From an uncultured Spirochaetota bacterium (GTDB lineage Bacteria > Spirochaetota > UBA4802 > UBA5550): DNA of 64,000 nt. Of this stretch, positions 1 to 64,000 are shown in pieces. Numbering within the stretch: position 1 is the first letter of the stretch; every line of letters begins with the position of its first letter. The notes under the pieces were generated by a model. That model did not search any database. It was not told where the DNA came from and was given only the letters and a program-made list of their open reading frames with translations. Both the position numbers and the translations under genes were made by a program. The stretch spans positions 4,701,381 to 4,765,380 of the forward strand of contig CAVSFD010000002.1 of assembly GCA_963727175.1 (NCBI GenBank). Direction: 5' to 3'.

Positions 1-747
1 GAGCTCACCCATGGATCCGTCGTCCTTGATGCGGTACTTGGGCACCAGGAATATCGATATCCCCTTGGTTCCTTCGGGATCACCTTCGATCCGGGCAAGG
101 ACCGGGTGTATAATGTTCTTTGAATAGTTATTGTCGCCGGAGGAGATGAATATCTTCTGCCCCTTGATGGAATAGCTCCCATCGGCATTTTTGGTTGCCT
201 TGGTCTTGAGTGCGCCCACGTCAGAACCGGCATCGGGCTCGGTGAGACACATGGTGCCGCCCCATTCGCCGGACAGCATCTTATCGACGACCGCCTTCTT
301 CCAGGGATATTCGGGGAGAAACTTCATGTACATGTTGCAGGCGCCGATGGACAGCATCGGGAACATGGTGAAGGCGCAGCTGGCAGCGGTGAAATAGTCG
401 GTCACCGTGTAGTATATTGATTCCGGCATTCCCATGCCGCCCCACTTGGGATCGGTGGCTACACTCATGAAGCCTGCTTCATAGTAGGCTTTCAGACCCG
501 GAAAGTATTCCTGGGGAATCGTTACCTGTTTTTTGGCGGCATCATATTTGGCTCCGCTCTTGTCAGCAGTCGCATTGATCGGGTAAACCTGCTCAACGGC
601 GATGGTTTCCGCAAGATCGACGACACTTTCCATGGTGTCCTTGTCAAAATCGGCAAACTTTTCAAACTTGGTCAGCTTATCGACTTCAAACATTTCAAAT
701 AATATGAACTTTGTGTCTCTTGAATCAACGATAGGATTTGCAGCCAT
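1..747 (-). CDS. Acyl-CoA dehydrogenase, N-terminal part; the gene's 3' end lies beyond the left edge of the window
   Basis: Reverse translation from ATG at 745-747 gives MAANPIVDSRDTKFILFEMFEV..., a typical N-terminus of long-form acyl-CoA dehydrogenases. GGAGGA RBS lies 8 nt upstream. The frame stays open to position 1. Confidence 0.75.
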   Translation of the reverse strand, partial: MAANPIVDSRDTKFILFEMFEVDKLTKFEKFADFDKDTMESVVDLAETIAVEQVYPINATADKSGAKYDAAKKQVTIPQEYFPGLKAYYEAGFMSVATDPKWGGMGMPESIYYTVTDYFTAASCAFTMFPMLSIGACNMYMKFLPEYPWKKAVVDKMLSGEWGGTMCLTEPDAGSDVGALKTKATKNADGSYSIKGQKIFISSGDNNYSKNIIHPVLARIEGDPEGTKGISIFLVPKYRIKDDGSMGEL

Positions 748-994
748 AAATCACTCCTCCGTAAAAATATAATATACCATCCCCGTATGCGGATTAATAA
801 GTATGCACAGTATTAACCAAACATTATTAGCACCGCGTTTTTTGTCAAATAATATTGGACCGCATACAATACCTGTTTTTTGTTATTTTGCACAGGGTGT
901 CAGTTGACGGACGGGAGGGTGGATTTAACAGGCTATGAAATAATCGCCAGAAATTAACAATTCAATTATGCCCCAACCCCATAAAAGGGGCTAT

Positions 995-1546
995 CTATTT
1001 CAGGCTTTTCGCGATCTCAATGCCCCGCTCAATGGCTTTCAGGTTGTCCGGAATGGTATCTTTAAGTCGCGCGGGGATAACCTTGCCGATAATCTTCTCA
1101 AGGTCGTTAAAATCGAGAAAGGGGAGACTTTCTACAAAACAGCCCAGGGTTATCATGTTGGCCATCTTCGGATTTCCCATGGCAACGGCTTCTTCATTGA
1201 TCTTTACTTTCATGACATTGACGCCGTCTTTTGTTTTAATCATATCTTCCGGGATGAGGCTGGTATTGGCTATCAAGAGGCTTCCCTTTTCCAGCATGTT
1301 CTGGTAGAATTCCAGACCGATGAGATCAAGGGCAAGGAGAGCCCGGGGATTGTTAGTTATGGGCGAGCCGATTTCCTCATCGGACACGATGACGTACACG
1401 TTGGTCCTTCCGCCGCGCTTTTCCACGCCGTAGGAGGGCAGGTACGTCACCTCCAGGTTCTTTTCCATCGAGGCAAGGGCAACGATAAGGCTGATGGTCT
1501 GTATCCCCTGCCCGCCGAATCCGGTCATTATCACATCGTAGTACAT
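995..1546 (-). CDS. 2-oxoacid:ferredoxin oxidoreductase gamma subunit (POR/KOR/VOR family)
   Basis: 183 aa with MTGFGGQGIQ... N-terminal signature of the gamma subunit. It is the last gene of a delta-alpha-beta-gamma operon on the minus strand. Confidence 0.8.
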   Translation of the reverse strand: MYYDVIMTGFGGQGIQTISLIVALASMEKNLEVTYLPSYGVEKRGGRTNVYVIVSDEEIGSPITNNPRALLALDLIGLEFYQNMLEKGSLLIANTSLIPEDMIKTKDGVNVMKVKINEEAVAMGNPKMANMITLGCFVESLPFLDFNDLEKIIGKVIPARLKDTIPDNLKAIERGIEIAKSLK

Positions 1547-1588
1547 AGAGTCCTCATAGGCGCTGTTCCTGAACCGCGCTTACTCTAT

Positions 1589-2341
1589 CTACAGGAAATC
1601 CTTCCCCGTCCGCTCCTTGAAAACCCCCAGCGGGAAATAGGGGATCATCTCGTTTTCTATAACGTCAAGTGCCTCAACGGGCGATACGCGCCAGTTGGTA
1701 TTGCAGGTGGACAGCAGCTCCACCATGGAGAACCCCATCTGGTTTATCTGCATTTCAAAGGCCTTGACAATGGCCTTCTTCGCCTGGATCACGTTTTTCG
1801 GCTTGTGAAGTGACACCCTGGCGGAGTAGGCAACGCCCTCCAGGGTCGCCAGCAGCTCGGCCATCCTGATGGGATATCCCTCGGTCTGGAAATTCCTGCC
1901 GTAGGGCGATGTCGTGGTCTGCTGGCCCAGAAGCGTCGTGGGCGCCATCTGTCCTCCCGTCATGCCGTACACGGAGTTGTTGATGAAGATGACGGTAATG
2001 TTCTCTCCGCGGTTGGCGGCATGGATGATTTCCGACGTGCCGATGGCGGCCATGTCGCCGTCGCCCTGGTAATTGAAGATGATCTTGTCCGGCTGGGCCC
2101 GCTTCATGCCCGTGGCGCATGCCGGCGCCCTGCCGTGGGGCGCTTCGAGCACATCGATGGGAAGATAATGATACAGGAACACGCAGCAGCCCACTCCGGG
2201 GATGCCGATGGTCCGGTCCGTAATGCCCAGCTCGTCGAGGGCCTCCGCCACCAGGCGGTGGGCAATGCCGTGGGTGCAGCCGGGACAGAAATGGGTCGGC
2301 GTGTCGGTGAGGCATTCGGTCCTGCTGAATACTTGGTTCAT
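1589..2341 (-). CDS. 2-oxoacid:ferredoxin oxidoreductase beta subunit (TPP-binding)
   Basis: 250 aa with CPGCTHG Cys cluster, a TPP-binding GDG...NN region, and a 4-bp gap to the alpha subunit gene. Confidence 0.85.
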   Translation of the reverse strand: MNQVFSRTECLTDTPTHFCPGCTHGIAHRLVAEALDELGITDRTIGIPGVGCCVFLYHYLPIDVLEAPHGRAPACATGMKRAQPDKIIFNYQGDGDMAAIGTSEIIHAANRGENITVIFINNSVYGMTGGQMAPTTLLGQQTTTSPYGRNFQTEGYPIRMAELLATLEGVAYSARVSLHKPKNVIQAKKAIVKAFEMQINQMGFSMVELLSTCNTNWRVSPVEALDVIENEMIPYFPLGVFKERTGKDFL

Positions 2342-2344
2342 GGG

Positions 2345-3399
2345 CTACTCCAGCGCCTTCTGTATCTCGGCCAGCACCTCGTCGGGAAAGGGTATCCCCC
2401 CGCCGGGCCTGCCGTAGAATGATATCTTCGCGTCCTTGTGCGCGTTAATCTTCACGTCATAGAGCATCTGGCCGGTGTTCATTTCCACAACCAGTATCTT
2501 TTTAATTCTTTCGGAGTGACGGTATACCTGCTTTTCAGGGAACGGGAAGAGCGTGATCGGCCGGAGCAGCCCTATCTTCATTCCCTGCTCCCGTGCCATC
2601 CGTATCGCCGTCTTGGCGATCCGCGCCGGGGTGCCGAAGGCCACGATCATCAGCTCCGCATCATCCAGGAACTTTTCCTCGCAGAGGACCTCGTTTGGCG
2701 CGGATTTCGTCATATTTTTTCTGAAGATCAAGGTTGTGCCGCTTCCTGTTCGCCGGGGCCCAGGTAGAGAGACTTGAGGAGCTTCGGTTTCTGTCCGTTG
2801 CGGCCTTTCAGCGCCCAGGGTTTTTCAGGAATGACGATGGGATGATCCGGAGTGAGCCGGCACGGCTCCTGGAACTGGCCCACCATGGCGTCCGCCAGAA
2901 TGACAGAGAGCATCCGGTACTTGTCAGCCAGTTCGAAGCCCTTGATGGTCAGGTCAAACATTTCCTGGACCGATGCCGGCGCCAGCACGATGTTATGATA
3001 ATCGCCATGACCGCCGCCATGGACAGCCTGGGTGTAATCCCCCTGGGTGGGGGATATGCCGCCGAGGCCCGGACCGCACCGCATGATGTTAACCACCAGA
3101 CCCGGGATTTCAGATCCGGCGATATAGGAGAATCCTTCCTGCATGAGGGATATGCCCGGGCCGGATGACGACGTCATGGCCCGCTCCCCCGACGCGCCGG
3201 CACCGAGGACCATGTTGATCGATGCGATTTCGCTCTCGGCGGGGATAAAGGTGCCGCCGTGTTTGGGGAGCTCCCGGGCAAGGTATTCGGGGATGTCGTT
3301 CTGAGGGGTAATGGGATAACCGAAGTAATACCGGCATCCCGCCTGTATCGCTCCCTCGGCAAGGGCTATGTTCCCCTTGGTCAGCTTCTTATCGGTCAT
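2345..3399 (-). CDS. 2-oxoacid:ferredoxin oxidoreductase alpha subunit, split into two ORFs (2728..3399 and 2345..2731) by an apparent frameshift or stop
   Basis: The N-terminal ORF (MTDKKLTKGNIALAEGAIQAGCRYYFGYPITPQ...) and the C-terminal ORF (...DDAELMIVAFGTPARIAKTAIRMAREQGMKIGLLRPITLFPFP) together make a normal ~350-aa alpha subunit. The junction sits at a TTGA overlap next to an A6 run. A third frame carries HNLDLQKKYDEIRAK, which reads like linker sequence. Confidence 0.7.
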
Positions 3400-3606
3400 T
3401 TGAACACCTCAATGGCGGTATCGGGGCACATGAGGGCGCAGGTTTTGCAGGCGGTGCACTGTGTCTTCCCCGTCTTCTGAAAACTGCGCCGGGAAATAAC
3501 CTACCCGGTTATGCTTATCTGAAACAACGATGAGCTGCTTGGGACAGAATTTAATGCAGAAATAACATCCTTTGCACCGGTCAGCGTCAATTGTAATGTG
3601 GGCCAT
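3396..3606 (-). CDS. 2-oxoacid:ferredoxin oxidoreductase delta subunit (2x[4Fe-4S] ferredoxin), with a 1-nt frameshift near the 3' end
   Basis: The ORF frame gives CKGCYFCIKFCP and then nonsense (EDGEDTVHRLQNLRPHVPRYRH). Removing one G from the GGGG run (plus-strand CCCC at about 3467-3470) restores a second CTACKTCALMCPDTAIEVFK* ferredoxin motif. That frame ends at a TGA that overlaps the korA ATG. Confidence 0.7.
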
Positions 3607-3687
3607 AATGGCGGTGAATAATCCTTTTTAACTTTTTAGTCAGTATTAAAATACCACATGGTTTAATATATAATCATTTTAAATATT

Positions 3688-3709
3688 AGTCAACCAAAAC
3701 ATTTTGACT
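3688..3709. promoter_or_regulatory. AGTCAA-N10-TTGACT inverted repeat in the AT-rich divergent intergenic region between the kor operon and the XRE/cupin regulator gene
   Basis: The palindrome was read directly in sequence. It lies inside a 300-bp AT-rich region flanked by divergent gene starts at 3606 and 3912. Confidence 0.25.
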
Positions 3710-3911
3710 CTCATATACACTGTATAAAATTTACCATTTTCAAGTCAACAAAATCTGGCGGTGCAATCAAAATTTTAACCTGTAATAAAGTTGGACGGCG
3801 ACCAACCTCAATGTTATTTCCATGCGTGCACTATGCCTTGTAAATTATATTTGACAGATAAACCTTCACACATTTCATTTAATGTAATTATTCAATCTGC
3901 GGAGAGGGATC

Positions 3912-4478
3912 ATGGACAATACCGATATCAAAGTGGGCGAAAAGATAAAGAAGTACCGCGAAACAATGAACATATCCCTGGCTGACCTTGCCGAGCGGAC
4001 AGGGTTCTCCCCGGCGTTCCTGTCCCAGCTTGAAAACCACCTCATCTCGCCCCCCCTGGGAGCCCTGATGAAGATAGCCCGTTCCCTCGGCATCGAAATC
4101 GGCAAGCTTTTCGGGCAGAAGGGCACAGCGCCCTTCACCATCGTCCGGAAAGACGAGCGGATCCAGACCTCCCGGGTTGCCTCCAAGGAAGGAGTCCGGT
4201 ACGGGTATTCATACGAATCACTGGCGCCGGATAAGATAAACCGCAAGATGGAGCCCTTCCTGGTGACGCTGGAGCCGGTTTCAAAGAAAGGAATGCCTTA
4301 CAATCACGACGGCGAGGAGTTTCTTTTTGTCCTTGAAGGCAGGGTCGAGATTCAGCTTGGCGAGCATACTGACATTCTCGAGGCGGGGGACAGCATTTAC
4401 TACGATTCAAAACTCGACCACCGGGTCTCCTGCGCCGACGACAGGCCGGCCAGAATAGTCGCCGTCATCTACGCGTAA
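3912..4478 (+). CDS. XRE-family HTH transcriptional regulator with C-terminal cupin domain
   Basis: 188 aa. The N-terminal HTH_3-like segment is IKKYRETMNISLADLAERTGFSPAFLSQLE. The C-terminal cupin-like beta-barrel segment is GEEFLFVLEGRVEIQLGE...GDSIYYDS. Confidence 0.75.
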   Translation: MDNTDIKVGEKIKKYRETMNISLADLAERTGFSPAFLSQLENHLISPPLGALMKIARSLGIEIGKLFGQKGTAPFTIVRKDERIQTSRVASKEGVRYGYSYESLAPDKINRKMEPFLVTLEPVSKKGMPYNHDGEEFLFVLEGRVEIQLGEHTDILEAGDSIYYDSKLDHRVSCADDRPARIVAVIYA

Positions 4479-4490
4479 ACGACAGCGGCA

Positions 4491-6710
4491 TCAATCATCC
4501 CTTTTCCCGGTCATGACAATCTCTTTCAACTCGTTCGCCTTGTCCGCGATGACGTGAGTAAACCGCTGCAGCTTCCTGCTTGATTCTGCTATGCCCTGGG
4601 CCATTTCAGAAATGCGGAGTATTGTCCGGGAATTCTCTTCCATCGATTTCCTCTGCTCCGTGGTGGAGTTCTGGATGGTGCGCGACACCTCCTCCAGTAT
4701 CCGCGCCTGGTCTATGATTTTCATGATAATGGCTCCGAGATCACCCATCGCCCCTGACACCGTATCGACCTTTCCGGTAATCCCCTTTATGAGGGTGAAG
4801 ATCGCCTCTGTCGATTTCCTCGTTTCGTTCAGCATGGCGATACCGCTGGCGATATCGCTGGTTATCTTCGTTACCTGGTTCGATATGACTTTCGAATTCT
4901 CGGTGGTCCTGGCCGCCAGCTTCCCGATCTCGTCGGCGACCACGGCAAAACCCCGTCCATGCTCGCCGGCGCGCGCCGCCTCTATGGCGGCGTTCAAGCT
5001 GAGAAGGTTGATCTTGTCGGATATGTCGTCGATGACCGATATGAAATTATTGATGGTCTGGCCGCCCTCATTGATGATATGCATCATTGACATCATCTTC
5101 TCGTAATTTTCGCCGGTGGCGTCGGTGGTCTTTTCAATATCAGTAATGCCGGAATGCATCGCCTCGCTCAGGCTTTTCACGGACTGCTGTGTCCCCTTCA
5201 GGTTGTCGACCATCACGGATACCTTCGCCCGCTCCTCTTCCTGGCGGAACACCGAGTCCACGATCGACTCGATGGCGGAGGTGAGCTCCTCGAAGGAAGC
5301 GGACATCTGCTCGCTCAGGGATGCCTGCTCCATGGACATCTCTGACAGGCTCTTGCCCATGAGTTCTTCCTCCCTGCCGACGTTAAGGAGTTCGTTGGAG
5401 GTCATCTGCGCCTTCTCCATGACGCCTTCCAGGTACCGGTTCCGGTCTTCCAGATTGTCCTTGAGTTGATGCACCTCCCGGTTCATGGTCTTTATCTTGT
5501 CGGCGAGCCCAAGGGAAAGAAGCACCATCTGTGCGGCCCCGCCGAGAGGGACGCCCTGGTGCGTTATGAAGGATTCCGGAAGAACACGAACTGCCTTCAG
5601 GATATACAGACACGCGCCGAGGATCAGCGCGCCCCAGGCTATGAGGAAAAACCGCGCCGGCCTGCTGCCCTGACGCAAACAAATGACGCCGGTAACGATG
5701 AGGATGATGGCCAGAACGAAAGTCACCGCCATGGCGGGGATGACGATGCAAAAGTACGCGGTGTTGCCGAAAAAGGGCGTGAGGGCCCCGGTCGCGGCCA
5801 TGATGACGGCTCCCAGGACCGGAAAAGCCACGATCACCCGGTGGAGCCGGGGTACATGCACCTTCGTATCAAGAAATTTCTGCATGAACATTGAGCTGGA
5901 TATCATGACCAGGGAGACGCCCAGGAGTATGCAGTTCATCGCCATCCAGCTGAATCTCTTCCATATGAATTCGTTGCCGATGCCGTTCTCGGAGATGATG
6001 TAAAACAGGAACGAAAAAATGAAAAAGACCAGGTAAAAATAGTTTTCATCGCGTGACATGAAGAAGATGAAAAAATTATAAAGCATGATGATAATCATGG
6101 CCCCCAGGAGAACGCCCAGCACGATCTGTTCCTTCCGCTCGGCCTTGATGAATTCGATCTGGGACATGAGCCGCAGGGGAAACACGATACCGTCGCCGCT
6201 CTGAGCCCGGAGGTAAAAATGACGCGTCTCCCCCGGCTTGAGGCGCAGCTCATAAACAAACGTGCGCCGTTTTATCTCTTTCCCCGTGTAAGGCATGGAG
6301 CGCCCCTGCTGTTCTTCAATGAAGCCGCCCTTCGGCTGCGCGGTAAAAAGGGAAACATAATCTATGAGGGGATGGTTCAGCTCGAGGAGCCAGTCCTTTT
6401 CCTCCCCGGACGCGTTTTGTATGGAGAACCGTATCCACCAGGCGGACATGGTCTGCCCGATGTTGGGGACCTCCTCAGTGCTGATTGTGAACCTTTTTTG
6501 AAAATCAGGTCCCGATACCCGGTCTATCGTCAGGTTTTTTTCCGGGTCCTCCAGCAGGGCTATATACCTGCCCGGTATCTCATAATAATCGCTGCCTTTA
6601 TTGATCCTGAATGCATTCTGCGCAAACAGGGGCATGATTACCGATAACAAAAAAGTCATGACGAGCATACAGATGATGGCGGCCTGTGAAAATAGGGTTC
6701 GGTTCTTCAT
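4491..6710 (-). CDS. Methyl-accepting chemotaxis protein with 7TMR-DISM extracellular domain and 7TM module
   Basis: 739 aa with a signal peptide, a periplasmic ~150-aa domain, about 7 hydrophobic helices and a C-terminal MCP signalling domain ([30 protein letters not shown]). Confidence 0.8.
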
Positions 6711-6842
6711 TGCAGTGGTCCTTAATCGCTGAGATGCCTGTATACCGAAATAATATACTGTGTTGTCTTTGCTGTAATACAGCCTGATTATGATAATGCT
6801 GCGCCATCAGTCTGGCTGGCCAGCTTCCTGCGCCGGCCCGTG

Positions 6843-7523
6843 TTAACGGAGAAGGCGCTCAGCGACAAAGTAAAAAAACGCCGCAGCCCCGAGATAGAGG
6901 AGCATGACGGAAAACGCCGCGGGAATCTTGAGCCAGTTCCTTTTTTCCCTGACCTGCTCAAAGGCATACCGGCACGACAGGCCCAGGATGATCTCGGGGA
7001 TAATGATATAGACCGCGGTATGCCCCACCATGGCCACGTTCCGCGCATACCAGGAAGGAAGCATCCACACGGTCTCCTCTGACGCGCCGAAAATCACCAG
7101 GGCCAGGAGCGCAGCGGCCCAGTAGCCGAAACGGGGAGAGAGGCGTTCACTGACCCGCCCGGCAGCGTATATAATGATGAAAACTGGAATGGCCCACAGG
7201 CCTGCCATGTAACCGGAGACTGTGCCGATTTTCAGGAACCCGTCCTCCGGGAAGACCAGTACTCCCAGCTGGTGCGAGAGGAACCAGTCAGGGAACACCT
7301 GGAAGACGCTCAGGATAAGGGCAAAGAGCCAGATGTTGATCCAGAGATCATAGCCGCGGAGCTTTGCCGTGACCGGCAGGGCGATATTGTACAGCACAAC
7401 AAGGATGAAAAGCTTGATGCCGATCTCAGGGCCGGGGATCAGGAGAACCGGGAGGCAGATCAGGGAAAAAGCCGCGTGGAGGATAATAGCATCGCGCTCT
7501 TCACGGGTTAATGAAAACTTCAT
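6843..7523 (-). CDS. Integral membrane protein of unknown function (5-6 TM helices)
   Basis: 226-aa ORF that is hydrophobic throughout. I recognise no catalytic motif. Confidence 0.45.
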   Translation of the reverse strand: MKFSLTREERDAIILHAAFSLICLPVLLIPGPEIGIKLFILVVLYNIALPVTAKLRGYDLWINIWLFALILSVFQVFPDWFLSHQLGVLVFPEDGFLKIGTVSGYMAGLWAIPVFIIIYAAGRVSERLSPRFGYWAAALLALVIFGASEETVWMLPSWYARNVAMVGHTAVYIIIPEIILGLSCRYAFEQVREKRNWLKIPAAFSVMLLYLGAAAFFYFVAERLLR

Positions 7524-7568
7524 GAATGCCTCCTTGAATCAAAATATCAGCCTTCTCAACAATAATTG

Positions 7569-8396
7569 CTATTTCTCGATGCCGGGAATATCAGCCACTT
7601 CGCTGATCCGTTCCTTGATCTGCCTGAGGAGCTTGTCTTCGCCGGCGATTTTTATCAAGATTGCCTTTTGCGGACAGACCTCGGCGCAGCGCCCGCACCC
7701 CTTGCAGTCAGGCCCGATGACGGCCTTGCCCTTTTTCATCTCGATGGCGCATACAAAGCATTTGTCCACGCAGATTTCACAGCCGTCACATTTCTTCGGT
7801 TCAACACGGACCGTGATGCCGGGAAGTTTCTTGAAGGCATTATCAAGGGTGGGGCCCCTCTTTTTCATGTGTGTGCGGTAGATACAGTTGACGTCGTCGC
7901 AGAAACATATGAACATGAGGTCCCTGAAGCTGAGCCAGAAGGCGAAAGGATCAATCCACACATGGGCGACGTTGGCTATGAGTCCCAGTTCCCCGGCGCG
8001 GCGGATATGCTGGATGGCTTCTTTCGTGGTAATCCTGCGGCCGTGAGAGGGATGCATCCTTTTAATGGCCGGTCCCATGGCGATGCACCCGATATAACGG
8101 TCCTCGGTGGCGACCTTGTTGTGGTGCCGGCAGATACATTCATCAAGAACAAACTTTTCGTCAATTTCCGTGACAAGCTTTTCTACGATGTTGCGCGGCA
8201 GCGGCACTGACTTCGGAAAGTCAAGGTTAACGCTGATGGGGATCGATGTCACTTCATTGTGAGGGCGCATGAAAAACGGATTGATGATCCATTTCAACAC
8301 CGGCAGCGAGCTCCATTTTTTTCCGGCCCGAATGATCGGCCACGACAGCCACACCATGAAAGCCACCATCTTTTTCCCTGGACCGTGTTTGAACAT
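7569..8396 (-). CDS. Fe-S cluster-binding protein with a C-terminal 2x[4Fe-4S] ferredoxin-like domain
   Basis: 275 aa. C-terminal CDGCEICVDKC...CKGCGRCAEVCP motifs plus additional upstream Cys clusters (CICRHH, CFCDD). Confidence 0.55.
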   Translation of the reverse strand: MFKHGPGKKMVAFMVWLSWPIIRAGKKWSSLPVLKWIINPFFMRPHNEVTSIPISVNLDFPKSVPLPRNIVEKLVTEIDEKFVLDECICRHHNKVATEDRYIGCIAMGPAIKRMHPSHGRRITTKEAIQHIRRAGELGLIANVAHVWIDPFAFWLSFRDLMFICFCDDVNCIYRTHMKKRGPTLDNAFKKLPGITVRVEPKKCDGCEICVDKCFVCAIEMKKGKAVIGPDCKGCGRCAEVCPQKAILIKIAGEDKLLRQIKERISEVADIPGIEK

Positions 8397-8414
8397 GATT
8401 ACCTCGCCAATGTA

Positions 8415-8693
8415 TTATCTTTCAATGATGCCCTTTTTCAGCGGCAGCCACCAGGTGAACCCGTAGAGGATCGTCTTCAATACAACCATCGACGCGGGAA
8501 CCCCCTTATCCCTGCCTATTTTCAAAGACACCGCGGGGATCTCCACTACATGCAGGATCAAGAGGCCGATAAAAAATATCCTCGACATAAGGGGATCGCC
8601 GGGAAACAGGTAGCGTCCTAACGCCAGGGATAAACCATAAAGGACGATGGCGCCGATCATCAGGAAATACCAGAACATTTTGTTTTGAATCAT
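8415..8693 (-). CDS. Small membrane protein, hypothetical
   Basis: 92 aa with 3 predicted TM helices, immediately downstream of the Fe-S protein gene. Confidence 0.35.
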   Translation of the reverse strand: MIQNKMFWYFLMIGAIVLYGLSLALGRYLFPGDPLMSRIFFIGLLILHVVEIPAVSLKIGRDKGVPASMVVLKTILYGFTWWLPLKKGIIER

Positions 8694-8923
8694 ACCGCCT
8701 CCCAGTCGCTCTCATAATATATCACAAGAGTTAATAGAATGTCAAGTTGGACAATCGTCCAACTATCATCAATAGGTAAGCAGGGCTAAATGTCAACAAT
8801 TAACAATATATTCTTCAAGGAATTATTAGAAAGCCAGGAAGAGGGTACTACCGGGGTCAGAGCAACCATCTTGTGCTGGTTATAGCACCTTTATATAGCA
8901 TGACCACCTGTTATACGTTTTAC

Positions 8924-9002
8924 TCTGACCCCAATGCAACCGGAACCCGGGGTCAGAGCAACATGCCATGAAACAACTGGCCCCCATGCGATTGGGGGCC
9001 AG
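8924..9002 (-). terminator. Two stem-loops downstream of the secreted hydrolase gene. One has a 10-bp perfect stem (CTCTGACCCC / GGGGTCAGAG). The other has an 8-bp stem (TGGCCCCC / GGGGGCCA).
   Basis: Inverted repeats read in sequence at 8924-8959 and 8979-9002. They lie just 3' of the stop codon at 9034 of the minus-strand gene. Confidence 0.4.
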
Positions 9003-9033
9003 CAATGTCATCATATATACTATGCAGCGGTTG

Positions 9034-10077
9034 TTACCGGGTCAGCTGGGTAACGGCCTTGACCGGCGTACCGTCGCTCCAATTACCCATATCAAAGGTA
9101 AGAGTATTTTGTCCGTCCAGGGCTGCATCAAGGGCGGGCCAGAAAACCCGGTAGTCGAAAGCATCCACCTCGCCGTCGCCGCCGAGCATATTCATCGCCC
9201 AGCTGGGCATCCAGCCATCGTCGCAGATGGGGGCCATGTGGTCGGCTTTAAGGTCCTTGTCGCCATGAGTATCGGTATTGTACTGGTAAATCACCTTTGA
9301 TGGAGCATTCACCAGGGCATCATAGGCCTCATAGGCGGTCTCCGGCAGGGCAATGGTATCATCTGATCCGGTCAGTATAATGACCGGGACCGTGGTTGCA
9401 CGGGCCTTGGCATTGAAATCGAGCTCTGTCACGTCAACAAAGGCGTCAACAAAGGCCGGAATATTGGCGTACAAACAGGGGTCAGCAAGAACGATCCTCT
9501 TAACTGCCGGAGCAATGGCGGCGCCTTCATTATCTGCCCAGCAGAGGCTGATAAGGCCCCCCAGGGAGTGACCGAAAAGCACCATGTTGCTTCGGTCGGC
9601 CTTTGATCCTATCTTATTCAGGGCATCATTCACCGAATCGATGGTCCGGTGCATCATGTTGTACTGATTGTTATCGGTAGCCAGGCCTACGAGGCCGCCC
9701 TTGTTTATCTGCGGGAACAGGACGATGTAGCCCTGCCTGCAGAGGTGCTCGATATGGTCCATGTAAATATCAGGCGCCATAAGCATCATGCCGTGAAGGT
9801 AGATGACAACCGGCGCTTTGGTCCCGTTCTTCAATTTATCGGGGATATAATACCAGCACCAGTAACCGCTCCAGGGATTGTACCAGGCGCCAACCCTGCC
9901 CTCGGTAAAGCCGTTGCATATGTATTTAGCGGATGAGCCATAACCGGATACTGCCTGACCCGGGGCAGTTATCCCGGCCGCCCCGGCCGAATTGAAATCA
10001 CAGTTCAAGGAGAAAATCAGCACCAGCAACGCGATCAATAACAATTTACCCTTCATTGACAAGACCTCCCATTGCAA
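9034..10077 (-). CDS. Secreted alpha/beta-hydrolase (lipase/esterase-like, GHSLGG nucleophile elbow)
   Basis: 347 aa with an N-terminal signal peptide (MKGKLLLIALLVLIFSLN), a GxSxG motif (GHSLGG) and a YLHGM oxyanion-region motif. Confidence 0.7.
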   Translation of the reverse strand: MQWEVLSMKGKLLLIALLVLIFSLNCDFNSAGAAGITAPGQAVSGYGSSAKYICNGFTEGRVGAWYNPWSGYWCWYYIPDKLKNGTKAPVVIYLHGMMLMAPDIYMDHIEHLCRQGYIVLFPQINKGGLVGLATDNNQYNMMHRTIDSVNDALNKIGSKADRSNMVLFGHSLGGLISLCWADNEGAAIAPAVKRIVLADPCLYANIPAFVDAFVDVTELDFNAKARATTVPVIILTGSDDTIALPETAYEAYDALVNAPSKVIYQYNTDTHGDKDLKADHMAPICDDGWMPSWAMNMLGGDGEVDAFDYRVFWPALDAALDGQNTLTFDMGNWSDGTPVKAVTQLTR

Positions 10078-10298
10078 TTTTTTAAGCCGATAACTATCAC
10101 TGCGCCTCCAACTCCAAAATCAGTCTTTATTTATATAAACGTCCAGCGACCGTCCAGTCGGTTTGATGTATACACTATATGCATATACAAAATCCAGATG
10201 CTACTCAATATTACAGATTCTGTAAATTTGACAGAATTCTCGCAGGAAATCTCTTTTTAAAGGGCCAAATCCCTTGAACAACGAGGTATTGCCTTTTA

Positions 10299-11867
10299 TT
10301 AGCGAATATCAAGTTTTAATTCAGCCCGGTACTCGGTAGGTGTTTTGCCGGTGCAGTTTTTAAAGGCCCTGTTGAATGTTGACAGGCTGTCAAAACCCGT
10401 GGCCAGGGCGGCATCAATGATCTTAACCTGCTTGTCCTTAAGGCGTTCCATCGCCTCATGTATCCTGAGCTCATTTATGTAATCATTGATTTTTTTTCCG
10501 GTGAATTCCTTGAACTGGCCGCTGAAATAGTTGGGGTTCATCCCTACCGCAGCGGCAAGGCCCTCGCGGGAAATATCAGACCGGTAATTCTCATTGATGA
10601 AGGCTATGATACTCTTCAATTTTTCCCCGGTTGAATCGGTTACGACCTTTCGCCTGGCATGGTCCGATTTCTGGCCGGGCACATGGAGCTGTTCATAGAG
10701 GACCTTCAGGCTGATCATCCTGCGCTGGTATTCACGCGATCCCAGCACCGCGAAGCCGAGGATAACGAAAGGCGAGAAATAGGTTACTATAAGGAAGGAG
10801 TACCTGCTCCCGGTGATATACAACAATACCTCGAGGATCCCGCCGACGGAGAGGAGCGACACCAGAACCAGGATCACCGCGCACTTGAACCTGTCGGGCC
10901 GAAGCCTGTTGATCCTCAGGGTCATGTACACGGCATAGGGGATGAAAGCGGTTATTATCACCAGGCCATAGAGAGGGTTCAGATAAAAATCGAGGACGAT
11001 GTAATTCAAAAGAAATATCACGCCGGACACAGCAAGTACCCCGCCGTTGATGATCCATGAATATTCAAACAAATCAACGCGGTACAGCGCCTGAATAATG
11101 AGAATGAACAGAATGCCGAAGAGCGGCATTGCCAGCATAAGCAGGGGCGGGATCATATCAAGGGCAACCATTTTGTAGGGGGAAAAAATGGTGATGATGT
11201 AGACCGCATTGAGGAGCTGCACCAGGATCTCGTACAGGAAGAGCCTGTCATATCCGTAAAAAATTGTCACTGCCGTCATGAGCAGGATGCTTCCCGCGAG
11301 GAGAAGGAGTATGCCGATGGGAAGCTGGTTGTAGATCAGGTCATAGAAGTTCTTCAGGCGGCGGTATTCCATCTTCGGCTGGATATAGACCCCGTCAGGG
11401 AGGCCGCCGTACTCATAGCTGTAAATGCCCAGGTACAGGTAAATTTCATTTTTTCCTTTTTTGAGGAGGCCCCGGGGCATCATAAAACTTTCCGGGTAAT
11501 GAAGATTGGATATCTCGGGCGGCGTTTTAACGTCGATCAGGTAATCATTGATGAATATTTCATACGTGTAATTGATTCTTCCCAGCGTAATGCCGTAATA
11601 CTTCTCCGGATTGTCTTTTATATCAAATTCACCCCTGAGCCAGCAATACCGGAAGGCCCGCTCCGCCTTATAGGGCAGCCGAAACTTCGATGGTATTTGT
11701 ATGGGGACCCATCCGGTCATTCCCCGAACAGCGTCGATTGACGGCTCCTGGCTGTACAGCACCATCCATTCCCGTACCTGGATGGATTCCGGAATAGCAG
11801 GAAAGCAAAATGATCGGGCCGGCAGTAAGATAAAAAAACACGCGGCGATGAGCAATGGCAACTTCAT
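10299..11867 (-). CDS. Membrane-bound AraC-family transcriptional regulator with 7TMR-DISM sensor (periplasmic domain + 7TM) N-terminal to the HTH
   Basis: 522 aa with a signal peptide, a periplasmic domain, about 7 TM helices and a C-terminal AraC HTH (DSLSTFNRAFKNCTGKTPTEYR). Confidence 0.75.
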   Translation of the reverse strand: MKLPLLIAACFFILLPARSFCFPAIPESIQVREWMVLYSQEPSIDAVRGMTGWVPIQIPSKFRLPYKAERAFRYCWLRGEFDIKDNPEKYYGITLGRINYTYEIFINDYLIDVKTPPEISNLHYPESFMMPRGLLKKGKNEIYLYLGIYSYEYGGLPDGVYIQPKMEYRRLKNFYDLIYNQLPIGILLLLAGSILLMTAVTIFYGYDRLFLYEILVQLLNAVYIITIFSPYKMVALDMIPPLLMLAMPLFGILFILIIQALYRVDLFEYSWIINGGVLAVSGVIFLLNYIVLDFYLNPLYGLVIITAFIPYAVYMTLRINRLRPDRFKCAVILVLVSLLSVGGILEVLLYITGSRYSFLIVTYFSPFVILGFAVLGSREYQRRMISLKVLYEQLHVPGQKSDHARRKVVTDSTGEKLKSIIAFINENYRSDISREGLAAAVGMNPNYFSGQFKEFTGKKINDYINELRIHEAMERLKDKQVKIIDAALATGFDSLSTFNRAFKNCTGKTPTEYRAELKLDIR

Positions 11868-12020
11868 AACTTTATAAATTTCACTTCAAGGTAATTTTAA
11901 CAAGTAAAAAATATCCTGTGAGCGGATAATTTAGAGGTCAGATTATCACTGTCAACCTATGATTATCTGCATGAGATGTAAAGCATCAGAAATACAAGCC
12001 GTGAGACCGGGTCAGATTAA

Positions 12021-13988
12021 TTATTTTCCTGCGCTGTACCGTCCATCAAGGTCAATGATCATGCTGTCGACGCGGCTCTCGAAGAGCTCCAAAGCCTCGT
12101 CAAAATATGCGCGGAAGTCCCTGTTGACGGAGCGGTATTTTTTACGCGCCCTCGCTTTCAGAGCGCGGCAGTATTTCTGAAGATCAGGGAGTGAATCACC
12201 GCCCGGGGCCATCGCCTCGATCTTCTTTTTCATAGATAGAGTCATGGCGTCAATGTATATCCGCATATCTTCGGCAAGCTTCTTCATCGGCTCCTCGATG
12301 GTGCTGTGGAAATCGTCATGGAGCATGCGGTATTTCATTCTGACTGCCGCGGCAAAGGTCTTTCCGAACACCTCGCGGTCGAGGGCAAGAAGCTCCCGAA
12401 CGATATCCTCCATGCGGCCGAAGCGGGCCCGTTCGATCCTGTTTCTCAGGCTCATCCGCATCGTTTCGATCGATGCAGACAGGTCATCCGCCGCGAGGAT
12501 TTCTTTTGTTATCCTGAAAAAGTGGTACCCGAAAAGGGCCATCTTGACCGCCTTGGGAAAGAGCCCCGGCCGAATCCGCACGGCCGCGGCAAGGTAGTTC
12601 AGGTATTCCCTTCCATATGAAGAGAATATCTGACGGAACACCGAGGAGAGAAAAATCCTGACAACGAGGAGGATCGTCCAGAAGGATAATGCCCCGCGGC
12701 CAACCTTCCCCCGGGGCATTCTCTGCATCATGGTAAGGCACCGGTTGAAGTACTCCCGGGGCGTGTAGATCTGCGATATCAGCTCCCTGTACCCCTTCGC
12801 CAGCGTTTCTCCGTCCATGACAGGGATAAAGTTGGTGGTGAAGCTGTGGGTGTTGTTCCCCGACGTCTCCGACAGTATCCGTCCCTCCGAATTGAGACGG
12901 CGATAAAGCCGGGTATTGGGAAGGGCGATGAGTAGTCCCGCCATGGCCATGGGTATGCCCGATTCGCGGATGAAATCGATCTGCAGGTCAAAGACATTCT
13001 CAGGGTCGCTGTCAAAGCCGATGATGAACCCTGCCGTCACTTCCATTCCCTTGCGCTGGATGCGCTCCACTCCCCGGAGAAGGGAACCCTTGAGGTTCTG
13101 CTTCTTCCCGGCCTGTTCGAGGCATTCCGCGACCGGGGTTTCGATGCCCAGGAAGACCTTGTTGAACCCGGCGTCGATCATCAGGTCCATCAGTTCCTCG
13201 TCGTCGGCGAGATTGACGCTGGCCTCGGTGGTTATCATGTAGGGATAGTGCCGTTCCTCCTGCCACCGTGCGACCGCGGTGAGAAGCTCTTTCACATTCT
13301 TTTTGTTGCCGATAAAGTTGTCGTCCACTATGAAGAGCGGCCCCCGGTAACCGGTGCGGTACAGCGCTTCCATTTCGGCGATAAACTGCTCCGGCGTCTT
13401 GGCACGGGGCACCCGGCCGAAAAACTCAATGATGTCACAGAACTCGCAGTTGAAGGGACATCCCCGGGAATACTGCAGTGACATGGTGGTATAGCGGCGG
13501 TGCTTCACCAGGCTGAAGCGGGGGACCGGTGTTTTCGTGATGTCCGGTCTCGAATCGCTCCGGTACAGGGGCCGGGCCTCGCCCTTCTCCCAGTCCTGAA
13601 GGAACTGCGGCAGCGTTACCTCCGCCTCACCCAGGACAAAGTGGTCAACGCCGGTAATATGCCGGTGAGACCCCGTGGGATAAGGTCCCCCGGCCACGAC
13701 GGTTTTACCGAGTCTGTTGCACAGGGCCACGACCCGGTCAAAGGATTCCTTCTGTATGATCATGGCGGAGATGAAAACCAGATCAGCCTTCTTTACATCC
13801 CGCACCATCAGCTTCTCAGTGTTCATGTCCACCAGGGTTATATCATAGCTGTCCGGGATAAGCGATGCCACGGTCATCAGTCCCAGCGGCGGAAAGGCCG
13901 AACGCCGGCCCACCAGCTTCAGTATGTACTTAAAGCTCCAGTAGGTCACCGGGGTATCAGGATATATCATCAGTATCTTTTTTTTCAT
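12021..13988 (-). CDS. B12-binding domain radical SAM protein (class B rSAM with C-terminal DUF4070-like extension)
   Basis: 655 aa. The N-terminal Rossmann-like cobalamin-binding region is MIYPDTPVTYW...LGLMTVASL. The rSAM Cys motif is CPFNCEFC (CxxxCxxC). Confidence 0.8.
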   Translation of the reverse strand: MKKKILMIYPDTPVTYWSFKYILKLVGRRSAFPPLGLMTVASLIPDSYDITLVDMNTEKLMVRDVKKADLVFISAMIIQKESFDRVVALCNRLGKTVVAGGPYPTGSHRHITGVDHFVLGEAEVTLPQFLQDWEKGEARPLYRSDSRPDITKTPVPRFSLVKHRRYTTMSLQYSRGCPFNCEFCDIIEFFGRVPRAKTPEQFIAEMEALYRTGYRGPLFIVDDNFIGNKKNVKELLTAVARWQEERHYPYMITTEASVNLADDEELMDLMIDAGFNKVFLGIETPVAECLEQAGKKQNLKGSLLRGVERIQRKGMEVTAGFIIGFDSDPENVFDLQIDFIRESGIPMAMAGLLIALPNTRLYRRLNSEGRILSETSGNNTHSFTTNFIPVMDGETLAKGYRELISQIYTPREYFNRCLTMMQRMPRGKVGRGALSFWTILLVVRIFLSSVFRQIFSSYGREYLNYLAAAVRIRPGLFPKAVKMALFGYHFFRITKEILAADDLSASIETMRMSLRNRIERARFGRMEDIVRELLALDREVFGKTFAAAVRMKYRMLHDDFHSTIEEPMKKLAEDMRIYIDAMTLSMKKKIEAMAPGGDSLPDLQKYCRALKARARKKYRSVNRDFRAYFDEALELFESRVDSMIIDLDGRYSAGK

Positions 13989-14399
13989 TATTGCAGCTCC
14001 TGAAAATTACGCGTTGCGGAAGCGATGCCTATAATACAACAATATCGGCCCGTATCAATCAATACAGCACTTAAAGAACGCGCTAAACAGGGATCATGTG
14101 ATTGTTTGAATTAATATACGGCGAGGGCAGAATCATGTCAAGAAAATAGTTGGACAGTAACCAGTTATCTGGCTTTATCAGAATCATGGCGATTATTGCT
14201 TGCAGCGATAGTAGCAGGTGCCTGAGCCGTCCCAGCGAGCAGGCGACAGGGATGTCGCCGATTCCGCCAAGTCAATATGGTGCGCTGGTCAGGATGGCCG
14301 AGTGCAGAGCCGCGACAGGATGTCGCATTTGGCTCTGCTTATACGAGGCGGACAGGCTGTATAGCTCCGCGCCCTTTATGATTTTTTTTGTGGTGGCGA

Positions 14400-16298
14400 C
14401 TACGCCGAGTCACTGAAGCGCAGCACCAGCTCGAAGACCCCGTCATCCATTTTCTTCTCGATGTCGGGAAACATTTTTTCGAACACGTGAAGCATGGGAC
14501 GGTTCTCCACCAGGACCTCGGCGGTGAAGCCGAGGAGCCCCTCGCGCTTGGCAAGGAGAATGAGATATGCCAGGAGTTCGGTTCCGATCCCGCGGTTGTG
14601 CATATCGTCCCGGACCGCAAAGGCCACCTCTGCCGTGTGGCTTTTTTCATCCTTGATCATCTGACCCATGCCGGCGGCGACATCCTTGCTGCCTTCCTCG
14701 ACAAAGGCCAGGATAACCAGCTCCTTCGTGTAATCAATCACCACGAAATCCTGCCGCCGTTCGTGGGGCATGTCAAGGCGCGACGACATGAAGCGGCGCT
14801 GGAAGCTCTGGTCCGAAAGGGAGTAGAACAGGTCCTTGATGATGGACTCGTCGTTTATATTCACCGGACGCATCATCAGCGCAGCACCCTGCCTGGTCGT
14901 CCGGTAGGTTATCAGGTATGACGGGTATTCTCCGCGCTTGCCGGGGATGAAGGCCTGGTCCTTGTAAATCAGATTGAGTCTCTTCGCCTCTTCGATCAGC
15001 CATGGCCTGAACTTCGGGTGGGCGATGGCAATGAGGTCCATGGCCCGCTCGCGGATGTTCTTACCGTGGATGTATGCGATGCCGTATTCGGTCACCACGT
15101 AATTGACGTCGCCGCGGTTCAGGGTCACACCGGTGCCGGGGTCAAGGAACGGGACAATGCGCGACACCTCGCCTCCCCGGGCAGTGGACTGCAGCACGAG
15201 GATCGTCTTACCTCCCGGGGAAAGGATTGCGCCGCGCATGAAATCGGCACTCCCGCCGATGCCGCTGAAGAACTGGTTGCCGATCGACTCCGCCGTGGCC
15301 TGGCCCGTGAGGTCTATCTGGAGGGCGGCATTGATGGCCGCCATGTTACTGTTCTGCGCTATCACAAGGGGATTATTGGTATAGCTGATCCGCTTGAATT
15401 CGACAAAAGGGTTGTCGTCGATGTACTCGTATGTTTCTTTCACACCCATGCAGAAGGCGGCCATGGTCTTGCCGCGGTCGGCCGTCTTTCTCGAATTGTC
15501 CACCACTCCCTTCTTGAGGAGGTCCATCATGGAGTGGGTGAAGAGCTCACTGTGCACGCCAAGATTATTCTTTTCGCCCAGGCTGGACATGATGGCGTTG
15601 GGCATGCTGCCGTATCCCACCTGTATCGTATCACCGTCATTCACGATGCTTGCCACATATCGGCCTATCTGGTGGGCTATTTCGTCCGGGACAGCCGGGT
15701 TATATTCCAGAAGATCCTCTTCGTGCTCGACAACAAAGCCGATGTCCTTGATGCTCAGGAAGGTGTCGCCATGCACCCGTGGCATCCGGGGATTCATCTG
15801 GGCAATTACCAGGGAGGCATTCTCAATGGCGTCCATGCAAATATCCACGCTGACCCCCAGGCTCACATAACCGTTCTGGTCGGGGAGCGAGGTCTGGATG
15901 AGGGCCACGTCGATAGGGATCATCTTGTTACGGAAAAGCTGCGGTATCCGCGACAGGAAAATGGGCGTGTAATCCGCCATGCCGGTATTGACGGAGTCAC
16001 GGGTATTGTCTCCAACGAAAAAGGAATTGGACCTGAAATTTGATCCGAACTTCTGGTCCGAGTACGGCGCAACGCCGAGGGTCCATACCTGCATCAGTTC
16101 CGCATCGACAATTGCCTTGGGGTGCGACTCGGCATATTGCACCAGGGCCTTGACCAGGTACTGCGGTTCGCCGCATGCGGTGCTGATGAATAACCGGTCC
16201 CCGCGGTGGATATGGGAAAAAATTTTGTCCTCGGATTCAAATTTCTCCGGGTACCCGTCCTTCCACATTTTGAAGTAATCGCCGCGTCGTCTGTCCAT
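14400..16298 (-). CDS. Acetyl-CoA hydrolase/transferase family domain fused to a C-terminal GNAT N-acetyltransferase domain
   Basis: 632 aa. Residues ~1-440 resemble 4-hydroxybutyrate/acetate CoA-transferases (GIGGSADFMRGA motif). Residues ~470-632 carry GNAT motifs (AFAVRDDMHNRGIGTELL). Confidence 0.75.
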   Translation of the reverse strand: MDRRRGDYFKMWKDGYPEKFESEDKIFSHIHRGDRLFISTACGEPQYLVKALVQYAESHPKAIVDAELMQVWTLGVAPYSDQKFGSNFRSNSFFVGDNTRDSVNTGMADYTPIFLSRIPQLFRNKMIPIDVALIQTSLPDQNGYVSLGVSVDICMDAIENASLVIAQMNPRMPRVHGDTFLSIKDIGFVVEHEEDLLEYNPAVPDEIAHQIGRYVASIVNDGDTIQVGYGSMPNAIMSSLGEKNNLGVHSELFTHSMMDLLKKGVVDNSRKTADRGKTMAAFCMGVKETYEYIDDNPFVEFKRISYTNNPLVIAQNSNMAAINAALQIDLTGQATAESIGNQFFSGIGGSADFMRGAILSPGGKTILVLQSTARGGEVSRIVPFLDPGTGVTLNRGDVNYVVTEYGIAYIHGKNIRERAMDLIAIAHPKFRPWLIEEAKRLNLIYKDQAFIPGKRGEYPSYLITYRTTRQGAALMMRPVNINDESIIKDLFYSLSDQSFQRRFMSSRLDMPHERRQDFVVIDYTKELVILAFVEEGSKDVAAGMGQMIKDEKSHTAEVAFAVRDDMHNRGIGTELLAYLILLAKREGLLGFTAEVLVENRPMLHVFEKMFPDIEKKMDDGVFELVLRFSDSA

Positions 16299-16480
16299 AG
16301 CGCCATCCTTAAAGACCGCATAGTGCGGATCATTATTTCAATTATATAACCAATTATGCATATTTCAAGGATTATTTGGTGATAGTGGCACATTCGACAG
16401 TAAAAAACTTTGCCGTCATAATGGGATGATTTTTTGAAAAACAGATAGAAACGGTGCTATGTTTGACGGTATGTCAGATC

Positions 16481-17473
16481 TTAAACCTTCACGGCAGCTC
16501 TTCTTTTAACCGACCGCATCTTCCCATCATTACGAAGCGCAACTTTTTTCTTCATGGCGGGCTTCTTTCCCTTCATGAAAAACGCGTGGGCGTCACGGGC
16601 AGTCACGGCCGGCATCTCCTCCATCGGCATATGGCCGCAGTCATCATAGAGCACCAGCTCCGCGTGGGGAAGGTCCCGCTTCCAGTGATCAATCGTCTCC
16701 TTCCATCGCGACCAGATATCCTTCTTTCCCCATGCCATCATCACCGGCATCTGTAGCTTTTTGACATCGAGATAGATCGTGTCAGACCTGCTCATGTCGG
16801 CAATCACCTTGAAGATTTTCGACAGGGTGCGCCGGTTCCCCTCGCGCATGATGAGGTCCCAGTACATGTCATACACTGCCGGCGTAATTCTTTCCTTCCT
16901 GCCGTACAGGCGTTCGATGCTGGTCTTGATCAGCAGCCGCGGCAGCATCACGTTATTGATTACGGATTTTACTCCCGGTATCTGCGCCAGCTTGAATTCA
17001 TACGGAAGGGACTGGTTATAGGCTATCGGATCCAGCAGCAGAAGTTTTTCTATCATGTCCGGACGGTGTACGGCGTATTTCCATGCGTAGAAACCGCCCA
17101 GAGAATTCCCCGCGATAAAGCAGCGCTTGATCTTCAGCGCATCGAGGAAAGAATCGAGAAAGGCGTTCATGGCTTCGTCCATGTATTCCTCTTCCCTTGA
17201 AGGACCGGTGATGCCCCACCCGGGCAGGTCCAGACGGATGATGCGGTAGTGGTCTTTCAGCTCATTGTACCAGCCGTCCCAGGTATGCAGAAAGGCGACA
17301 ACGCCATGGAGCAGCACCAGCACGGGGCCCGTGCCCTGGTCCTTGTAATGCACATCCATGCCGTTTATCGTTATGAATTTTGAATCCTCATCGCAATACT
17401 TGCATTTCATCTTTTCTAACGGGTTTGAGCGAATGCCGGGATTAAAATTCTGGAGAAACATTTCTACTGACAT
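16481..17473 (-). CDS. Alpha/beta-fold hydrolase (GNSLGG) with a Lys-rich C-terminal tail
   Basis: 330 aa with an HG oxyanion-hole motif (VLLHGVVAFLHTW), nucleophile GNSLGG and the catalytic His region (DDCGHMP). Confidence 0.75.
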   Translation of the reverse strand: MSVEMFLQNFNPGIRSNPLEKMKCKYCDEDSKFITINGMDVHYKDQGTGPVLVLLHGVVAFLHTWDGWYNELKDHYRIIRLDLPGWGITGPSREEEYMDEAMNAFLDSFLDALKIKRCFIAGNSLGGFYAWKYAVHRPDMIEKLLLLDPIAYNQSLPYEFKLAQIPGVKSVINNVMLPRLLIKTSIERLYGRKERITPAVYDMYWDLIMREGNRRTLSKIFKVIADMSRSDTIYLDVKKLQMPVMMAWGKKDIWSRWKETIDHWKRDLPHAELVLYDDCGHMPMEEMPAVTARDAHAFFMKGKKPAMKKKVALRNDGKMRSVKRRAAVKV

Positions 17474-17754
17474 GATGGACCCCTGGGAATTAATTTACAA
17501 TCTTCATTAAATTAAAACGCTAACCGCATCGGTAAGTAATAAATCCGACCGTCTGTATGGATTAAAAATATCACATTGCAAGTCCTTTGTCTGGCCACAT
17601 ATCGTTATGCCAGAATCTGTCCCTGCATCATAAATTGGATGGCGGAATTGAATCAACATGCCATTGCGCCAAATCAAGATCGTGCTTGATTTGGCCAGAT
17701 GCGGGATTATTCAGAAGATTTTTCAGTTACAGGGTCAGAGTAACACCAGTTTTG

Positions 17755-17950
17755 CACCGATAACAATCGGCCTATAAGATCAAAAAGCATGGTGCCTGAG
17801 TAAATTCCCGTCTCTGTACCGATAACTATCGGTCACAAAATATAATAATTGGGCTGTCAAAGCAAACTCCTGCCTCTGTACCGATAACTATCAGCCTCAA
17901 AACCAAAAATCCGGGTGCCAGAGTAACACACCAAACAGATGGATAACTGA
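17755..17950. repeat. Three to four tandem ~62-bp repeats, each carrying the inverted repeat ACCGATAAC(A/T)ATCGG, immediately upstream of gltS
   Basis: The copies sit at 17757-17770, 17819-17832 and 17881-17894 with a period of exactly 62 bp. A partial fourth GATAAC lies at 17943. The inter-copy segments are diverged but alignable. Confidence 0.6.
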
Positions 17951-17996
17951 CAATTTATTCATTGACGCCGGCATTCTTCTTTGAACAATTTCCCGC

Positions 17997-19229
17997 ATGT
18001 TTACATTAGACATGATACAGACCGTGGCCTTTGCCGGGCTGGTGGTCTTCACCGGCTATGGCATAAGGAAGATCGTCCCGATCCTGGCCCGCTACAATCT
18101 GCCGGCGCCGGTGCTGGGAGGACTGGTCATCGCCCTGGTCAACCTCGCGGCCCGGGGCTTTGGAGGAAGCCCCTTTACCTTCGACACGTCCCTGCAGACG
18201 CCACTCATGACCGCATTTTTCACCTCCATCGGCCTCGGGAGCAGCCTGAAGCTCTTACGGACCGGTGGAGTCAAAATAGTCACCTTTTTGATCATCGCCA
18301 TACTTTTCACGATACTGCAGAACGCCATAGGGATAGCCGTAGCCGTGCCCCTGGGCCAGCACCCCCTTTTCGGTGTGTTCAACTCCTCGGTGACCCTGGT
18401 GGGAGGGCCCGCCACGGGACTAGCCTTCGCGCCTCTCTTCGAGAAGGCCGGCGTCCACGGCGCGTCGTCCCTGGCTGTCGCCTCTGCCATGACCGGAATC
18501 ATCTGCGGGGGCCTCATCGGCGCCCCTATCGGAACCTGGCTCATTGAGCGTTACCGCCTGCGCCACGGCACCGGCAACCCCATCCCCGGCCGCGTGCCTG
18601 CCCCGACGGAGATCGTGGAAGAACAACTCGCTGAAGAAATTGGGGAATCCCCCTCCGGGGAAGATCCATCGGCCTATATTCTGCTGAAAAACCTGGTGGC
18701 CATCCTCGCGGCCATGTGGATCGGTTACTGGATCAGCAGGGGCTTCTCCGCACTGGGGATGACACTGCCCGCCTATATCGGTGCCATGTTCGCCGGCGCC
18801 ATCATCAGCAACCTGGCTGATCTCACCGGCGTTATCACCCTGTCACAGAAATCGATCGACGATATCGGCACCGTGGCCCTCACCCTCTTCATCGCAATGG
18901 CTATGATGACCCTGAAGCTATGGGAACTGGCGGACGTGGCCCTCCCCATGCTGGCGGTCGTGGCGGCGCAGGTAATCGTGGTGGGGGCGGCCTGCTTCTG
19001 GCCCCTCTTCCGCCTCTTCGGCAGGGACTATGACGCTGCCGTCACCTGTGCCGGCTTCTGTGGCTTCATGCTGGGCACCACTGCCAACGCCATGGCAAGC
19101 ATGGAGTCCCTTGCCGAACGGTACGGCCCGGCGAAGCGCGCTTTCCTGGTGGTGCCGATCGTGGGGGCCTTCTTCATAGACTTCGCCAACGCCATCATCA
19201 TCACGGTGTTTTTGAACCTGTTCTCATAA
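17997..19229 (+). CDS. gltS: Sodium/glutamate symporter
   Basis: 410 aa and polytopic, with conserved GltS segments (LPAPVLGGLVIAL...GGPATGLAFAPLFEKAG). Confidence 0.85.
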   Translation: MFTLDMIQTVAFAGLVVFTGYGIRKIVPILARYNLPAPVLGGLVIALVNLAARGFGGSPFTFDTSLQTPLMTAFFTSIGLGSSLKLLRTGGVKIVTFLIIAILFTILQNAIGIAVAVPLGQHPLFGVFNSSVTLVGGPATGLAFAPLFEKAGVHGASSLAVASAMTGIICGGLIGAPIGTWLIERYRLRHGTGNPIPGRVPAPTEIVEEQLAEEIGESPSGEDPSAYILLKNLVAILAAMWIGYWISRGFSALGMTLPAYIGAMFAGAIISNLADLTGVITLSQKSIDDIGTVALTLFIAMAMMTLKLWELADVALPMLAVVAAQVIVVGAACFWPLFRLFGRDYDAAVTCAGFCGFMLGTTANAMASMESLAERYGPAKRAFLVVPIVGAFFIDFANAIIITVFLNLFS

Positions 19230-19450
19230 CATCGGCGGATGGCATAAAACACGGGCCTTGCACCATTATTGCGCCGGATGATGCGGCTACGGTCTGTTAT
19301 ATGATTCTGTATGGCCGCGATGGGCTTCTCTGAAATTTTCGGAGAACAAGGCGGCAGGTAATTTCCTTGACATCCAGCAGTGAATAAAATATTTTTTTGC
19401 AATTACATTGCAACAGACTGCATATTCAACGGCATGCGGGGTGAGATAAT

Positions 19451-20002
19451 TTGAAGAAATATATTATTTTCTCTCTTATAACTGTTATATTCTTATCCGG
19501 CTGTACTTATTTTAGAATAAAAAACAAAAAAAATCCGGCCGTTGATTTAAACAGGTATAACAAAATATACCTCGGGTGGATGGATCTTGGTGAAGAAAAA
19601 TGGGCAGCATATCATTATTCAAATGAAAAAGAATGGCTTGACCTGATCAACCGCGCAAATCGATCGGCAATGCCTTCATATTTCAAAGAAGTTTTTGAGG
19701 ACAAATTTATTATTGCAGCAAAAAAACCGGGTGAACCCCTTCCCAAGGACGGCTTAATCATAAAATTTCAAAACGCGAATTACATATATGCGGATGATGA
19801 ATTGTACGTGGTGATAAATCTGACAGATGGCGCAACCTCTCAAAACCTGGCAATGACATCGGTGTATATAAAAGCCTGGCGGGGAGGCGGATGGAGCGTA
19901 TGGACTTTTGAAGACCGGGTAATGAATTCCATCCGAAATCTTGCTTATTTCGTAAAAGAAATAATCTTCAGGATCAACAGCATTAATAACAGACCCTGGT
20001 GA
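19451..20002 (+). CDS. Lipoprotein of unknown function, encoded in a local AT-rich patch (~34% GC)
   Basis: 183 aa with signal peptide and lipobox (IFLSGC). No catalytic motifs. Base composition differs strongly from the flanking genes. Confidence 0.5.
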   Translation: MKKYIIFSLITVIFLSGCTYFRIKNKKNPAVDLNRYNKIYLGWMDLGEEKWAAYHYSNEKEWLDLINRANRSAMPSYFKEVFEDKFIIAAKKPGEPLPKDGLIIKFQNANYIYADDELYVVINLTDGATSQNLAMTSVYIKAWRGGGWSVWTFEDRVMNSIRNLAYFVKEIIFRINSINNRPW

Positions 20003-20010
20003 AAAACCGT

Positions 20011-20406
20011 TCAGCTTTTGATCTTAACCAGGGTCGAAGTCACCAGGAGCGCCGAATCCTCCAGTGCGGCTTCGCGGTCCCCGTGAATTTTCATGTAATC
20101 CGGCCTCGAGATCATGGTAAGGAATGCTTTTCGGGAAGGATATTCGACAAGCAGGACCTCGTCCCACCGGTCCTTATCCGCGCCTATGAAGACCTGCCCC
20201 ACGGAGCCGTACCAGAGTACCCGCGCACCTATCTCGGCGAGGAATGGTATGGCGGCCCGGCCGTAGCGCTCATAGGCCGTTCTGCCCGGCTCTCCCGTCT
20301 CAGTCTTTTCCCTGAACTTCAATAAATTTACCATAACGACCGGACCTTCATCAACGCCGGTCATGAGTTCTTTGATCTGGCCCTGTGTCGGCTGTATTGA
20401 TCCCAT
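20011..20406 (-). CDS. DUF1330-family protein
   Basis: Core sequence is VVMVNLLKFRE...AIPFLAEIGARVLWYG...VLLVEYPSRKAFLTMISRPDY. I chose the MGSIQ start over the longer ORF, which would overlap queG. Confidence 0.55.
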   Translation of the reverse strand: MGSIQPTQGQIKELMTGVDEGPVVMVNLLKFREKTETGEPGRTAYERYGRAAIPFLAEIGARVLWYGSVGQVFIGADKDRWDEVLLVEYPSRKAFLTMISRPDYMKIHGDREAALEDSALLVTSTLVKIKS

Positions 20407-20455
20407 CAGTGCTTCTCCTTTTTTAGTAATTGCGGGCGCGGCCGCGAAACCGCGC

Positions 20456-21580
20456 TTATCCCATCTGTCCATCGAGTGCGGCTGCGATTTCCCCGCGCAC
20501 CATGCCCTCACTCCTCGTCAGAAAAGTTTTCAAAGCATCCATCGCCCTGCCGCCGCCGATGCGTCCGAGAGCCCAGGCGATCATCCCCCGGACCCTCCCG
20601 TCCTCATTATCATCGAAGGCGCGCACCAGGTCCGCCACATACCCCGCGTCGAGGCTGTTCCCCATGACCCTGGCTACGTTCATCTTCCACTTCCAGATGT
20701 CGTCCGGGGACATGTAGAACATGTGGGGCCACACCTTGCCCGTGAAATATTCGCGGTCCATGTGGAGAAGCGCCCTGAGGTCGAAATTATCCGCCTTTGC
20801 CGCAACGCGCCGGTTCTGCGGCAGCTTCTGCGAGAGCCAGGGCCGGTTACGCGGGCACACGTTCTGGCAGACGTCGCAGCCGTACACGTACATCCCCATC
20901 TGCTCGCGCATTTCCAGCGGCGTTATTTCCTTCCCGAAGTAAGTCATGTATGATATGCACCGGCGGGGATCAATGGTCCCGTTCCCCCTGAGGGCACGGG
21001 TCGGGCAGGCGGCAATGCAGGCGTTTCTGCACCAGTCAGGGCACCCCATCCGCACCGTCGGCTCCCCGGGCGTAAACTCACGGTCGACCACCAGGGTGAT
21101 CGGGAGCACCCAGGAGCTCTGACGCACCGCGCGTCCGGCGTAGAAAAGGCAGTTCTTGCCAAACGTTCCCATGCCGGCCCTGGCGGCCGCGACGCGGTGC
21201 GGCAGATTGAAGGGGACTTTTGAATCAATACCGTTGTCCCGCAAAAAGGATCGGAATGATTTTATCCTGAGGGCCAGGCCGTCCTTGGTAATCCGGTCGT
21301 CATCGAGATAGCAACGTCCGAAATTTCCCTCCAGGGAGCGGGGGAAGGAATGGGTGCAGTAGCAATCGAGAAGCACAATGATGGATTTAGCCCCGGGAAG
21401 AACTGTCAGGGGATCGGTCCCGTCCATCAGGGCAAGTCCCACCTTCTCCGCCCACCCGTACTCATCCTGCCTTTCGCGCAGGAATTCCCGGTGCGATTCA
21501 AAGGGTTCAGCGGTGGTGAACCCGGCGTCGACGAATCCCAGGCCCAGGGCTTTTTCGATTATCTGTTTTTCGGTAATCAT
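20456..21580 (-). CDS. queG: Epoxyqueuosine reductase (tRNA queuosine biosynthesis), 4Fe-4S + C-terminal HEAT repeats
   Basis: Conserved Cys clusters (CIAACPTRAL, CDVCQNVCP) and C-terminal HEAT-like repeats. The start was chosen at the second ATG, which has a GGGAG RBS. Confidence 0.8.
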   Translation of the reverse strand: MITEKQIIEKALGLGFVDAGFTTAEPFESHREFLRERQDEYGWAEKVGLALMDGTDPLTVLPGAKSIIVLLDCYCTHSFPRSLEGNFGRCYLDDDRITKDGLALRIKSFRSFLRDNGIDSKVPFNLPHRVAAARAGMGTFGKNCLFYAGRAVRQSSWVLPITLVVDREFTPGEPTVRMGCPDWCRNACIAACPTRALRGNGTIDPRRCISYMTYFGKEITPLEMREQMGMYVYGCDVCQNVCPRNRPWLSQKLPQNRRVAAKADNFDLRALLHMDREYFTGKVWPHMFYMSPDDIWKWKMNVARVMGNSLDAGYVADLVRAFDDNEDGRVRGMIAWALGRIGGGRAMDALKTFLTRSEGMVRGEIAAALDGQMG

Positions 21581-21606
21581 GTGTTCACTCCCTTTTTCTT
21601 TCACCA

Positions 21607-22188
21607 TTATTTAATCCCGATGAGCTTTTCTATGTACCCGATAGACTCTACAATCGGATCTTCCTTCTTGTGCAGACGCGCCATCATGATGCTGCCCTCC
21701 ATGGCTGCGACAATATGCCGCGCCATCGGTTCCGGCTTGATGCCGGCAGGAAGCGCTCCCGCCCGTCCCGCTTCGCGGAGATATCCCGCCAGTATCCGCA
21801 CCCAGCGGTCGAATATATCTCTCACCTGGGCTGTATATTCCCTGTCGGTATCACTCATTTCCAGAGCGGTGTTGCCGAAGATGCATCCGCCGACAAATCC
21901 CCTGCGGCGGTGGAACCGCAGCACGGCATTGAGGACATCCCGTATCCTGTCCAGGGGTTTCTCGCTGGTGGCGCTTTTCGAAAGATATTCAAAGTACCGG
22001 TCGGCTGCTTCCCTGATAAGGGACCGGCCCAGTTCATCCTTGCCGGCAAAATGAAAATAGAGGTTCCCCTTTTTAACGCCTGTTTCGTCTATGATATCCT
22101 GGATACTGGTGTTCCTGAAACCCTTCCGGTTGATGAGGTCAACTGCCGCATCGAGCACCCGGGCACGCGTTTCTTCACCTTTTGACAT
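21607..22188 (-). CDS. TetR/AcrR-family transcriptional regulator
   Basis: The HTH is ARVLDAAVDLINRKGFRNTSIQDIIDETGVKKGNLYFHF. The start was chosen at MSKGEE, which is preceded by an AAGGAG RBS and a TATAAT box. Confidence 0.8.
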   Translation of the reverse strand: MSKGEETRARVLDAAVDLINRKGFRNTSIQDIIDETGVKKGNLYFHFAGKDELGRSLIREAADRYFEYLSKSATSEKPLDRIRDVLNAVLRFHRRRGFVGGCIFGNTALEMSDTDREYTAQVRDIFDRWVRILAGYLREAGRAGALPAGIKPEPMARHIVAAMEGSIMMARLHKKEDPIVESIGYIEKLIGIK

Positions 22189-22235
22189 GGGAATTTTACT
22201 CCTTAATATATTATACCGACCGTTTGGTACATTAT

Positions 22236-22257
22236 TTGACACCCTGTTTTTTGTCAA
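22236..22257. promoter_or_regulatory. TTGACA-N10-TGTCAA inverted repeat upstream of the TetR gene, a candidate TetR operator
   Basis: On the TetR-gene strand the sequence reads TTGACAaaaaacagggTGTCAA. It lies in the divergent region between the TetR and VOC genes. Confidence 0.4.
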
Positions 22258-22380
22258 CGATAATCAGCTGCCGCAAGAATTTTACAGAAGGCCCAAAGGA
22301 CGATCCCCCATTAAAACAGAAAATACGCTTGCTGAAAATACCGGCTGACGGATATAACCCTAAAAAAATCGAGAGAAGCC

Positions 22381-22839
22381 ATGATTGCCAACGCTAAATA
22401 TGTTCACACCAATGTAATTTCAGAAAACTGGGAAAAGCTAGCCCGCTTTTACGAGGAGGTCTTCGGGTGCAGGCGCATCCTGCCCGAGCGGGACATGTCG
22501 GGCCGGTGGATCGAGGACGGCACCGGCGTTCCGGGAGCCCATCTGAGGGGAGCCCATCTCCGTCTGCCCGGACATGGCGACAGCGGCCCCACGCTGGAAA
22601 TCTTCCAGTACAACAGCGGCATTCATGGCAGTGATAAGAAGATCAACGAAACCGGTTTCGTCCACATTGCCTTTCTCGTTGATAACGTGGAAGAAGCCCT
22701 GAAGGAGGTCATTGCCCGCGGCGGCAGCCAGCTCGGCAGGGTCGTGACCAAAGATATTGAAAATGTTGGACTGCTGACCTTCGTGTACGCGCGGGACCCT
22801 GACGGGAACATCATAGAACTGCAGAACTGGAAGAAATAG
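22381..22839 (+). CDS. VOC/glyoxalase-bleomycin resistance family protein
   Basis: 152 aa with a paired beta-alpha-beta-beta-beta module and conserved HIAF/ELQ segments. Confidence 0.7.
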   Translation: MIANAKYVHTNVISENWEKLARFYEEVFGCRRILPERDMSGRWIEDGTGVPGAHLRGAHLRLPGHGDSGPTLEIFQYNSGIHGSDKKINETGFVHIAFLVDNVEEALKEVIARGGSQLGRVVTKDIENVGLLTFVYARDPDGNIIELQNWKK

Positions 22840-22849
22840 CCCTCAACGA

Positions 22850-23653
22850 TCAGTAGTAATTATGGATGAGGGGGTAGATTTCATTGCTTACCCGCTCAAT
22901 TTCAGACCGTATCCCCGAGTTCCGCCTTGTTCTCCCGGCGTAATACTTGAAAATCGGCCCGGACATGTCCTCATCGCACTTCAGGCAATCGTTCAGGCTT
23001 CCATCGGCCCTGTTCAGGGGTTCCCCTTTCATCCATGACAGGAGGCAGGTGCCCAGGCAGTTGCGGCCGGTATTCCTTATATTGTAATACCAGGTCAGTG
23101 CGCAGGGCCGCGTGAATCCTATCTCTTCAAGGCAGGACAGGATGGGCCCCCGGGCAATTTTGAAGGAACAGGCGCGCACGGCATAGGTCATATCACGCCG
23201 CTGGAGGTACACGGCGAGATCCTGAAGCGAGGAACAGGTTCCGCAGTATCCCCGGTGGGTCACCGCGTAACCGGAGCGCACCGCTTCTGTTTCATCGCGC
23301 AAGGTCCTGATGACATACTGCTTTTTCCCGGCATCAATATACCTGATCCCGCACACCGCCGCCTGCATGGCGTGATCACCCGGGGGTTCCGTCACCCTGT
23401 CATAACCCGCCTGGTACGGATCCGCCTCCAGCGTGACGGGATTAATGATGATCTTATTTCTGAAGGCCTTTATCCTTTCGCCGGAATCAGCATCACCAGC
23501 CGTATCACCTGCCGTATTATGATGAGACACCGGCAACGCGGCGCCCGGCATGGATCTCCCTGCATGTTCTGCCGGCGCACCATGCCGCAACATTGCAATC
23601 AGGGCAACGAGAAACAAAACCAGGAGGATGCAACTGAGCAGTATGGACCGCAT
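22850..23653 (-). CDS. Cysteine-rich secreted or membrane-anchored protein, hypothetical
   Basis: 267 aa with an N-terminal hydrophobic helix and about 13 Cys residues in the C-terminal half (CGTCSS, CLGTC, CLKCDED). Confidence 0.4.
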   Translation of the reverse strand: MRSILLSCILLVLFLVALIAMLRHGAPAEHAGRSMPGAALPVSHHNTAGDTAGDADSGERIKAFRNKIIINPVTLEADPYQAGYDRVTEPPGDHAMQAAVCGIRYIDAGKKQYVIRTLRDETEAVRSGYAVTHRGYCGTCSSLQDLAVYLQRRDMTYAVRACSFKIARGPILSCLEEIGFTRPCALTWYYNIRNTGRNCLGTCLLSWMKGEPLNRADGSLNDCLKCDEDMSGPIFKYYAGRTRRNSGIRSEIERVSNEIYPLIHNYY

Positions 23654-23816
23654 ATCTGAAAGAAGCCCCCCATGTAGATCAAGTTGAAAAGACGTTAGTA
23701 TTATTAAAACAACACCAATCCGGTCAATGCATATTTACCACGGCATTCCCCGATAAGAAAAAAAATTGTTTACAAAAATAAAAGGTGCCCCCTGTCTTAA
23801 CCAGGGGGCGCACACC

Positions 23817-24482
23817 ATGGATTTCAAACCGTCAAAAAACCTCGCAGAACAGATTGCCCAGTACCTGGGCGATAAAATAATACTTTTCCAGCTGAAGCCG
23901 GGGGAACGGCTCATTGAAGAAGATCTTGCCCGGGAACTGGGGGTGAGCCGCAGTCCATTGCGTGAGGCCCTGCGCATCCTCGAAAAAAAGTGGCTGGTGG
24001 ACCTGATCCCCCGCCGCGAGGCCCGCGTGTCCGTACTGAACGAGGAACTGCTGGTTTCCACCGGCGACATCCTGAAGGAGATTTACGGCCTGGTGGCCCG
24101 GAGGGCCGCGGAATTCGGGACCAAGGAAGAGCTGGATCTGGTATCGAAAAAGCTTTCCATCTGCGAGGAGTGCGCCAAAAACGATGACCGCCGCGGCTAT
24201 TTCGACGCCCTCATTGAATATGAGGCGGCATGCCTCAAGGCCTCCAAGAATGTCGTGCTGGATATTCTGCTCAAAGACCTGTGGCCGTCAACCAGGCGCG
24301 TCCAGTATGCCACCATAAAGCTCCGGACTGAGAGTCTCACTGATACCGTTAAGTATTTCCGCCAGGCCTTTCCATTCCTCATGGAAAAAAACGGCGACAA
24401 GGCTGCCGCGATAATACGCGAAGTCGTAGGAATCGAAACACGCTACAGCGTAAAATACTTTTCGCAGTTCAACTCCCTGTAA
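23817..24482 (+). CDS. GntR-family transcriptional regulator, FadR (FCD) subfamily
   Basis: The N-terminal wHTH is LKPGERLIEEDLARELGVSRSPLREALRILE, followed by a helical C-terminal domain. The start was chosen at MDFKPSK. Confidence 0.75.
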   Translation: MDFKPSKNLAEQIAQYLGDKIILFQLKPGERLIEEDLARELGVSRSPLREALRILEKKWLVDLIPRREARVSVLNEELLVSTGDILKEIYGLVARRAAEFGTKEELDLVSKKLSICEECAKNDDRRGYFDALIEYEAACLKASKNVVLDILLKDLWPSTRRVQYATIKLRTESLTDTVKYFRQAFPFLMEKNGDKAAAIIREVVGIETRYSVKYFSQFNSL

Positions 24483-24670
24483 TACAATCTGTCGGATGAG
24501 CTTTGCCACGCAAGCCCCGGTAGGAGGGCCCGGGGAAAGTATGCCGAGAATCTTCACTATGGTCAAAAAACTGTCAGAACCGATGGTGATGAGCATTAAT
24601 ACGCCGAATAAAAGAGGGGCTGCCGTTTTGCGCGGCAGCCCCTCCTGATGTTATCTCAATATCGATCGTA

Positions 24671-26236
24671 TTAGCAGACTTTGAACGTTCCGATCTCCCT
24701 GTCTCCCTCAACAACGTGGACCGCGCAGGCGATACACGGGTCAAAGGACCGAACCACGCGGGCGGCCTCGATGGGGTTCTTCGGATCCGATATCGGCGTG
24801 CCGATGAGAGCCTGCTCCACGGGGCCCCTGACACCGTTGTCGTCACGGGGTCCGCAGAACCAGGTGGTGGGAACGACGCACTGGTAGTTGGCGATCTTCT
24901 TGTCCTTAACCACGATCCAGTGTCCGAGTGCGCCCCGGGAAGCCTCGACGAGTCCCATGCCTTCGCCTGTGTCGGGAATGTCGAAGGAATTCCTCGGCTT
25001 GCCGTTCACCTCGAGTTCGTCAATCCACTTGTGCATCTCGGCGACGATGAGCTTCGCCTCGATGGCGCGGGCGGCATGCCGTCCCAGGACCGAGAACACG
25101 GCTGAGATGTCCGCGTTGAAGACTTTCAGCAGCGCGTCGACTTCGCTCTTGACCGCTACGTTACCGGACAGGTAGCTGATGACCACGCGTGCCAGAGGGC
25201 CGACTTCCATGCCCTTCCCGTCGTACCGCGGCGCCTTGAGCCAGGTATAAGCCCCGCCCTTTCCGGGCTGCGGCTCGGTCTGTCCCTGGTAGGGGTGCAG
25301 ATTCGAACCGGAGCTGTACCGCGCGTACCGGACCTGCTCCTTGATCTTTTCGGCGTCAAAGCCCTCGAGCTTGGTCCCGTAGGCCACGCCGCGCTGCAGG
25401 AAGAACTTCTTATCGTCCACATCCTGTTCGAACAATCCGTAGGAGAGGAAGTTCGTGAATGAGCCGATCTTGAAGTAGTCTTTGAAAGTCTTCGCCACCG
25501 CGATGACGTGGTTCATGTACACGTCGTTTATGAAGTTTTCGATTTCCTTGATGTGTTTCTTGTATTCCCTGATCATGGCCCGGGTCGGCACCTGGGTCAC
25601 GCCGCCGGGGACAAGGCCGATAGCATGGGGCGCGCGGCCGCCGATGGCCGAAACCATCTTGTGGGCCTTCATCCGCATTTCCAGCGCCTTCACGTAGCCG
25701 GCGATGGCGTCGATGTTGGTGTCAACGTCTTTGATATAGAAGTTGCCTTCATAGCGCGGCAGGAAGGGTGCGCCGGCGGTGATGGCGTCGATGCGGCCCT
25801 TCTTGGTCTTGACTTCGCTCTCCACCCATGCTTTCAGGTTGTTGATCTTGGAATCGCCGCCGTTGTATTTCAGCAGCGCGGTGATGTCCACGTAGTCCAG
25901 TGCCGCCAGGTGGTAGAAATGGATCAGGTGCGAATGCATGTAGTTCGCCGCCAGCATCAGGTTCCTGAGGACGCGGCCGTTGTTGTTCGGCTTGATGCCG
26001 AAGGCGCCTTCAAGACACTTGCTGGACGCTATGCCGTGCGAGATGGGGCATACACCGCAGATCCGCTGCGTTAACTGGTTCGCGTCGAGGGGGTTGCGTC
26101 CCTGGAAAATCTTTTCGTAACCGCGGAACATGTCACCGATGCTCTTCGCGTCAACGATCTTCCCGTTCTCGACATCTATCTCTATTGAAAGGTGACCTTC
26201 AATCCTTGTTATGGGGTCAATTAATACTTTAGCCAT
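24671..26236 (-). CDS. [NiFe] hydrogenase large subunit (group 1, periplasmic uptake type)
   Basis: Carries RIEGH, the N-terminal RICGVC motif and the C-terminal DPCIACAVH motif followed by a cleavable extension. Cys, not Sec, occupies the proximal position. Confidence 0.9.
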   Translation of the reverse strand: MAKVLIDPITRIEGHLSIEIDVENGKIVDAKSIGDMFRGYEKIFQGRNPLDANQLTQRICGVCPISHGIASSKCLEGAFGIKPNNNGRVLRNLMLAANYMHSHLIHFYHLAALDYVDITALLKYNGGDSKINNLKAWVESEVKTKKGRIDAITAGAPFLPRYEGNFYIKDVDTNIDAIAGYVKALEMRMKAHKMVSAIGGRAPHAIGLVPGGVTQVPTRAMIREYKKHIKEIENFINDVYMNHVIAVAKTFKDYFKIGSFTNFLSYGLFEQDVDDKKFFLQRGVAYGTKLEGFDAEKIKEQVRYARYSSGSNLHPYQGQTEPQPGKGGAYTWLKAPRYDGKGMEVGPLARVVISYLSGNVAVKSEVDALLKVFNADISAVFSVLGRHAARAIEAKLIVAEMHKWIDELEVNGKPRNSFDIPDTGEGMGLVEASRGALGHWIVVKDKKIANYQCVVPTTWFCGPRDDNGVRGPVEQALIGTPISDPKNPIEAARVVRSFDPCIACAVHVVEGDREIGTFKVC

Positions 26237-26239
26237 TGA

Positions 26240-27226
26240 CTACACCTCCGTCCTGTGATTAAAAACCGACACCCGGTGCTCCGGCTTGATGAGATGCTCA
26301 TTCTGAGCGGTCAGGTGCTTGAACACGCCCCGCTTGCCGTAATCCGGGAAAACGTCCTCGGTACAGCCGATGCATCCCGCGCCGCACTGTGTGCAGGAGT
26401 TGACGCCGCCAAGCCATTTCCGGGCGGGGATGTCGCAGCAGGAATCCATGCCGAGACAGCCGACATTGTAGAGACATCCTTCATCGCCCCAGTTCTTGGC
26501 AAACTTGCCGCTTTTATAATAACTCAGACGCTCGCACTGTTCGTGCACGGTCTTACCGTAGTACATCTTGGGCCGGTTATACTCGTCAAGCTCAGGCATG
26601 CCCTTCAGCAGTACGTGCAGGAGGGTGCCCACCATCCAGTCAGGATGGGGCGGGCAGCCGGGGATATTCAATACGGTCTTGCCCTTCATAAGCTGGCTGA
26701 GGCTGACCGCGCCGGTCGGGTTGCCGGTTCCATTCCGCATTTCGCCTGCGGGAATGCCGCCGAAGGCAGCGCAGGTACCGACGGAAACGAGAGCCTTGGC
26801 GTTCGCGCCGAGCTTCTCGATCCATTCACGGGCACCGATAAGCCTTCCGTCCATCTCACCGATAGTGCAGAACTTGTCATCCTTCATAGGGATGGATCCT
26901 TCAACTATAAGCACAAAATCCTTCCGGTTTTTCTTGACCGCTTCCTCCAGGACGCTGATAGCCACATGGCCCGTCCCGGCCATGAGTGTCTGGTGGTAAT
27001 TCAGGCTTATGTACTCTGTTATAACTGAAACGATACTCGGGTCCATCTTATTCAATATTGATACTGAACAACCGGAACAGGACTGCGCCTGAATCCATAT
27101 GACCTGAGTGCGCTCAGCGGCTTTCTCCAGTGCCTTCTTGCATCCCTGCAGTATGACCGAGGGGAAGGCGAAAGCGGCTGATGTTCCGCCCATCAGTTTC
27201 AAGAAGTCCCTTCTGTTCAAAGACAT
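26240..27226 (-). CDS. [NiFe] hydrogenase small subunit with Tat signal peptide
   Basis: Tat motif is SLNRRDFLKLMGG. The Cys ligands for three Fe-S clusters are present. Confidence 0.9.
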   Translation of the reverse strand: MSLNRRDFLKLMGGTSAAFAFPSVILQGCKKALEKAAERTQVIWIQAQSCSGCSVSILNKMDPSIVSVITEYISLNYHQTLMAGTGHVAISVLEEAVKKNRKDFVLIVEGSIPMKDDKFCTIGEMDGRLIGAREWIEKLGANAKALVSVGTCAAFGGIPAGEMRNGTGNPTGAVSLSQLMKGKTVLNIPGCPPHPDWMVGTLLHVLLKGMPELDEYNRPKMYYGKTVHEQCERLSYYKSGKFAKNWGDEGCLYNVGCLGMDSCCDIPARKWLGGVNSCTQCGAGCIGCTEDVFPDYGKRGVFKHLTAQNEHLIKPEHRVSVFNHRTEV

Positions 27227-27245
27227 ACATATCCTCCTCTTTTTT

Positions 27246-27701
27246 TTAATGAGTCGCAGCGTCGAGAATCACTTCCACAGCGCGGGGAATTGAATCCAGA
27301 ACCGCCTGACTTATTGTTGTATCTACGTCACATATGTTCTCCGGGACAATCCCGACGAACTCTATCTCAGGATTGTTATCCATTATCCTGAGGGTTTTGA
27401 TCACTTCCATGATTCCCACTTCGTGCAGTGAGAACTGTGCGCGGCGCTCGACCGCGTGTTCCGGCGTGAAACGGTAGATGCTGCCCGGCCTGTCATCGGT
27501 CTTGAGGGCATCTACGATAACTATTTTATCGTAACCGTCGATCAGTCCCAGCAGGTCAAACCCGGCAGTCCCCCCGTCAAGAAGTTCAACTCCCTCCGGC
27601 AGGGTTATCCCGGATTCTTCCATCTGCCTGACGATATATACTCCCAGTCCGTCATCGCACCGCAAGGTGTTGCCGATGCCCAGGATCAATACCTTCCGCA
27701 T
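27246..27701 (-). CDS. Hydrogenase maturation endopeptidase (HyaD/HybD family)
   Basis: Sequence is MRKVLILGIGNTLRCDDGLGVYIV...LLDGGTAGFDLL. It lies upstream of the small-subunit gene. Confidence 0.8.
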   Translation of the reverse strand: MRKVLILGIGNTLRCDDGLGVYIVRQMEESGITLPEGVELLDGGTAGFDLLGLIDGYDKIVIVDALKTDDRPGSIYRFTPEHAVERRAQFSLHEVGIMEVIKTLRIMDNNPEIEFVGIVPENICDVDTTISQAVLDSIPRAVEVILDAATH

Positions 27702-27721
27702 CTCTACCCGCAACGTTATAA

Positions 27722-28030
27722 CTACTTGCCGTCTGCCGTATGGCATTTAAGGCACGTGTCTTTTGTTATCTTTTCAATGTCTTTCTGATGGCAGTTGGAA
27801 CAGTTCCTGATCCTGTCAGGGTTCTCCCATTTATGATGACACCTATAGCAGTCTATGCCCGCATTCTCATGTGTCTTATGAACAATGTCCATTTCATCTT
27901 TACTGCTCTGAGTGGAAACAATTCGCGTCAATGCAGAAATATCGGTGGGACCTTTCTTTTTGCAGGAAATAAACAGGGCCGGAATCATCATGGCTACGAG
28001 GCAACATATAAGTAGGTTCAATTTGTTCAT
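27722..28030 (-). CDS. Triheme c-type cytochrome (c7/c3-like), probable lipoprotein
   Basis: 102 aa with a signal peptide and lipobox (LFISC) and three CXXCH motifs (CYRCH, CSNCH, CLKCH). It is the first gene of the hydrogenase transcription unit. Confidence 0.7.
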   Translation of the reverse strand: MNKLNLLICCLVAMMIPALFISCKKKGPTDISALTRIVSTQSSKDEMDIVHKTHENAGIDCYRCHHKWENPDRIRNCSNCHQKDIEKITKDTCLKCHTADGK

Positions 28031-28322
28031 TATGGCTGTTATTCTCTTTATGATTTATAATTTATTCCCTGTGGCCGATTCTGCAGCTACCCGGTTCACA
28101 TTCGTGAAACAAATACAGTCTATCTTGTTAATGAACTTTGAACACGCTAACTTTTGATTGACCCATGTCAACAGATTTTTTTGAAAATACCTACAAATTC
28201 CGACAATCTTTCTATAATTTCTGGCCATCCCTGGACCTGCCCAAACTGCAGGTTGTTGAACCCGAAGATACCCATCTGTAATCGATATAACTGAACCAGG
28301 CCCTATAATTGTGAGCCGGCGC

Positions 28323-28643
28323 TCATGTGTTTTCAAAAAATAAAACACATATTGAGCCTCCATGAGATATAATAGTCTTATGCTTATCACTGTCTCCGGA
28401 CGGTATATCGATAATATCACCTTTTGAAAACCCGGTCTTCCTGCCGTTCTTAAACAGCACCTCCGCCCGGCCCTCCAGTACAATCCCCAAATGGCCCTTC
28501 ATGCACCAGTCATTCTCAATAAATCCATCGTAAAATTCGACCAGCCGCAGTCTTAACGCATCCCTGGTGTATACCTTATAGCGTAAACCTGTCGCCGTGC
28601 TGGTCCAGGGAATGGTATCGAATAGCAGTTTGTAATCATTCAT
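28323..28643 (-). CDS. Cupin-domain protein
   Basis: 106 aa with a beta-barrel signature (GHLGIVLEGRAEVLFKNG...GDIIDIPSG). Confidence 0.5.
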   Translation of the reverse strand: MNDYKLLFDTIPWTSTATGLRYKVYTRDALRLRLVEFYDGFIENDWCMKGHLGIVLEGRAEVLFKNGRKTGFSKGDIIDIPSGDSDKHKTIISHGGSICVLFFENT

Positions 28644-28716
28644 GGGTTTTCCTTTATATTACAGAGTCTTCTACCAGCGGAAAGTTTAAACCCGCCGCCG
28701 GCAGAAGACACTACGT

Positions 28717-29574
28717 CTATTCCTTACCGCCAGCTGCCCTGAGAAGTTGTACCACCTCATCATTACCATACTGGAGCGCCTTGGTCAGGGCCGTCTGCCC
28801 CAGGTTGTCCCGGGCGTTTGCATCAACCTGGTTCTTGAGAAGCAGCCTCACCACTGCCGCGTGTCCGTTAAGGGATGCCAGCATCAGGGCTGTAACGCCG
28901 TAGGAATCCGCCAGAGTGATCCTGGTGTTCACCCTGGCGCCGGCCCTGATGAGCAGCGCGGCGACATCGGCATGGCCGCCGTAGGATGCCATTAGAAGGG
29001 ATGTCCATCCCTTATCGCTGGCCGCATTCACGGCCGCATTGCTCTTAATGAGAAATGCAACCATGTCAGCATGACCGCCGCCGGATGCCAGCATGAGAGC
29101 GGTCGCGCCATGGTTGTCCCGCGCGTTGACCTGGGCTCCGATCTTCACCAGGTACTCGGCTACGCCCACGTATCCGTATTCCGCTGCCCGCATCAGGGCG
29201 GACATGCCATTGTTATCCTTCGTGTTAACACCGGCGCCTGCAAGGAACAGCGCCCTGACCGCATCAACAGTGCCGCTTTCTGCTGCCATCATGACCGCGG
29301 TCCTGCCGTTGATATCCTTCAGGCTGACGTCGGCCTTCTTACCGGTCAACAGGGTTATAATATCGCTTTTGCCGGCTCCGGCCGCCGCCATCAGGGCTGT
29401 CATGCCGTCACCGTTCCTTGCGTCGACCAGGGCTCCCGCCGCCAGCGCGGACCTCACGCCTTCGATGGACCCGCCGCGGGCAGCGTTGATAAGATCGTCA
29501 TTGACGCCGGCATGAACAGCAGAAAATGCGCTGAGAACCACGGCGAAAACCGCACCGTGCTTCATGAGATTCAT
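28717..29574 (-). CDS. Secreted ankyrin-repeat protein (7-8 ANK repeats)
   Basis: Signal peptide MKHGAVFAVVLSAFSAVHA followed by tandem 33-residue repeats (DxNGxTALMxAAxxGHxxxVxxLLxxGAxVNA). The start was chosen at MNLMKH. Confidence 0.75.
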   Translation of the reverse strand: MNLMKHGAVFAVVLSAFSAVHAGVNDDLINAARGGSIEGVRSALAAGALVDARNGDGMTALMAAAGAGKSDIITLLTGKKADVSLKDINGRTAVMMAAESGTVDAVRALFLAGAGVNTKDNNGMSALMRAAEYGYVGVAEYLVKIGAQVNARDNHGATALMLASGGGHADMVAFLIKSNAAVNAASDKGWTSLLMASYGGHADVAALLIRAGARVNTRITLADSYGVTALMLASLNGHAAVVRLLLKNQVDANARDNLGQTALTKALQYGNDEVVQLLRAAGGKE

Positions 29575-30279
29575 CGGGTCCCTCCTTGCTGCGCAGCAGC
29601 GGGCTGCCGGCGGCAACTGATCACCGCGTTATTTTCAACAGAGTCTATTATCCTCCATTTTCCGGAAATGTCCATATTTTTTTTAACTCTAACCGGAAAA
29701 TAGAAGCGAAGTGTTTGAGGGGTGTCACTATCCATGCAAACATGCAGGTCAGGTTGTGGTCATGGCAGGAACAGCCGCCGGACAATCGTGTGTGCCTATA
29801 TTTTATCCGTTACGGCGAATTCAAACTGGATAACCTGTTAAAAAAAGAGCCTTGCAACTTCATTGACAGTCCGACCCCGATGTTGAGCTGCTCCCCTTTC
29901 CAGCTCCCGGCAGGCCCACTGTACAAAGAAGGCATAACCAGTGCGGCATCACCGACCTTTGCCTCTTGTTCGACAGAAACCGCGTGGGCACTATTTCGGC
30001 CGATGAAGGTGAAAAGCATGATCACGCTGAAACACCCGATACCGGCGCTTAATTTGCTAGAATCAGGCTGAATAAAGGACTGCAGCATTGATCAGAAATA
30101 ATTATAACTGTAATAACCGCCCCTCACTGTATATAGTGTCACCGGCAAGTCATGATAAACAAAAAAATGTATGCATTTTTCCTGCGAGCCACCGGTATCG
30201 CGCCAGGAGCCGAGAAATTGATCTTGACTGGCCCGGTAAGATCGAACACCATAGCCGGGAATATTGAATCAATCCATTC

Positions 30280-30972
30280 ATGCCTATGCCTGAAAAGCAG
30301 ACAGTCCTTGTCATAGAAGACGAAGCGGGTATCGCCGACACGGTGACCTTTGCCCTTTCCCGCGAAGGGTTCGAGCCGGTCTGGACCGCCACGGGCGCCG
30401 AAGGCATATCCCGGCTGGAGCGGGGCGGCATCGACGCGGTTATCCTGGACATCGGCCTCCCTGACATCTCCGGTTTCGATCTTGCCGGAAAGATCAGGAG
30501 GCAGTCGAACGTGCCGCTCCTCATGCTCACCGCACGCACCGATGAGATCGACCGGGTCCTGGGCCTGGAGCTGGGCGCCGACGATTACATCGTAAAGCCC
30601 TTCAGCCCGCGGGAGCTTGTCGCCCGCGTCAGGGCGGTCCTCCGGAGAAGCGGCGGAACACCGCCGGCGGCACCGGAGAGCTCCCCCTTTGCCATCGATG
30701 CCGGCCGCCGCCAGATCTCGTACCGCGGCGTTGTGCTCGATCTCGCCCGGTACGAATACGAGATCCTCCGCCTCCTCGTCAGTCGCCCCGGCTGGGTGTA
30801 TACGCGGGAGAAGATAATGGAGATGGTGTGGATCGAGCCGGATGAAAGCTTCGAGCGCACCGTGGACACGCACATCAAGACGATACGGGCAAAGCTGCGC
30901 ACCGTCGATCCTGAGACCGACCCCATCATAACGCACCGCGGCGTGGGATACGCCCTGAAGGAGGACCTGTGA
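30280..30972 (+). CDS. creB: OmpR-family response regulator, CreB-like
   Basis: Receiver domain (VLVIEDEAGIADT...DAVILDIGLPDISGF) plus a winged-helix domain. It is followed by creC-like and creD genes. Confidence 0.75.
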   Translation: MPMPEKQTVLVIEDEAGIADTVTFALSREGFEPVWTATGAEGISRLERGGIDAVILDIGLPDISGFDLAGKIRRQSNVPLLMLTARTDEIDRVLGLELGADDYIVKPFSPRELVARVRAVLRRSGGTPPAAPESSPFAIDAGRRQISYRGVVLDLARYEYEILRLLVSRPGWVYTREKIMEMVWIEPDESFERTVDTHIKTIRAKLRTVDPETDPIITHRGVGYALKEDL

Positions 30973-32405
30973 GAATCAGGACGCGCATCCTCATCGGCTT
31001 CATACTCCTCTACGCTGTCGGATCCTATTTCGTGTTCGACATGATCGTCAGCGATATCCGCCCCCGTTACCTGGAAGCAGTCGAGGAATCCCTCAACGAT
31101 ACGGCCCACCTGATGGCGGCGCTGATCGAATCGGATATGAAAACAAAAGGATCCCCGTACGAAAGCATAAAAACAATTTTCAGCGCCGTGTCCCGGAAGA
31201 AAATATCATCCCGCATATACGGCCTTATAAAGTCGGATATAAACCTGAAGGTCTACGCCACCGACTCCCGGGGCATCATACGTTACGACTCCGATGGCGG
31301 CAAAAACGAGGGAAAGGATTTTTCCCGGTGGAACGACGTGTACCGGTCCCTGCGGGGGGCCTACGGTGCCCGGTCGTCACGATCGGTGCTCAGCGACCCC
31401 TCGACGAATGCGCTCTACGTGTCCGCGCCGGTCATGAAGGACGGCGCCATCGCCGGCGTGGTCACCGTGATCAAGCCGGAAAACAGCGTCACCCTCTTCA
31501 TGAACCTTGCCAGGCGGAAGATAATAACGGCGGCAGTCATATCAGGCATTGCCTTCATCATCCTGGGCGTCCTTCTGACCCTCTGGATCAACCGGCCCAT
31601 AGCAACATTGCTCCAGCACGTCAGGAACCTCCGCGCCGGGAAACGGGAGGAATTCCCCGACCTTTCCGCCGCCGAAATAAGGGACCTGGGGCTCGCCTTC
31701 GAGGATATGCGCGCCGAACTCGAAGGCAAGGATTACATCGAACGGTACATCCAGGCCCTGACCCATGAACTCAAGAGTCCCCTCTCATCGATCCGCGGTG
31801 CGGCAGAGCTCCTCGACGATGATATGCCGGAGGAGCAGAAAAGGAAATTCCACCGGAACATCCTGAATGAAACAGGTCGCATCGACAGCATCATCGAAAA
31901 ACTGCTGCAGCTGACAGCCATTGAGAAAAGGAAAAAGCTGAAAGACCGGGAGACGGTCTCCCTCAGCGGGATCGTTTCAGAGGTCATCGCAAGCCTGGAA
32001 CCGCAGATCATAAAGGGCGGGGTACGCATCGAGAACAGCGTTTCTCCGGGTCACGCAGTTACCGGGGAAAAATTTCTTATAACCCACGCGGTCCTGAACC
32101 TGGTTAAAAATGCGCTCCAGTTCACCCCTGACGGCGGCACCATAACACTGATGTCGGTTGCACAGGAGGTCTTCACCATCCTGACGATAGTTGATACCGG
32201 CACCGGCATTCCCGCTTTCGCCATGGATAAAATATTCGACAGGTTTTATTCCCTCCCGGGCAGGGACCGGATGCGCGGCAGCGGCCTGGGCCTCCCCTTC
32301 GTGCGCGAAGTAGCCTATCTCCACGGCGGGTATGTAGAGATTAAAAACAATTCCACCGGGCCGGGAGTCACCGCGACCCTGGCGCTTCCGTGTAAACGCG
32401 CCTAA
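30969..32405 (+). CDS. creC: Sensor histidine kinase, CreC-like
   Basis: 478 aa with a GTG start overlapping the creB stop, 2 TM helices flanking a periplasmic domain, H-box ALTHELKSPLSSIRG and an ATPase domain. Confidence 0.75.
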   Translation: MRIRTRILIGFILLYAVGSYFVFDMIVSDIRPRYLEAVEESLNDTAHLMAALIESDMKTKGSPYESIKTIFSAVSRKKISSRIYGLIKSDINLKVYATDSRGIIRYDSDGGKNEGKDFSRWNDVYRSLRGAYGARSSRSVLSDPSTNALYVSAPVMKDGAIAGVVTVIKPENSVTLFMNLARRKIITAAVISGIAFIILGVLLTLWINRPIATLLQHVRNLRAGKREEFPDLSAAEIRDLGLAFEDMRAELEGKDYIERYIQALTHELKSPLSSIRGAAELLDDDMPEEQKRKFHRNILNETGRIDSIIEKLLQLTAIEKRKKLKDRETVSLSGIVSEVIASLEPQIIKGGVRIENSVSPGHAVTGEKFLITHAVLNLVKNALQFTPDGGTITLMSVAQEVFTILTIVDTGTGIPAFAMDKIFDRFYSLPGRDRMRGSGLGLPFVREVAYLHGGYVEIKNNSTGPGVTATLALPCKRA

Positions 32406-32563
32406 CGCGGCGTTACCTTTTTTGCCCGAGGGGCCGGCATTATTGTGAGGGGGACTGTCTTCGCGGCCTCCCCCCTTGCGCTCCTCCCTCCCGGTCGCTC
32501 AAACGGCGCGGCGGCCTACGGGCGGTTGTTTTGAGGGCTTTGAGTTAGGATTAAATTTTTCTA

Positions 32564-32584
32564 TTAATACCCGCGGCAGGGATG
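32564..32584. repeat. Left copy of the direct repeat TT(A/T)ATACCCGCGGCAGGGATG. A G/A-rich hairpin lies 3' of it at 32688-32722.
   Basis: 20 of 21 positions are identical to the copy at 33541-33561. The AT-rich leader AAATTTTTCTAT is also similar. Confidence 0.5.
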
Positions 32585-32758
32585 CCGCAGGCGGTAATCG
32601 TCTGCAGGATGCTGCATACGATTGCCGAACAATTGAAGTAAATTCATAATTTAAGCCCGGCCCTCCGCAGGAGCGGGGTGATGGGGAGCACGAGGGGAAG
32701 AGGGAAGTCGCCCTCTTCCCCTCGCAATAGTGCAGACCCGCACCGGGTCATATAAGCA

Positions 32759-33418
32759 CTACTTCATGTACTTATCCCAATTGGTTGCAAGAAATAATGA
32801 GGTTATCTCCTTGATTGCCGCATTCACGTTCTCGATTTTGTCCGGCATGTGAACTATTCGGATCTGGATCATCATGTTGTTTTTATACAGGTAGGCTTCC
32901 GCTATATAGTAAACGTAATCGACCCGGGTTTTATCATCGAGCTCGACATTCTTCTGGGTCATCTTCTGGATGTATACATCGGCCTGGTTTATCGTCGATT
33001 TCGTGACCGGCCCGTAACTATGATTGCCGTGGTCTTTCTGGCCGTCCATTTTCCCGTACTGTTTTTGCTGCTGGGCCATGGAGGACCAGGTGGACGCCAT
33101 GTAGCCGGCGGTCCGGGGATTGTATCCCATGATCCCGACCTGGAGTTCAAGGCTGTAGTGGCCCTGCCTATTGTAATTTTTCTCGCCCTGTATGCCAAGA
33201 CAAAGAAACATCTTCTGGGTTTCCTCGTAGACCCAGTTCTTCGACTTGATGGGCACCCCCTTCGGCATCAGGCCCTCGAGCTCTTTCGGAAAGTTCTTGC
33301 CGCTCTTGTCCCCCATGTTCATGTATTCGTTCATCATGTCCGATGCCTGGTCGGCAAAAACCACGCAGGGGAACAGCGCGAGGAGGAAGTATACTATAAT
33401 TTGTGTCATTTTTTTCAT
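32759..33418 (-). CDS. Secreted protein of unknown function, encoded on the opposite strand between creC and creD
   Basis: 219 aa with a signal peptide (MKKMTQIIVYFLLALFPCVVFA). The sequence is Met/Gln/Tyr-rich and carries no known motif. Confidence 0.5.
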   Translation of the reverse strand: MKKMTQIIVYFLLALFPCVVFADQASDMMNEYMNMGDKSGKNFPKELEGLMPKGVPIKSKNWVYEETQKMFLCLGIQGEKNYNRQGHYSLELQVGIMGYNPRTAGYMASTWSSMAQQQKQYGKMDGQKDHGNHSYGPVTKSTINQADVYIQKMTQKNVELDDKTRVDYVYYIAEAYLYKNNMMIQIRIVHMPDKIENVNAAIKEITSLFLATNWDKYMK

Positions 33419-33540
33419 ATTAAAACTCCATGATATTGTAAGTTTCGGTAATCAGGTTCGATTTCTCCCTCAACTACCCGGCTGACATATGATGATACTA
33501 TTAATAAATAATCGAGAAATTAATTAATCGGCAAATATTT

Positions 33541-33561
33541 TTTATACCCGCGGCAGGGATG
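33541..33561. repeat. Right copy of the direct repeat TTTATACCCGCGGCAGGGATG. A hairpin GAGAGGGAAG...CTTCCCTCTC lies 3' of it at 33582-33612.
   Basis: See the left copy. Together the two copies bracket the secreted-protein gene. Confidence 0.5.
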
Positions 33562-33642
33562 GGAGTGCGCGAGAGGGAAGGACGGGGCGTGCTTCCCTCT
33601 CGCATGCAGGCCTGACCGGCTCCCGGTCAAAAAAACTCAAAC

Positions 33643-33669
33643 TTCATGGTATCTTCATAATAGTTTCAC
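33643..33669 (+). promoter_or_regulatory. cre-tag-like direct repeats TTCAT-N6-TTCAT-N6-TTCAC, 46-72 bp upstream of creD
   Basis: The sequence acTTCATggtatcTTCATaatagtTTCACc has 11-bp phasing. The E. coli CreB site consensus is TTCACnnnnnnTTCAC. Confidence 0.45.
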
Positions 33670-33714
33670 CCGCCCCCCCTATGTTATTGTAAAACATTAC
33701 ACAGGAGGAAACCC

Positions 33715-35082
33715 ATGTTTCTCAAAGGATTATCAGAATCCCTGATTTTTAAAATAGTTTTTACCGGAATGCTATCCCTTGCCCTGCTGATTCCCCTCAC
33801 CATGGTGAGCGGCATCGTGACTGAGCGGGAATCCAGGCGGGAATCGGCGGTAAGCGAGGTAAGCGGCAAGTGGGGCCATGAGCAGACGATCATCGGACCG
33901 GTGCTCACCGTGCCCTACCGTCATTATTACAAGGATGAAAAAAATGTCGCGCGGATGAGCATAGAAAACGCCTATTTCCTGCCGGACACTCTCGCCATCG
34001 ACGGCACTATCCTGCCGGAAAAACGGTCCCGCGGCCTCTACGAGGTGGTCCTCTACCGGCTGGAAGACCTTTCAATCCTGGGTCGCTTCAGCGCGCCGGA
34101 CTTCACGCGTCTCCGGGTCCCGGAGAAAGACATCCTGTGGGATGAGGCCTGCCTCACGGTGGGGATCCCTGACACGAGAGGCATCCAGCAGCGTGTCTCC
34201 CTCACCTGGAACAAGAAGGCGGTCCCCTTCCTTCCGGGGGTGCGCGGCAGCGGTCTGTATCAGTCGGGAATCCACGCCTTCATCAGGGATATCCGCTCAG
34301 GCGGCCGCACCTTCGATTTTGCCATGAAGCTATCCCTTCAGGGAAGCTCCTCTCTGAGCTTCGCTCCCCTGGGACAGGAAACGACAGTGCGCCTGAGCTC
34401 GACATGGCCGCACCCGAGCTTCACCGGCGCCTGCCTGCCCTCAACGCGGAAGATAACGGCGAAAGGATTTGAAGCGGGATGGAAAGTGTCGTACTTCGGC
34501 AGGAACTTTCCCCAGGAATTTACCGATGAAGCGAAAATCAACCCCGCCGATTCGGCCTTCGGCGTCATCCTCTACCAGCCGGTCGATTTCTACCAGAAGT
34601 GCGTGCGCGCGGTGAAGTACGGGTTCCTCTTCATCTCACTCACGTTTCTATGCTTCTTCCTCTTTGAAGTGTTCATGGGACTGAAGATACACCCCCTCCA
34701 GTACCTGATGGTGGGATTCGCCCTGTGCCTGTTCTATCTGCTCTTCCTGTCCCTGTCTGAATACATGAATTTCATCGTGTCCTACCTGGTAGCAAGCATT
34801 GGTACTATTGCAATGATTACCGGGTACAGCGTCAAGGTATTGAAGACGAGAAAGCGGGGCGGTGTCATGGCGGGGTTCCTGGCCGGCCTGTACGCGTATC
34901 TTTTCATCCTGCTGCAGAACGAGGATTATACCCTTCTCCTGGGGTCCGTGGCGCTCTTCGTAATCCTCGGTGCCGTTATGTATATCACGAGAAACATAGA
35001 CTGGTACCGGGTGAGCTTGAATACACCTGCACAGTCCGCAGCCGTGGGTCCGGGAGGAGGTCACAATACAGGTAATGATTGA
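33715..35082 (+). CDS. creD: Inner-membrane protein CreD
   Basis: 455 aa with an N-terminal TM helix, a large periplasmic domain and a C-terminal cluster of TM helices. Length and architecture match CreD. Confidence 0.75.
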   Translation: MFLKGLSESLIFKIVFTGMLSLALLIPLTMVSGIVTERESRRESAVSEVSGKWGHEQTIIGPVLTVPYRHYYKDEKNVARMSIENAYFLPDTLAIDGTILPEKRSRGLYEVVLYRLEDLSILGRFSAPDFTRLRVPEKDILWDEACLTVGIPDTRGIQQRVSLTWNKKAVPFLPGVRGSGLYQSGIHAFIRDIRSGGRTFDFAMKLSLQGSSSLSFAPLGQETTVRLSSTWPHPSFTGACLPSTRKITAKGFEAGWKVSYFGRNFPQEFTDEAKINPADSAFGVILYQPVDFYQKCVRAVKYGFLFISLTFLCFFLFEVFMGLKIHPLQYLMVGFALCLFYLLFLSLSEYMNFIVSYLVASIGTIAMITGYSVKVLKTRKRGGVMAGFLAGLYAYLFILLQNEDYTLLLGSVALFVILGAVMYITRNIDWYRVSLNTPAQSAAVGPGGGHNTGND

Positions 35083-35172
35083 AATTCGGCTTACCACCTA
35101 CCCCATGAAGGCGTTTGCCGCAAAGCGCGGTCTGGTGACCGCGCTTTCTGCTTCATTCCCGCTCGGGAGAAA

Positions 35173-36321
35173 TTATTTAATCAAAGTGATATAGGCCGGA
35201 GACTTAAGCAGAAAGTGTTCGGCCATTTCGAATATTACGATATCGGGCTTCTCCGCCTCGATAACGTCCCGGTTGAAGCGGCCGTAGCTCTGGAAGCAGG
35301 CCATCCGGCTGAAATGGTCCGCCATCAGGGGCTTGATGAAGTTGAAAAACGAATCGTGGAACACAACTGCTTTCGGCCTGCTCCGGTCGTTCGATTCGAT
35401 CGCTTCGGTGAATCTGCTGAAGGGAGCCGGGTAGGTGACGGCCGCTGTTTTCCATTCCCGCTTTTCCTTCGGAATGAAAATGGGGATTTCCTCGGTGAAC
35501 CTGTCCTCGAGACCCAGCAATCTCGCCAGATCCCCGCCGATAAAATGTTTCGTTGTTACCGTGAAATTTTCCAGAGAATGGGGAACCATCGGTCCCAGGA
35601 TGCCGGAGAGCCTGCCCATTATGGCGCGGTACGCGTAGTAGGCTCCGTAGTCGTTCCAGTGAACATCATGCTTGTAGAATACCAGATGGCCCTTCTTGCC
35701 GGTGATGACGCCGGGGCCGGTGTCAAGAACATCAATATCGGTGTGCTGTTTCATATACTGCATGATCTGGTCGAGGCGGGTCCGGTCCTGCACCGGCCTC
35801 AGGTACTCCGGTACGTATTCGGGATACACCCGCGGCTTCATGGGAACGAACACAACCAGCATCCGGATCCCTCTGCCGGCAAGGAACTTCTGTATTTCGG
35901 CAAGGGGCTTCACCCATTCCGCCATTTCCTTTTCCCCCTTGAACAGGGAAAGGGAACGGTAGTAGTCGAAGGAATTGTTCCCGTCGTCGTCCTTGATGAG
36001 ATAGAGCCAGCCCTTCCTGCCGACGAGCACCTTGGGAAACTGTTCGACCCTGAGGACATTCAGCTTGAAGAGGCTGTTCCACCGGATGAGGACGTTGCGG
36101 AAGCCGAAATTGTCCACGTAGTACTTCATGAACTTGCTCTGGAATTCTATAATCGACCTGCGGTCTAGCGTTAGCTCCGGCAATTTTGTCATGGTGCGCT
36201 GTTCAGTGTTCTCCCCCGGTGCGATCCCCATCATGCTTCCGATGTTAGGCACCCAGATGGCCATCATGAACAGTACTATGGTGATTGTATATGCGACTGA
36301 TGTTATCCTGGATTCCTTCAT
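35173..36321 (-). CDS. AlgX/AlgJ/PatB-like periplasmic O-acetyltransferase partner (SGNH-like)
   Basis: 382 aa with an N-terminal TM anchor and a periplasmic domain. It sits immediately downstream of an MBOAT gene, which is the typical MBOAT + AlgJ-like pairing. Confidence 0.55.
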   Translation of the reverse strand: MKESRITSVAYTITIVLFMMAIWVPNIGSMMGIAPGENTEQRTMTKLPELTLDRRSIIEFQSKFMKYYVDNFGFRNVLIRWNSLFKLNVLRVEQFPKVLVGRKGWLYLIKDDDGNNSFDYYRSLSLFKGEKEMAEWVKPLAEIQKFLAGRGIRMLVVFVPMKPRVYPEYVPEYLRPVQDRTRLDQIMQYMKQHTDIDVLDTGPGVITGKKGHLVFYKHDVHWNDYGAYYAYRAIMGRLSGILGPMVPHSLENFTVTTKHFIGGDLARLLGLEDRFTEEIPIFIPKEKREWKTAAVTYPAPFSRFTEAIESNDRSRPKAVVFHDSFFNFIKPLMADHFSRMACFQSYGRFNRDVIEAEKPDIVIFEMAEHFLLKSPAYITLIK

Positions 36322-36331
36322 GGATTGTACC

Positions 36332-37777
36332 TCAGAATTGCCTGTAGATGAACGGGGTATACGTATCGCTCGCCAGGGCCATCGCCGAGAGGAGCAGCAC
36401 GCAGGCCAGGAAGATTATCTGCGCAGTGAAAAAGGCTATGGAAAGCACGCGGTAGGTGGAGCCGTTTTGGGCATCAATGAAGGCTTCTACTTTTCCCCTC
36501 ACGAAGGGAGCCAGGGGCACCGAGCCTACCAGGGCCAGGATGATCCCTATAATCGTGTCTGAATTGCTTATGAACTGGATAAAGTCATAGCGGGCAACGG
36601 CGGGACGGATGGCGCCGTACATGGTGGCGATATAGGTTCCGGCGGCGGCCAGGTCGTTGGCGCGGAAAAAGACAAAGGATGTGAAATAGAACATGAGCAG
36701 GTAGAGGTGGCCGAAAGGCGACCGTTCGGTTACATTACTGGTGGCCCTCTCGAAGGCCATGAAGATGCCGTGGCACATGCCCCAAATAACGAAGGACCAG
36801 GCGGCTCCATGCCAGAGGCCCGATATGAAGAAAATGATGATAATGTTAAAATACGCCCGCGCATTGGAAACACGGTTGCCCCCGAGTGGAATGTAGAGGT
36901 AATCCCGGAACCAGGCTGTCAGCGTTATATGATAACGGCGCCAGAATTCGCCGACCGAACGCGATACCAGGGGATAATTGAAGTTTTCCATGAACTTGAA
37001 CCCGAACATCTTCCCCAGGCCGATCGCTATGTCGCAGTACGCGACCCAATCGAAGAGCAGTTGGAGCCCGTAAAGGGCCGCCCCGAGCCAGGCCACCCCC
37101 GCCGTCAGGTCCCGGGCCGGGACCGCGAATATCTTGTCCACAGGCACGCTCAGCACATTGGCAATCAGTGCCTTCTTGCCAAGCCCCATGATGACCCGCC
37201 TCACCCCTTCGGCGAAATCGGTCCTGGTGACGCGACTATCCGCCAGCTGGGGCGCCATGTGGTGGTATGTCTCAATTGGTCCCTGCAGCACCTTGGGGAA
37301 CATGGCAATGAACAGGCCGAGCTTCACCGGGTCTTTTTCAGCTTCAACCTTACGGCGATATATATCCATGCAGTAGGTTATTATCTGGAACGTGTAAAAC
37401 GACAGGCCCACCGGCAGCTTGAAACGCGGGACGGTAAAGGGCGCCGCACCGAAGAGACCGATGATTGTGTTGATATTGGTGACGAAAAAACCCGTGTACT
37501 TGAAAAAAACAAGGGGGAATATGTTGCACACCAGGGATATAACCAGGATCATCTTCCGGCGCTCGCCTGCGCGGGCGAGAAGGATCCCGAAATAATAGTT
37601 CATGACTATGTATAGCACTATCAGAAGGGTGTATATCTTCTCGTCCCAGAAATAAAACACGAAGCTCGCTATAAGAAGGTATACGTTCCTCGCCATCGGC
37701 CTGTTTCTCAGGAAAAAGAAAATGACCAGCGTTATGGGAAGGAAAAAAAACAGGAATGTAACTGAACTGAAAACCAT
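36332..37777 (-). CDS. MBOAT-family membrane-bound O-acyltransferase (AlgI/DltB/PatA-like)
   Basis: 481 aa and polytopic. The conserved His region is WHGAAWSFVIWGMCHG, and the sequence matches the FYTFQIITYCMDIYRRK segment of AlgI/DltB. Confidence 0.8.
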   Translation of the reverse strand: MVFSSVTFLFFFLPITLVIFFFLRNRPMARNVYLLIASFVFYFWDEKIYTLLIVLYIVMNYYFGILLARAGERRKMILVISLVCNIFPLVFFKYTGFFVTNINTIIGLFGAAPFTVPRFKLPVGLSFYTFQIITYCMDIYRRKVEAEKDPVKLGLFIAMFPKVLQGPIETYHHMAPQLADSRVTRTDFAEGVRRVIMGLGKKALIANVLSVPVDKIFAVPARDLTAGVAWLGAALYGLQLLFDWVAYCDIAIGLGKMFGFKFMENFNYPLVSRSVGEFWRRYHITLTAWFRDYLYIPLGGNRVSNARAYFNIIIIFFISGLWHGAAWSFVIWGMCHGIFMAFERATSNVTERSPFGHLYLLMFYFTSFVFFRANDLAAAGTYIATMYGAIRPAVARYDFIQFISNSDTIIGIILALVGSVPLAPFVRGKVEAFIDAQNGSTYRVLSIAFFTAQIIFLACVLLLSAMALASDTYTPFIYRQF

Positions 37778-37984
37778 GTCGTGTTTTAGGTAATAATCCT
37801 TACTAGTTTGTCTGTAGTAATATCATGCACAGCGGTCCTGGTCGGTGTCAAATCATTCCAGCCGGAGCATAATCATTCGAGAAGCTGTAGGATAAAAATT
37901 ATCTTCAGGCACAAGTCAAGGAAAAAACTGGATGATACCCATTGTATTACATACAATCATACTGAAGGGGTGGGGGCGGACACC

Positions 37985-40132
37985 CTAAAAATCATAGACC
38001 AGCTTCATGAGTAGACCGGGGTTATTATCGATGAATCTTTTTATATCATCGCTCTTCATCGCGTACACCGCGACTGTCTCCCGGTTGGAAAAAGTATAAT
38101 CAGCAGGCTCATTCAGGTGCAGCCTCTGCACCGAACCGATGAAATCGCCCCGTTTCAGCTCGGCAACGCGCCTCCCTTCCTTCGTGACCTCCACTTCCCC
38201 GTTCCTGAGAATATAGATATACTGCATCGGCTCCCCTTCGCGTATGATGTCGCTCGGACCCCGCAGCTCCATCGGGATAAATATCGATTCGAGCCAGGTC
38301 TTCTGCGAGGAGGTGCAGTACCGGAAAAAATCGCTGGTGGAGAGAAGGTTCCACGTCTCGCTGTTGCGTATCCTGGCGAGCCGCTGAAGGGTCTTCTCGA
38401 ATTCGGTGCCGACAATGAAGTTCTGGAATTTCTCCCTGCTGATGGTGTACACGACCAGGTCCGTTTCAGCGATGACGTCGGCGGCCCGGTTCTGTTCGGT
38501 GACGAGGGCCACTTCGCCGAAGTAATCATAGGTGCCGTAGATCTTCTTCTCCTCGAGGCCGCCGCTGTCGACGGAGACATTGCCCGAATAGATGATGAAG
38601 AACTTGTCACCTGCGGTCCCCTTCCTGATGATGACGTCGCCCTTCCGGTACCGCTCCTCTTCGACGATATCCAGGAATTCCTGGGCCTTCGACAGGGGGA
38701 GCGCCTCGAAGAAATCGAGATTTTTCAGGATGCCCATGATCTGGTACGCCGTCTCAAAGCGGGGGTGCTTCGTCTTGAAGTAGAGCGTGTTTTCCATGCC
38801 GAACTTTGCCAGGGTCAGGGCGGTCTTCGCAGGAAAATCCTTCTTGGCGATATGGTACACGACGATTTTCTTCCTGATCTTTTTAGGGAGGGAATTCAGG
38901 TACGTTATGGGCGTGTGGAGCGGGGCAATGCCTGATTCGTGATAGATTACCTTTGAGTCCCATGGAAAATTGCAGAGATCGTCATAACGCTCCCCGGTTA
39001 TGAGCCTTTTATCGAGAAGCTCCCGGTGGATATTCGGATCGTTGTTGTGGTCCGAGGAATACACGAAGGTCTGGTCCTGAAACCCCATCTTGAACCCGAT
39101 GGTGGGTATCGAATGGAGCGTATAGAACATGTCGAACCTGCCCCCATGGATGAAAGTCGGTGTCCCGATCTTGATGGGATGAAAGTCGAAAAGACGCATC
39201 AGGTACGATATGGGCATGTTGCTCAGCGCCGAATACTTGCGCAGAAAGCTCATCATCACCGTCTCGGTGGTATAGATGGTGACCCGCTGCTCCTGGAGTA
39301 TCTTCTGGAATGTGCCGGCATCATGGTCCGCGTGGCAGTGGGTGAGAATGATGCTGTCGGTAAGCTTCGGGTTCACGTTGGAGTCGACGAGCCATTCCGT
39401 CGAGTTCACCGGCGGGTCCACCATGACGCCGTTATGATTCAGCCAGATGATGAAACCGGAGGTGTTCTCCTCGGGGTCAAAGCCGTGGCTCGGGCCCAGG
39501 CAGGTGACGCCGAAGAGGGGCGGTTTGTACGGCTCCGGGAGCCGCTTCCCTATAAGGTACTTCGGCTTGTACTCGACCCGTGAAGGCACCACGGCAATCA
39601 GGTCAGCCCCCTGGCTCACCCGGAAATCACCGTCATTCCCGATCTCGATGGTTACTCCCTGGAGGGTGAAGCTGTTGTTCTTGAAAAAGCCGAAGGAAAG
39701 CAGGTCGGAGAATTTCAATCCCCTTCTGAAGTAATCCATTTCCATTTTGATATCGGGGATGGTACGACCGCCGCCCGATACAGATTCATAATCGGTGGTA
39801 ATATCGAACTCTTTCGGCCCGAAGAGAGCCTCCTGGAGGACCTTCTTCATCTGCTCAAACTGGCTTTCCCTGCATATGATGGTTGTCCGTCTCTTCTTCA
39901 GGAAAAAGTTATAATAGATCGGGAATTCGATCTCCGCGATGCTTATTCCCTTGAGCCAGTTGAAGAGGTCATTGGTGAGGACAAAGATCTGCGGCACGCC
40001 CTTGGCCATGCCCATGGTGTCCTTGATCGTCTCCGGAGGAGATCCGAACTGTATGTATCCCGCCGGCGTATCCACCAGGTATCCGCCCCGGGGAAGGACC
40101 GCAATGTTTTTCATTGTTTGTTGTTCATTCAT
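37985..40132 (-). CDS. Multidomain protein: N-terminal domain, metallo-beta-lactamase fold with class-II cyclic-nucleotide phosphodiesterase-like HxHxDH motif, and two C-terminal cNMP-binding (CAP-family) domains
   Basis: 715 aa. The THCHADH motif lies in a metallo-beta-lactamase fold core. The two cNMP-binding beta-barrels are FGEVALV...RAADVIA and GDFIGSV. Confidence 0.65.
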   Translation of the reverse strand: MNEQQTMKNIAVLPRGGYLVDTPAGYIQFGSPPETIKDTMGMAKGVPQIFVLTNDLFNWLKGISIAEIEFPIYYNFFLKKRRTTIICRESQFEQMKKVLQEALFGPKEFDITTDYESVSGGGRTIPDIKMEMDYFRRGLKFSDLLSFGFFKNNSFTLQGVTIEIGNDGDFRVSQGADLIAVVPSRVEYKPKYLIGKRLPEPYKPPLFGVTCLGPSHGFDPEENTSGFIIWLNHNGVMVDPPVNSTEWLVDSNVNPKLTDSIILTHCHADHDAGTFQKILQEQRVTIYTTETVMMSFLRKYSALSNMPISYLMRLFDFHPIKIGTPTFIHGGRFDMFYTLHSIPTIGFKMGFQDQTFVYSSDHNNDPNIHRELLDKRLITGERYDDLCNFPWDSKVIYHESGIAPLHTPITYLNSLPKKIRKKIVVYHIAKKDFPAKTALTLAKFGMENTLYFKTKHPRFETAYQIMGILKNLDFFEALPLSKAQEFLDIVEEERYRKGDVIIRKGTAGDKFFIIYSGNVSVDSGGLEEKKIYGTYDYFGEVALVTEQNRAADVIAETDLVVYTISREKFQNFIVGTEFEKTLQRLARIRNSETWNLLSTSDFFRYCTSSQKTWLESIFIPMELRGPSDIIREGEPMQYIYILRNGEVEVTKEGRRVAELKRGDFIGSVQRLHLNEPADYTFSNRETVAVYAMKSDDIKRFIDNNPGLLMKLVYDF

Positions 40133-40207
40133 ACCGGGTCCGGGTTTCCTGCCTCACCAATAAATTTCATGTATTGTTTCCAATAAGATAAATAAATCAA
40201 GTACTTT

Positions 40208-42241
40208 TTATTTCAGGAGATCGCGCAGCTGTGACGTGGATTGGACCGGCGGGAAGCAGCGGTTCCCCCGGCACACATACGCAACCGGACGCCCGTCAGC
40301 GGATTTCATCGACGCGGTGAAAGGCGCGAGCCGATCTGAAACCAAGCCGCCATCTCCTGCCGGCCTGACCAGAACAACACAGTTGGGTCGGTACTCCCGG
40401 CTCAGTTCCCGGACCATTTCCTGAAAGAGACTATCACCCGGGTCGCCCGTCAGTACTACCTCGCAGGATTCCCCCAGGGCGTACTGGAGGGAGGCCAGGA
40501 GCATCCCGTGCCCGTGGGGGTACTCCCGCAGACCTTCCCCGGCGCCCACGAGGATCCTGCCCGCCGCATCCCCCCATGCCGGATCGCCGGTTATCCGTGC
40601 CAGCCGCACCAGGTTATAATACGCGATAGAATTCCCCGACGGATACGCCCCGTCATGGCTTTCAACGGTTACGGCGATCAGCCGCTCCCCGTCCAGCGGC
40701 GCGAAGGTAAGGCCGCCGGAACCGCCTGAAAAATATTTCAGCATCGATGCTGACAGGCGTAGGGCCAGGTCCAGGTGCTCCGGGTCAAACCCGGCCTGGT
40801 AGAGCTCGATCAGGCCCCAGGCAACAAAGGCATAATCATCAATGTTGCCCCGCACGGAGGCCTCACCGTTGCGGTAACGGTGCAGGAGCCTGTCGCCGTC
40901 CACAAGCATTTCATTCTTAATGAAGGAAGCGGCCTTTCCTGCCATGCAAAGGTACCGGTCCTCGCCCAGGGCCCGCGCCCCCAGCGCCAGTGCCGCTATC
41001 ATGAGGCCGTTCCAGTCGGTAAGCACCTTGTCATCCCGGAAGGGCCGCGGACGGCGTTCCCTCGCGGCGAAAAGCTTTTTCCGTATCGACTCAATGCGGG
41101 CGGCGTCGGCCGGGATCCCGTCGAGATGAAGGATGTTCTCGCCGGTCATCATTCCAGACGCCTCGTCTCTGAAATTTCCGCTTTCGCTGACACGGTATGT
41201 TTCCATGGCATGCTTCCCGTCGGCGCCGCCCAGCAGGTCCAGCATCTCACCGGCCTTCCACAAATAGAAGGTGCCTTCCCTACCCTCGCTGTCGGCGTCC
41301 TCAGCGGAGTAGAAACCGCCCTCCGGCGCCGTCATGTCCCGGGACACATACTCGAAGATTTCCAGCGCCGTTGACGCGAAGAGCTGGTCGCTGCCGGCCT
41401 GGTAAGCCTCGGCATAGGCCATGGCCAGCATGGCCTGGTCGTAGAGCATTTTCTCGAAGTGCGGCACCAGCCACTCACTGTCGGTGGAATAGCGGTGAAA
41501 TCCGAAGCCGACCTGGTCATAGATGCCGCCCATCCGCATGCGCCGCAGCGTCTCAAGGGCCATGACGCCTGCCCGTTCATCACCGGCCAGTTTCCATCGG
41601 CGGAGAAGGAAGAGAAGATTGTGCGGTGACGGGAATTTCGGCGCCCCGCCGAAGCCGCCATGTAACGGGTCATAGAGGTCGGCAAAACGCGAGGAGGCCC
41701 GCCGGAGAAGATCATCATCCGCCTGCCCGGACCCGGCCGCCGCCGGCCCGCTGCCCAGGGCAGCCGCTATGGTGTCGGCCGAAGCATCGACCTCGTCGCG
41801 CCGCTCCTTCCAGACAGCAATGACCCGCCCGAGAATCTCCCTGAGGCCGGTCCTGCCGTGCATGCTTTCGCGCGGCAGATAGGTGGCAGCGAAAAAGGGC
41901 TTTCCCGAAGGCGTCATGATAATCGTGAGGGGCCAGCCGCCGGTGCCGGTCATCATCTGGCACACGTTCATGTACACCTTGTCTATGTCGGGCCGCTCCT
42001 CGCGGTCCACCTTGATCGACACAAAATTCTCGTTCAGGATGGCGGCAACGGCATCGTTCTCGAAGGACTCCCGTTCCATGACATGACACCAGTGACAGGT
42101 CGAATACCCGATGGAGAGGAATATCGGCCGGTCCCCGGATCGGGCGCGACTAACGGCCTCTTCACCCCAGGGATACCAGTCAACCGGATTGTGAAGATGC
42201 TGGAGAAGGTACGGGCTCTTCTGACCTATAAGGTGGTTCAT
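40208..42241 (-). CDS. Thioredoxin-domain protein of the DUF255/YyaL family (thioredoxin + six-hairpin glycosidase-like domain)
   Basis: The N-terminus [50 protein letters not shown] is highly characteristic of the family. Confidence 0.8.
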
Positions 42242-42418
42242 TGTGGATCCCTCACGTCCGGAGTTGAGTATATGACCGCGGCCCCGGATAAATTATATTA
42301 ATATAATGATGACATTGGAGTGGGTCAACCTGATGTTTAAGTTTTTTAGTTAAAACTTAATTTCCTTACATTCAAAATGATATTTGACAGAGTTCATAAA
42401 TTGGATTAAATATTTAAT

Positions 42419-42823
42419 GTGGGGGTGCCGGCCATGCTTGAATTTCTCGATTACTTCTTTCTTATCTTTCACACTATCTTCACCCTCTTCAACATGACGG
42501 GATGGATCTGGAAAAAGACGAGAAAAATCCACCTGGCCACTATCACGGCCACTGCCTTTTCCTGGTTTATCCTGGGGATCTGGTATGGTTGGGGGTTCTG
42601 CTTCTGCACCGACTGGCACTGGAAGGTGCGTTCAGCCCTGGGCCGGCCCATCACCTCCGATTCATACATACACTTTCTCATTCTCGACATAACCGGAATC
42701 AACCTGCCCCCCCGCCTGGTGGATACGGCCACCCTGGCGGTCTTCGCGGCGTGCTGTGTTGCCAGCATCGCATTGAACCTGAAGGATTTTGCAAGGTATC
42801 GCGCGGATAAGCGCAAAGGCTGA
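42419..42823 (+). CDS. Small integral membrane protein, hypothetical
   Basis: 134 aa with 4 predicted TM helices. Confidence 0.4.
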   Translation: MGVPAMLEFLDYFFLIFHTIFTLFNMTGWIWKKTRKIHLATITATAFSWFILGIWYGWGFCFCTDWHWKVRSALGRPITSDSYIHFLILDITGINLPPRLVDTATLAVFAACCVASIALNLKDFARYRADKRKG

Positions 42824-42931
42824 CCCAGGCTCCCGCCCGGGAGTACCGCCACAATCCCGGACGCAGGATCCATACAGACTGTTGCTGCCGGCTGCCCGAA
42901 TCTCTTCTGCGGCAGGAAGAACCAACGTCCG

Positions 42932-43396
42932 CTAAAAACCGATCTTCTCCTTGCTCATTTCAGGAACCGGGATATTCTTGATGACCCTGTAGGAACCGGC
43001 CGGAAGCTTTTCGCTCCACTGACGCTCTGCCACGATGAGCCGCTGGAGCTGCTCGTTGTAGCGGACAAGCACCTCATGGCCGCGGCCGCCGGTATTTGTT
43101 ATAAACCCGGACAGGGTACCGCCCACCATTTCGCGGTTGATCTCGGCGGGGCTCAGGATTTTCCGGACCCTTCCATAGAAGACGCCGATCATGTGCCTGT
43201 GCGCCCTGCTGCCGTTTACGATCAGGGTGGCCTCGGTATAGGGCTCACCGTCCCTGTCCGCGCTGGAAAATTCCCAGGTCACGTAAATCCCGTCCTGCCG
43301 TTCTGTCCGCGGCGCCTCGCGGACGCTTTTACTGCAGCCCGCTGCGAATAAACCTGAGGCGGCTATTACTGCTATAATTACAATCAATCGTTTCAT
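42932..43396 (-). CDS. Lipoprotein, hypothetical
   Basis: Signal peptide and lipobox (LFAAGC). No motifs were recognised. Confidence 0.45.
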   Translation of the reverse strand: MKRLIVIIAVIAASGLFAAGCSKSVREAPRTERQDGIYVTWEFSSADRDGEPYTEATLIVNGSRAHRHMIGVFYGRVRKILSPAEINREMVGGTLSGFITNTGGRGHEVLVRYNEQLQRLIVAERQWSEKLPAGSYRVIKNIPVPEMSKEKIGF

Positions 43397-43438
43397 GGAT
43401 AATCTCCTCTTCAATGCGGCAGCCCGGACCGCGGGCCC

Positions 43439-44437
43439 TCACCCGCCGATCTTTGACATGAACCCTGACCTGGTCAGGGCCGAGCATCCGCCCTCATCAG
43501 GGGCGCAATCGAGGCTGTGGCCCTCACCTTTCATTGAGACGGCCTTCATTATTTCCCCGCGGACCGTATCGTCGTCCGCCCCTTCGCGGAAAAGCTTTTT
43601 CAGGTCATGGTCTGCACTTGAATGCAGGCACGTCTTCAGATAACCATCAGAGGTGATCCTGAGGCGGTTGCAGGATGAGCAGAACTTCTTCGTAAGGGGC
43701 GGTATCACGCCGATCCTCATCCTGTGTCTCCCCCGGTAGCGGTAATCATACATCAGGGCGACATTCGTGTCGATATCCCTGTTGCGCTCAAGGTCTCCCC
43801 TGGCACGCAGTTCCCCGATGAGCTTATCCGATGAAAGGAAAGACCCGCCGGATTCATCTTTAACGAAGGGCATCTTCTCGATAAATCGCACGGTCACGTC
43901 CCGGTCTTTGAAAAATTCAAGATAATCATCCAGCTCGGCGATGGTCTCCCTGAAGAGCACCGCGTTCACCTTCACGTCAAAAAACCCGTGCGCCAGGGCC
44001 CTGTCGATGGCGGATAGTACATCGTCAAGGCCGTCACGCATCGTAATGGCACGATAGGTTTCCCTTGAAAGCGTGTCGAGACTGATATTAAGTTTTCTCA
44101 CCGCCAGGCGGCGCAGGTCATCGATATAATCGCCGAGCAGTATGCCGTTGGTGGTAAGACAGAGTTCAAGCCCCGGGTATGCATCCCTGGTCTTCGACAC
44201 GATATCGATAAAGCCCTTCCTGACAAGAGGCTCGCCGCCTGTGAAACGCACTTTCACGATGCCCATGGAAGCAAAAATGCCGATAAGCCTGACAAATTCC
44301 TCGTTCCTGAGGACCTGGTCATGCGGAAGCAGTTCCACGCCCTCGGGGGGCATACAGTACCGGCATCGCAGGTTGCATTTGTCGGTTATGGAAACACGCA
44401 GGTAGTCGTGTTTGCGCAGATAGGCGTCGGTAAGCAT
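43439..44437 (-). CDS. moaA: GTP 3',8-cyclase (molybdenum cofactor biosynthesis protein A)
   Basis: 332 aa with the rSAM motif CNLRCRYCMP, the C-terminal auxiliary cluster CSSCNRLRITSDGYLKTC and the GG tail. Confidence 0.85.
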   Translation of the reverse strand: MLTDAYLRKHDYLRVSITDKCNLRCRYCMPPEGVELLPHDQVLRNEEFVRLIGIFASMGIVKVRFTGGEPLVRKGFIDIVSKTRDAYPGLELCLTTNGILLGDYIDDLRRLAVRKLNISLDTLSRETYRAITMRDGLDDVLSAIDRALAHGFFDVKVNAVLFRETIAELDDYLEFFKDRDVTVRFIEKMPFVKDESGGSFLSSDKLIGELRARGDLERNRDIDTNVALMYDYRYRGRHRMRIGVIPPLTKKFCSSCNRLRITSDGYLKTCLHSSADHDLKKLFREGADDDTVRGEIMKAVSMKGEGHSLDCAPDEGGCSALTRSGFMSKIGG

Positions 44438-44784
44438 AGCGCCATGAATACTCCACGGAAAAACTAAATATCATCCCAGGTAAGATACAATAGAAATGAG
44501 GATATATTGGCAAGTATTTTAATGATGCTGGTTTTTTTCATCAAAACAGATTCCGGACTATCCAATAATACAAAAAATGCCCTAAGGTTATGAGAGAACC
44601 GATAATATACATTCATAAGCAATAATTAAGAAAAAGAGATCAGTCATAAAGGATGATTAACCAGTTGAATGACAGCACATATTATTTTGATCCTGAATTA
44701 TTTTTTTATTGATAATAAAGTAAATCAATATAATCATGGCATCCTTCTTCGTGATTTTAATCTTATAATGCGGAGCGAGACGAC

Positions 44785-45576
44785 ATGCACAGCTTTGATG
44801 ATCTGAAAAGAAAACTTGAAAAGAAAATCGCGGGAAATGAGATCAAGTCACCCGACGATGTCAATGCAGCGATTATTAAAATATTAGGCGAAAAGAAATA
44901 TTCAGCATATAAAACACATGTTGATGACATAATAGCTTTTTACCGCACAATGGTTCTGGAAAGAAAAGTAGAGAAATTATTCTATCATGTAATAGATCTT
45001 GGAAACGGCGAAGTAACCAAGGGCATGTTTGATATACGGAACATTTTACATGAATATAAATTCCCCGAGTCCCTGAGGGGGAAACGGGTGCTTGATGTTG
45101 GTTGCGCTGACGGTTTTTTTTCCTTTCATTTCGAGCGGCTGGGGGCAAAAGAAGTTGTCGCCATTGACACTTTCGAAAATGAAAATTTTCTCTACGCCCG
45201 GAAAAAATTGGCCTCAAAAGTCAAGTATAAATTGATAGATGTCATGGACATAAACCCGATTGACATGGGATACTTCGATTTTGTTTTTTGCGGAACCGTC
45301 CTCATTCACTTGTCAGACCCGATATATGCCTTGAAAAATATCAGGAACATGATACAGCAAGGTTCTTTTTATTGTTCAAGCAACATTCATTTTCATGGGA
45401 CAAGCCTGCCCCGGAAGGCTTTATCAAAGTTGCTGAAGAAGTCACCAAACTACGCCCTGCTTGAAACCGGCGGTCTTGGAGAAGGCGAGGTCCCATCATA
45501 CTGGATACCGACTGCCGATACATTAAGACTCATGCTGCTGAAAGGGGGATTTAAAAACCATCGAAGGGGCCGATAA
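44785..45576 (+). CDS. Class I SAM-dependent methyltransferase (in AT-rich island)
   Basis: Motif I is VLDVGCADGFFS, with motif post-I following. Local GC is about 38%. Confidence 0.65.
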   Translation: MHSFDDLKRKLEKKIAGNEIKSPDDVNAAIIKILGEKKYSAYKTHVDDIIAFYRTMVLERKVEKLFYHVIDLGNGEVTKGMFDIRNILHEYKFPESLRGKRVLDVGCADGFFSFHFERLGAKEVVAIDTFENENFLYARKKLASKVKYKLIDVMDINPIDMGYFDFVFCGTVLIHLSDPIYALKNIRNMIQQGSFYCSSNIHFHGTSLPRKALSKLLKKSPNYALLETGGLGEGEVPSYWIPTADTLRLMLLKGGFKNHRRGR

Positions 45577-46132
45577 ATGTTCAATATATAATAGCACCTT
45601 CGGAAAAAAAATACGCTCATACAAAGGAACATGGAATTATCCACAGGTATGCTTCAAGTGCATAGTCTAACTACAATCACCTGGTGAATGTATTTATTGA
45701 TTCTAAATACATTGCCTTTTATAGTAGAACATCCCCTATCGTATACGCACTTAACAGCACTATTAAGATTATCATAGTGATAAAAACCGCAGATGACGTA
45801 AATAATAAAATGCGCCGGCATGAAACAGTAAACAATCGCCATGGGGACCGGACAAACACTTCGGTTATATCATGTTTCACCATGGTCAATTTGATATATT
45901 TAAAAAAATATTTATTGCTCACCATTATCCTTATGAACCAGGCATGTTCCTCCCTTTTTTCTGGAGTAATCTGAAAAAATGGTTGTTCTGGAGACGGTTA
46001 ATAATAACATTTATTCTGATATTAAATAATTGTCCGGCGAATGATGCCGGGGATGAACACCATGCTCGCCAATTATTTATAGATTCAAGATTAATCATGA
46101 AAACAATCGTTTAATGCAAAAAAGGATACGAC

Positions 46133-47290
46133 ATGAATATCGCATTCGAAGCATTCGCCCTGTCCTTCAAAAACCTAACCGGCATCGGGAACGTGACCCT
46201 CAACTATATCAGGGAGCTTCAAAAAAATGATCCTGATAATCGCTATTACATCTATACCATCGATGGGCTCCTCCATGCCGAGCTGCAGAGCGAAAAGTGG
46301 CGTCACGTTCAGACAGGACTGGCGTGTCAACACCTTTAGATATCCCGGTGCCGGCAGGCCCTGGCACGCTGAGAAGCGGCAATGTATGATACGATATCAT
46401 ACAAACTCAGGCTGTTCTTTTACCGTGTACTGAAAATGGCCCTGGAAGTGATTGACCGGGGCTGCCTCTACTTCTGGCTTGCAAAATCTATGCGCGACAA
46501 CAGGATAGATGTCTATATCGGTTTCTTCGCCGATTTTTTCCCCTTCTGCTTTTTTTCACCGGTAAAAAAGATATGGATCATTCACGACCTTGTATGGAAA
46601 CTTTATCCTGAAACGACTGACATAAACAGCAGATACAAAAAGCGCGCCATTGTCAGGAACATGAAGCGGGCCGATCTGCTCCTCTCGGTATCTGACAGCA
46701 CCAGGAACGACCTGATAAGTCTTCGGAACATTCGAAAGGAGATCATAACACTCCACAACGCAGCAGACCGGAGCGTGTTCTATAAGGCCGACCAGAAATC
46801 CGTTATGCGCATCACCAGGAATTATGGCATTACCCGTCCCTACATATTGTCCGTATACACCCTGGCGCCCCGCAACAGGTAGTCGCGGTTATTGACGCTT
46901 ACGGAAAAATCGGGCGCAGTGTGAAGCACCAGCTGGTGCTGGCGGGGATGAGCGGGTGGAAGAACACGAAGCTCTTCGAAATGATAGAGCACAGGCAGAT
47001 CTTTTTTATCGAATTGATATCCCGGCAGAAACAAGGACAAAGGAGTCATGTGTTTCTTGCTTCCCAATCTCTGCGAAGCGTCGGTGCAGGTCCTTGAAGC
47101 GATCCAGTGAGGTTATGTCCTGCATTTCACGACATGGCCTCGAAACCTGAAGTGGCCGGCGATGCGTGCATCCTGGTGGACCCCAACGACATTGATGGCC
47201 TGGCATCGGCAATTAAGCGGGTGCTGGGGGACAGGAACCTGAGAAAAACCATGGGCAGGAACGGCCTGGACAGATGAAAAAAACGCACCG
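46133..47290 (+). pseudogene. Glycosyltransferase family 4 (GT-B) gene broken into at least 4 frame-shifted pieces
   Basis: The pieces are MNIAFEAFALSF...TGIGNVTLNYI, ...YILSVYTLAPRNR, LVLAGMSGWKNTKLFEMIEH and PEVAGDACILVDPNDIDGLASAIKRVLGD. They lie in three frames, with stops at A and T homopolymers. Confidence 0.55.
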
Positions 47291-47907
47291 GGAATTCATC
47301 GGCGGACAATAATCAGAGCGTTAACCTTTCGAACCAGAGACTTCCGGTACATATGCCGGTCCAGGTACTGCTGATCTATTGATCATCTACTTATACGTAA
47401 CAGGTATATGGTCATTTAAAAGCACTCAATGATCTCAATGCTGCATCATTAACTTCATTGGGGTCATAGGATATATAAAAAATTTTATCTACTTTTATTA
47501 TGTTGACAAATATTGACATGTCCCTTTAAAAGATAGATTCAGATTATGTTATAATTTTCCCTTTACTTATACCAGAGAAAAAAACGGAGACATGAAAGGA
47601 GCCGTACAGTTACATTACTGCAACGCCCGTGAAGCCAGGGAACAAGCGGACAAATACGGAACAAGCGAGTAGCTTGCTCAAATATAATTTCTAATTCGGG
47701 ATACATGCAACATGGTGCATGCAGATTTACAGTATTTTAACATGACAATCGAGTACTGATTATTCGATCAGCATGGAACGTATACGGCGGAGGCGAGATT
47801 TTAACGTCATGACTCTGCAACTACCTCTCCAGCCAGGCATGCAAAATTCGATACTGACAAGTGAAATGTTCCCGAAATAATTTCCGGCCTGATACAACAC
47901 CGATGTC

Positions 47908-48889
47908 ATGATAGAAAAAATAAAACCCGGCGAACTGCGATCCATGATGGACAAGTACAGGAGGCAGATGAAATCGCTTTCACTGGGCTTAAGGAAACAT
48001 CAGGAATCCTTTGATGTCATCAATGCGCATAATTTTCCGGCGGAAATCGTCGCTGCGTCAAGCAGCAAGCCCGTGGTCTGGATGTGCAACGAACCGGAGC
48101 TATCTCTGATTGGCAAGCAACCGGGTTTAAAATCATGTTTCACGCCCAGCATGATTTACCTCTATATCCAATATTTACGAGAAAAATACCTGGTTAAGAA
48201 TAAAATAAAAAATATCGTTGTATCCGATGAATTCAATGCGGAAAGATTTCATACAATTTACGGGTTACATCCGACAATTATCAATTATGGTATAGATTAT
48301 GACTTCTTCTCCGGCAGGGGCGAAGGAGAACGGCAGGAGGATGATTCTTTCGTCAAGAAATTCGACGATCTCCATGTAGGCATGATCACAGGGTTCAAGA
48401 ACCAGATGTAAAGCCTGGAAGCTCATAATGCCACCAAGAATAAAATACCGGAAAGTGTTATTGTATTCGCCGGTGGAGGATATGACGAAAACTATAAAAA
48501 GCTGATTGATGCGTACATCCAGGACAATGATCTACTGATCGGGTCATTTTCAAAGGCCACATCAACAGGAGCCAACTGCGTTCACTCTATCACAGATCAA
48601 ACGTCATGATCCACCCGATCAAGGCCCAGGGCGGATGGCTGAGCCCCTTTGAAATGATGAGTGCCGGGAAGCGGTGATAGTGTCAAAAGAATTCACCGCA
48701 TCCGACCTGATTGAAAAAAACCGGCTGGCGATCATAACTGATAATTATGACGAAGCCATTCTCGATAGATATTTGCACCACGGCAGGATTGCCGGGATGG
48801 TGGAGCGCGGCAGGGAATACGTAAAAAACAACCTCTCCTGGGACTCATTCGGGAAAAAGATGCTGGATGCATACACCGCAGCCCTGTAG
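47908..48889 (+). pseudogene. Second GT4-family glycosyltransferase gene, frame-shifted
   Basis: The N-terminal-domain ORF covers 47908-48411. The C-terminal part is in other frames (GHINQLELRSLYHRSNVMIHPIKAQGGWLSPFEMMSAGKAVIVSKEF...). Confidence 0.5.
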
Positions 48890-48910
48890 TCCTTATACAG
48901 TGAACATCAT

Positions 48911-50253
48911 ATGGAAAAAATAAAACTCAACGAGCTGCAGAGATTTTTGAAAAATTTCTTTTTCAGGATCGTGGGACTACTGATTTCGACATTGTTCAAT
49001 ATCCTTCTGGTCTCCCATTATTCAAAGGTCCTTCTCGTAGACGGTTTTGGAAGGTACAACTTTCTACTCACCTACACGTCATATTTCCACCTGATAATCT
49101 CGCTCGGCCTCGACGTCGTGTCGATGAGAGAGATCTCTATATCGAAGGGTGAAGACTGTTTCGGCACCATGATGTGAGGAATCTTATTCTTGCCGAGATC
49201 CATTGGTATGATAGCCGCCATACAAAAAGCGACTATGGATGGCTGCTGGTAATATCGGTGCTCTACACTGTTGTCTTATCCACATATACATCGATATTCA
49301 AGATCGGGACCTTATCATTTATTTGTAGTCCCTGCAGAAATATTTTAGTAGTGTAAAACAGGGATCTACGCGGCGGGCATCATTAACACGGCTTCCATGG
49401 TGATGATTGTATTCATGCAGCTGATACTTGTCATGAAGATACATGGTAGCCACCCCCGATTTGAGCGGACGTCAATGGGAACAAAGAGTGGCATAATTAT
49501 CGGATTCATCCAGATCATGCTTACCATGGTTATTACTTCAACATAATTCTGCTGGAATGACAGACGAAGTGACGATCGTTGCCAACGCCGATCCGCTCAT
49601 GCACCGATCCGCTGGGGATTTCATAACTCATGAATCCTATCCTCTTCGAAAACTAAAAAAGAGCATCGATGATTTTAAAAAGTATTTTGAAAAATACATG
49701 AAATTCATGATCTTTTTCAGTTATGGCGTCACCGTGATTTTCATTATCCTGGCTGAACATTATTTGCAGATTTTCTACAACCTCAAGGATTACCATGAAA
49801 GCATATTCTGTTTCAAGATCCTCATGTTGTCCCTGCTTTTCATGACCATCAACTCACCGCTCCATGGCGGCATGCTGGCGGCGCACAAGGAAAAAACGAT
49901 CCTTTTAATCACGGTAGTCAATTTTTCTTCTTCATAATAGCAAGAACCTGCCTGGTTATTCGGCATACGCCGGCCATGACGGCCTGATTTACCGGCCTTG
50001 GGGCCCCCACATAACTACTTTAAACAAACGTTCCTACACATTGCTTAAGATTTGTCATTCCATTCTTTTAGCAATCCCCATGGGGATATTTCTATATTTC
50101 AGCCCGCTGCATTACATGATCACGGGAACCATTGGGGTGGTAATCATGATTATTTTCGCTGTTATTCTACGAGGTTATACTATTGAGGAGATAATGACCA
50201 TCAAGAAGACCCTGTTTTCAGCCAATAAACAAGATGAATCCGCAGAACTGTAA
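48911..50253 (+). pseudogene. Wzx-like polysaccharide flippase gene, fragmented
   Basis: Consecutive hydrophobic ORF fragments (MEKIKLNELQRFLKNFFFRIVGLLISTLFN..., ...IFFSYGVTVIFIILAEHY..., ...LLAIPMGIFLYFSPLHYMITG...) lie in different frames. Confidence 0.45.
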
Positions 50254-50317
50254 CTCCTCGGTCCGGCTGCACGGCATCATCAAATCACGATAAACATACG
50301 GGCACAAGCCAGAGCCA

Positions 50318-50797
50318 TCAATCATTTCCGCCGGTAACCGGAGAAATGATGAAGTTGTTCCTGAAAACAACATTGTCCGGCGCGATGCGGCAGGCCTCCA
50401 GGTACATCCGGAAGGCACCGTCCCTGTTGCCGGTTATCTCGTAAACGACCGCCAGGTTGTTGCGCGCGGCCGGTTCAAGGGCATCCTCGGCCAGGACCTC
50501 CCTGAAGAGAATCTCCGCCTGGCCGTACCGCCCCTCAATGGCAAGGTCAACGCCCCAGTTGTTAATGGCGGCAACCGGTGATAGACCGCTCTTCCGCGCC
50601 AGTACCTTCTTGGCCGTGACGTGGTACTGTGCCGTCAGGCTGCGGCCGCCGGCGGGGTCGGGGCGGTACAGGTCATGCCTGCGGTCTACCGATACGGTAT
50701 GGTAGCAGTAGCACGATTCCATGGCAAGGGACGCGAATATAGCGATTATCACCGCAAAACGTGTCACGGAATGCCTCCTTTCATACAAAGAAGACAC
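50318..50797 (-). CDS. TPR-repeat protein, probably periplasmic
   Basis: 159 aa with an N-terminal hydrophobic segment and TPR-like helices (AEILFREVLAEDALEPAARNNLAVVYEITGNRDGAFRMYLEACRIAPDN). Confidence 0.45.
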   Translation of the reverse strand: MSSLYERRHSVTRFAVIIAIFASLAMESCYCYHTVSVDRRHDLYRPDPAGGRSLTAQYHVTAKKVLARKSGLSPVAAINNWGVDLAIEGRYGQAEILFREVLAEDALEPAARNNLAVVYEITGNRDGAFRMYLEACRIAPDNVVFRNNFIISPVTGGND

Positions 50798-51095
50798 ATC
50801 ATGTTCCGTATGATGTCAATATAAAAAACCATGCGGCCCCGTCCTGTTTTTCCGCCTGGTGATCCAAGGCCGCCTGCTGAATAACGTGTAACCTTTCCAA
50901 ATAATTATTGACTAATTACTTTATCTGCTTTTTTTAGTGATACAATTACAGTATTTCTTAATATAGTTGTTGCGAAGCTTACGTATCGCGTTCAGAGTAG
51001 CCCCGCGGAGGGGCTTTGTAAGGGGCTTCACCCCCTTAACCCCTGAAGACTAAAATATTTTGCAGCAATTCTAAAATTATCCGGAGAAAAACCCA

Positions 51096-53042
51096 ATGTC
51101 GAAAAAGTACCTGGTCCTGATCGCGACCTTTGCGATCATACTATCCTGCTTCAAGAATTCCGAAGGCCTTAAAAAGAACGACATCCCCGCGCTGGTTAAC
51201 CAGTTCCTCGCCATGCACGTGCAGTACCACTCCCTGAACGACGAGCTGTCCGAACGCATCCTCGACAACTTCATATTGTCCCTGGATTACGGCAAGTACT
51301 ACTTCTACAAAAAAGACATCGAAGGATTCAAGAAATACCGGCACAAAATAGACGACTATGTCCAGAACAACCAGTTCGACTTCATGGACGACATCTATTC
51401 GCTTTACAAGAAGCGCTTCATGGAAAGCAACAAGCTCATCAACGAGCTTATCACAAGCAAGTTCGATTTTACCGTCGAAGAAAAAATAGTCGTCGACCGC
51501 GACAAGGTAGACTACGCCGAGACAAAAAAGGAAATGCGGGACCGCTGGCGCAAGAACATCAAGCTTCAGCTCCTCAACTACCTATCGTCAGGCCAGAGCC
51601 TGTCTGAGGCGAAAAAGAAGCTCGCCAAGAAATACAACCTTCTCAACAAGCGGGTCGATGAAATCGACGAGGAAAAGCTCCTCGACCGCTTCATGAACGC
51701 CTTTTCAATGGCCCTTGATCCCCACTCCAATTACCTCACGCAGGAAGAGAACGAGGATTTCAGCATATCCATGAAACTGAAGCTTGAAGGGATCGGCGTC
51801 CGGCTCAAGACAGAGGACGGCTTTGTTATCGTAGAATCGATCATCACCGGCGGAGCAGCCGACAAGCTGCCGGAAAAGATCAAGCTGAAGCCGGGCGACA
51901 AGGTTATCGCCGTGGCACAGGGCGGCGACGAGCCGGTTGACGTGGTCGACATGGACCTCCGCGACGTGGTGAAAAAGATCCGCGGGACCAAGGGAACCGA
52001 GGTGCGCCTCACCGTGCTGCGCGAATCCGGCGAGGGCAACAAGCCGATCCGGATGGTGGTCCCCATCGTCCGCGAGGAGATAAGCCTCAAGGACAGCGCC
52101 GCAGAATCTCAGATACTGACCATCGACGGCGACAAAAACCGGAAGGTCGGATACATCAAGCTCCCATCCTTCTATTACGACAAGGAGCGGAGTAAAAGCT
52201 CGTCCGGCGACGTGCGGGAAATCCTCCTGAAGCTGAAAGCGGAAAAAGTCAAGGGCATCATCCTCGACCTCCGCGGGAACCCCGGCGGTCTGCTCAACGA
52301 GGCTATCGATATCGCGGGCTTCTTCATCACCGGCGGCCCGGTACTCCAGATCGTGGACGGCAGGAACCAGCCCCACGTGGTCAATGACAACGACGAGAGC
52401 ATCGTCTATGACGGCCCGATGGTGGTGCTGATCGACAAGTTCAGCGCCAGCGCCTCGGAGATCCTTGCCGGCGCCATCAGGGACTATAACCGCGGGCTCA
52501 TCATCGGACCGGACAACACCTTCGGCAAGGGCACCGTGCAGTCATACAATGAGCTCCCCTTCAAGAAGGGAGCCATCAAGATCACCATTTCCCTGTTCTA
52601 TCAGCCGGACGGCTTATCGAACCAGCTGACCGGCATCGCGCCGGACATCAGGGTGCCTGACCTCTCATCCATATGGGACATAGGCGAAAGCAAAAACCGC
52701 TATCCGCTCAAGTGGAAAAGGATACCGGCCGCGGAGCATAAAAACTTCGGCCTGGTGAACCAGGCCCTGGTGGCGCAGCTGAGCGGACAATCGGCGGCCC
52801 GCGTCAACGTCAGCGACAAGTACCGCAAGCTCATTGAAAAAATCAAAAAATACAAGGATCAGGTCAACAGCAAAACCATCAGCCTGAAGGAGGAGTCCGC
52901 CCTGGAGAAGCAGAAGCAAAAGGAGCTGGAAAAGACCTTCAACAAGGACAGCGGCAAAAAGCTGGTAGACCTGGAGAACGACCTGTTCCTGGGCGAGGCC
53001 TTCAAGATTACCGGTGATTACATCAACATGGTGGGCCGTTAA
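51096..53042 (+). CDS. prc: Tail-specific (C-terminal processing) protease, S41 family
   Basis: 648 aa with a signal peptide and PDZ domain. The S41 catalytic region is DLRGNPGGLL...SASASEILAGAIRDYNRGLIIG. Confidence 0.85.
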   Translation: MSKKYLVLIATFAIILSCFKNSEGLKKNDIPALVNQFLAMHVQYHSLNDELSERILDNFILSLDYGKYYFYKKDIEGFKKYRHKIDDYVQNNQFDFMDDIYSLYKKRFMESNKLINELITSKFDFTVEEKIVVDRDKVDYAETKKEMRDRWRKNIKLQLLNYLSSGQSLSEAKKKLAKKYNLLNKRVDEIDEEKLLDRFMNAFSMALDPHSNYLTQEENEDFSISMKLKLEGIGVRLKTEDGFVIVESIITGGAADKLPEKIKLKPGDKVIAVAQGGDEPVDVVDMDLRDVVKKIRGTKGTEVRLTVLRESGEGNKPIRMVVPIVREEISLKDSAAESQILTIDGDKNRKVGYIKLPSFYYDKERSKSSSGDVREILLKLKAEKVKGIILDLRGNPGGLLNEAIDIAGFFITGGPVLQIVDGRNQPHVVNDNDESIVYDGPMVVLIDKFSASASEILAGAIRDYNRGLIIGPDNTFGKGTVQSYNELPFKKGAIKITISLFYQPDGLSNQLTGIAPDIRVPDLSSIWDIGESKNRYPLKWKRIPAAEHKNFGLVNQALVAQLSGQSAARVNVSDKYRKLIEKIKKYKDQVNSKTISLKEESALEKQKQKELEKTFNKDSGKKLVDLENDLFLGEAFKITGDYINMVGR

Positions 53043-53123
53043 TTAAGCCATCTGAAATTTCTTAAAAAGCAAAGGCGAGGTCGTTCAACCTCGCCTTTGT
53101 CACATATATCCCCGGCTGCCCTT

Positions 53124-54176
53124 TCACATCCTGGCAATATATTCCCTCACCTTCCCGACCGATTCGCCCGGCGCGATCACGACAGGGTCCACCCCTGACC
53201 GCATGAGGCGGATGCGCAGGTCGCCGATGTCCCTCCTCCGGGCAGGGCAGCAGAGGTCCTCGATAAACAGGACCGCCTCGATGCCATGGCCCTTGATCAT
53301 CGAATAGAGAAGAGCGACACGCTCCTCCACAGGCCGCACCGACGGGCAGCGCGGGCGGTATGAAAAAGCGTCCAGTATTTCTCCATACAGGTCCGCCGAT
53401 TCATGGTTGTAGGACATGTCGAACTGCCTCCTGCCGCCGCAGGCGTCATCCTCCACGATGAGACACCCGGCGTCCTCGATCTCGTCCAGCAACGCCGCGT
53501 CGCAGGCAAAGCTCGCGTAGACCATCACCGGCACCGGGCGTACAGCCGCGCCGCTTTCCGCCCGGTTCAGCGCATCCAGGACCGATGCCAGGAACTCCGA
53601 AATCACGGCCGGCGGGAACATCACAGCCGCCTCCAGTATGACCCCCAGGTCGCGGCACGAGAGAAGGTCCGGCTTTTCACGCCGGGCCGATACGATTCCC
53701 CGCACCATCCTCCGCGCACTGTTGTACTCGGCGGTCACGGCAGCGAGCCTCCCGCGGTCAAGGCGGGACAGGCCGGGACACCCGGCATCCTCAAGAAGTT
53801 TTTCCAGGGAAGTCTCCATCATCCGGGATGATTCTTCACCCCAGCCGGCAGGGCAGTTGAATTCGTGCACCTTCAGTCGGGCTTCCCTCGTTCCTTCCCT
53901 GCCGGCGCATCCCCGCGGAACCACCAGGAGATCATAGACTCCCTCGATGCCGTCAATGGCCGGCACTCCCGCGGCGGTGCAATGACCGATCATCAGCGAG
54001 GGCAGCCGCAGTGGAACGAGCCCCAGGGCCGCGGTTATCTCTGCGGGGATCATATCGCAGGTGACGCCGGCCACGCGGGAGCCGGTCTCCTCCCGGAACC
54101 TGGCGACCGCCATGCCAGACTGATATATCATTTCCCTCAGGGGATCGACCAGATGTGAAAGCTTAGATTCCATCAT
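53124..54176 (-). CDS. 2-hydroxyacyl-CoA dehydratase / benzoyl-CoA reductase B/D-subunit family protein (orphan)
   Basis: 350 aa with the length and Cys pattern of the HgdB/BcrB/BadD family. I see no adjacent partner subunit or activator ATPase. Confidence 0.45.
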   Translation of the reverse strand: MMESKLSHLVDPLREMIYQSGMAVARFREETGSRVAGVTCDMIPAEITAALGLVPLRLPSLMIGHCTAAGVPAIDGIEGVYDLLVVPRGCAGREGTREARLKVHEFNCPAGWGEESSRMMETSLEKLLEDAGCPGLSRLDRGRLAAVTAEYNSARRMVRGIVSARREKPDLLSCRDLGVILEAAVMFPPAVISEFLASVLDALNRAESGAAVRPVPVMVYASFACDAALLDEIEDAGCLIVEDDACGGRRQFDMSYNHESADLYGEILDAFSYRPRCPSVRPVEERVALLYSMIKGHGIEAVLFIEDLCCPARRRDIGDLRIRLMRSGVDPVVIAPGESVGKVREYIARM

Positions 54177-54429
54177 ACCATCACTGTTGTTGTTTAACTA
54201 CATATAATTATTTCCATGCGCCCCGCCGCCTGCGGCGGCAGCACACAGTATTGATCAGCAAGTTTTCAACAGGTCTATAATTAATTTTAAAAAAATGTTT
54301 GTATTTATGCAGATAATTCATTAACTGTTGCTTTTTGCAAGAATAAAACAGATTTGCAGTGAAACCGGCGTCTTCCGAACCGTAATGCCCCGCTGCCGCA
54401 GGGCCGGGCGGCAATTCTGACAATCAACC

Positions 54430-55480
54430 GTGACACGGAGAATCCCTATGCCAGCGGCAAAATCAGCACAGAAAAAAAAGTCCCCAGCGCCCTACCTGTC
54501 CGTCGTCCTGCCGGTTTACAACGAGCAGGACAACATCAGGCTCCAGTACGAGGAGATCGTCAAGGCACTGAAACCGCTCAATGTCACCTATGAAGTCATT
54601 TTCATCGACGACGGCAGCATCGATTCATCGCCGCAGATCCTCCGCGACATCGCGAAAAAGGACCGCAACATCAAGGTCGTCCTGTTCCGCCGCAATTTCG
54701 GCCAGACGGCTGCCATGTCGGCCGGCATTGATTTCGCGGCGGGATCAATCATTATATTCATGGACTCCGATCTTCAGAACGATCCCAACGACATCGGCAT
54801 GCTGTTCAAAAAGATCGAGGAAGGATATGACGTGGTGAGCGGCTGGCGGAAAAAACGAATGGACAAGTTCTTTTCACGAAAGCTCCCGTCGCGGATCGCC
54901 AACTGGCTCATCGCCAGGGTCACCGGGGTCAAACTCCACGACCTGGGATGCTCCCTCAAGGCATACCGGAGCGAAATTCTGAAGCAGGTCAGCCTCTACG
55001 GCGAGATGCACCGCTTCATCCCGGTCCACGCGTCATGGATCGGCGCCAAGATCACGGAAGTACCGGTCATGCACCACCCGCGCAAATACGGCGCGTCAAA
55101 ATACGGCATCAAGCGCACCTTCAAGGTAATCCTGGACCTCATAACCGTCACCTTCATGGGCAAGTATTCCACCAAGCCGATCTACGTCTTCGGCGGCACG
55201 GGGTTCTTCATGTTCATGCTGAGTATTGTAAGCGGCATCGCGGTCATCCTGATGAAGGTGTTCCTCAACCAGTCCATGAGCAGGAACCCGCTCCTGATCC
55301 TCACGGTAATGCTGCATCGTCCTTTCCGTCCTGTTTATCCAGATCGGGATCCTGGCGGAAATCCTGATACGGATATACCACGAGTCCCAGAACAAGCAGC
55401 CCTACAGCGTGCTGGAAACGGTCAATATCGCCAGGAAGAACACGGTGATCATTTTTTTTCTTTTGCCCGCGAAGAGGAAC
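54430..55480 (+). CDS. GT2-family polyprenyl-phosphate glycosyltransferase (GtrB/ArnC-like), with a C-terminal frameshift near 55290
   Basis: Motifs are LSVVLPVYNE, FIDDGS and FMDSDLQND. After ...LLILTVML the expected C-terminal TM region (IVLSVLFIQIGILAEILIRIYHESQNKQPYSVLE) continues in another frame. The 3' end is uncertain because of a T8 run at about 55455. Confidence 0.65.
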
Positions 55481-56186
55481 TTCATCGGGTGCTTCTTGAT
55501 CTCCGCTGGCCACTTCGTCCAGCGTCCGGGAAGTTTTCCTCATGCTGCCGACAATGTCGATGATGTCCTTCTGCGAGTTCTGCAGAATATTGTTGATGTT
55601 CGCCATGCTCGTCGGCCAGGCTGGTGACAAGCTTGCGGATGTCCCCGCGGCTCTCCTGCGAGACTTCCCGGTAAAGGGTCACGATGGTCGTCACCTCGGT
55701 CAGCAGGGTGTTGACCTTGGCCATGATGTCCTCAATGCTGCCGGATTCGATCCCCTCGATAACGTCCCCCTCCATCAGGAAGGCGCCCTTCTTCTCCGGA
55801 TTGCGCAGCTCCACCACCGGGTCGCCGATGACGTTCTGGTTGGTGATGATGGCGGCGCAGTCCTCGTACAGCTCGATGTCCTTCTTGATGCGGAGGGTCG
55901 CGATGAAATGGAGGGCCGGTTTGAAGAGGGGCTGCACGTCGACGACGCGGCCAAGCTGGTGACCCTTGATCTGGACGGGTGTTCCCTTCTTCAGAGATGT
56001 GATGCTGTTCACCTTCACGTACACGTCCATGGTGGACGTGGCGAGTGAATAGCCGAGCTTCACCAGTATGAAGAGGACGATGACGACGGCCGGAACAAGG
56101 ACGAAGAGGCCCACCCGGTATTCGATCCTTCCCATTCCCTCGCGGATCCTGCCGATTATCATGTTCCTGTCGAATTGCAATTTCAT
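55400..56186 (-). CDS. mlaD: MCE-domain protein MlaD-like, with a frameshift in the C-terminal region near 55600
   Basis: N-terminal TM helix plus an MCE domain (VKVNSITSLKKGTPVQIKGHQLGRVVDV). The C-terminal coiled-coil region (ANINNILQNSQKDIIDIVGSMRKTSRTLDEV) is in a different frame. The exact 3' end is uncertain because of an A8 run. Confidence 0.6.
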
Positions 56187-56197
56187 ACACCCTCGCG

Positions 56198-56935
56198 TTA
56201 GCGGATCTCCATGGGCCCTTCCAGGGCCATGTCCCTGAACTGGACCAGGTAGGGGTTATCTGACTCGAGGAATTCCCCGCGTGTCCCCGAGAACACCATC
56301 CTCCCTTTATACAGCATACGAAAGGTATCGGCAAAATCAAGATATTTTTGCGGATCATTGGTCATGAATACCACCGACCTGTCCGGGCGCTCCACGCGCC
56401 GCTTCAGCACGTCCATGAAGGAGCGGATATTGAGGGGCGACTGGCCCACAAAGGCGTGCTCGATGATAAGCAGGTCCGGGTCATGGGCCACCGCCCGGCC
56501 GTAGGCGGTGCGGAAGATCTGGGATGCGGTAAGGGCCACGGGCCGCAGGTTCCTTTTATCGAGGATATTCAATTCCCCCATGAGCCGTTCCGTGATGCCG
56601 GTGATCTCCTCCGGCGAGTACTCGGAATAATAGTCAAGGCGCAGGGAGATGTTCTGCTCAACGGTCATGTTGGAGATGAGGCCGTATTCGCCGTGGAGGT
56701 AGCCGATCTCGTTCTTGTAGCGAAGTTTTCCCAGGTAATCGAGTCCCTGCAGCGTGGATCCCCGGTACCGTATGTCGCCGGTATACAGCTCCTCCAGGTT
56801 CAGCATCAGCTGCGACAGCGTCCGCAGTCCCGACTCCTCGACCCCGAAAAAAACCGTGTTCTCGCCGGTCCCTATGGAAAAGGAGAGATTCTCAACCGGC
56901 TCGGCGGCCGTCGCAGGATACGTTGATGAATTCAA
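56198..56935 (-). CDS. mlaF: MlaF-like ABC ATPase homologue with degenerate nucleotide-binding motifs
   Basis: It aligns with MlaF, but Walker A GPSGxGKT(T) is replaced by GVEESGLRT and signature LSGGM by LTASQ. Walker B DEP is replaced by IEHA, and the H-loop His by Asn. Confidence 0.65.
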   Translation of the reverse strand: MNSSTYPATAAEPVENLSFSIGTGENTVFFGVEESGLRTLSQLMLNLEELYTGDIRYRGSTLQGLDYLGKLRYKNEIGYLHGEYGLISNMTVEQNISLRLDYYSEYSPEEITGITERLMGELNILDKRNLRPVALTASQIFRTAYGRAVAHDPDLLIIEHAFVGQSPLNIRSFMDVLKRRVERPDRSVVFMTNDPQKYLDFADTFRMLYKGRMVFSGTRGEFLESDNPYLVQFRDMALEGPMEIR

Positions 56936-56951
56936 TCAGCGGGGCCATATC

Positions 56952-57782
56952 CTACTCCAGCCACACGTAATAGAAGGCCACCGAAATGGCAACATTAAGC
57001 AGGACGATGAAGAAGAGCGTCCGGCTCACCGCGCGTGACACGAAGATCGGGATCTCGAACTTCGACCGGGGCATCATCCCGTAGTAGCAGCTGATGAGGG
57101 GAATGAGCAGGCCGAAGGTCAGGCTCTTGAGGATGGTGGCCGTCAGATCTTTAAGAGAAAAGGCCAGGATCAGGTTCTGGAAGAACACGTCCAGGGGAAT
57201 GTAAATCGTCGAGAGGGATATAAAGTAGCCGCCCAAAAAGGCCGCGATATCGAAAAATATAATAAGTGAAAATATCGAGATAATCGACGCGGCGATGCGG
57301 GGTATCACGATGTAGAGGCGCGGGTCAATGCCTGATATCTCCAGGGATAGTATCTCCTTGCTCCACTGCTGCGTCGCCGTCTCGGTGGCCATGGCGGTCC
57401 CGGACCGGCTTATCACGATGAGTGCCGTTACCAGGGGCCCCAGCTCGCGGGCAATGATGATCACCAGCAGGTTGCCGAAATATCCCTCGATGCCGTACTT
57501 CGGCAGGTTGGTCTTGCCCTGGATTATGACCACGCCCCCCAGGAGCATCGCTATGACGATGACAATGGGAAGCGCGTCGATGCCGGTATACCGGGTCTGG
57601 TTCAGGATGATAGTATTAATCGCGCGCATACGGATAAACTGCAGCGACTTGAAGGACTGGAAGATGGAATATACGTAAGTACCGAAGTCCCGGACCCCGT
57701 CCCAGAATCGCAGAGCTGCCGCGCCGACGGCAACCGGCAGCGCCACGCCCCGTGCTCCATTGTTCTGATTATCAGCCATTGC
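56952..57782 (-). CDS. mlaE: ABC transporter permease MlaE
   Basis: Polytopic permease with MlaE-like conserved segments (ARELGPLVTALIVISRSGTA). The start was chosen at MADNQ. Confidence 0.8.
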   Translation of the reverse strand, partial: AMADNQNNGARGVALPVAVGAAALRFWDGVRDFGTYVYSIFQSFKSLQFIRMRAINTIILNQTRYTGIDALPIVIVIAMLLGGVVIIQGKTNLPKYGIEGYFGNLLVIIIARELGPLVTALIVISRSGTAMATETATQQWSKEILSLEISGIDPRLYIVIPRIAASIISIFSLIIFFDIAAFLGGYFISLSTIYIPLDVFFQNLILAFSLKDLTATILKSLTFGLLIPLISCYYGMMPRSKFEIPIFVSRAVSRTLFFIVLLNVAISVAFYYVWLE

Positions 57783-58013
57783 CAAACCCTTACGGCCACA
57801 TTCTACCCGGCAGGGAGATACTATCACAGGGACGATAAATTTATCAATTACAATTTGTTAACAGACGCGGTGATGGTGCTCTATAATAATATATTCCTTG
57901 ATAAAAATATCTATTGCTATATACATATTCATGAGTTGTGGTTTTTTTCCAATATGCGATTTTTCACAGCCGCATGGATCCCTTTCAGAAATAACACTCG
58001 CCAGGAGGGACTG

Positions 58014-58835
58014 ATGAAACGACTGTTTGTAAGTGTAACAGCGATAATGTTCATTGCGATGATGGCGTACGGTCTTGATGAAACTGATCCGGAAAAACGC
58101 GAGATAATAAAGAAGGACCCCCGGCAGGGCAGAATGGAGTCTCAGGGAGGCAGGTCCCGTGCGCGGCTCAAACCCGGCGAAACAGGGATAGGCGGCATCG
58201 CCTTCGTGAACATTCCCGCCGGAGAATTCATGATGGGCTCGCCCAATTCCGATCCCGAAAGCAATTTCGCGGAAAAACCGCAGCACACGGTGCATGTGGA
58301 CTCATTTCACATGAGCGTGTATGAAATCACCCAAGCCGTGTACGAGGAGGTGATGGGAAAAAATCCCAGCCGCCAGAGGGGCGGGAACTTTCCCGTGGAA
58401 AACGTGACCTGGAACGATGCCGTGGCCTTCTGCGCAGCATTTTCGAAAAAATACGATGTGGCGATGAGGCTCCCTACCGAGGCTGAATGGGAATACGCCT
58501 GCCGCGCCGGCACTGTGACGCGGTATTACTGGGGCGACCAGTTCGACAAGACAAAGGTTATCTCGCGCGACAGTGCCGCAAGGCCTTTCCCGGTCGGCAG
58601 CCGGCAGCCGAACCCATGGGGACTCCATGACATGCTCGGCAATATGCAGGAATGGTGTCTTGACGTATACGATGTCGGTTATTACGCCAAGAGCCCGGCG
58701 AAAAATCCCGCCGGTCTTGTAAACAGCGCCTCGCCATGGCGCTCCATACGCGGAGGGGGTTTCACGTCGAGCCCCCGGCGGTGCCGCTGCGCCTACCGGC
58801 TGGGCGATTACACGCACTATGCGGGCGCCTTCTAG
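58014..58835 (+). CDS. Formylglycine-generating-enzyme (SUMF1/FGE-sulfatase) family protein, secreted
   Basis: Signal peptide followed by the FGE-sulfatase domain (NVTWNDAVAFCA, RLPTEAEWEYACRAGT, GNMQEWCLD, RGGGF). Confidence 0.75.
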   Translation: MKRLFVSVTAIMFIAMMAYGLDETDPEKREIIKKDPRQGRMESQGGRSRARLKPGETGIGGIAFVNIPAGEFMMGSPNSDPESNFAEKPQHTVHVDSFHMSVYEITQAVYEEVMGKNPSRQRGGNFPVENVTWNDAVAFCAAFSKKYDVAMRLPTEAEWEYACRAGTVTRYYWGDQFDKTKVISRDSAARPFPVGSRQPNPWGLHDMLGNMQEWCLDVYDVGYYAKSPAKNPAGLVNSASPWRSIRGGGFTSSPRRCRCAYRLGDYTHYAGAF

Positions 58836-58952
58836 GGGTTCAGGGTGGTAATAACTGGTAAGATCCCGAAGTAGGAGCACCTGCCACAGGGGGGCATGCC
58901 GGCCCGATCAGGGCCGGCTTCCTTCATCATTTTGGTGCCAGGTCTCTTTTTA

Positions 58953-60950
58953 TCACGGGGTTACGATATTGAAGTCGCTTTTGAAGGTGTCCATCATTCC
59001 CATCAATTCCGCGAGTTTTTTACCGTTGCCATCGATCTTTATGGTTCCTGCTGCGATTTCCTTTTCAAAGGTTGTTTTTTGCAGGGTAATTGCATCGAAT
59101 ATCGCCCGGCTGAGGGTTATCGTGACGTCAGCCCTGGGTGATTGAAAACCGGATTTATGCGTGAGCGCGCAGTTTTCCAGGTTCATGACATATTTCTCAC
59201 CAACATCCGTGAAATTCCAGTTTATGACCATCGTCTTGCCTTCCGCCTTGGGCCCGTTGAGGCATATGCCCATAAAATTGAAGAACATTGGGATGGTCAT
59301 TGCCTTAAGAACATCCGGGGTTAGGGTCGAGTTATATACATGGACCCCCGTGCGCAATTCATAGGCCGCGGTCAGGTAATTGCAGCGCCACGTGCCCGCC
59401 TCCGCCTGGTAGCCGAGCTGCTCCAGCGCGTCGGCCTGAAGGTTGCGCGCCTCCTTATTATTCGGATCGGCGAAAACAACCTGGTTCATCGCCTGGGCCA
59501 CCCAGCGGAATTCGCCTTTCCTGAAGTCCGCGCGGGCCTTGGCAATAACCGACCTGGCGCCGCCCATGTACTGGACATACTTTTTGGCGGATTCAACGGG
59601 CGTCAGCGGGTTGAGATTGGCCGGATTCATGTCGTACCACCCCAGGTATTTCTGGTACACGGCCTTCGCGTCATGATTGATTGTTCCATAATAGCCGCGG
59701 GCATGCCACTTGCGGGCAAGTGTGGACGGCAGCTTGAGCATCGGGCCGATTTCATTCATGGTATAGCCTTGATTCGCCAGCCGCAGCGTCTGGTCATGAA
59801 CATACTTATACATGTCACGCTGGTCTTTCAGGAAATCGATGCATCTGTCATGGCCCCACCGCGGCCAGTGGTGCTGGGCAATGAGCACCTCTGTTTGATC
59901 ACCGAATGAGTCAATCGCCTCATTCAGATAATCAGACCACTTTTCCGCGTCGCGCACCTGGGCCCCTCGCAGCGTCAGGATATTGTGCATCGTGTGACAT
60001 GCCAGCTCGGCGGAGTCCAGCACCTTGAACTGCGGAAAGAAGATCATCATTTCGGAGGGCGCTTCAGTGCCGGGCACCAAGCTGAAGATCATCTCCACGC
60101 CGTCAATGGTCCTCTTCTCCCCGGTTTTAGTAATAATGTCCGTGGGCGGAATAAGAGTGAGGCTGCCCAGTGAAATGGCTTTGCCGAGTCCGATATCAAC
60201 CATGCCCCGTTCACCCCGGGGCAGCAGATTTCCATACCAGTAATACGTGCGCCGGCTCATGGCTGCGCCGGCCGTAACATTTTCACTGATTGCCGCATCC
60301 ATGAAGCCATCCGGTGCGAGAATTCTGACCTTTCCTGCTTTCACATCAGTCTCTTCCACTACACCCTTAACACCTCCCCAGTGGTCAGCGTGGCTGTGGG
60401 TATAAATCACGGCTATGACCGGACGTTTGCCCCGCTGCTGGAAATACAGATCCAGGGCGGCGGCGGCTGGTTCCCTGGTCATCAAGGGGTCAATGAGGAT
60501 TAGACCCTTATCGCCTTCGATAATGGTCATATTCGAAACATCGAGGCTCCGCACCTGGTACACGCGGTCAACGACCTTGAAGAGACCGGAATACATGTTG
60601 ATACGTGCCTGGCGCCAGAGGCTCGGGTTGACCGTTGCAGGGGCATCTTTCTTCTTATTTATAAAATCGAAAGCATTCAGGTCCCATGCCACCATGCCGT
60701 TGCTCTCTTTTACTACTCCGCCCGGCAGGCCGATGATAAAACCGCGTTGCGCGTCAGCGAAATCATCCTGGTCATTAAAATTAAGTTCCTTCAGCACGGC
60801 GTTGTTGGCTTTTTTCGTGGCCGGGTGCGCATCCTTGGGCCCTTCAGCGCCAGCCCCTGCCTGAGCGGTAAATGCCGCTGTCATGATACACATTATAGCT
60901 GCCGTTATTAATACGGCTATCGCTCTCCTGAAAACTTTTTCTTTCATCAA
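58953..60950 (-). CDS. Metallo-beta-lactamase-fold alkyl/aryl-sulfatase (SdsA1/Bds1 family) with C-terminal SCP2-like domain, secreted
   Basis: 665 aa with a signal peptide. The HxHxDH motif is YTHSHADHWGG. Confidence 0.8.
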   Translation of the reverse strand: MMKEKVFRRAIAVLITAAIMCIMTAAFTAQAGAGAEGPKDAHPATKKANNAVLKELNFNDQDDFADAQRGFIIGLPGGVVKESNGMVAWDLNAFDFINKKKDAPATVNPSLWRQARINMYSGLFKVVDRVYQVRSLDVSNMTIIEGDKGLILIDPLMTREPAAAALDLYFQQRGKRPVIAVIYTHSHADHWGGVKGVVEETDVKAGKVRILAPDGFMDAAISENVTAGAAMSRRTYYWYGNLLPRGERGMVDIGLGKAISLGSLTLIPPTDIITKTGEKRTIDGVEMIFSLVPGTEAPSEMMIFFPQFKVLDSAELACHTMHNILTLRGAQVRDAEKWSDYLNEAIDSFGDQTEVLIAQHHWPRWGHDRCIDFLKDQRDMYKYVHDQTLRLANQGYTMNEIGPMLKLPSTLARKWHARGYYGTINHDAKAVYQKYLGWYDMNPANLNPLTPVESAKKYVQYMGGARSVIAKARADFRKGEFRWVAQAMNQVVFADPNNKEARNLQADALEQLGYQAEAGTWRCNYLTAAYELRTGVHVYNSTLTPDVLKAMTIPMFFNFMGICLNGPKAEGKTMVINWNFTDVGEKYVMNLENCALTHKSGFQSPRADVTITLSRAIFDAITLQKTTFEKEIAAGTIKIDGNGKKLAELMGMMDTFKSDFNIVTP

Positions 60951-61155
60951 ATCCTCCCCTTCACATTAATGATAATACCTTGCATAGTTACTCCAACCGG
61001 ATTGCATGAACAATCCCGGTGAATTTAAATTGCTCTTAATATTTATAGCAAGAACAAATCAGTAATCAGGATAAGATTATTACCCTCCCGTAATAAAAAA
61101 ATCATTGATTATAGGGGACGAATATTATGTCATGTACCGCGATCGGGATTCCGTA

Positions 61156-62634
61156 ATGAAAAAAAATCTGAAATATATCATCGTCGCCTTTCTCGGGGCA
61201 TGCACCCTTCTGGCCGGCGTCATCACCCACCTCGACACGGTCCTGTACCTGCACGACTGCGCCCTCGGCTTTTACATTGAAACGGCCGAGACCCTGATCC
61301 CGTCAAGCCCCACCTATACGATAGTCAACCACCGCGATTACCGCCCCCAGGTTCGTACCTACGGTGACCTTCCCCGCGGATTCATTCACAGCGGGAGCAT
61401 CTTCATGTACCGGGCCGGGAAAGAGGACGAAGACCTGGGCGATATAGCATCGGAAGCGGTCCGCTACACCGATTTTTACCGGGCCTCATCACTGGCCGCG
61501 TCCATCCGTGAATACAACGGCATTCGGGGCACCGATATCCCGGCAGGGACCGCCCTGGTCATCCCCGGTTCCGCGCCGGCCCTGCGGCATGATCCGAGGA
61601 ACCGGGCCATGCCGCCCCTTATCACGGCCCGCGGCCTTTACTTCACCGGCACCAGCATAGGGGGGAGCAAGATCCTGGGGAACCTCGACCGGTTCAAGGA
61701 ACTCGGCATCAACACCATCGTCTTCGACGCCAAGGACATCGGCGGCGATCTCAGCTATTACAGCAGGCTCCCGGAAGTGCAGCGGCTCAATACCCATGAA
61801 AAGCGCAGTATCGACAATATCGAAAAATTCATCCGCACTCTCAAGGAGAACGGCTTCTACACCGTGGCGCGCATGGCGGTGTTCCACGACCACCTGCTCC
61901 GGAAAAAGGACCCGTCCCTGGCCATCAGGTCGCGCGGCGGCGGCCTGTGGAATTCCGAGGCGAAGGAAAAGTGGTGCGATCCAACCAGTAAAAAAGTGCA
62001 GGACTACAACATCGCCATGGCGCTGGAGCTTGCCGACATGGGAGTTGACGAGATCCAGTTTGATTATATCCGCTTCCCCACCAAGGGGAACGCTAAAGAC
62101 GCGGACTTCAAATACGATTTCGGAAAGATGTCCCGCGAAGAAGCCATCACGCATTTCCTCAAGCGGGCACATGAAGCCATTGCCTCCCGCAAATCGCGCC
62201 TGTCCATCGACATCTTCGGCGTTGTCGCGTGGGGAAAGGACGTCGACATCGAAAGCACCGGACAGAGGATCGAGCTGCTGGCGCGGCACTGCGACATCAT
62301 CTCGCCCATGCTCTATCCCTCGCATTTCAATGACGATTTCGACGGGTACGCAAAGCCGGGCGACAATCCCTACTATTTCATCTACAGCGGCTGCCGGAAG
62401 GTCCTTCACCTTGCCGGGAAGAACGTCGTTGTGCGGCCGTGGCTGCAGGCCTTCCGCTGGCGCGTTTCCCACTACAACAGCCAGTACATCAAGACGCAGA
62501 TCAAGGCCACGAACGAATCAGGAGCCCGGGGCTACCTTTTCTGGAACGCGGCAAACGACTACGACACGGTGCTCAGCGCCCTGGAAGACATTAATGGCGC
62601 AAAACCGGGGAAGGACGAACAGGGAAATGAATGA
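61156..62634 (+). CDS. Secreted protein with LysM-like segment and TIM-barrel glycoside-hydrolase-like (GHL) domain
   Basis: Signal or TM anchor at the N-terminus. The LysM-like stretch is YTDFYRASSLAASIREYNGIRGTDIPAGTALVIP. The C-terminal ~330 aa resemble the DUF4015/YngK-type hypothetical glycosidase family. The start was chosen at MKKNLKY. Confidence 0.5.
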   Translation: MKKNLKYIIVAFLGACTLLAGVITHLDTVLYLHDCALGFYIETAETLIPSSPTYTIVNHRDYRPQVRTYGDLPRGFIHSGSIFMYRAGKEDEDLGDIASEAVRYTDFYRASSLAASIREYNGIRGTDIPAGTALVIPGSAPALRHDPRNRAMPPLITARGLYFTGTSIGGSKILGNLDRFKELGINTIVFDAKDIGGDLSYYSRLPEVQRLNTHEKRSIDNIEKFIRTLKENGFYTVARMAVFHDHLLRKKDPSLAIRSRGGGLWNSEAKEKWCDPTSKKVQDYNIAMALELADMGVDEIQFDYIRFPTKGNAKDADFKYDFGKMSREEAITHFLKRAHEAIASRKSRLSIDIFGVVAWGKDVDIESTGQRIELLARHCDIISPMLYPSHFNDDFDGYAKPGDNPYYFIYSGCRKVLHLAGKNVVVRPWLQAFRWRVSHYNSQYIKTQIKATNESGARGYLFWNAANDYDTVLSALEDINGAKPGKDEQGNE

Positions 62635-62677
62635 CGGATACCGCGGCCATCCCGGTTCAACAGCAGGAGAAAGCAAG

Positions 62678-63571
62678 ATGGACTTCTATAAATATCACGG
62701 CCTCGGAAACGATTACATCGTCATCGACCCTGCTAAGAACGGCATCGCCCTCGCTCCGGGGACCATCAGGCTCATCTGCGACCGAAACTGCGGCATCGGG
62801 TCTGATGGCATTCTCCTGGGCCCTGTATATGACAACGGATCCATGGGTGTCCGGATATTCAATCCCGACGGAAGCGAGGCGGAAAAGAGCGGTAATGGCG
62901 TGCGGATTTTCACCCGCTATCTCCACGAGCACGGTTACCTGACCGGAGATACGGCATCATTCAATACTCTCGGCGGTCCCATAGAAGCGCTGCTTCTTGA
63001 TCCCGCGACATACCTGATAAAAGTGAACATGGGCTTCTGCACCTTCGACAGCGAAAAAATCCCGGTATCCGGACCCCGCCGCGAAATTATCGATGTGCCA
63101 ATTGATATAAAGGAAAAAACGTACCGGATGACCTGTCTCTCCGTGGGGAACCCCCATTGCGTGATTCCCCTTGATGATATTTCCCGGGAGCTGGCCTACG
63201 ACATCGGGCCGGTCATAGAGAATAATCCCCTCTTCCCGAACAGGATCAACATGCAGCTGGCGAAGGTCATCGACCGCCGCGCAATCCGCATAGAGATCTG
63301 GGAGCGCGGCGCCGGCTACACCCTGGCATCGGGTAGCAGCAGCTGCGCCGCGGCATGCGCGGCCCGCCGCCTCGGCCTGGTCGACGGCAGCGTGACCGTG
63401 CACATGCCGGGCGGGTCTCTCTCCATAGACATCTGCGATGACTGGTCGGTCTCCATGACCGGGCCGGTGGCCAGCGTTTCGGAAGGAAATTTCACGCCGG
63501 AATTCAAAAAACTCCTGGCTGCGGAAGATCGGGAGACTGAAACCGGCATTGCGGTGCGTCATGAAATATAA
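62678..63571 (+). CDS. dapF: Diaminopimelate epimerase
   Basis: The two active-site Cys are at MDFYKYHGLGNDYIVID...NPDGSEAEKSGNG and ...GSSSCAAA. The start was chosen at 62678, not at the long upstream in-frame ORF. Confidence 0.85.
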   Translation: MDFYKYHGLGNDYIVIDPAKNGIALAPGTIRLICDRNCGIGSDGILLGPVYDNGSMGVRIFNPDGSEAEKSGNGVRIFTRYLHEHGYLTGDTASFNTLGGPIEALLLDPATYLIKVNMGFCTFDSEKIPVSGPRREIIDVPIDIKEKTYRMTCLSVGNPHCVIPLDDISRELAYDIGPVIENNPLFPNRINMQLAKVIDRRAIRIEIWERGAGYTLASGSSSCAAACAARRLGLVDGSVTVHMPGGSLSIDICDDWSVSMTGPVASVSEGNFTPEFKKLLAAEDRETETGIAVRHEI

Positions 63572-64000
63572 CCTGGGCGATAAAAATATCATAATCGAGG
63601 GCGATGATTATTACATCGCGGAGAACGCGGTGGTGGTGGGATCGGTCCGCATCGGCAACAATGTGAGCGTATGGTTCAACGCCGTGGTGCGCGCCGACGA
63701 CGGCACGATAGTTATCGGTGAGAATTCAAACATACAGGACGGAGCCGTGCTCCACTGCGAAAAGGAAAACGACCTTGTCATCGGCCGGGGCGTCACCGTG
63801 GCCCACCACGCGATGCTCCACGGCTGCGTCATCGGAGACAACTCCCTCATCGGCATCAACGCCGTGGTCCTGAACGGGGCGGTCATCGGGAAAAACTGTC
63901 TCGTCGGCGCCGGGGCCCTGGTCCTGGAAAAGAGCGTCATCCCGGACAATTCAATGGTTCTCGGCGCCCCGGCCAGGGTCGTTCGGCCGGTGACGGAGGA
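63558..64000 (+). CDS. Gamma-carbonic-anhydrase-like / hexapeptide-repeat (left-handed beta-helix) protein, 3' end truncated by the window
   Basis: Repeating [LIV]-G-x-x-x-x hexapeptides. The His ligands are at AHHAMLHGCVIG. Confidence 0.7.

What the first reader, a model, noticed from the sequence alone, without database searches (positions are those of the whole stretch)
4491..11867. Two different output modules, a chemoreceptor and a membrane-bound AraC regulator, share 7TMR-DISM-type sensing architecture within 6 kb
Both proteins combine a signal peptide, a periplasmic domain of ~150-200 aa and a 7-helix membrane module. One ends in an MCP signalling domain and the other in an AraC DNA-binding domain. 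A DNA-binding regulator tethered by seven TM helices is uncommon. The pair may couple chemotaxis and transcription to the same extracellular cue. The genes between and beside them (Fe-S protein, membrane proteins, a secreted lipase-like hydrolase) are candidates for the regulated output.
Basis: partly seen in the sequence, partly recalled or inferred. Interest (0 to 1): 0.5.

Follow-up and report, generated by a model that had tools for sequence, protein, structure and literature searches.

The report
Seven-helix membrane sensor fused to AraC regulator
Two neighbouring genes of an uncultured spirochaete encode related seven-helix membrane sensors, one driving chemotaxis and one binding DNA directly, but they carry different outer sensing domains and are linked in only some relatives, so they probably read different signals.

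Summary
The gene at 4491-6710(-) is a textbook 7TMR-DISM chemoreceptor (DISMED2 + 7TMR-DISM_7TM + MCP signalling domain). The gene at 10299-11867(-) encodes a signal peptide, a ~160-aa periplasmic beta-sandwich, seven TM helices and a cytoplasmic AraC DNA-binding domain.

- Pfam sees nothing in the AraC protein's first 400 residues.
- Profile-profile comparison shows its 7TM bundle is a remote homologue of 7TMR-DISM_7TM (94-98.5% probability; reversed and shuffled controls at most 4%).
- AraC, a secreted alpha/beta hydrolase, DUF6989 and a divergent HTH-cupin gene stay together in all nine lineages examined. The chemoreceptor is present in only three.
- A conserved 30-bp element lies upstream of the hydrolase gene in every lineage.

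Best reading: a previously unannotated Spirochaetota family (at least 69 clusters at 50% identity) of membrane-anchored one-component AraC regulators. It probably controls the adjacent hydrolase gene. The chemoreceptor is a late, independent addition to the locus. Interest is modest: a new variant of a known receptor class.

The parts
4491..6710 (-). Chemoreceptor gene (739 aa): signal peptide, 7TMR-DISMED2, 7TMR-DISM_7TM, coiled linker, MCP signalling domain
   Evidence: Pfam hits all above the gathering score. NCBIfam hits only to MCP signalling regions. Orthologues of 75-82% identity occur in three lineages only.
6162..6572 (-). MCP periplasmic 7TMR-DISMED2 domain (aa 47-183)
   Evidence: PF07696, E = 6.3e-37, full profile 1-136 of 136.
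5496..6131 (-). MCP 7TMR-DISM_7TM module (aa 194-405)
   Evidence: PF07695, E = 6.1e-45, profile 1-205 of 205.
4668..5132 (-). MCP signalling domain (aa 527-681), with the hairpin-tip motif [28 protein letters not shown]
   Evidence: PF00015, E = 8e-30. The motif was read from the translation.
10299..11867 (-). 7TM-anchored AraC regulator gene (522 aa)
   Evidence: Translation. Family alignments A1 and A5. AlphaFold model with pLDDT 80.
11373..11804 (-). AraC periplasmic domain (aa about 22-165): GH2-N-like galactose-binding-like jelly roll
10737..11321 (-). AraC seven-helix membrane module (aa about 183-377), a remote homologue of 7TMR-DISM_7TM
10314..10634 (-). AraC-type double-HTH DNA-binding domain (aa about 412-518), cytoplasmic
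10203..10232 (-). Conserved 30-bp element GTCAAATTTACAGAATCTGTAATATTGAGT containing the palindrome TTACAGAATCTGTAA; candidate regulator binding site upstream of the hydrolase gene
   Evidence: Present once per locus, always in the AraC-hydrolase intergenic region, in all nine lineages down to 60% protein identity. Unique in the window, with 0 matches in 100 shuffles. Its function is inferred.
10147..10161 (-). Second conserved element CCGACTGGACGGTCG (palindromic CCGTCCGGACGG in distant relatives), about 68 nt downstream of the first
   Evidence: Conserved column block in the intergenic alignment. GACGGTCG occurs only twice in the window, both times 67-69 nt downstream of ACAGAWTCTG.
9034..10056 (-). 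Secreted (possibly lipoprotein) alpha/beta hydrolase, chlorophyllase/PETase/DLH-like, GHSLG nucleophile motif; most likely regulated target
   Evidence: Pfam Hydrolase_4, Chlorophyllase and Abhydrolase_1. The ATG at 10056 follows a GGGAGG. The gene is always immediately downstream of the AraC gene.
8976..9003 (-). Intrinsic terminator after the hydrolase gene
   Evidence: 11-bp stem with 8 GC pairs plus a T run. The GGCCCCC...GGGGGCC hairpin is conserved in all lineages.
6843..8693 (-). Operon of small TM protein (8415-8693), Fe-S protein (7569-8396) and DUF6989 membrane protein (6843-7523), with a TTGACA-18-TATATT promoter at 8745-8716
   Evidence: DUF6989 is conserved in all lineages. The small TM and Fe-S genes are missing in the four most distant lineages.
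3912..4478 (+). Convergent HTH_3-cupin (XRE-type) regulator, conserved end of the cluster
   Evidence: Pfam. Present in all complete loci at 76-91% identity.
16481..17620 (-). Second alpha/beta-hydrolase gene (16481-17473) whose upstream region carries the same bipartite signature (ACAGATTCTG at 17620-17611, GACGGTCG at 17553-17546)
   Evidence: Its homologues in L004 and L006 carry Pfam Abhydrolase_1. The upstream signature is conserved in L004 and L010.

Best explanation
The locus holds two independently evolved members of the bacterial 7TMR-DISM receptor superfamily.

The chemoreceptor is canonical. A DISMED2 jelly-roll ectodomain and a 7TMR-DISM bundle feed an MCP signalling hairpin.

The AraC protein belongs to a divergent, previously unannotated Spirochaetota family. 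In it, a GH2-N-type galactose-binding-like ectodomain is joined by one continuous helix to a 7TMR-DISM-like bundle. The last TM helix extends into the cytoplasm, and a short flexible linker leads directly to an AraC double-HTH domain.

I propose it is a membrane-anchored one-component regulator. Binding of an extracytoplasmic, probably carbohydrate-like, ligand to the ectodomain would reposition the 7TM bundle and hence the tethered DNA-binding domains. These would then act on the conserved 30-bp element just downstream of its own gene, controlling the secreted alpha/beta hydrolase. A second hydrolase promoter with the same bipartite signature may also be controlled.

The chemoreceptor was inserted between DUF6989 and the HTH-cupin gene in one sub-clade only. 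It senses something different through DISMED2.

Shown: domain composition, fold, remote homology of the 7TM modules, family distribution, synteny, conserved cis elements. Inferred: the ligand class, membrane-bound DNA binding, which regulator uses the cis element, and whether the effect is activation or repression.
For: Canonical MCP architecture.

AraC topology and fold.

7TM homology:
- hhalign Prob 94.3% (P = 1e-7) and 95.7% (P = 9e-9), in register from the last two beta strands through TM7. Shared motifs are RDxxYLYY / DRLFLYEIL after TM1 and RPARFF / RPDRFK in the TM5-6 loop.
- Reversed and 20 block-shuffled templates reach at most 4.2%.
- TM-only triangulation gives 98.5% and 96% through receptors that Pfam itself calls 7TMR-DISM_7TM.

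Shared sensor module: the same ectodomain precedes PF07695 bundles in PP2C-phosphatase, histidine-kinase, GGDEF and MCP proteins of Spirochaetota. A near-identical sensor module (E = 1e-72) carries a HisKA_3 kinase instead of AraC (P0117).

Ectodomain class.

Family size: at least 69 full-length representatives at 50% identity have sensor plus AraC HTH, 69 of 69 with HTH_18.

Synteny: AraC, hydrolase, DUF6989 and HTH-cupin are kept in all nine lineages; the MCP is in three.

Cis elements. A TATAGT at 10179-10174 would place the 30-bp element at roughly -65 to -36, the usual position for AraC/XylS activators. This last point is my own reading of the sequence.
Against: - Pfam's 7TMR-DISM_7TM model does not detect the AraC bundle: no hit in the window protein and only one sub-threshold hit (E = 0.006) among 69 family members. 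The direct TM-only hhalign probability is only 62%.
- No experiment links the regulator to the cis element.
- The element contains a perfect 15-bp palindrome, which suits a dimeric XRE-type protein such as the conserved neighbouring HTH-cupin at least as well as an AraC protein.
- The consensus scan places a weak promoter (TTTACA-17-TAGCAT) over the element. That would make it an operator rather than an activator site.
- GH2-N-like domains do not always bind sugars, so the ligand class is a guess.
- In the window lineage no terminator separates DUF6989 from the MCP gene, so some transcriptional coupling of the MCP to the cluster cannot be excluded.
Confidence: 0.6

Rival explanations
1. One reading: the chemoreceptor and the AraC regulator are a functional pair that detect the same extracellular cue and couple chemotaxis with transcription of the intervening genes.
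For: The two proteins have the same overall architecture and homologous 7TM modules. They lie on the same strand about 3.6 kb apart. The arrangement AraC ... DUF6989 - MCP recurs in three lineages. No terminator was found between DUF6989 and the MCP gene.
Against: The ectodomains belong to different families with no significant profile similarity. The MCP is absent in six of nine lineages, including one with 82% identical AraC. The cluster comprises at least three transcription units with their own promoters and a terminator.
Confidence: 0.1
2. The AraC protein's seven helices are an unrelated membrane anchor that only resembles 7TMR-DISM by composition and helix count. The ectodomain is simply a carbohydrate-binding module fused to a generic polytopic anchor.
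Against: With 89 sequences the probability rises to 94-96% over all seven helices in register, with shared loop motifs. Reversed and shuffled controls stay at or below 4%. The TM-only profile matches PF07695-positive receptors that share the same ectodomain at 98.5%, P = 4e-15. hmmsearch alignments run as single stretches from the ectodomain through the TM region of those receptors.
Confidence: 0.08
3. The protein works by regulated proteolysis. Ligand binding triggers cleavage in the flexible linker (aa about 396-411) and releases a soluble AraC domain, rather than the protein binding DNA while membrane-bound.
For: The model has a low-confidence linker at residues 396-411 (pLDDT below 50) between the TM7 extension and the HTH. 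Release by proteolysis is an established mode for other membrane-tethered transcription factors (general knowledge).
Against: No protease gene is conserved in the cluster. The target gene lies immediately next to the regulator gene in every lineage. This fits a membrane-bound regulator acting close to where it is made. That is an inference, not a test.
Confidence: 0.12
4. The conserved cis elements and the hydrolase genes are controlled by the neighbouring HTH_3-cupin regulator, and the 7TM-AraC protein has other, unlinked targets.
For: The main element contains a perfect 15-bp palindrome, and the second element is palindromic in distant lineages. Palindromes are typical of dimeric XRE-family proteins (general knowledge). 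The HTH-cupin gene is as strictly conserved in the cluster as the AraC gene.
Against: The 30-bp element is longer than the palindrome and asymmetric (conserved GTCAAA on one side, TTGAGT on the other). It always sits directly after the AraC gene. The two motifs may well serve the two regulators separately.
Confidence: 0.25

Closest known systems
7TMR-DISM receptors with a DISMED2 ectodomain (P. aeruginosa RetS and LadS, S. meliloti RgsP)
   Different: The described members signal through histidine kinase, GGDEF/EAL or related modules (PMC6107284). Here the outputs are an MCP hairpin and a direct AraC DNA-binding domain. The AraC ectodomain is not DISMED2 by sequence, and its bundle falls below Pfam's threshold.
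Spirochaetota 7TMR-DISM PP2C phosphatases, kinases and cyclases with a GH2-N-like ectodomain (e.g. P0191, P0199, P0210, P0265-P0296); possibly the '7TMR-DISMED1' class of Anantharaman and Aravind 2003 (from memory, not checkable here)
   Same: They have the same ectodomain family (hmmsearch E = 1e-11 to 1e-6 against 1.84 billion proteins) followed by a seven-helix bundle (TM-only hhalign 98.5%).
   Different: Their bundles pass Pfam PF07695, and their outputs are SpoIIE/PP2C, HisKA/HATPase, GGDEF or MCP. None found here carries an HTH.
Membrane-bound one-component transcription regulators (ToxR, TcpP, CadC; Vibrio ChiS)
   Same: One polypeptide combines an extracytoplasmic sensor, a membrane anchor and a DNA-binding domain. 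The inferred mechanism is DNA binding at the membrane.
   Different: From general knowledge, ToxR and CadC have an N-terminal winged-helix domain, a single TM helix and a C-terminal periplasmic domain. ChiS is a kinase-like protein with a cryptic DNA-binding domain (bioRxiv 10.1101/2020.11.18.389122, which also lists 7TMR-DISM proteins carrying that domain). Here the order is reversed, the anchor has seven helices, and the DNA-binding domain is AraC-type.
Classical AraC/XylS regulators (AraC, RhaS, MelR, ToxT, Rns)
   Different: The usual soluble N-terminal ligand-binding and dimerisation domain is replaced by a secreted ectodomain plus a 7TM bundle.
GH2 N-terminal sugar-binding domain, and the inserted domain of sialate O-acetylesterases (PDB 7kmm, 9ega, 9h4u)
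   Same: These are the closest sequence and structure relatives of the AraC ectodomain.
   Different: In those enzymes the domain is part of a soluble hydrolase. Here it is a stand-alone receptor ectodomain, and none of Pfam's models reaches threshold on it.

Membership tests
7TMR-DISM receptors (the MCP, 4491-6710) | Seven-helix module matching Pfam PF07695 above its gathering score | tested here: met
   154.1 bits against a cut-off of 29, full-length profile match.
7TMR-DISM receptors (the MCP, 4491-6710) | N-terminal extracytoplasmic DISMED2 domain (PF07696) | tested here: met
   127 bits against a cut-off of 22. A single-sequence search of PDB did not reach RetS or LadS, which are too divergent for phmmer.
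7TMR-DISM receptors (the AraC protein, 10299-11867) | Seven-helix module matching Pfam PF07695 above its gathering score | tested here: not met
   No hit even at E <= 10. One of 69 family members has a sub-threshold hit, E = 0.006.
7TMR-DISM receptors (the AraC protein, 10299-11867) | Homology of the 7TM module to 7TMR-DISM bundles by profile-profile comparison | tested here: met
   hhalign 94.3-95.7%. 98.5% to PF07695-positive receptors and 96% onward to DISMED2-type receptors. Controls at most 4.2%.
7TMR-DISM receptors (the AraC protein, 10299-11867) | DISMED2 ectodomain | tested here: not met
7TMR-DISM receptors (the AraC protein, 10299-11867) | DISMED1 ectodomain as defined by Anantharaman and Aravind 2003 | not testable with these tools
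   No DISMED1 hit was returned by any Pfam scan here, and to my knowledge Pfam has no DISMED1 model. The defining paper is not held. Indirect support: the same ectodomain precedes PF07695 bundles in many Spirochaetota receptors.
7TMR-DISM receptors (both proteins) | N-terminus outside and C-terminus inside, with a cytoplasmic signalling module after TM7 | tested here: inconclusive
   Signal peptide plus an odd number of helices, and Arg/Lys-rich predicted cytoplasmic loops (sequence). Prediction only; no experimental topology.
Methyl-accepting chemotaxis proteins | MCP signalling domain (PF00015) with the conserved hairpin tip | tested here: met
   104.4 bits against a cut-off of 34.6. Tip motif present.
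Methyl-accepting chemotaxis proteins | Cognate CheA/CheW pathway in the genome | not tested
   The rest of the 64-kb window was not scanned for che genes, and the rest of the genome is unavailable.
AraC/XylS transcription regulators | C-terminal domain with two HTH motifs (PF12833/PF00165) | tested here: met
   78 bits against a cut-off of 33.6, and 57.3 against 26.6. Structural match to solved AraC DNA-binding domains.
AraC/XylS transcription regulators | Sequence-specific DNA binding and control of a target promoter | not testable with these tools
   Only a conserved candidate site is available.
Galactose-binding domain-like fold, GH2-N type (the AraC ectodomain) | Sequence and structural similarity to GH2 N-terminal sugar-binding domains | tested here: met

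The most novel reading that the evidence does not exclude
The AraC protein may represent a bacterial '7TM receptor-transcription factor'. In this reading a GPCR-like seven-helix receptor senses an external glycan or ester-linked carbohydrate through a GH2-N-like ectodomain. It converts that signal directly into promoter activation at the membrane, with no kinase, second messenger or proteolysis. Its dedicated regulon would be secreted hydrolases marked by a bipartite cis signature. The same sensor module is exchanged between AraC, LytTR, kinase, phosphatase and chemoreceptor outputs in Spirochaetota.
Probability: 0.4. Interest if true: 0.55.

Novelty: new variant of a known kind. Interest (0 to 1): 0.38.

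Why it matters
7TMR-DISM receptors are known mainly from a few Pseudomonas and Rhizobium kinases and c-di-GMP enzymes, and their ligands are still mostly unknown. This locus adds three things.

1. The superfamily extends to a direct DNA-binding (AraC) output. That is the shortest possible path from a seven-helix receptor to a promoter.
2. Current domain databases leave the sensor part of this whole family (at least 69 clusters at 50% identity) unannotated, so these proteins are filed as ordinary soluble AraC regulators.
3. The strict linkage to a secreted hydrolase gene, with a conserved 30-bp element, offers a simple reporter system. It could be used to find ligands of a GH2-N-type receptor ectodomain and to study how a 7TM bundle transmits a signal.

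The work also corrects the attractive but unsupported idea that the neighbouring chemoreceptor shares the same cue.

Tried and rejected
- Pairwise BLASTP of the two proteins found nothing.
- Pfam at E <= 10 on the isolated ectodomain and TM region of the AraC protein found nothing. NCBIfam found only the HTH.
- hhalign with the shallow close-family alignment (Neff 2.5) gave an unconvincing 27%. It became decisive only after the exhaustive profile search supplied diverse relatives.
- A single-sequence PDB search with the MCP's DISMED2 domain did not reach RetS or LadS.
- The defining 2003 paper on 7TMR-DISM could not be read. Whether it already lists AraC or MCP fusions, and how it defines DISMED1, rests on my memory only.
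- Literature searches for membrane-bound or 7TM AraC regulators and for 7TMR-DISM with AraC or chemoreceptor returned nothing relevant.
- The third word-index search, seeded with GH2-N-type 7TMR-DISM sensors, found phosphatase, GGDEF, kinase and MCP outputs but no protein with both PF07695 and an AraC HTH. This does not prove that none exists.
- The genome-collection scan recovered only the close family, eight loci, all Spirochaetota MAGs.
- I considered that the annotated shorter start (P0001, 488 aa, lacking the signal peptide) might be correct. I rejected it because the N-terminal hydrophobic segment and the FP-x-IPESI motif are conserved across homologues.

Full report
**1. What is in the sequence**

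All genes of the region lie on the minus strand, except a convergent HTH_3-cupin gene at 3912-4478.

The 739-aa product of 4491-6710 carries 7TMR-DISMED2 (residues 47-183, 6e-37), 7TMR-DISM_7TM (194-405, 6e-45) and an MCP signalling domain (527-681, 8e-30). All are far above Pfam's thresholds.

The 522-aa product of 10299-11867 has Pfam and NCBIfam hits only to the AraC double-HTH at 437-515. Its first 400 residues match no Pfam family even at E <= 10.

Between the two genes lie:
- a secreted alpha/beta hydrolase, 9034-10056, with its true ATG after a GGGAGG and a GHSLG motif;
- a 92-aa membrane protein, 8415-8693;
- a Fe-S protein, 7569-8396;
- a DUF6989 membrane protein, 6843-7523.

Upstream is a B12-binding radical-SAM gene, 12021-13988.

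**2. Architecture of the AraC protein**

An AlphaFold model built on 22 homologues (pLDDT 80, pTM 0.69) shows:
- a hydrophobic N-terminal helix;
- a beta-sandwich at about residues 30-164 (pLDDT about 90);
- a 40-residue helix (165-204) that runs from the sandwich straight into the membrane;
- six further long helices, giving seven TM helices in total. The last (359-394) projects into the cytoplasm;
- a disordered linker (396-411) and then the AraC domain.

**3. Are the two sensors related?**

Directly, no. BLASTP finds nothing, and a shallow profile comparison gave only 27%.

An exhaustive profile search of 1.84 billion representatives with the sensor part (alignment A2) changed the picture. 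It found 239 proteins at E <= 0.001, of which 75 were at E <= 1e-30. Of the 150 listed, 69 full-length representatives carry the same sensor plus an AraC HTH.

With this broader family (Neff 6.6), hhalign against an alignment of DISMED2-type 7TMR-DISM receptors that includes the MCP gave:
- 94.3% (P = 1e-7) and 95.7% (P = 9e-9) over 232-234 columns;
- an alignment in register from the last two beta strands through TM7;
- shared motifs after TM1 (DRLFLYEIL versus RDxxYLYY) and in the TM5-6 loop (RPDRFK versus RPARFF).

Reversed templates gave at most 4.2%, and 20 block-shuffled templates at most 1.3%.

More distant hits of the sensor profile (E = 1e-11 to 1e-6) are SpoIIE/PP2C phosphatases, histidine kinases, a hybrid kinase with a LuxR-type (GerE) HTH domain, and an MCP. 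Pfam itself calls the membrane region of most of these 7TMR-DISM_7TM. TM-only profiles give 98.5% (P = 4e-15) between the AraC family and these receptors, and 96% between these receptors and the DISMED2-type receptors.

I conclude that the AraC bundle is a divergent 7TMR-DISM module that lies below Pfam's detection limit (1 weak hit in 69 members).

**4. The ectodomains differ**

The AraC ectodomain profile hits the inserted beta-sandwich of sialate O-acetylesterases (9h4u, 9ega, 7kmm; 3e-10 to 2e-9) and, weakly, GH2 sugar-binding domains. In soluble relatives the matched regions are Pfam Glyco_hydro_2_N, Glyco_hydro_2_N2 or BetaGal_ABD2.

Profile comparison of the two ectodomains is not significant (P = 0.28 and 0.008; only the last strands align). 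The two ectodomains therefore share a jelly-roll fold and the way it is joined to TM1, but they belong to different families. This speaks against a common ligand.

I suspect the GH2-N-like domain corresponds to '7TMR-DISMED1' of the 2003 classification. No model exists and the paper is not held, so this remains untested.

**5. Distribution and synteny**

All named relatives come from uncultured Spirochaetota or Leptospirales MAGs. They are annotated only as AraC or HTH regulators.

Across nine lineages (AraC identity 60-82%) the order AraC, hydrolase, (small TM, Fe-S), DUF6989, then a convergent HTH-cupin gene is invariant. The small TM and Fe-S genes are missing in the four most distant lineages.

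The MCP gene sits between DUF6989 and the HTH-cupin gene only in the window and in two further lineages (L006/7/12 and L008). It is absent in L004/9, whose AraC is 82% identical and where only 13 bp separate the two flanking genes. It is also absent in all more distant lineages. The chemoreceptor is thus a late insertion into a pre-existing cluster, or was lost soon after gain. It is not a conserved partner.

**6. Regulatory signals**

The AraC-hydrolase intergenic region contains a 30-bp block, GTCAAATTTACAGAATCTGTAATATTGAGT (10203-10232). It is conserved in every lineage and unique in the window. About 68 nt downstream follows a second conserved, partly palindromic block, CCGACTGGACGGTCG.

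The hydrolase gene ends in a conserved strong terminator. The small-TM/Fe-S/DUF6989 operon has its own near-consensus promoter.

The same bipartite signature (ACAGAWTCTG, then GACGGTCG 67-69 nt later) recurs upstream of a second alpha/beta-hydrolase gene at 16481-17473. GACGGTCG occurs nowhere else in the 64 kb.

This supports a small hydrolase regulon around the regulator. The data cannot say whether the AraC protein, the HTH-cupin protein or both use these motifs, nor whether the effect is activation or repression. A TATAGT at 10179-10174 would put the 30-bp block at an activator-like position. The consensus scan instead overlays a weak promoter on the block.

**7. Mechanism proposed**

I propose a membrane-anchored one-component regulator. 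Ligand binding to the GH2-N-like ectodomain would be transmitted through the continuous helix into the 7TM bundle and the TM7 extension. This would alter the disposition, probably the pairing, of the tethered AraC domains on the adjacent promoter.

The close linkage of regulator and target genes fits action at the membrane. Regulated proteolysis at the disordered linker is the main mechanistic alternative. These steps are inferred; nothing here tests them.

**8. Comparison with what is known, and novelty**

The MCP is a new member of a known kind. 7TMR-DISM sensors with MCP output recur in Spirochaetota (P0044, P0053, P0059, P0211, P0298).

The AraC protein is a new variant. The receptor class and its modularity are established (PMC6107284, PMC8846402). 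A 7TMR-DISM link to another DNA-binding domain has been noted for ChiS-type proteins (bioRxiv 10.1101/2020.11.18.389122). However, I found no description of a direct 7TM-AraC fusion, and databases do not annotate its sensor.

The same sensor also occurs with a kinase output (P0117). Its ectodomain also occurs in a LytTR-output protein (P0215), showing output swapping.

Interest is moderate.

Noticed in passing
window 17546-17620 (-) and 10147-10223 (-): The bipartite signature ACAGAWTCTG followed 67-69 nt later by GACGGTCG occurs upstream of two different alpha/beta-hydrolase genes (9034-10056 and 16481-17473) and nowhere else in the window. The second copy is conserved in loci L004 and L010. 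This suggests a small shared regulon.
   Followed up: partly
window 2348-3399 (-): The pyruvate:ferredoxin oxidoreductase alpha-like gene (POR_N/PFOR_II) is split between two reading frames near 2740. Residues 1-219 of the L004 orthologue align in frame -2 and residues 220-350 in frame -1. This is either a frameshift or an assembly error.
   Followed up: partly
proteins P0215 and P0117 (relatives found): P0215 carries the GH2-N-like ectodomain together with a LytTR DNA-binding output; its membrane region was not examined. P0117 has a nearly identical sensor (E = 1e-72) with a HisKA_3/HATPase kinase output. The sensor module, or at least its ectodomain, is being swapped between outputs.
   Followed up: no
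alignment A5 consensus; P0026 N-terminus: Many distant members of the 7TM-AraC family have a Cys at the end of the signal peptide (for example LFSGC in P0026). This suggests lipoprotein-type processing of a polytopic receptor. The window protein's close relatives lack this Cys.
   Followed up: no
window 8700-8760 (-): In the close clade only, the palindrome TTGGACGATTGTCCAA lies immediately upstream of the near-consensus TTGACA -35 hexamer (8745-8740) of the small-TM/Fe-S/DUF6989 operon promoter. It is a likely binding site for a regulator, and it is unrelated to the hydrolase-promoter motifs.
   Followed up: no
window 8850-8960 (-), and L003, L006, L008 in the same intergenic region: Short repeated units of the type GGGGTCAGAGTAAAA (or their reverse complement CTCTGACCCC) are scattered in the hydrolase/small-TM intergenic region of several lineages. 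They also appear in other intergenic stretches (for example window 17740). They may be a small dispersed repeat of these genomes.
   Followed up: no
window 12021-13988 (-): A B12-binding radical-SAM protein with DUF4070 lies directly upstream of the AraC gene in most lineages, but not all: it is absent in L001/L013, L008, L011, L014 and L015. Its relation to the cluster is unknown.
   Followed up: no

Follow-up and report, generated by a model that had tools for sequence, protein, structure and literature searches.

A CoA-transferase-GNAT fusion gene and its clade-restricted radical-SAM neighbour at a Spirochaetota locus

Here, we analyse three neighbouring genes in a 64,000-nucleotide stretch of Spirochaetota DNA (the window), and find them best read, with confidence somewhat above even, as three genes that each have a promoter-like site of their own: a CoA-transferase-GNAT fusion gene and a cobalamin-binding radical-SAM gene that make up a lineage-restricted pair, and an unrelated hydrolase gene, with the fusion protein acting to acylate a protein target. 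The original prediction, that the three genes encode a small modification pathway for a lipid, cofactor or secondary metabolite, is not upheld. We propose that the fusion is active where short-chain acyl-CoAs are converted to free carboxylates and back, because in operons it is usually partnered by an ADP-forming acyl-CoA synthetase gene and an AAA_26/DRTGG gene. The analysis itself shows which domains are present, that catalytic residues are conserved, how often neighbours recur and where promoter-like motifs lie. We infer that its GNAT domain acylates and thereby regulates a protein target (the most likely mechanism) and that the acyl-CoA is produced or sensed by the fusion's own CoA-transferase domain, and any coupling between the fusion and radical-SAM genes is likewise something that we infer. 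In one Spirochaetota clade, a DUF4070 cobalamin-domain radical-SAM gene appears to have replaced the synthetase and DRTGG genes at the same position, and in the window the resulting pair is split by a 411-bp spacer with a putative promoter.

All three predicted open reading frames are found exactly as called, on the minus strand, and Pfam profile matches bear out the domains assigned to each protein. In order of transcription they are an alpha/beta-hydrolase gene (16481..17473; 330 residues), the fusion gene (14400..16298; 632 residues) and the radical-SAM gene (12021..13988; 655 residues), followed on the same strand by a gene for a membrane-bound AraC-type regulator (10299..11867). This order corrects two earlier statements: the hydrolase gene, said to follow the others, is the first and 5'-most of the minus-strand genes, and the AraC-type gene, said to lie upstream, sits 3' of the radical-SAM gene. 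The intergenic gaps, 182 bp between hydrolase and fusion, 411 bp between fusion and radical-SAM gene and 153 bp between radical-SAM and AraC genes, are long for an operon.

Operons are expected to show short gaps and no internal promoters, and the trio instead has gaps of 182 and 411 bp that each contain a conserved promoter-like site. Ahead of the fusion gene lies the sequence TTGAAA-16-TATAAT (16341..16368, minus strand; 11 of 12 matches), whose -35 context, AATAATCCTTGAAATA, is kept in ortholog loci L001, L002, L004, L166 and L170 irrespective of which gene comes before it. The radical-SAM gene is preceded by TTGACA-17-TATATT (14113..14141, minus strand; 11 of 12 matches); about 190 bp beside its start codon is conserved in L002 and L004, including a perfect palindrome, TTGGACATTGTCCAA, just 5' of the -35 element. 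A GC-rich nested hairpin with no U-tract is predicted by RNA folding in the window-specific part of this spacer (14304..14338, minus strand); the 220-nt stretch that holds it has a z-score of -2.0, and the segment is missing from L001 and L004 and unalignable in L002. Together, a promoter-like site for each of the three genes, conserved in relatives, suggests separate transcription in the window.

The fusion protein matches AcetylCoA_hydro (N-terminal domain, PF02550, E 1e-48), AcetylCoA_hyd_C (C-terminal domain, PF13336, E 4e-62) and an Acetyltransf_1 GNAT domain (E 9e-10), confirming the predicted fusion; we found no description of this architecture in the literature searched, and it appears to be undescribed. 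Its CoA-transferase domain (residues 6-445; 14964..16283, minus strand) is of the 4-hydroxybutyrate CoA-transferase type, with matches to PDB entries 9vag (E 1e-109) and 3gk7 (E 5e-104). Glutamate E251, in the motif LGVHSE, aligns to position 238 of chain 3gk7 (GIHSE), and both this motif and SGIGGSADF are invariant in alignment A1. The paired AcetylCoA_hydro domains, catalytic glutamate and GxGG motif place the domain in the 4-hydroxybutyrate subgroup of the family-I CoA-transferases, and residue conservation suggests that it is catalytically intact. At 256 bits, the fusion stays below the 674.8-bit cutoff of the butyryl-CoA:acetate CoA-transferase model TIGR03948, so it is not that equivalog. 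The GNAT domain (residues 454-628; 14415..14939, minus strand) is of the Pat type: its best PDB matches are 4nxy (a 194-residue chain), 4ava (a lysine acetyltransferase) and 9it0 (a protein acetyltransferase of 886 residues), at E 1e-11 to 1e-12, with 4orf also among the best, and E557 (AEVA) aligns to the catalytic glutamate E809 (AEFA) of PatZ 9it0. The Pat model NF058543 stays below its cutoff (74 against 460 bits). Pat regulatory domains are either fused NDP-forming acyl-CoA-synthetase-like domains (types I and II) or small sensors (type III); here a CoA-transferase is fused instead.

Full-length homologs of the fusion, 45-68% identical, are spread over both Bacteria and Archaea, in at least 78 species, and their neighbourhoods can be read from 78 species-level loci drawn from the best 80 of at least 593 fusion matches. 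Within this sample, an ADP-forming acyl-CoA synthetase gene starts 8-195 bp after the fusion in 27 of the 78 loci and lies somewhere in the flank in 38, while an AAA_26/DRTGG gene is found in 33; a 74%-identical Spirochaetota fusion likewise sits beside synthetase and DRTGG genes. The partner synthetase keeps the histidine motif SHTGSL, matches PDB entry 8wzu (E 3e-138) and is matched by PatZ over its ADP-forming synthetase module (E 1e-71). By contrast, the window's clade (fusion identity at least 80%) lacks the synthetase and DRTGG genes at the locus, the radical-SAM gene takes the downstream slot, and no acyl-CoA synthetase gene was found within the 64-kb window. No B12 radical-SAM gene stands near the fusion in any of the 78 loci outside the clade (best 80 of at least 593 matches).

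The radical-SAM protein was predicted to be a class-B enzyme with a CPFNCEFC motif and a C-terminal extension, from a large family with few named functions, and this description holds. Pfam identifies a B12-binding domain (PF02310, residues 31-129, 38.5 bits against a cutoff of 32.1), a Radical_SAM domain (PF04055, residues 173-328, E 3.8e-17) and DUF4070 (PF13282, residues 359-499, E 4.8e-30). CPFNCEFC is the CxxxCxxC [4Fe-4S] motif within the Radical_SAM domain (residues 177-184; nucleotides 13437-13460), and its cysteines C177, C181 and C184 are invariant in 12 orthologs. An N-terminal cobalamin-binding Rossmann domain is indicated by PF02310, by the beta/alpha N-terminal domain of an AF2 model (pLDDT 74) and by Foldseek, which matches the model to AprD4, OxsB, MgmA/QCMT, CysS and TsrM at 13-20% identity. 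The extension (residues 500-655; 12024..12491, minus strand), about 155 residues without a significant Pfam match, is modelled as long helices throughout; homologs differ in its length and align badly over it. None of 23 matches to named NCBIfam class-B families (among them ApyD, PhpK, BchE, HpnR, HpnJ, QCMT and the ladderane lipid rSAM) reaches its cutoff: scores run from 15 to 75 bits against cutoffs of 250-775, the best being ApyD at 75 against 750. AprD4 and OxsB share its fold, yet are not methylases. The protein is probably an enzyme of methyl transfer or of other radical chemistry. Among the best 80 of at least 575 radical-SAM matches, no conserved neighbour was seen, and the fusion, the hydrolase and the AraC-type gene are near none of the 80.

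What does persist is the order of fusion and radical-SAM genes within one Spirochaetota clade, where 10 of 12 ortholog loci have the two side by side in the same direction while their surroundings change, with at least five different upstream and at least five different downstream neighbours; in L172 the pair is retained with nothing else downstream syntenic. The gaps measure 17, 17, 21, 46, 52, 204, 232, 343, 411 and 881 bp. Those of 17-52 bp (L166, L168, L170, L171 and L172) probably mark loci where the pair is co-transcribed, with an RBS-like GGAAG inside the 17-bp spacers; that the pair can be one transcript there lends some weight to a functional link, and we would rate coupling between the two genes at rather less than an even chance. 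The pairing is also not without exceptions: the fusion is absent from L005 and L169, where the radical-SAM gene is still present, and a peptidase gene lies between the two in L167. Across the clade the radical-SAM proteins are 62-84% identical, and shared descent has left the region largely syntenic.

The hydrolase and the AraC-type regulator, in contrast to the pair, are incidental neighbours. The hydrolase has the expected Abhydrolase_1 fold (PF00561, E 2e-24) and a GxSxG-type nucleophile motif, GNSLGG, and reaches no NCBIfam equivalog. It adjoins the fusion only in the window, L001 and L002/L003 among the 12 ortholog loci, in relatives whose radical-SAM proteins are at least 81% identical and whose whole 20 kb is syntenic; it was not found in any of the nine more distant loci, where an epimerase, GGDEF/EAL, GNAT-like or DUF819 gene occupies its position, and only one weak alpha/beta-hydrolase match appears among the 78 fusion loci outside the clade (best 80 of at least 593). 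The region separating gltS from the hydrolase gene holds three operator-like palindromes, CCGATAACTATCGG, at 62-bp spacing (17757..17894, unstranded); this motif has 8 matches against 3.1 expected, is seen again in relatives upstream of other genes, and is absent from the fusion and radical-SAM promoters. The AraC-type regulator (HTH_18, E 7e-22), with a signal-like segment and about six to seven hydrophobic segments, is encoded in 5 of the 12 ortholog loci and absent from 7, and where present its gene is always accompanied by a different, chlorophyllase-like hydrolase gene.

These distributions bear on whether the hydrolase, fusion and radical-SAM protein could form one lipid, cofactor or secondary-metabolite pathway under the AraC-type sensor, an idea that draws on the shared direction of all four genes and on their joint retention in L001 and L002/L003, and to which we give very little chance of being correct. 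The loci that keep the set are near-identical relatives with 20 kb of synteny, the hydrolase is missing from all nine more distant loci and AraC from 7 of 12, both gaps within the trio hold conserved promoter-like sites, the CCGATAACTATCGG array precedes, of the three genes, only that of the hydrolase, and the AraC gene lies 3' of the others and travels with another hydrolase. The original prediction named absence of co-occurrence in related genomes or separate transcription as grounds against it; with the trio lost in more distant loci and promoter-like sites for the individual genes, it fails on its own terms, and its conserved neighbourhood shrinks to the window, L001 and L002/L003, with no B12 radical-SAM gene at 78 fusion loci and no fusion at 80 radical-SAM loci from the best-match samples. 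Co-occurrence survives in part for the fusion and radical-SAM genes, and these could instead be a two-enzyme module specific to the Spirochaetota clade, in which the radical-SAM enzyme would C-methylate or otherwise modify a carboxylate or acyl group activated by the CoA-transferase domain, or would act on the GNAT domain's own protein target. The stability of the pair amid changing flanks and in L172, the short gaps with RBS-like sequences and the placement of the radical-SAM gene in the exact slot of the acyl-CoA synthetase speak for such a module, as does the nearest solved relative by sequence, the protein-modifying methylase QCMT/MgmA (9ccb, E 2e-11). That likeness is limited to the radical-SAM core, however, and the narrow phylogenetic span, the loci that lose the fusion or gain a peptidase gene, the radical-SAM gene's own conserved promoter-like site and palindrome in the window, L002 and L004, and the lack of co-occurrence in 78 and 80 loci outside the clade (best 80 of at least 593 and of at least 575 matches, respectively) leave a functional module on balance unlikely.

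The fusion itself might N-acylate a small molecule, such as an amine, an amino acid or an antibiotic-like compound, with its CoA-transferase domain channelling the acyl-CoA. The chemistry of GNAT domains is versatile, the conserved residues of the fusion's two active sites suggest that these are intact, and the Pat equivalog model falls far under its cutoff. We nonetheless see only a slim chance of this, as the best GNAT sequence relatives with structures are all protein lysine acetyltransferases matched over the full domain length, the usual partner synthetase corresponds to the module that makes up the PatZ regulatory domain, and no small-molecule biosynthetic genes recur near the fusion in the 78 loci (best 80 of at least 593). 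Acylation of a protein target remains our preferred reading. Taken further, it would make the fusion an undescribed class of protein acyltransferase, common in anaerobic Bacteria and Archaea, in which a catalytically active CoA-transferase domain makes or selects the acyl-CoA for a Pat-type GNAT domain. Its re-partnering in this clade with a cobalamin radical-SAM enzyme would then let the pair add or process an unusual acyl group, C-methylated for instance, on either a protein or a metabolite; the whole is a speculation with a small chance of holding.

Because only the fusion and radical-SAM genes persist together, in a single clade, and the hydrolase and AraC genes are incidental, the locus offers a modest lead and no new pathway, and the finding as first stated matters little. 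The fusion family has wider interest: it spans phyla and both prokaryotic domains at 45-68% identity, its active sites appear intact and its operon with a synthetase recurs, and it could be a so far missing kind of protein acylation that responds to acyl-CoA in anaerobes, syntrophs and Methanothrix-type methanogens among them. The lineage-specific exchange of a synthetase gene for a DUF4070 radical-SAM gene also supplies a hint from gene context, of a kind seldom available, for a very large family of radical-SAM enzymes with no conserved neighbours among the best 80 of at least 575 matches.

Several known systems share parts of this locus. Named class-B radical-SAM enzymes (HpnP, HpnR, BchE, QCMT/MgmA, CysS, TsrM, OxsB and AprD4) have in common with the 655-residue protein a B12 Rossmann domain and a CxxxCxxC barrel, and the hopanoid methylase HpnP also carries DUF4070 after its core (PMC10697835); the 655-residue protein differs in its helical extension of about 155 residues, in scoring far below all family cutoffs and in its 13-20% identity to solved structures. 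The 4-hydroxybutyrate CoA-transferases (AbfT/Cat2) and butyryl-CoA:acetate CoA-transferase match the fusion's CoA-transferase domain over their full length (E 1e-104 to 1e-109 against solved structures), with the catalytic glutamate of the AbfT/Cat2 HSE motif and GxGG conserved, whereas the fusion has an additional C-terminal GNAT domain of about 180 residues. The uncharacterised operon of fusion, ADP-forming acyl-CoA synthetase and AAA_26/DRTGG genes found elsewhere contains the same fusion (45-74% identity, full-length), but its synthetase and DRTGG genes give way in the window's clade to a downstream radical-SAM gene. In the Pat family, PatZ has a regulatory domain that binds acetyl-CoA and activates the GNAT domain (PMC12184503). 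The GNAT domains of Pat, PatZ and SlPatA are homologous to that of the fusion over their whole length, and the PatZ catalytic glutamate E809 is conserved as E557. In place of their NDP-forming acyl-CoA-synthetase-like domain, the fusion has a family-I CoA-transferase with its own catalytic glutamate; a separate synthetase gene is absent from the 64-kb window and follows the fusion in 27 of 78 relatives (best 80 of at least 593). The kind of synthetase module that PatZ carries as a fused domain is encoded in the wider fusion family as the next gene.

The three minus-strand genes predicted in the window are present with exactly the ends proposed: a 330-residue alpha/beta-hydrolase gene (16481-17473), a gene for a 632-residue CoA-transferase-GNAT fusion protein (14400-16298), and a 655-residue radical-SAM protein gene (12021-13988). 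Pfam bears out the domains claimed for each, assigning Abhydrolase_1 to the first, both acetyl-CoA hydrolase/transferase domains and a GNAT domain to the second, and B12-binding, Radical_SAM and DUF4070 domains to the third. The CPFNCEFC motif is a canonical CxxxCxxC (C177, C181 and C184) that is invariant in orthologs, and the part described as a C-terminal extension comprises DUF4070 (residues 359-499) and some 155 further, unassigned residues modelled as long helices. The order of the genes, by contrast, is not that of the original prediction, in which the hydrolase followed the others and the cluster lay downstream of an AraC sensor: in minus-strand order the hydrolase gene comes first, and the AraC-type membrane sensor gene (11867-10299, minus strand) lies 3' of the radical-SAM gene. 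The gaps from hydrolase to fusion to radical-SAM to AraC are 182, 411 and 153 bp. The proposed three-gene pathway fails the original prediction's own tests, which leaves a fusion/radical-SAM gene pair restricted to one lineage.

The pair is defined by 12 loci from one clade, comprising the window and loci with closer radical-SAM orthologs (62-84% identity, all Spirochaetota). Conservation of the neighbourhood holds here for the fusion/radical-SAM pair, found at 10 of the 12 loci, but not for the hydrolase or AraC. The fusion lies directly upstream of the radical-SAM gene in the window, L001, L002/L003 (treated as one locus), L004, L166, L168, L170, L171 and L172; one peptidase gene intervenes in L167, which is counted among the 10, and L005 and L169 carry a radical-SAM ortholog without the fusion. 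Five loci (L166, L168, L170-L172) have the two genes 17, 17, 21, 46 and 52 bp apart; in the group closest to the window the distance is 204-411 bp. What surrounds the pair varies by locus: upstream lies the hydrolase, an epimerase, a GGDEF/EAL gene, a GNAT-like gene or DUF819, and downstream AraC, a 92-residue ORF and then a ferredoxin-like gene, a cupin gene, a 7TMR histidine kinase or DUF7380. Only loci that are syntenic across the entire 20 kb (the window, L001 and L002/L003) have the hydrolase, and with it the complete trio.

AraC occurs at five of the 12 loci (the window, L001, L002, L005 and L169), each time with a chlorophyllase-like alpha/beta-hydrolase. These two genes behave as an inserted module, with the radical-SAM gene on one side and the 92-residue ORF/ferredoxin-like gene on the other. 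A role for AraC as regulator of the cluster was rejected in view of its 3' position, its absence from most of the ortholog loci and its different hydrolase companion. The regulator itself, whose module spans 9034-11867, combines a signal-like N-terminus with some six to seven hydrophobic segments and an extracytoplasmic domain of about 160 residues. Farther along, the window encodes a 92-residue ORF with two transmembrane segments, a 275-residue ferredoxin-like protein and a DUF6989 membrane protein (6843-8693). The 275-residue protein has a C-terminal 2x[4Fe-4S] ferredoxin domain and a sub-threshold EFR1-like match, and could donate electrons to the radical-SAM enzyme. In L004, L166 and L170 the 92-residue ORF and ferredoxin-like gene come immediately after the radical-SAM gene, and in L171 the ORF alone takes that position.

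Residues 16-444 of the fusion match solved 4-hydroxybutyrate CoA-transferases (E 1e-104 to 1e-109), and E251 (LGVHSE) aligns to position 238 of chain 3gk7 (GIHSE), where the Clostridium aminobutyricum enzyme has its catalytic glutamate. An SGIGGSADF motif is also present, and both it and the E251 feature are invariant across 12 family members, so that by sequence the CoA-transferase domain looks catalytically competent. Residues 454-628 give a full-length match to the GNAT domains of structurally solved protein lysine acetyltransferases (4nxy, whose matched chain has 194 residues, 4ava, 9it0 and 4orf), with E557 aligned to E809 of 9it0, an 886-residue protein acetyltransferase. These matches and aligned residues together describe a Pat-type GNAT joined to a competent-looking CoA-transferase. 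A literature search for a CoA-transferase or acetyl-CoA hydrolase fused to a GNAT domain found nothing on such an architecture. An AlphaFold2 model built from a 12-sequence alignment (pLDDT 59, pTM 0.45) is too poor for domain placement or the feasibility of channelling to be read from it, and it was not used.

The fusion family is broad and apparently uncharacterised. At least 593 relatives turned up when species-representative genomes were scanned, and the best 80, which we analysed, are 45-68% identical over their full length and come, among other groups, from Bacteria (Spirochaetota, Desulfobacterota, Nitrospirota, Chloroflexota, Bacillota, Thermotogota) and Archaea (Thermoplasmatota, Methanothrix, Hodarchaeota, Bathyarchaeia). 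When the ±10 kb flanks of these best 80 loci were queried by tBLASTn, a radical-SAM homolog appeared at only two, L026 and L053, the same near-identical relatives as L001 and L002; the remaining 78 contained none, and only one of them gave a weak match to the alpha/beta-hydrolase. Clustering of the flanking ORFs identifies two other recurrent partners: an ADP-forming acyl-CoA synthetase of about 700 residues (within the flank at 38 of the 78 loci; CoA_binding_2, Succ_CoA_lig, Ligase_CoA_2 and ATP-grasp_5 domains), which starts 8-195 bp past the fusion gene in 27 loci, and an AAA_26/DRTGG protein (within the flank at 33). The synthetase retains an SHTGSL histidine motif, and its best match is to an ADP-forming 4-hydroxybutyrate-CoA ligase, 8wzu (E 3e-138). 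These usual partners place the fusion family where short-chain acyl-CoAs and carboxylates interconvert. Outside the window, fusion, synthetase and AAA_26/DRTGG protein genes form a conserved operon in both Bacteria and Archaea (L007, L008, L011, L012, L014, L017, L048, L173 and about 20 more), often with gaps of 8-30 bp, and a literature search turned up no account of it. A Spirochaetota fusion at 74% identity is still located in this operon, and a search of the 64-kb window revealed no synthetase, DRTGG protein or radical-SAM paralog.

The radical-SAM protein belongs to a large B12/radical-SAM/DUF4070 family (at least 8000 matches), and its closest homologs come from uncultured Spirochaetota. 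All 23 matches to named NCBIfam families fall far under cutoff (at best 75 bits against 750), and the nearest solved structure by sequence, the MCR glutamine methylase QCMT/MgmA (9ccb, E 2e-11), matches in the core only. Foldseek neighbours of the AlphaFold2 model (AprD4, OxsB, MgmA, CysS and TsrM, at 13-20% identity) confirm the predicted fold class only and do not establish methyl transfer. A Pfam scan of the C-terminal extension gave one sub-threshold apolipoprotein-like match, and a literature search on DUF4070 function found only the context of hopanoid methylases. An identical radical-SAM protein is recorded on a 4.8-Mb contig; P0088, a 588-residue family member 50% identical to it, comes from a contig of equal length (4,802,620 bp) and is a probable paralog from that genome. 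At 80 metagenome loci with members of the wider family (the best of at least 575 matches, 46-59% identical across residues 4-495), no neighbour is conserved, the top recurring family reaching seven of 80, and the fusion, hydrolase and AraC are each absent from all 80.

Each of the three genes is preceded by a predicted near-consensus sigma-70-like site. The -35 context of the fusion gene, AATAATCCTTGAAATA, is kept in L001, L002, L004, L166 and L170 irrespective of the upstream gene, and the stretch of about 190 bp leading up to the start codon of the radical-SAM gene, including TTGACA-17-TATAxT, is conserved across the window, L002 and L004. Directly abutting the radical-SAM -35 element in L002 (9830-9844) and L004 (9785-9799) is a perfect palindrome, TTGGACATTGTCCAA, which may be an operator for a regulator of this gene; its window counterpart (14136-14164) is degenerate, CTGGTTACTGTCCAA. 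From motifs such as these we infer separate promoter-like sites and operators in the window. No convincing GC hairpin with a U-tract follows the hydrolase or fusion gene. The distal portion of the 411-bp spacer is peculiar to the window and holds a nested GC-rich hairpin (14304-14338) without a U-tract. This segment of about 200 bp (within 14180-14399) contains two hairpins that resemble each other, GCGACATCCTGTCGC and GGCGACATCCCTGTCGCC. L001 and L004 lack the segment, L002 cannot be aligned to it, and it may be a small repeat-element insertion. An Rfam search of 9000-19500 at a permissive threshold gave one chance-level eukaryotic match, so that the spacers show neither a riboswitch (cobalamin included) nor a known sRNA; Tandem Repeats Finder returned nothing meaningful.

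A different operator-like palindrome, CCGATAACTATCGG, has three copies spaced 62 bp apart in the region from gltS to the hydrolase gene (17757-17894), with further sites at 10087-10100 and 63705-63718. Relatives carry it too (L001, 6200-6288 and 13800; L002, 13625-13702; L004, 13895; L166, 6078-6268; L167, 10159-10193), where it precedes the chlorophyllase-like hydrolase, a 2-oxoacid:ferredoxin oxidoreductase operon and cobU. None precedes the fusion or radical-SAM gene in the window or the relatives compared. Its recurrence upstream of several genes suggests a lineage-wide regulon; the oxidoreductase operon adjoins an XRE-cupin regulator, and the XRE-cupin gene at 3912-4478 may encode the regulator of these sites.

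Taken together, we lean modestly toward a reading in which the fusion would be an acyl-CoA-dependent protein acyltransferase whose CoA-transferase domain is functional, a cobalamin-domain radical-SAM enzyme would have taken the synthetase's place at the fusion locus in one clade, and the hydrolase and AraC would be bystanders. That the fusion and radical-SAM proteins are functionally coupled is a more tentative proposition, which we consider somewhat less likely than not. What appears new is the fusion's architecture and its re-partnering, not a new pathway. In PatZ, the GNAT domain is under allosteric activation by a fused synthetase-like domain that binds acetyl-CoA (PMC12184503). The usual operon of fusion, synthetase and AAA_26/DRTGG protein resembles a split Pat/PatZ, with the CoA-transferase as its extra element.

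Follow-up and report, generated by a model that had tools for sequence, protein, structure and literature searches.

Tandem repeats upstream of gltS in an uncultured Spirochaetota bacterium as a probable local array of a dispersed two-motif mosaic repeat family

The tandem repeats that precede the glutamate symporter gene gltS in an uncultured Spirochaetota bacterium were analysed within a 64-kb stretch of genomic DNA, referred to here as the window. The reading that we favor, and consider probable, is that these repeats form the local tandem array of a mosaic family that is spread through the genomes of a clade of uncultured Spirochaetota and is built from two motifs, the palindromic core (P) and a second motif designated block A, and that P is a probable protein recognition site. 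We hold with high confidence that the repeats belong to a dispersed family and are not an operator specific to gltS.

The array lies between gltS and a divergently transcribed hydrolase gene, upstream of the gltS -35 box. Three cores with the consensus ACCGATAAC(T/A)ATC(G/A)G were found in the sequence read from 17400 to 18300; they start at positions 17756, 17818 and 17880, and the two start-to-start steps are exactly 62 bp each. A repeat finder agreed with this layout, returning three 21-nt copies. Core P1 (ACCGATAACAATCGGC, 17756..17771, + strand) has A for T at its center, P2 (ACCGATAACTATCGGT, 17818..17833, + strand) is identical to the family consensus and is the sole perfect 7-2-7 palindrome of the array, and P3 (ACCGATAACTATCAGC, 17880..17895, + strand) has its right arm broken by a G-to-A change. 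An earlier note on this DNA had ascribed a 7-2-7 palindrome to every unit; that description fits the middle core, but copies 1 and 3 keep only 5 of the 7 arm pairs. A decayed fourth core, atGGATAACTgaCaat (ATGGATAACTGACAAT), occupies 17939..17954 (+ strand), directly against the gltS -35 region. From the GATAAC of P3 to that of the fourth core the distance is 59 bp and not 62; the 62-bp spacing proposed for the repeats holds exactly for three cores but not for the fourth.

Alignment of the four ~62-bp units, which begin at 17730, 17791, 17853 and 17915, gave a mean column identity of 67%, with the core as the conserved block. The units also contain a second conserved block similar to GGGTCAGAGTAAC, absent from the earlier note, which is block A. 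It opens unit U0 as GGGTCAGAGTAAC (17732..17744, + strand), an exact match to GGGTCAGAGYAA, and the alignment of units placed degenerate copies in U1 (GGTGCCTGAGTAAA, 17791..17804, + strand) and U2 (GGGCTGTCAAAGCAAAC, 17851..17867, + strand). Unit U3 carries a block A-like copy, GGGTGCCAGAGTAAC (17913..17927, + strand), that is kept as GAGTCAGAGCAAC at the orthologous locus L004.

Searches of the window with the 15-mer core at up to three mismatches returned nine matches, against 2.96 expected, and none of 100 shuffles reached nine. The 14-mer core at up to two mismatches returned eight, against 1.19 expected. A chance origin of the cores upstream of gltS is excluded. An independent assembly (L001) contains the same array with the same spacing, and the array is therefore not an assembly artefact. 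Tandem Repeats Finder, run on 17000-18600, did not call the array because its units are too diverged. When the window was searched by nhmmer with a profile of the complete unit (62 bp), only the four local units were found (E = 1e-11 to 8e-9), all other matches there having E > 0.2. The whole 62-bp unit is local, and only the core and block A are dispersed.

The gltS gene (17997..19229, + strand) encodes a sodium/glutamate symporter of 410 aa (Pfam PF03616 Glt_symporter, E = 3.6e-102), and the divergent gene (16481..17473, - strand) encodes an alpha/beta hydrolase (Pfam Abhydrolase_1, E = 2.1e-24). A promoter scan predicted the gltS core promoter at 17962..17989 (+ strand), consisting of the -35 box TTGACG, a 16-nt spacer and the -10 box AACAAT. 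The gltS mRNA is probably leaderless, because just 7 nt separate the end of the -10 box from the ATG at 17997 and there is no Shine-Dalgarno sequence. The statement in the earlier note that no cognate regulator is adjacent was borne out by Pfam: no regulator gene adjoining the array was found, the flanks encoding the hydrolase and an acetyl-CoA hydrolase/GNAT protein. The nearest HTH gene, of the AraC family (10299-11867), is 6 kb from the array.

GltS homologues of 88-95% identity were followed to their contigs, and the orthologous loci were compared with the window. The promoter block ATTCATTGAC(G/T)CCG...AATT(T/C)CCCGCATG was kept at all five orthologous gltS loci, whether or not an array was present, and the gltS promoter is therefore independent of the array. 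Four of the five loci (L002, L003, L006 and L007) share the core promoter and lack the array: no core was found upstream of gltS in L002/L003 (GltS identity 95%), L006 (91%) or L007 (88%), where the upstream genes are different and the intergenic DNA measures ~80-180 bp. The only orthologue with the motif was L004/L005 (GltS identity 90%), in which the synteny of hydrolase and gltS is as in the window. L004 contains three perfect ACCGATAACTATCGG cores at steps of 35 and 40 bp, plus a decayed fourth core, CCCGATAGCGGATAAT, at the same place as that of the window. Pairwise alignment of the intergenic DNA of L004 and the window gave ~79% identity, the flanks being kept and the array interior differing by whole-module indels. 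The earlier observation that the palindromes are conserved and the inter-site DNA has diverged holds in both the window and L004. The assembly of the array-less L006 (CAZZHU01) has at least seven array loci elsewhere, and the assembly of L004 (JBGSUQ01) has at least six loci. Any effect of the array on gltS would be incidental; at most the array would modulate the two divergent promoters, and it is no dedicated operator.

The distribution of the core was assessed by scanning one genome per species, for 185,579 species, with the pattern CCGATAACWATC-N22-52-CCGATAACWATC, which corresponds to two cores 34-64 bp apart. At least 114 loci matched, against a chance expectation for unrelated sequence that we estimated at ~0.5. 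Among the matches listed, 75 loci were in 16 metagenome-assembled genomes of Spirochaetota (labelled 'Leptospirales') and ~34 in Bacteroidota, isolates included; among the same matches, CAWHAA01 had the highest number of loci per genome, at least 15, and JAFGJX01 had at least 13. The viral contigs scanned for arrays gave no match. With up to two mismatches allowed, the listed loci contained 118 arrays of 2-10 cores each, all in one orientation (head to tail), with spacers that were near-identical inside most arrays and unrelated across arrays.

Other members of the family were found within the window itself. Block A gave five matches against 0.33 expected. A cluster made of block A alone (8854..8961), with copies at 8854 (+), 8920 (-) and 8950 (+) and no cores, lies downstream of a hydrolase gene at 9034-10077. 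A single degenerate core with two mismatches, CCGATAACTATCAC (10087..10100, + strand), is located in intergenic DNA upstream of the same gene. The window holds 2-3 loci of the repeat family; for the source organism, dispersal is represented by the block A cluster and the one degenerate core in these 64 kb, and the remainder of the evidence comes from relatives.

Gene context was based on crude ORF calling; by this simple procedure, 98 of the 118 arrays at the listed loci were intergenic. Intergenic arrays with both flanking genes resolved lay between divergent genes in 27 cases, convergent genes in 17 and co-directional genes in 34. Arrays at spirochaete loci adjoined 63 gene starts (median 165 bp) and 53 gene stops (median 41 bp), and several started right at the stop codon. 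Core orientation in co-directional contexts was unbiased, ~15 cores running with the gene and 10 against it by our own tally. Pfam scans assigned 71 families to the start-side neighbours (n=56), FliK, RecA, KARI, ceramidase and TetR among them, and 96 families to the stop-side neighbours (n=48), with no functional theme on either side. Transposase, Cas, Par and Rep families were not among the neighbours' 25 commonest Pfam families by member count. All-against-all BLAST of 514 ORFs from 75 spirochaete loci revealed no recurrent array-linked protein family; the largest cluster of neighbour ORFs spanned 7 of ~75 loci, and the clusters represented orthologous loci. The repeat family is a dispersed one that lies in intergenic DNA and shows no preference for promoters. 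The earlier note had itself named two outcomes that would tell against a gene-specific role, a motif without positional bias to promoters and repeats that are part of a dispersed family. No promoter bias was found, the family comprises at least 114 loci with as many as 15 or more per genome, and the gene-specific reading therefore fails on that note's own terms.

The spirochaete consensus of the core is T-A-CCGATAAC-(T>A)-ATC-G-G. A position matrix showed that the A at -1 and positions 1-12 are near-invariant and that G13 and G14 are weaker. Block A, the second dispersed motif, reads GGGGTCAGAG(T/C)AA, also (G)GGGTCAGAG(T/C)AA, and flanks cores in 52 of the 118 arrays. It sits 7-9 nt before the core or 9-11 nt after it, in either relative orientation (the order is A, core, inverted A in L099 and L104), and these fixed distances round the core result in a 43-bp composite unit, which is the common one. 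Copies of block A without a nearby core accounted for 21 of 92. In the gltS array, 13-15 nt separate block A from the core that follows, compared with the canonical 8, and judged from this layout the array is an atypical, older-looking member of the family.

Conservation within the core was unequal between its arms. Two cores of every array were required by the scan pattern to match at positions 1-12, and part of the core conservation seen within arrays is therefore built in; this bias spares only positions 13-14 and the singles outside arrays. Among 51 non-array singles, C1 was kept in 48 and C2 in 46, compared with 36 for G13 and 35 for G14. The array sites agreed, with G14 kept in 170 of 231 and G13 in 197 of 231, compared with 228 and 229 of 231 for their respective partners, C1 and C2. 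Changes at G13 and G14 were uncompensated in the other arm. The asymmetry of the arms and the uncompensated changes indicated that sequence, not pairing, is kept and that the motif is directional; the dimeric regulator envisaged in the earlier note does not agree with arms conserved so unequally. As DNA hairpins, the cores of the window are weak, at -4.4, -5.1 and 0 kcal/mol, the last being P3, which has no predicted ssDNA fold. The RNA fold of the array was no better than that of shuffled sequence (z = -0.43), and Rfam at gathering thresholds gave no match in the whole window.

Spacing between spirochaete cores peaked at 21-22, 41-43 (~40 of 88), 52-53 and 62-64 bp, with none at 47-50 bp; the array at 685-852 of L081 is one with the 21-22-bp period. 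When the 41-44 class was left out, 25 of 46 spacings deviated by no more than 0.15 turn from a multiple of 10.5 bp, where 26% would be expected (p = 4e-5); arrays of related genomes are partly orthologous, and spacing p-values such as this overstate independence. The 62 bp of the gltS array belongs to the six-turn class of these spacings. The proposal that the sites lie on the same DNA face was thus upheld, and phasing holds family-wide in the spirochaetes. Bacteroidota arrays gave no helical-phase signal (7/35). Same-face phasing together with conservation of the core makes protein recognition plausible.

Comparison of orthologous arrays indicated how the family changes between species. An array upstream of the same 143-aa gene was present in five genomes, in which the cores persist and their number (2-4), their spacing and the spacers differ. 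L062 and L052 have common flanks up to the stop codon and rebuilt arrays, one consisting of five direct core plus block A units and the other of mixed orientations. Array architecture turns over fast between species, and the core is held to one consensus. By our own reckoning, at flanks ~20% diverged a neutral 14-mer would be expected to be identical only ~4% of the time. All copies stand at one family-wide consensus, and selection or a homogenising process therefore acts via the core. That arrays have long stayed in place at given loci in different species could reflect a local function.

We propose that motifs P and A are combined at fixed distances and that the combination would be amplified head to tail together with variable local DNA. 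P would be the recognition site of a putative trans-acting, sequence-specific protein that reads double-stranded DNA. This reading is preferred because sequence and not pairing is kept, the left arm is the more constrained and the copies lie on one helical face. Recognition, in the form of architectural binding, element-encoded mobilisation or gene conversion, would keep the cores uniform. We give about an even chance to recognition of double-stranded DNA by a protein as the conserving force.

The core could instead be a single-stranded DNA hairpin recognised and mobilised by a domesticated Y1 (HUH) transposase, as in REP/RAYT systems, and the arrays would then be REP clusters reiterated with their flanking DNA. 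The spirochaete repeats share with the REP/BIME elements known from Enterobacteria and Pseudomonas (Di Nocera et al. 2013, PMC3733652) that they are short intergenic palindromes with many copies per genome (here seen in relatives). Many of the spirochaete repeats are placed directly after stop codons. They also form a mosaic with a second short motif at fixed distances, as BIMEs do, and tandem reiteration of units plus flanks recalls large REP clusters (PMC3733652). One end of a REP element is marked by a conserved tetranucleotide, GTAG or CGTC (PMC3733652), whereas the spirochaete core of 14-16 bp has no such tag and its conserved flank is TA on the 5' side. Its stem of just 5-7 bp gives -4 to -5 kcal/mol as DNA, the outer pairs are often broken and uncompensated, pairing between the arms is not kept up, and constraint is stronger on the left arm. 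Further differences are the head-to-tail and not alternating copies, a helical phasing that has no role in a hairpin mechanism, and the presence of the 14-mer in a second phylum. A partial look at the neighbouring proteins showed no transposase, RAYT included. As a candidate for REP membership, the family failed on the tag, on maintained pairing and on copy orientation, and we regard mobilisation as a hairpin as unlikely. The BIMEs are also known to bind architectural proteins (IHF, gyrase).

The occurrence of the 14-mer in two phyla suggested a further explanation. The core 14-mer in Bacteroidota has other flanks, (T/C)C-core-G(A/G), and tandem units lie directly 5' of an intact tRNA gene at 9 of 20 Bacteroidota loci tested. 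The linked tRNA genes are Met, Ala, Leu, Val, Thr, Met, Val, Leu and Leu, in nine genomes that include two isolates (L047 and L088). Isolates with a tRNA-linked array include Bacteroidales bacterium 6E and Cyclobacteriaceae bacterium YHN15. These tandem units copy the leader plus the first ~27 nt of the tRNA gene: most consist of the tRNA leader, tRNA nt 1 to ~13, the palindrome in place of the D-loop, and the 3' half of the D-arm. The series ends in an entire tRNA that lacks the palindrome, and in L094, L097 and L028 the unit farthest from the tRNA has no tRNA-derived left flank. When GGTTCAGAGCA in the tRNA-Val of L051 was set against block A (GGGTCAGAGCAA), block A resembled the 3' half of the D-arm, a likeness that is suggestive only.

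These features would be explained if the 14-bp palindrome were the footprint of an undescribed DNA insertion/duplication system common to Bacteroidota and the Spirochaetota clade, which escaped the tRNA context in spirochaetes and became a dispersed phased mosaic repeat. Within such a scheme, the second motif, GGGGTCAGAGCAA, could be what is left of a tRNA D-arm, namely of its 3' half. Linkage to tRNA is not general in the spirochaetes, where an array was near a tRNA gene at 2 of 60 loci. We find this explanation rather improbable; if true, the family would correspond in bacteria to the interspersed elements that derive from tRNA, and would have a putative protein partner.

Recognition of the core by a global transcription factor or nucleoid-associated protein, with gltS and/or the hydrolase gene truly regulated through cooperative phased binding, would fit the spacing near multiples of 10.5 bp and cores that stay at one consensus as the spacers drift. 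The array also lies between divergent promoters, its last decayed core touches the -35 region, and given loci keep their arrays from species to species. The operator arrays of cooperative transcription factors are likewise built of repeated sites that are phased, partly palindromic and placed upstream of a promoter. Such operators differ from the spirochaete family, which shows no promoter bias, regulon coherence, conservation among orthologues or adjacent regulator. The 17 convergent arrays, the adjoining of stops about as often as starts and the functional incoherence of the flanking genes all argue against a global regulator, as do the four gltS orthologue loci that have the same promoter and no array. 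Where arrays are shared by orthologous loci, the number, spacing and orientation of the sites differ. Regulation of this kind is, in our judgement, distinctly improbable.

The earlier note had gone further and proposed an operator or looping array for a dimeric gltS regulator that would define a regulon, on the strength of a conserved core spaced exactly 62 bp apart upstream of gltS. This proposal is very improbable: the same core recurs at 114 or more unrelated loci with incoherent neighbours, four of five orthologue loci have no array and the fifth is spaced at 35 and 40 bp, the array adjoins no regulator gene, and the unequal arms are unlike a symmetric homodimer site. Action at the RNA level, by UTR hairpin repeats affecting mRNA stability, termination or an RNA-binding protein, would suit the many arrays within a few nt of a stop codon, which would be transcribed as 3' UTR, but is extremely unlikely given, at gltS, an array upstream of a conserved promoter and an mRNA that is probably leaderless, and given also the lack of an Rfam match and of a better-than-shuffled fold, a core orientation unbiased with respect to gene direction, and broken pairs that are uncompensated.

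The preferred reading, a dispersed mosaic family with P as a probable protein site, was also compared with other known repeat systems. The MIRU-type VNTRs of mycobacteria are similar in having head-to-tail units of ~40-100 bp at many intergenic loci, in varying in unit number and content between related genomes, and in often taking up the space from one gene to the next. In MIRUs, homology extends over the entire unit, whereas only the 14-16-bp core and block A are common between the spirochaete loci, the rest being local. A 7-bp inverted repeat is present in each of the 12 tandem 43-bp repeats of the F plasmid sopC site. Like iteron and sopC-type centromere arrays, the spirochaete arrays are direct arrays of a 16-bp 7-2-7 inverted repeat on one helical face, most commonly with a period of 42-43 bp and in other cases of 21-22 bp. 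The spirochaete family differs from them in its many chromosomal loci per genome (at least 15 in the highest case), where they have one or a few per replicon, its highly variable architecture and the absence of rep/par from the neighbours' 25 commonest Pfam families.

CRISPR arrays also have regular, partly palindromic direct repeats, and four loci (L027, L037, L101 and L116) have dissimilar spacers of constant length. CRISPR was rejected as an identity, since the repeat is 14-16 bp and not 23-50, the arrays contain 2-8 copies, the spacers are mostly tandem local copies, there are many loci per genome, and Cas is not among the neighbours' 25 commonest Pfam families. Judged by sequence alone, the motif in combination with its distribution does not fit a sigma-54 promoter, NtrC/UAS, Fur, the DnaA box, LexA or cre/CcpA; nor does it fit parS, the crossover site of a serine recombinase or the ends of Tn3- or Tn7-type transposons. 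The core CGATAACTATCG was not found in the literature searched, keyword searches giving general REP papers only. The repeats are a short interspersed mosaic family previously undescribed in that literature.

For genome annotation, these results remove a false lead, and the repeats are no pointer to an undiscovered glutamate-transport regulator or regulon. The family is unusual in its directional, sequence-constrained core, its helical phase and the presence of the same 14-mer in two phyla. The arrays are hypervariable and break up some of the assemblies; strain typing of these uncultured lineages could therefore make use of them. A protein partner, should one come to light, would make the family part of either a new architectural DNA-binding system or a new mobilisation machinery.

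In nine Bacteroidota genomes, an intact tRNA gene is immediately preceded on its 5' side by tandem units bearing the core palindrome, two to four at each locus. Seven of these database loci are L010 (3352-3580), L031 (7606-7904), L051 (20-292), L097 (3-170), L020 (2653-2854), L094 (1634-1813) and L028 (18-183), and the remaining two, L047 (7724-7900) and L088 (4589-4739), come from isolates. Most of the units consist of the tRNA leader and tRNA nucleotides 1 to ~27, with CCGATAACTATCGG in place of the D-loop; the palindrome was absent from the intact tRNA copy. The genes that follow the units encode tRNAs for Met (two), Ala, Leu (three), Val (two) and Thr. We know of no earlier description of palindrome-bearing tandem 5' tRNA-fragment units preceding an intact tRNA gene.

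Head-to-tail runs of five to eight copies of the core's left 12-14 nt (CCGATAACTATC or CCGATAACTATCTC) occur in two Bacteroidota genomes (L096 3696-3793 and L098 2-71), and both runs terminate in one complete palindrome. These runs look like slippage of the half-site.

A period of 42-43 bp was maintained in four arrays despite mutually dissimilar spacers (L027 3259-3400, L037 3290-3430, L101 5707-5803 and L116 2039-2137). The likeness of these arrays to CRISPR is superficial, and the fixed period across dissimilar spacers argues that the spacing itself is under constraint. The 62-bp-period array at L011 (1253-1390) has GATAGTTATCCACAA and GATAGTTATCTACAAA in alternation with its cores; these two sequences contain the DnaA-box consensus, once perfectly (TTATCCACA) and once with one mismatch; the left part of these inter-core sequences, GATAGTTATC, is the reverse complement of the centre of the core.

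Scaffold gaps, present as runs of N, lie inside the core arrays of L119 (3727-3842) and L025 (1930-2058). Core arrays are long or variable enough that short-read assemblies break at them, and core copy numbers from metagenome-assembled genomes are therefore lower bounds.

In the window, at 17962-17999, the gltS promoter comprises TTGACG, a 16-nt spacer and AACAAT, which ends 7 nt upstream of the ATG. This block was retained in all five orthologous loci. No Shine-Dalgarno sequence precedes the ATG, and the gltS mRNA of this lineage is probably leaderless when translated. Relatives have three genes between gltS and the downstream QueG-like gene, encoding a glyoxalase, a class-III aminotransferase and a DUF819 protein. 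In place of these three genes, the window has a low-GC stretch (19230-20450; GC 0.33-0.44) that holds an ORF (19451/19580-20002) matching no Pfam family, together with a weak DUF1330 ORF. This stretch looks like a replacement or insertion peculiar to the source genome.

Block A, the second motif of the repeat family (GGGGTCAGAG(C/T)AA), occurs in three copies between two genes at window 8854-8961 (8854, +; 8920, -; 8950, +), with no core palindrome there, and a terminator-like hairpin, ctggcccccatgcgattgggggccag, follows the cluster at ~8977-9002. This core-free cluster indicates that the second motif of the family also disperses alone.

Follow-up and report, generated by a model that had tools for sequence, protein, structure and literature searches.

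A reversed gene between creC and creD in an uncultured Spirochaetota bacterium, with flanking direct repeats that probably stem from inversion at a palindromic spacer

Results

An additional gene separates creC from creD

The window, a 64 kb stretch of DNA that covers 1.3% of the source genome (4.8 Mb), contains creB, creC and creD on one strand and a gene of opposite orientation, orf219, between creC and creD (Table 1). The gene identities given by the initial annotation were confirmed, with CreB and CreC reaching 306 and 540 bits against their NCBIfam equivalogs (cut-offs 273 and 356, respectively) and CreD passing both its equivalog cut-off and a Pfam search. The Cre/blr tag is described as TTCACN6TTCAC (PMC4689548). 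Three cre-tag-like direct repeats lie upstream of creD in the window, and relatives carry TTCAC-N6-TTCAC/T-N6-TTCAC at the same place. Equivalog-level CreB, CreC and CreD within one cluster, together with a candidate tag of the form TTCAY-N6-TTCAY-N6-TTCAC retained by creD, suggest membership of the canonical creBC-creD loci (creABCD, blrABD or creBCD; PMC4689548). Unlike these, the present locus harbors an extra, self-promoted gene between creC and creD that is found in one Spirochaetota clade and is inverted here. That orf219 is additional, as initially proposed, was upheld by three distant loci (L034/35/36, CreD 57–60%) in which creD directly follows creC, the same order as in characterised creABCD and creBCD clusters (PMC4689548).

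The orf219 product is an uncharacterised protein of 219 aa with a signal-like sequence at its N-terminus and a predicted PsbP/Mog1/DcrB/LpqN-like fold. Because Cys18 is invariant, the protein may be a lipoprotein. A promoter/operator motif of 21 nt ahead of the gene (33505–25) is 100% identical in L016, L022 and L018, and related motifs precede orf219 homologues in unrelated surroundings, including at least two non-cre contexts (L019–21 and L023) where the gene again has a promoter motif of its own. A profile search detected no unit resembling the module described below in the orf219 flanks of these non-cre loci, and the module therefore does not travel with the gene.

Table 1 Features of the creB–creD interval, in window coordinates
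Feature	Position	Strand	Description	Basis or comment
creB	30280–30972	+	two-component system	NCBIfam equivalog, Pfam domains
creC	30969–32405	+	two-component system	NCBIfam equivalog, Pfam domains
creC terminator-like hairpin	32398–32423	+	overlaps the stop codon; followed by TACC and a T6 run	terminator scan
Left inversion junction J1	~32417/32418		homology to relatives' creC–orf219 spacer ends after GGCGTT..ACC; the two orientations read GGCGTTACC/TTTTTTGCCC vs GGCGTTACC/ATAAAAAATATTTGCCG	alignment
U3	32417–32504	−	T-run, GCCCGAGGGGCCGGC hairpin, linker GCATTATTG, weak G-rich/C-rich hairpin, GCGCTCCTCCCTCCC	
AT-rich leader and 21-mer copy 1 (32564–84)	32553–32584	+	start of U1	
U1-specific extra ~80–100 nt	32585–32666	+	more hairpins, e.g. 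AATCGT..ACGATT around GCAGGATGCTGC	gap in U1/U2 alignment
U1 core	32667–32756	+	GGGGTGATGGGGAGCAC, G/A-rich hairpin hp1 (32691–32724), linker, hairpin hpA (32735–32749)	orf219 3′ flank; nhmmer E 3.8e-19; 79% identity over 80 nt with orf219 3′ flank of L024/L028
orf219	32759–33418	−	exported protein; reversed vs all relatives	
orf219 promoter/operator motif and upstream A-tract	33505–33547	−	AATTAATTTCTCGATTATTTA (33505–25) and ATAAAAAA (33538–45), minus-strand reading	
Right inversion junction J2	~33545–33547			alignment with relatives
U2	33532–33635	+	leader, 21-mer copy 2 (33541–61), GGGAGTGCGC, hp1 (33569–33603), linker, hp2′ (33613–33629), A7 run (33629–35)	nhmmer E 1.5e-19; fold z = −4.0 (plus strand), −4.5 (minus strand)
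Three cre-tag-like direct repeats	33643–33669	+	TTCAT-N6-TTCAT-N6-TTCAC; upstream of creD	sequence read
creD	33715–35082	+		Pfam CreD E 9e-156; NCBIfam equivalog 511 bits (cut-off 275)

The direct repeats belong to a hairpin module present in three copies

The two 21-bp repeats reported around orf219, TT(A/T)ATACCCGCGGCAGGGATG, were recovered by sequence reading and repeat search (family D1) as TTAATACCCGCGGCAGGGATG (copy 1) and TTTATACCCGCGGCAGGGATG (copy 2), identical at 20 of 21 positions and sharing an exact 18-mer (32567–84 and 33544–61). Allowing up to three mismatches, the window has no match besides these two, against 0.07 matches in shuffled sequence, and by our arithmetic a second exact 18-mer would occur in 64 kb with a chance of ~2e-6. 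On the orf219-sense strand, the 18-mer of copy 1 pairs with 32584–93 in a 10-bp hairpin and supplies its 3′ arm. A further 13-nt similarity, GTAAATTCATAAT / GTATCTTCATAAT (family D6), was judged to be at chance level.

The initial annotation also had each repeat followed by a G/A-rich hairpin. Both hairpins exist, at unequal distances: 8 nt from copy 2 vs 107 nt from copy 1. The stem beyond copy 1, CGAGGGGAAGAGGG / CCCTCTTCCCCTCG (I5, 32691–32704 / 32711–32724), is 100% complementary, and that beyond copy 2, GCGAGAGGGAAGGACG / CGTGCTTCCCTCTCGC (I4, 33569–84 / 33588–603), 94%. Similarity between the surrounding units, U1 and U2, extends past the 21 nt through the hairpin and a linker into a second hairpin (GACCCGcacCGGGTC at 32735–49 in U1 vs GACCGGctcCCGGTC at 33614–28 in U2). 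Aligned with the 21-mer left out, the two units score 44.8, compared with 21.0 ± 3.7 for shuffles, and they are ~68% identical outside the 18-mer. The repeats are thus part of a module of ~90–100 nt with the order AT leader, 18-mer, G-rich box, G/A-rich hairpin, linker, GACCnGG hairpin and A/T run, which occurs three times: U1 (32553–32756) and U2 as direct copies, and a degenerate, inverted U3 next to creC.

U3 scores 46.5 against the reverse complement of U2 and 44.5 against that of U1, with shuffles at ~20 (19.5) ± 3.6 (0/500) and direct-orientation controls at 27.5–28. Its nhmmer E-value of 5e-16 (5.2e-16) was obtained with a profile that contained U3 itself, and it is therefore the shuffle test that provides independent evidence for this copy. 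U3 matches the 18-mer at ~10 of 18 positions, the exact 18-mer being restricted to U1 and U2. Alignments place the three copies roughly equidistant from one another; U3 and U2 are ~60% alike and share no exact core, their best stretch comprising 22 nt with 73% complementarity (pair I2). The exact 18-mer of U1 is displaced by ~98 nt from its register in the module, and a diverged version, GGAGCGGGGTGATG, occupies the in-register position (32668–81); U1 therefore had a further internal history. The units are imperfect palindromes able to form stable hairpins, with fold z-scores from −4.0 to −6.7 (the latter for the minus strand of 32564–32758, −91.4 kcal/mol), and the stems are kept via compensatory changes, double changes being found at 4 of 15 pairs among four sequences.

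orf219 is inverted relative to all relatives

The neighborhood is syntenic with related Spirochaetota MAGs (CreD 82–88% identical), in which creB, creC, orf219 and creD all lie on one strand. This co-directional arrangement is seen at L016/17/22/24/25/28/29/30/32/33; only the window lineage has orf219 reversed. Window positions 32715–33418 align in reverse to L016 6706–6001 and 33505–25 to L016 5919–5899, and in the forward direction 33596–33799 align to L016 6781–6983, running colinear with the sequence upstream of creD in both L016 and L022. The creC–orf219 spacer of the relatives, terminator-TTTTT-cACC / ATAAAAAAA...TTAAATTAATTTCTCG, is split in the window: its first part still follows creC, and its second part is found reverse-complemented at 33505–33545.

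The relatives harbor two module arms as an inverted pair between orf219 and creD, and none that carries the interposed gene has a module copy between creC and orf219. In the L016-type spacer, which was not part of the training set, the module profile detected a minus-strand arm at 6726–6663 (E 2.5e-4) and a plus-strand arm at 6778–6820 (E 2.7e-5); the rest of the window and ~0.43 Mb of related loci gave no matches. Long-range inverted repeats delimit the spacers of L024 (25 nt, 88%) and L018 (21 nt, 95%). The hairpins of U1 have their homologue in the orf219 3′ flank of L024, and the outer portion of U2 has its own upstream of creD in L016.

Two other assemblies, L014 (100%) and L015 (99.3%), reproduce both the right junction and the U1 side; they may share a sampling project with the source genome. 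J1 is read from the window alone, L015 beginning at 32491 and L014 at 32590. L018 matches L016 at 99.8% identity as far as the C/T-rich hairpin arm and is unrelated beyond it, which marks a second break in this spacer, independent of the first. For both the closest CreC (P0025, 86%) and the closest ORF219 (P0014, 78%), the next gene lies on the same strand at a spacing typical of co-directional loci, which suggests, on gene calls for these two contigs (JGI sample 3300075153), that the inversion is private to the window lineage. A CreD tree places the window with L026 in a group that is sister to every co-directional locus represented by DNA, and parsimony on this tree did not polarise the change. 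The contigs of L026 and L027 end in poly-C 100–160 nt upstream of creD.

Discussion

The readings of the initial annotation were the footprint of a cassette insertion and a small dispersed palindromic family. A cassette, in which orf219 entered in circular or linear form and a target or attachment site was duplicated to give the 21-mers, would agree with direct repeats bracketing exactly one gene, with the empty site that the suggested comparison of relatives did reveal in L034/35/36, and with a gene that, judged by its own promoter motif in at least two unrelated contexts, moved during evolution. Like an integron cassette with its attC site, orf219 is one gene followed by an imperfect palindrome with short direct repeats around it; it differs in having a conserved promoter, in the absence of integrase and attI, in homologues elsewhere (L019–21, L023) that come without the module, and in its syntenic relatives. 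Those relatives have the gene in place with no module before it. Moreover, repeat copy 2 begins with 5 nt of the conserved orf219 promoter A-tract, the divergence outside the 18-mer is unlike a fresh target duplication, and a Pfam scan of ORFs within ~10 kb found no integrase, transposase, invertase or recombinase gene. The cassette reading, already largely refuted by the relatives, is very unlikely. A dispersed REP/BIME- or MITE-like family, with two or three members here by chance, would agree with extragenic, GC-rich, imperfectly palindromic units that cluster at the 3′ ends of genes and alternate in orientation, in the manner of REP clusters, and with the small fraction of the genome covered by the window. 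The remaining ~63 kb nevertheless yielded no more copies (three mismatches or fewer, blastn, profile), so REP/BIME-type dispersal was not seen within this 1.3% of the genome. Homologous units of the relatives are confined to the same spacer, and no RAYT- or transposase-like gene was seen nearby. The unit ends, AT leader and A-run, are not mutual inverted repeats, nor is there a target-site duplication of the MITE type. Among 185,579 species genomes (596 Gb), the exact 18-mer occurred as 13 singletons in unrelated taxa, where by our arithmetic ~17 are expected by chance; the sole match inspected, from Smithella (L007), lies inside a permease-like ORF and was taken as chance, and viral contigs gave one match. 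A dispersed family is likewise very unlikely. The initial annotation had itself named, as counter-evidence, an 18-mer unique to the two positions and relatives carrying the interposed gene free of repeats, and both were found, the former within the window.

Other readings grant the repeats a function. The exact 18-mer could be a regulator operator or an RNA pairing site selected at two places, all other similarity being incidental to a hairpin-rich spacer. It is 18/18 identical inside otherwise diverged units; copy 2 lies ~25–45 nt upstream of the orf219 promoter motif, in the divergent orf219/creD control region; and the similar CCGCCGGCAGGATG occurs in the L016-lineage spacer, at the corresponding position and in the same orientation, despite 70% ORF219 identity, with an estimated chance of ~0.01. 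The motif is, however, absent from the L024/L028 and L032 spacers, and short gene conversion between direct repeats 1 kb apart explains the identity equally well. Nothing known matches it: Rfam returned no match across the whole window at gathering thresholds, and a permissive scan of 32380–33740 gave only miRNA-model noise on the hairpin. A sigma-54-like GG-N10-GC fits copy 1 (GGCAGGGATGCCGCA), not copy 2 (…GGGAG). Sigma-70 consensus scans at the repeats performed no better than shuffled expectation, and both strands read T-run, hairpins, A-run, the wrong order for a canonical intrinsic terminator. We regard this functional reading of the 18-mer as unlikely. A programmed inverton, in which U3 and U2 serve as sites of an unlinked invertase and orf219 flips reversibly to couple or uncouple creC read-through, resembles Hin/Gin and Fim-type systems in a flipped block bounded by mutually inverted copies, and the same spacer is broken in L018 and terminates the contigs of the nearest relative. 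Here the repeats are degenerate rather than near-identical, no invertase lies within 10 kb, and the promoter of orf219 sits inside the block and moves with the gene, so flipping would not silence it. L014 and L015 have the orientation of the window and all other lineages are fixed in the opposite one, each assembly showing a single orientation. Such a switch is highly improbable. A broader form, with module and 18-mer as a locus-specific recombination or regulatory site at which an unlinked enzyme inverts, excises or shuffles the self-promoted gene, is compatible with orf219 in three unrelated contexts, a spacer broken in two lineages and 18/18 identity amid divergence. It is a long shot; if true, orf219 and its module would represent a small and so far undescribed type of gene unit, mobile or switchable, associated with the Cre envelope-stress locus.

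We favor, with a probability of roughly 0.6, a private inversion of the orf219 module in which one arm was duplicated and a former inverted-repeat pair became direct repeats. In the clade with orf219 at this position, two modules ordinarily form an inverted pair and thereby a long quasi-palindrome, located after the orf219 stop codon and ahead of the CreB-type tags of creD. The block comprising promoter, orf219 and palindromic spacer would then have inverted in the window lineage, with one breakpoint just a few nt past the creC terminator (J1) and the other at the creD-proximal arm, leaving this arm at both block ends as the inverted U3 and as U2. The orf219-proximal arm would have flipped to become U1, now a direct repeat of U2 across the gene. 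The change from co-directional to inverted is the probable direction, and the mechanism would involve staggered breaks or template switching within the palindrome. Comparable inversions, with inverted duplications at their breakpoints, arise at palindromes through staggered breaks or template switches. The present case shares with them a ~90-nt region at both block ends in opposite orientation and a quasi-palindrome also broken in another strain; it differs in strongly diverged copies and in an exact 18-mer on the "wrong" pair, U1/U2, which calls for an extra step.

Derivation of U3 and U2 from one arm predicts that they are the most similar pair, yet the three copies are about equidistant. 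With the exact 18-mer in U1 and U2 and not in U3, the simple model needs either selection on the 18-mer or later U1–U2 gene conversion. Simpler schemes were discarded: an initial model with U1 and U2 as the sole arms and a break at the palindrome center was dropped once U3 was found, a simple inversion between inverted repeats containing the 21-mers is impossible because the 21-mers are direct, and excision and re-insertion via direct repeats would preserve orientation and leave the inversion unexplained. The direct repeats are thus most likely a by-product of inversion at a fragile palindromic spacer and not an insertion scar. The hairpins themselves would be 3′-end, terminator or insulator structures between orf219 and the CreB-regulated creD promoter, and plausibly help to end or insulate transcripts.

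The finding is largely ordinary, and neither the recruitment of orf219 nor the fragility of the spacer overturns present understanding. It does advise caution: the usual interpretation of short direct repeats around a gene is a scar left by insertion, and here they most likely reflect inversion of a palindromic spacer arm. The hairpin-rich spacer behind orf219 is a recurrent rearrangement breakpoint and provides a modest natural case of a fragile palindrome in a bacterial chromosome. A clade of uncultured Spirochaetota has taken an exported orf219 product into the creBC-creD envelope locus, which makes ORF219 a candidate that can be tested as a partner of CreD, a protein still poorly understood.

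The cre locus and the position of orf219

The creB, creC and creD genes are equivalog-level matches in NCBIfam with additional Pfam support, and creC is separated from creD, as the initial annotation had claimed, by orf219, a minus-strand gene for a 219-aa exported protein. Ten loci of relatives from at least three lineages (L016/17/22/25/29/30, L024/28 and L032/33; CreD 82–88% identical) carry creB-creC-orf219-creD on a single strand, followed, as in the window, by AlgX-like and MBOAT genes. The search for an empty site proposed earlier succeeded in the more distant L034/35/36 (CreD 57–60%), where creD directly follows creC with no gene between; orf219 was therefore an addition to the cre locus made at the base of this clade. 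The gene is co-directional in relatives' cre loci and reversed in the window only, an arrangement beside creD and beside the repeat unit U1 that is reproduced by the Logan assemblies L014 (100%) and L015 (99.3%). The neighborhood is syntenic with relatives, and no recombinase or transposase genes were found within ~10 kb of the locus.

Three direct repeats, TTCAT-N6-TTCAT-N6-TTCAC, lie ~45–70 nt upstream of creD, and creD of relatives has TTCAC-N6-TTCAC/T-N6-TTCAC at the corresponding place. They match the cre tag consensus TTCACN6TTCAC with its 6-nt spacing, although there are three half-sites here and two in the tag (PMC4689548). The triple is a cre-tag-like, putative CreB site conserved in Spirochaetota.

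Upstream of creB, an ankyrin-repeat protein with a signal-like N-terminus is encoded where L016 and L022 have a TolB_N-like gene. A conserved neighbor (L016 11297 onwards) codes for a protein with a metallo-beta-lactamase fold and two cNMP-binding domains, and the relatives' version has a precomputed Pfam match to Anti-Pycsar_Apyc1 (cyclic-nucleotide phosphodiesterase fold). A low-GC stretch (0.39–0.45 vs 0.53 for the whole window), with no ORF of at least 180 aa between 45577 and 51095, contains short ORFs, which correspond to pieces of glycosyltransferase family 4 (twice), Polysacc_synt and MatE/MurJ-type flippases; the stretch resembles an island for polysaccharide synthesis that has decayed.

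Coordinates of features in the window
Feature	Position	Strand	Description
Ankyrin-repeat gene	28717-29616	minus	upstream of creB
creC 3'-end stretch	32314-32333		CCTATCTCCACGGCGGGTAT, 20 nt
J1	~32417/18		left inversion junction
U3	32417-32504	minus	degenerate, inverted copy
U1		plus	direct copy
Repeat copy 1	32564-84		TTAATACCCGCGGCAGGGATG
In-register version of 18-mer	32668-81		GGAGCGGGGTGATG, diverged, in U1
Hairpin I5	32691-32724		14-bp stem, perfect
orf219	32759-33418	minus	219 aa
Promoter motif	33505-33525	minus	AATTAATTTCTCGATTATTTA
U2		plus	direct copy
Repeat copy 2	33541-61		TTTATACCCGCGGCAGGGATG
J2	~33545-47		right inversion junction
Hairpin I4	33569-33603		16 bp, 94%
TTCAY repeats	33643-33669		upstream of creD
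Metallo-beta-lactamase-fold gene	37985-40132	minus	conserved neighbor
Low-GC stretch	~44200-50200

Repeat units flanking orf219

The 21-bp repeats reported on either side of orf219 are present in the sequence, share an exact 18-mer and are the sole matches in the 64 kb window at up to 3 mismatches (shuffled expectation 0.07). The G/A-rich hairpins said to follow them both exist, at unequal distances of 8 nt from copy 2 and 107 nt from copy 1. The length of 21 bp was an underestimate: similarity goes on well past that point, taking in the hairpin, then a linker, then a second hairpin (GACCCGcacCGGGTC vs GACCGGctcCCGGTC, with a compensatory exchange), and the units U1 and U2 still align without the 21-mer at a score of 44.8, compared with 21.0 ± 3.7 for shuffles. 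A third copy, U3, lies directly 3' of the creC terminator and scores 46.5 against the reverse complement of U2 and 44.5 against that of U1, values reached by 0 of 500 shuffles, with direct-orientation controls at 27.5–28.

U1, U2 and U3 are about equally diverged pairwise, yet the 18-mer is identical at 18/18 positions in U1 and U2 and at ~10/18 in U3. In U1 the exact 18-mer sits ~98 nt out of register, adjoining extra hairpins, and a diverged version is also present in register. Either sequence-specific selection kept the 18-mer identical, or gene conversion between the direct copies homogenized it over a short tract. The creC 3'-end stretch, compared with 33544-33563, is 75% complementary to the 18-mer, with GCGGGTAT exact, probably by chance.

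The spacer of relatives and the anatomy of the rearrangement

The repeats had been read as the footprint of a dispersed, REP/MITE-like family or of a cassette insertion. Among 185,579 species-representative genomes, the exact 18-mer has 13 single matches in unrelated taxa, where ~17 are expected by chance (2 x 596e9 / 4^18, our own arithmetic); the only one in a remotely plausible relative, Smithella, falls inside a long ORF, and viral contigs contribute one match. Neither blastn with whole units nor an nhmmer profile of U1, U2, U3 and the L024 arm found another copy in the window or in ~0.43 Mb of relatives' loci, where matches are confined to orf219-creD spacers, and Rfam gave nothing. None of these searches supports a dispersed element.

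The profile, from which L016-type spacers had been left out, matches such a spacer twice, by orf219 on the minus strand (6726-6663, E 2.5e-4) and by creD on the plus strand (6778-6820, E 2.7e-5); the spacer of relatives is an inverted pair of the window's module. An inverted repeat of 25 nt at 88% (T-run and second hairpin hpA vs its counterpart hp2' and A-run) encloses the L024 spacer. In the L018 spacer a long-range inverted repeat of 21 nt at 95% surrounds an inner hairpin, CCTGCCG-gcgg-CGGCAGG. This inner hairpin bears the 18-mer-like CCGCCGGCAGGATG, placed and oriented with respect to orf219 like the 18-mer of U1.

Window positions 32715-33418 align reversed to L016 6706-6001, the promoter motif reversed to 5919-5899 and 33596-33799 forward to 6781-6983. 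In the window, the creC-orf219 spacer of relatives (terminator hairpin, TTTTT, cACC, 3 nt, ATAAAAAAA, ..., promoter motif) has come apart into two pieces: at J1, GGCGTT..ACC is kept after creC and changes abruptly to TTTTTT and U3, and at J2, ATAAAAAA with the promoter motif, reverse-complemented at 33505-45, abuts the 18-mer of U2. Five bases at the start of repeat copy 2 (TTTAT) are therefore part of the orf219 promoter A-tract. In U1, hpA, the G/A-rich hairpin and the next G-rich box share 79% identity across 80 nt with the orf219 3' flank of L024/L028. In U2, the stretch from the right arm of the G/A-rich hairpin through hp2' and the A-run to the TTCAY repeats is colinear with the sequence upstream of creD in L016. 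Seen from orf219, the window keeps the pair behind the gene, U1 then U3, and an extra creD-proximal arm, U2, stayed in front of creD.

The orf219-creD spacer appears fragile. L018 is 99.8% identical to L016 over 5.5 kb until homology stops inside a C/T-rich hairpin arm (L018 5572 / L016 6782), beyond which creD, AlgX and MBOAT are replaced by unrelated genes, including a transglutaminase-like one; this is an independent rearrangement breakpoint in this spacer. Contigs L026/27, the nearest CreD relative (90%), end at the same place in a long poly-C run (L026 1-55; L027 1-26) just upstream of an hp2'-like hairpin that is followed by T8 rather than an A-run. That run may be a genuine homopolymer or may stem from assembly.

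ORF219, its promoter and the function of the spacer

ORF219 has homologs in only 16 clusters among 5.8 billion proteins, named by NCBI as Spirochaetes/Spirochaetota MAG proteins, and no match in Pfam, NCBIfam or PDB sequences. Its N-terminus is signal-like, with Cys18 and Ala22 invariant; relaxed spirochaetal lipoboxes might permit lipid attachment at LxPC. An envelope-associated function together with CreD would be plausible.

Homologs are found in two further, unrelated contexts as well (L019-21, 77% identical; L023, 61%), in each case behind an A-tract and a motif resembling AATTAATTTCTCGATTATTT. The partly palindromic promoter motif follows the A-tract in the window, in L016 (5899-5919), L020 (~2420-2440) and L023 (~5930-5950); the window and the L016 lineage share it at 21/21 positions, although their coding regions are only ~75% identical, and variants precede the homologs in unrelated contexts. 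Together with the A-tract it is probably orf219's own promoter/operator. The window's 5' UTR between motif and start codon is not conserved.

On both strands, folding of the units is significantly stronger than that of shuffles (z −4.0 to −6.7), and double changes at 4/15 pairs among only four sequences are weak evidence that both hairpins are maintained through compensatory changes. In L024 a T-run, missing in the window, follows hpA, which there looks like an orf219 terminator. The spacer may form a 3'-end, terminator or insulator structure that separates orf219 from a putatively CreB-controlled creD promoter. Once inverted, orf219 converges with creC and diverges from creD, so that creBC read-through into orf219 is no longer possible.

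Proposed history of the inversion

A single inversion of the block comprising promoter, orf219 and palindromic spacer, with the creD-proximal arm left at both block ends in opposite orientations (U3 and U2), reproduces the window's order exactly. An inverted duplication of the breakpoint region is the outcome expected when breaks are staggered or the template is switched at a palindrome. The orf219-proximal arm, once an inverted repeat of the creD-proximal arm, would thereby have become a direct repeat of U2, the one noticed initially.

As the window and L026 are sister to all co-directional loci in the CreD tree, parsimony alone leaves polarity undecided. Gene calls place a same-strand gene of at least 187 aa 156 nt downstream of the closest CreC (P0025, 86%) and a same-strand gene 180 nt downstream of the closest ORF219 (P0014, 78%), which suggests an inversion confined to the window's lineage. 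The initial interpretation holds in part, for orf219 as an addition to the cre locus. Collectively, the repeats most likely reflect neither an insertion scar nor a dispersed family, and the event a lineage-specific micro-inversion at a palindromic spacer, which would be a known kind of event in a new place.
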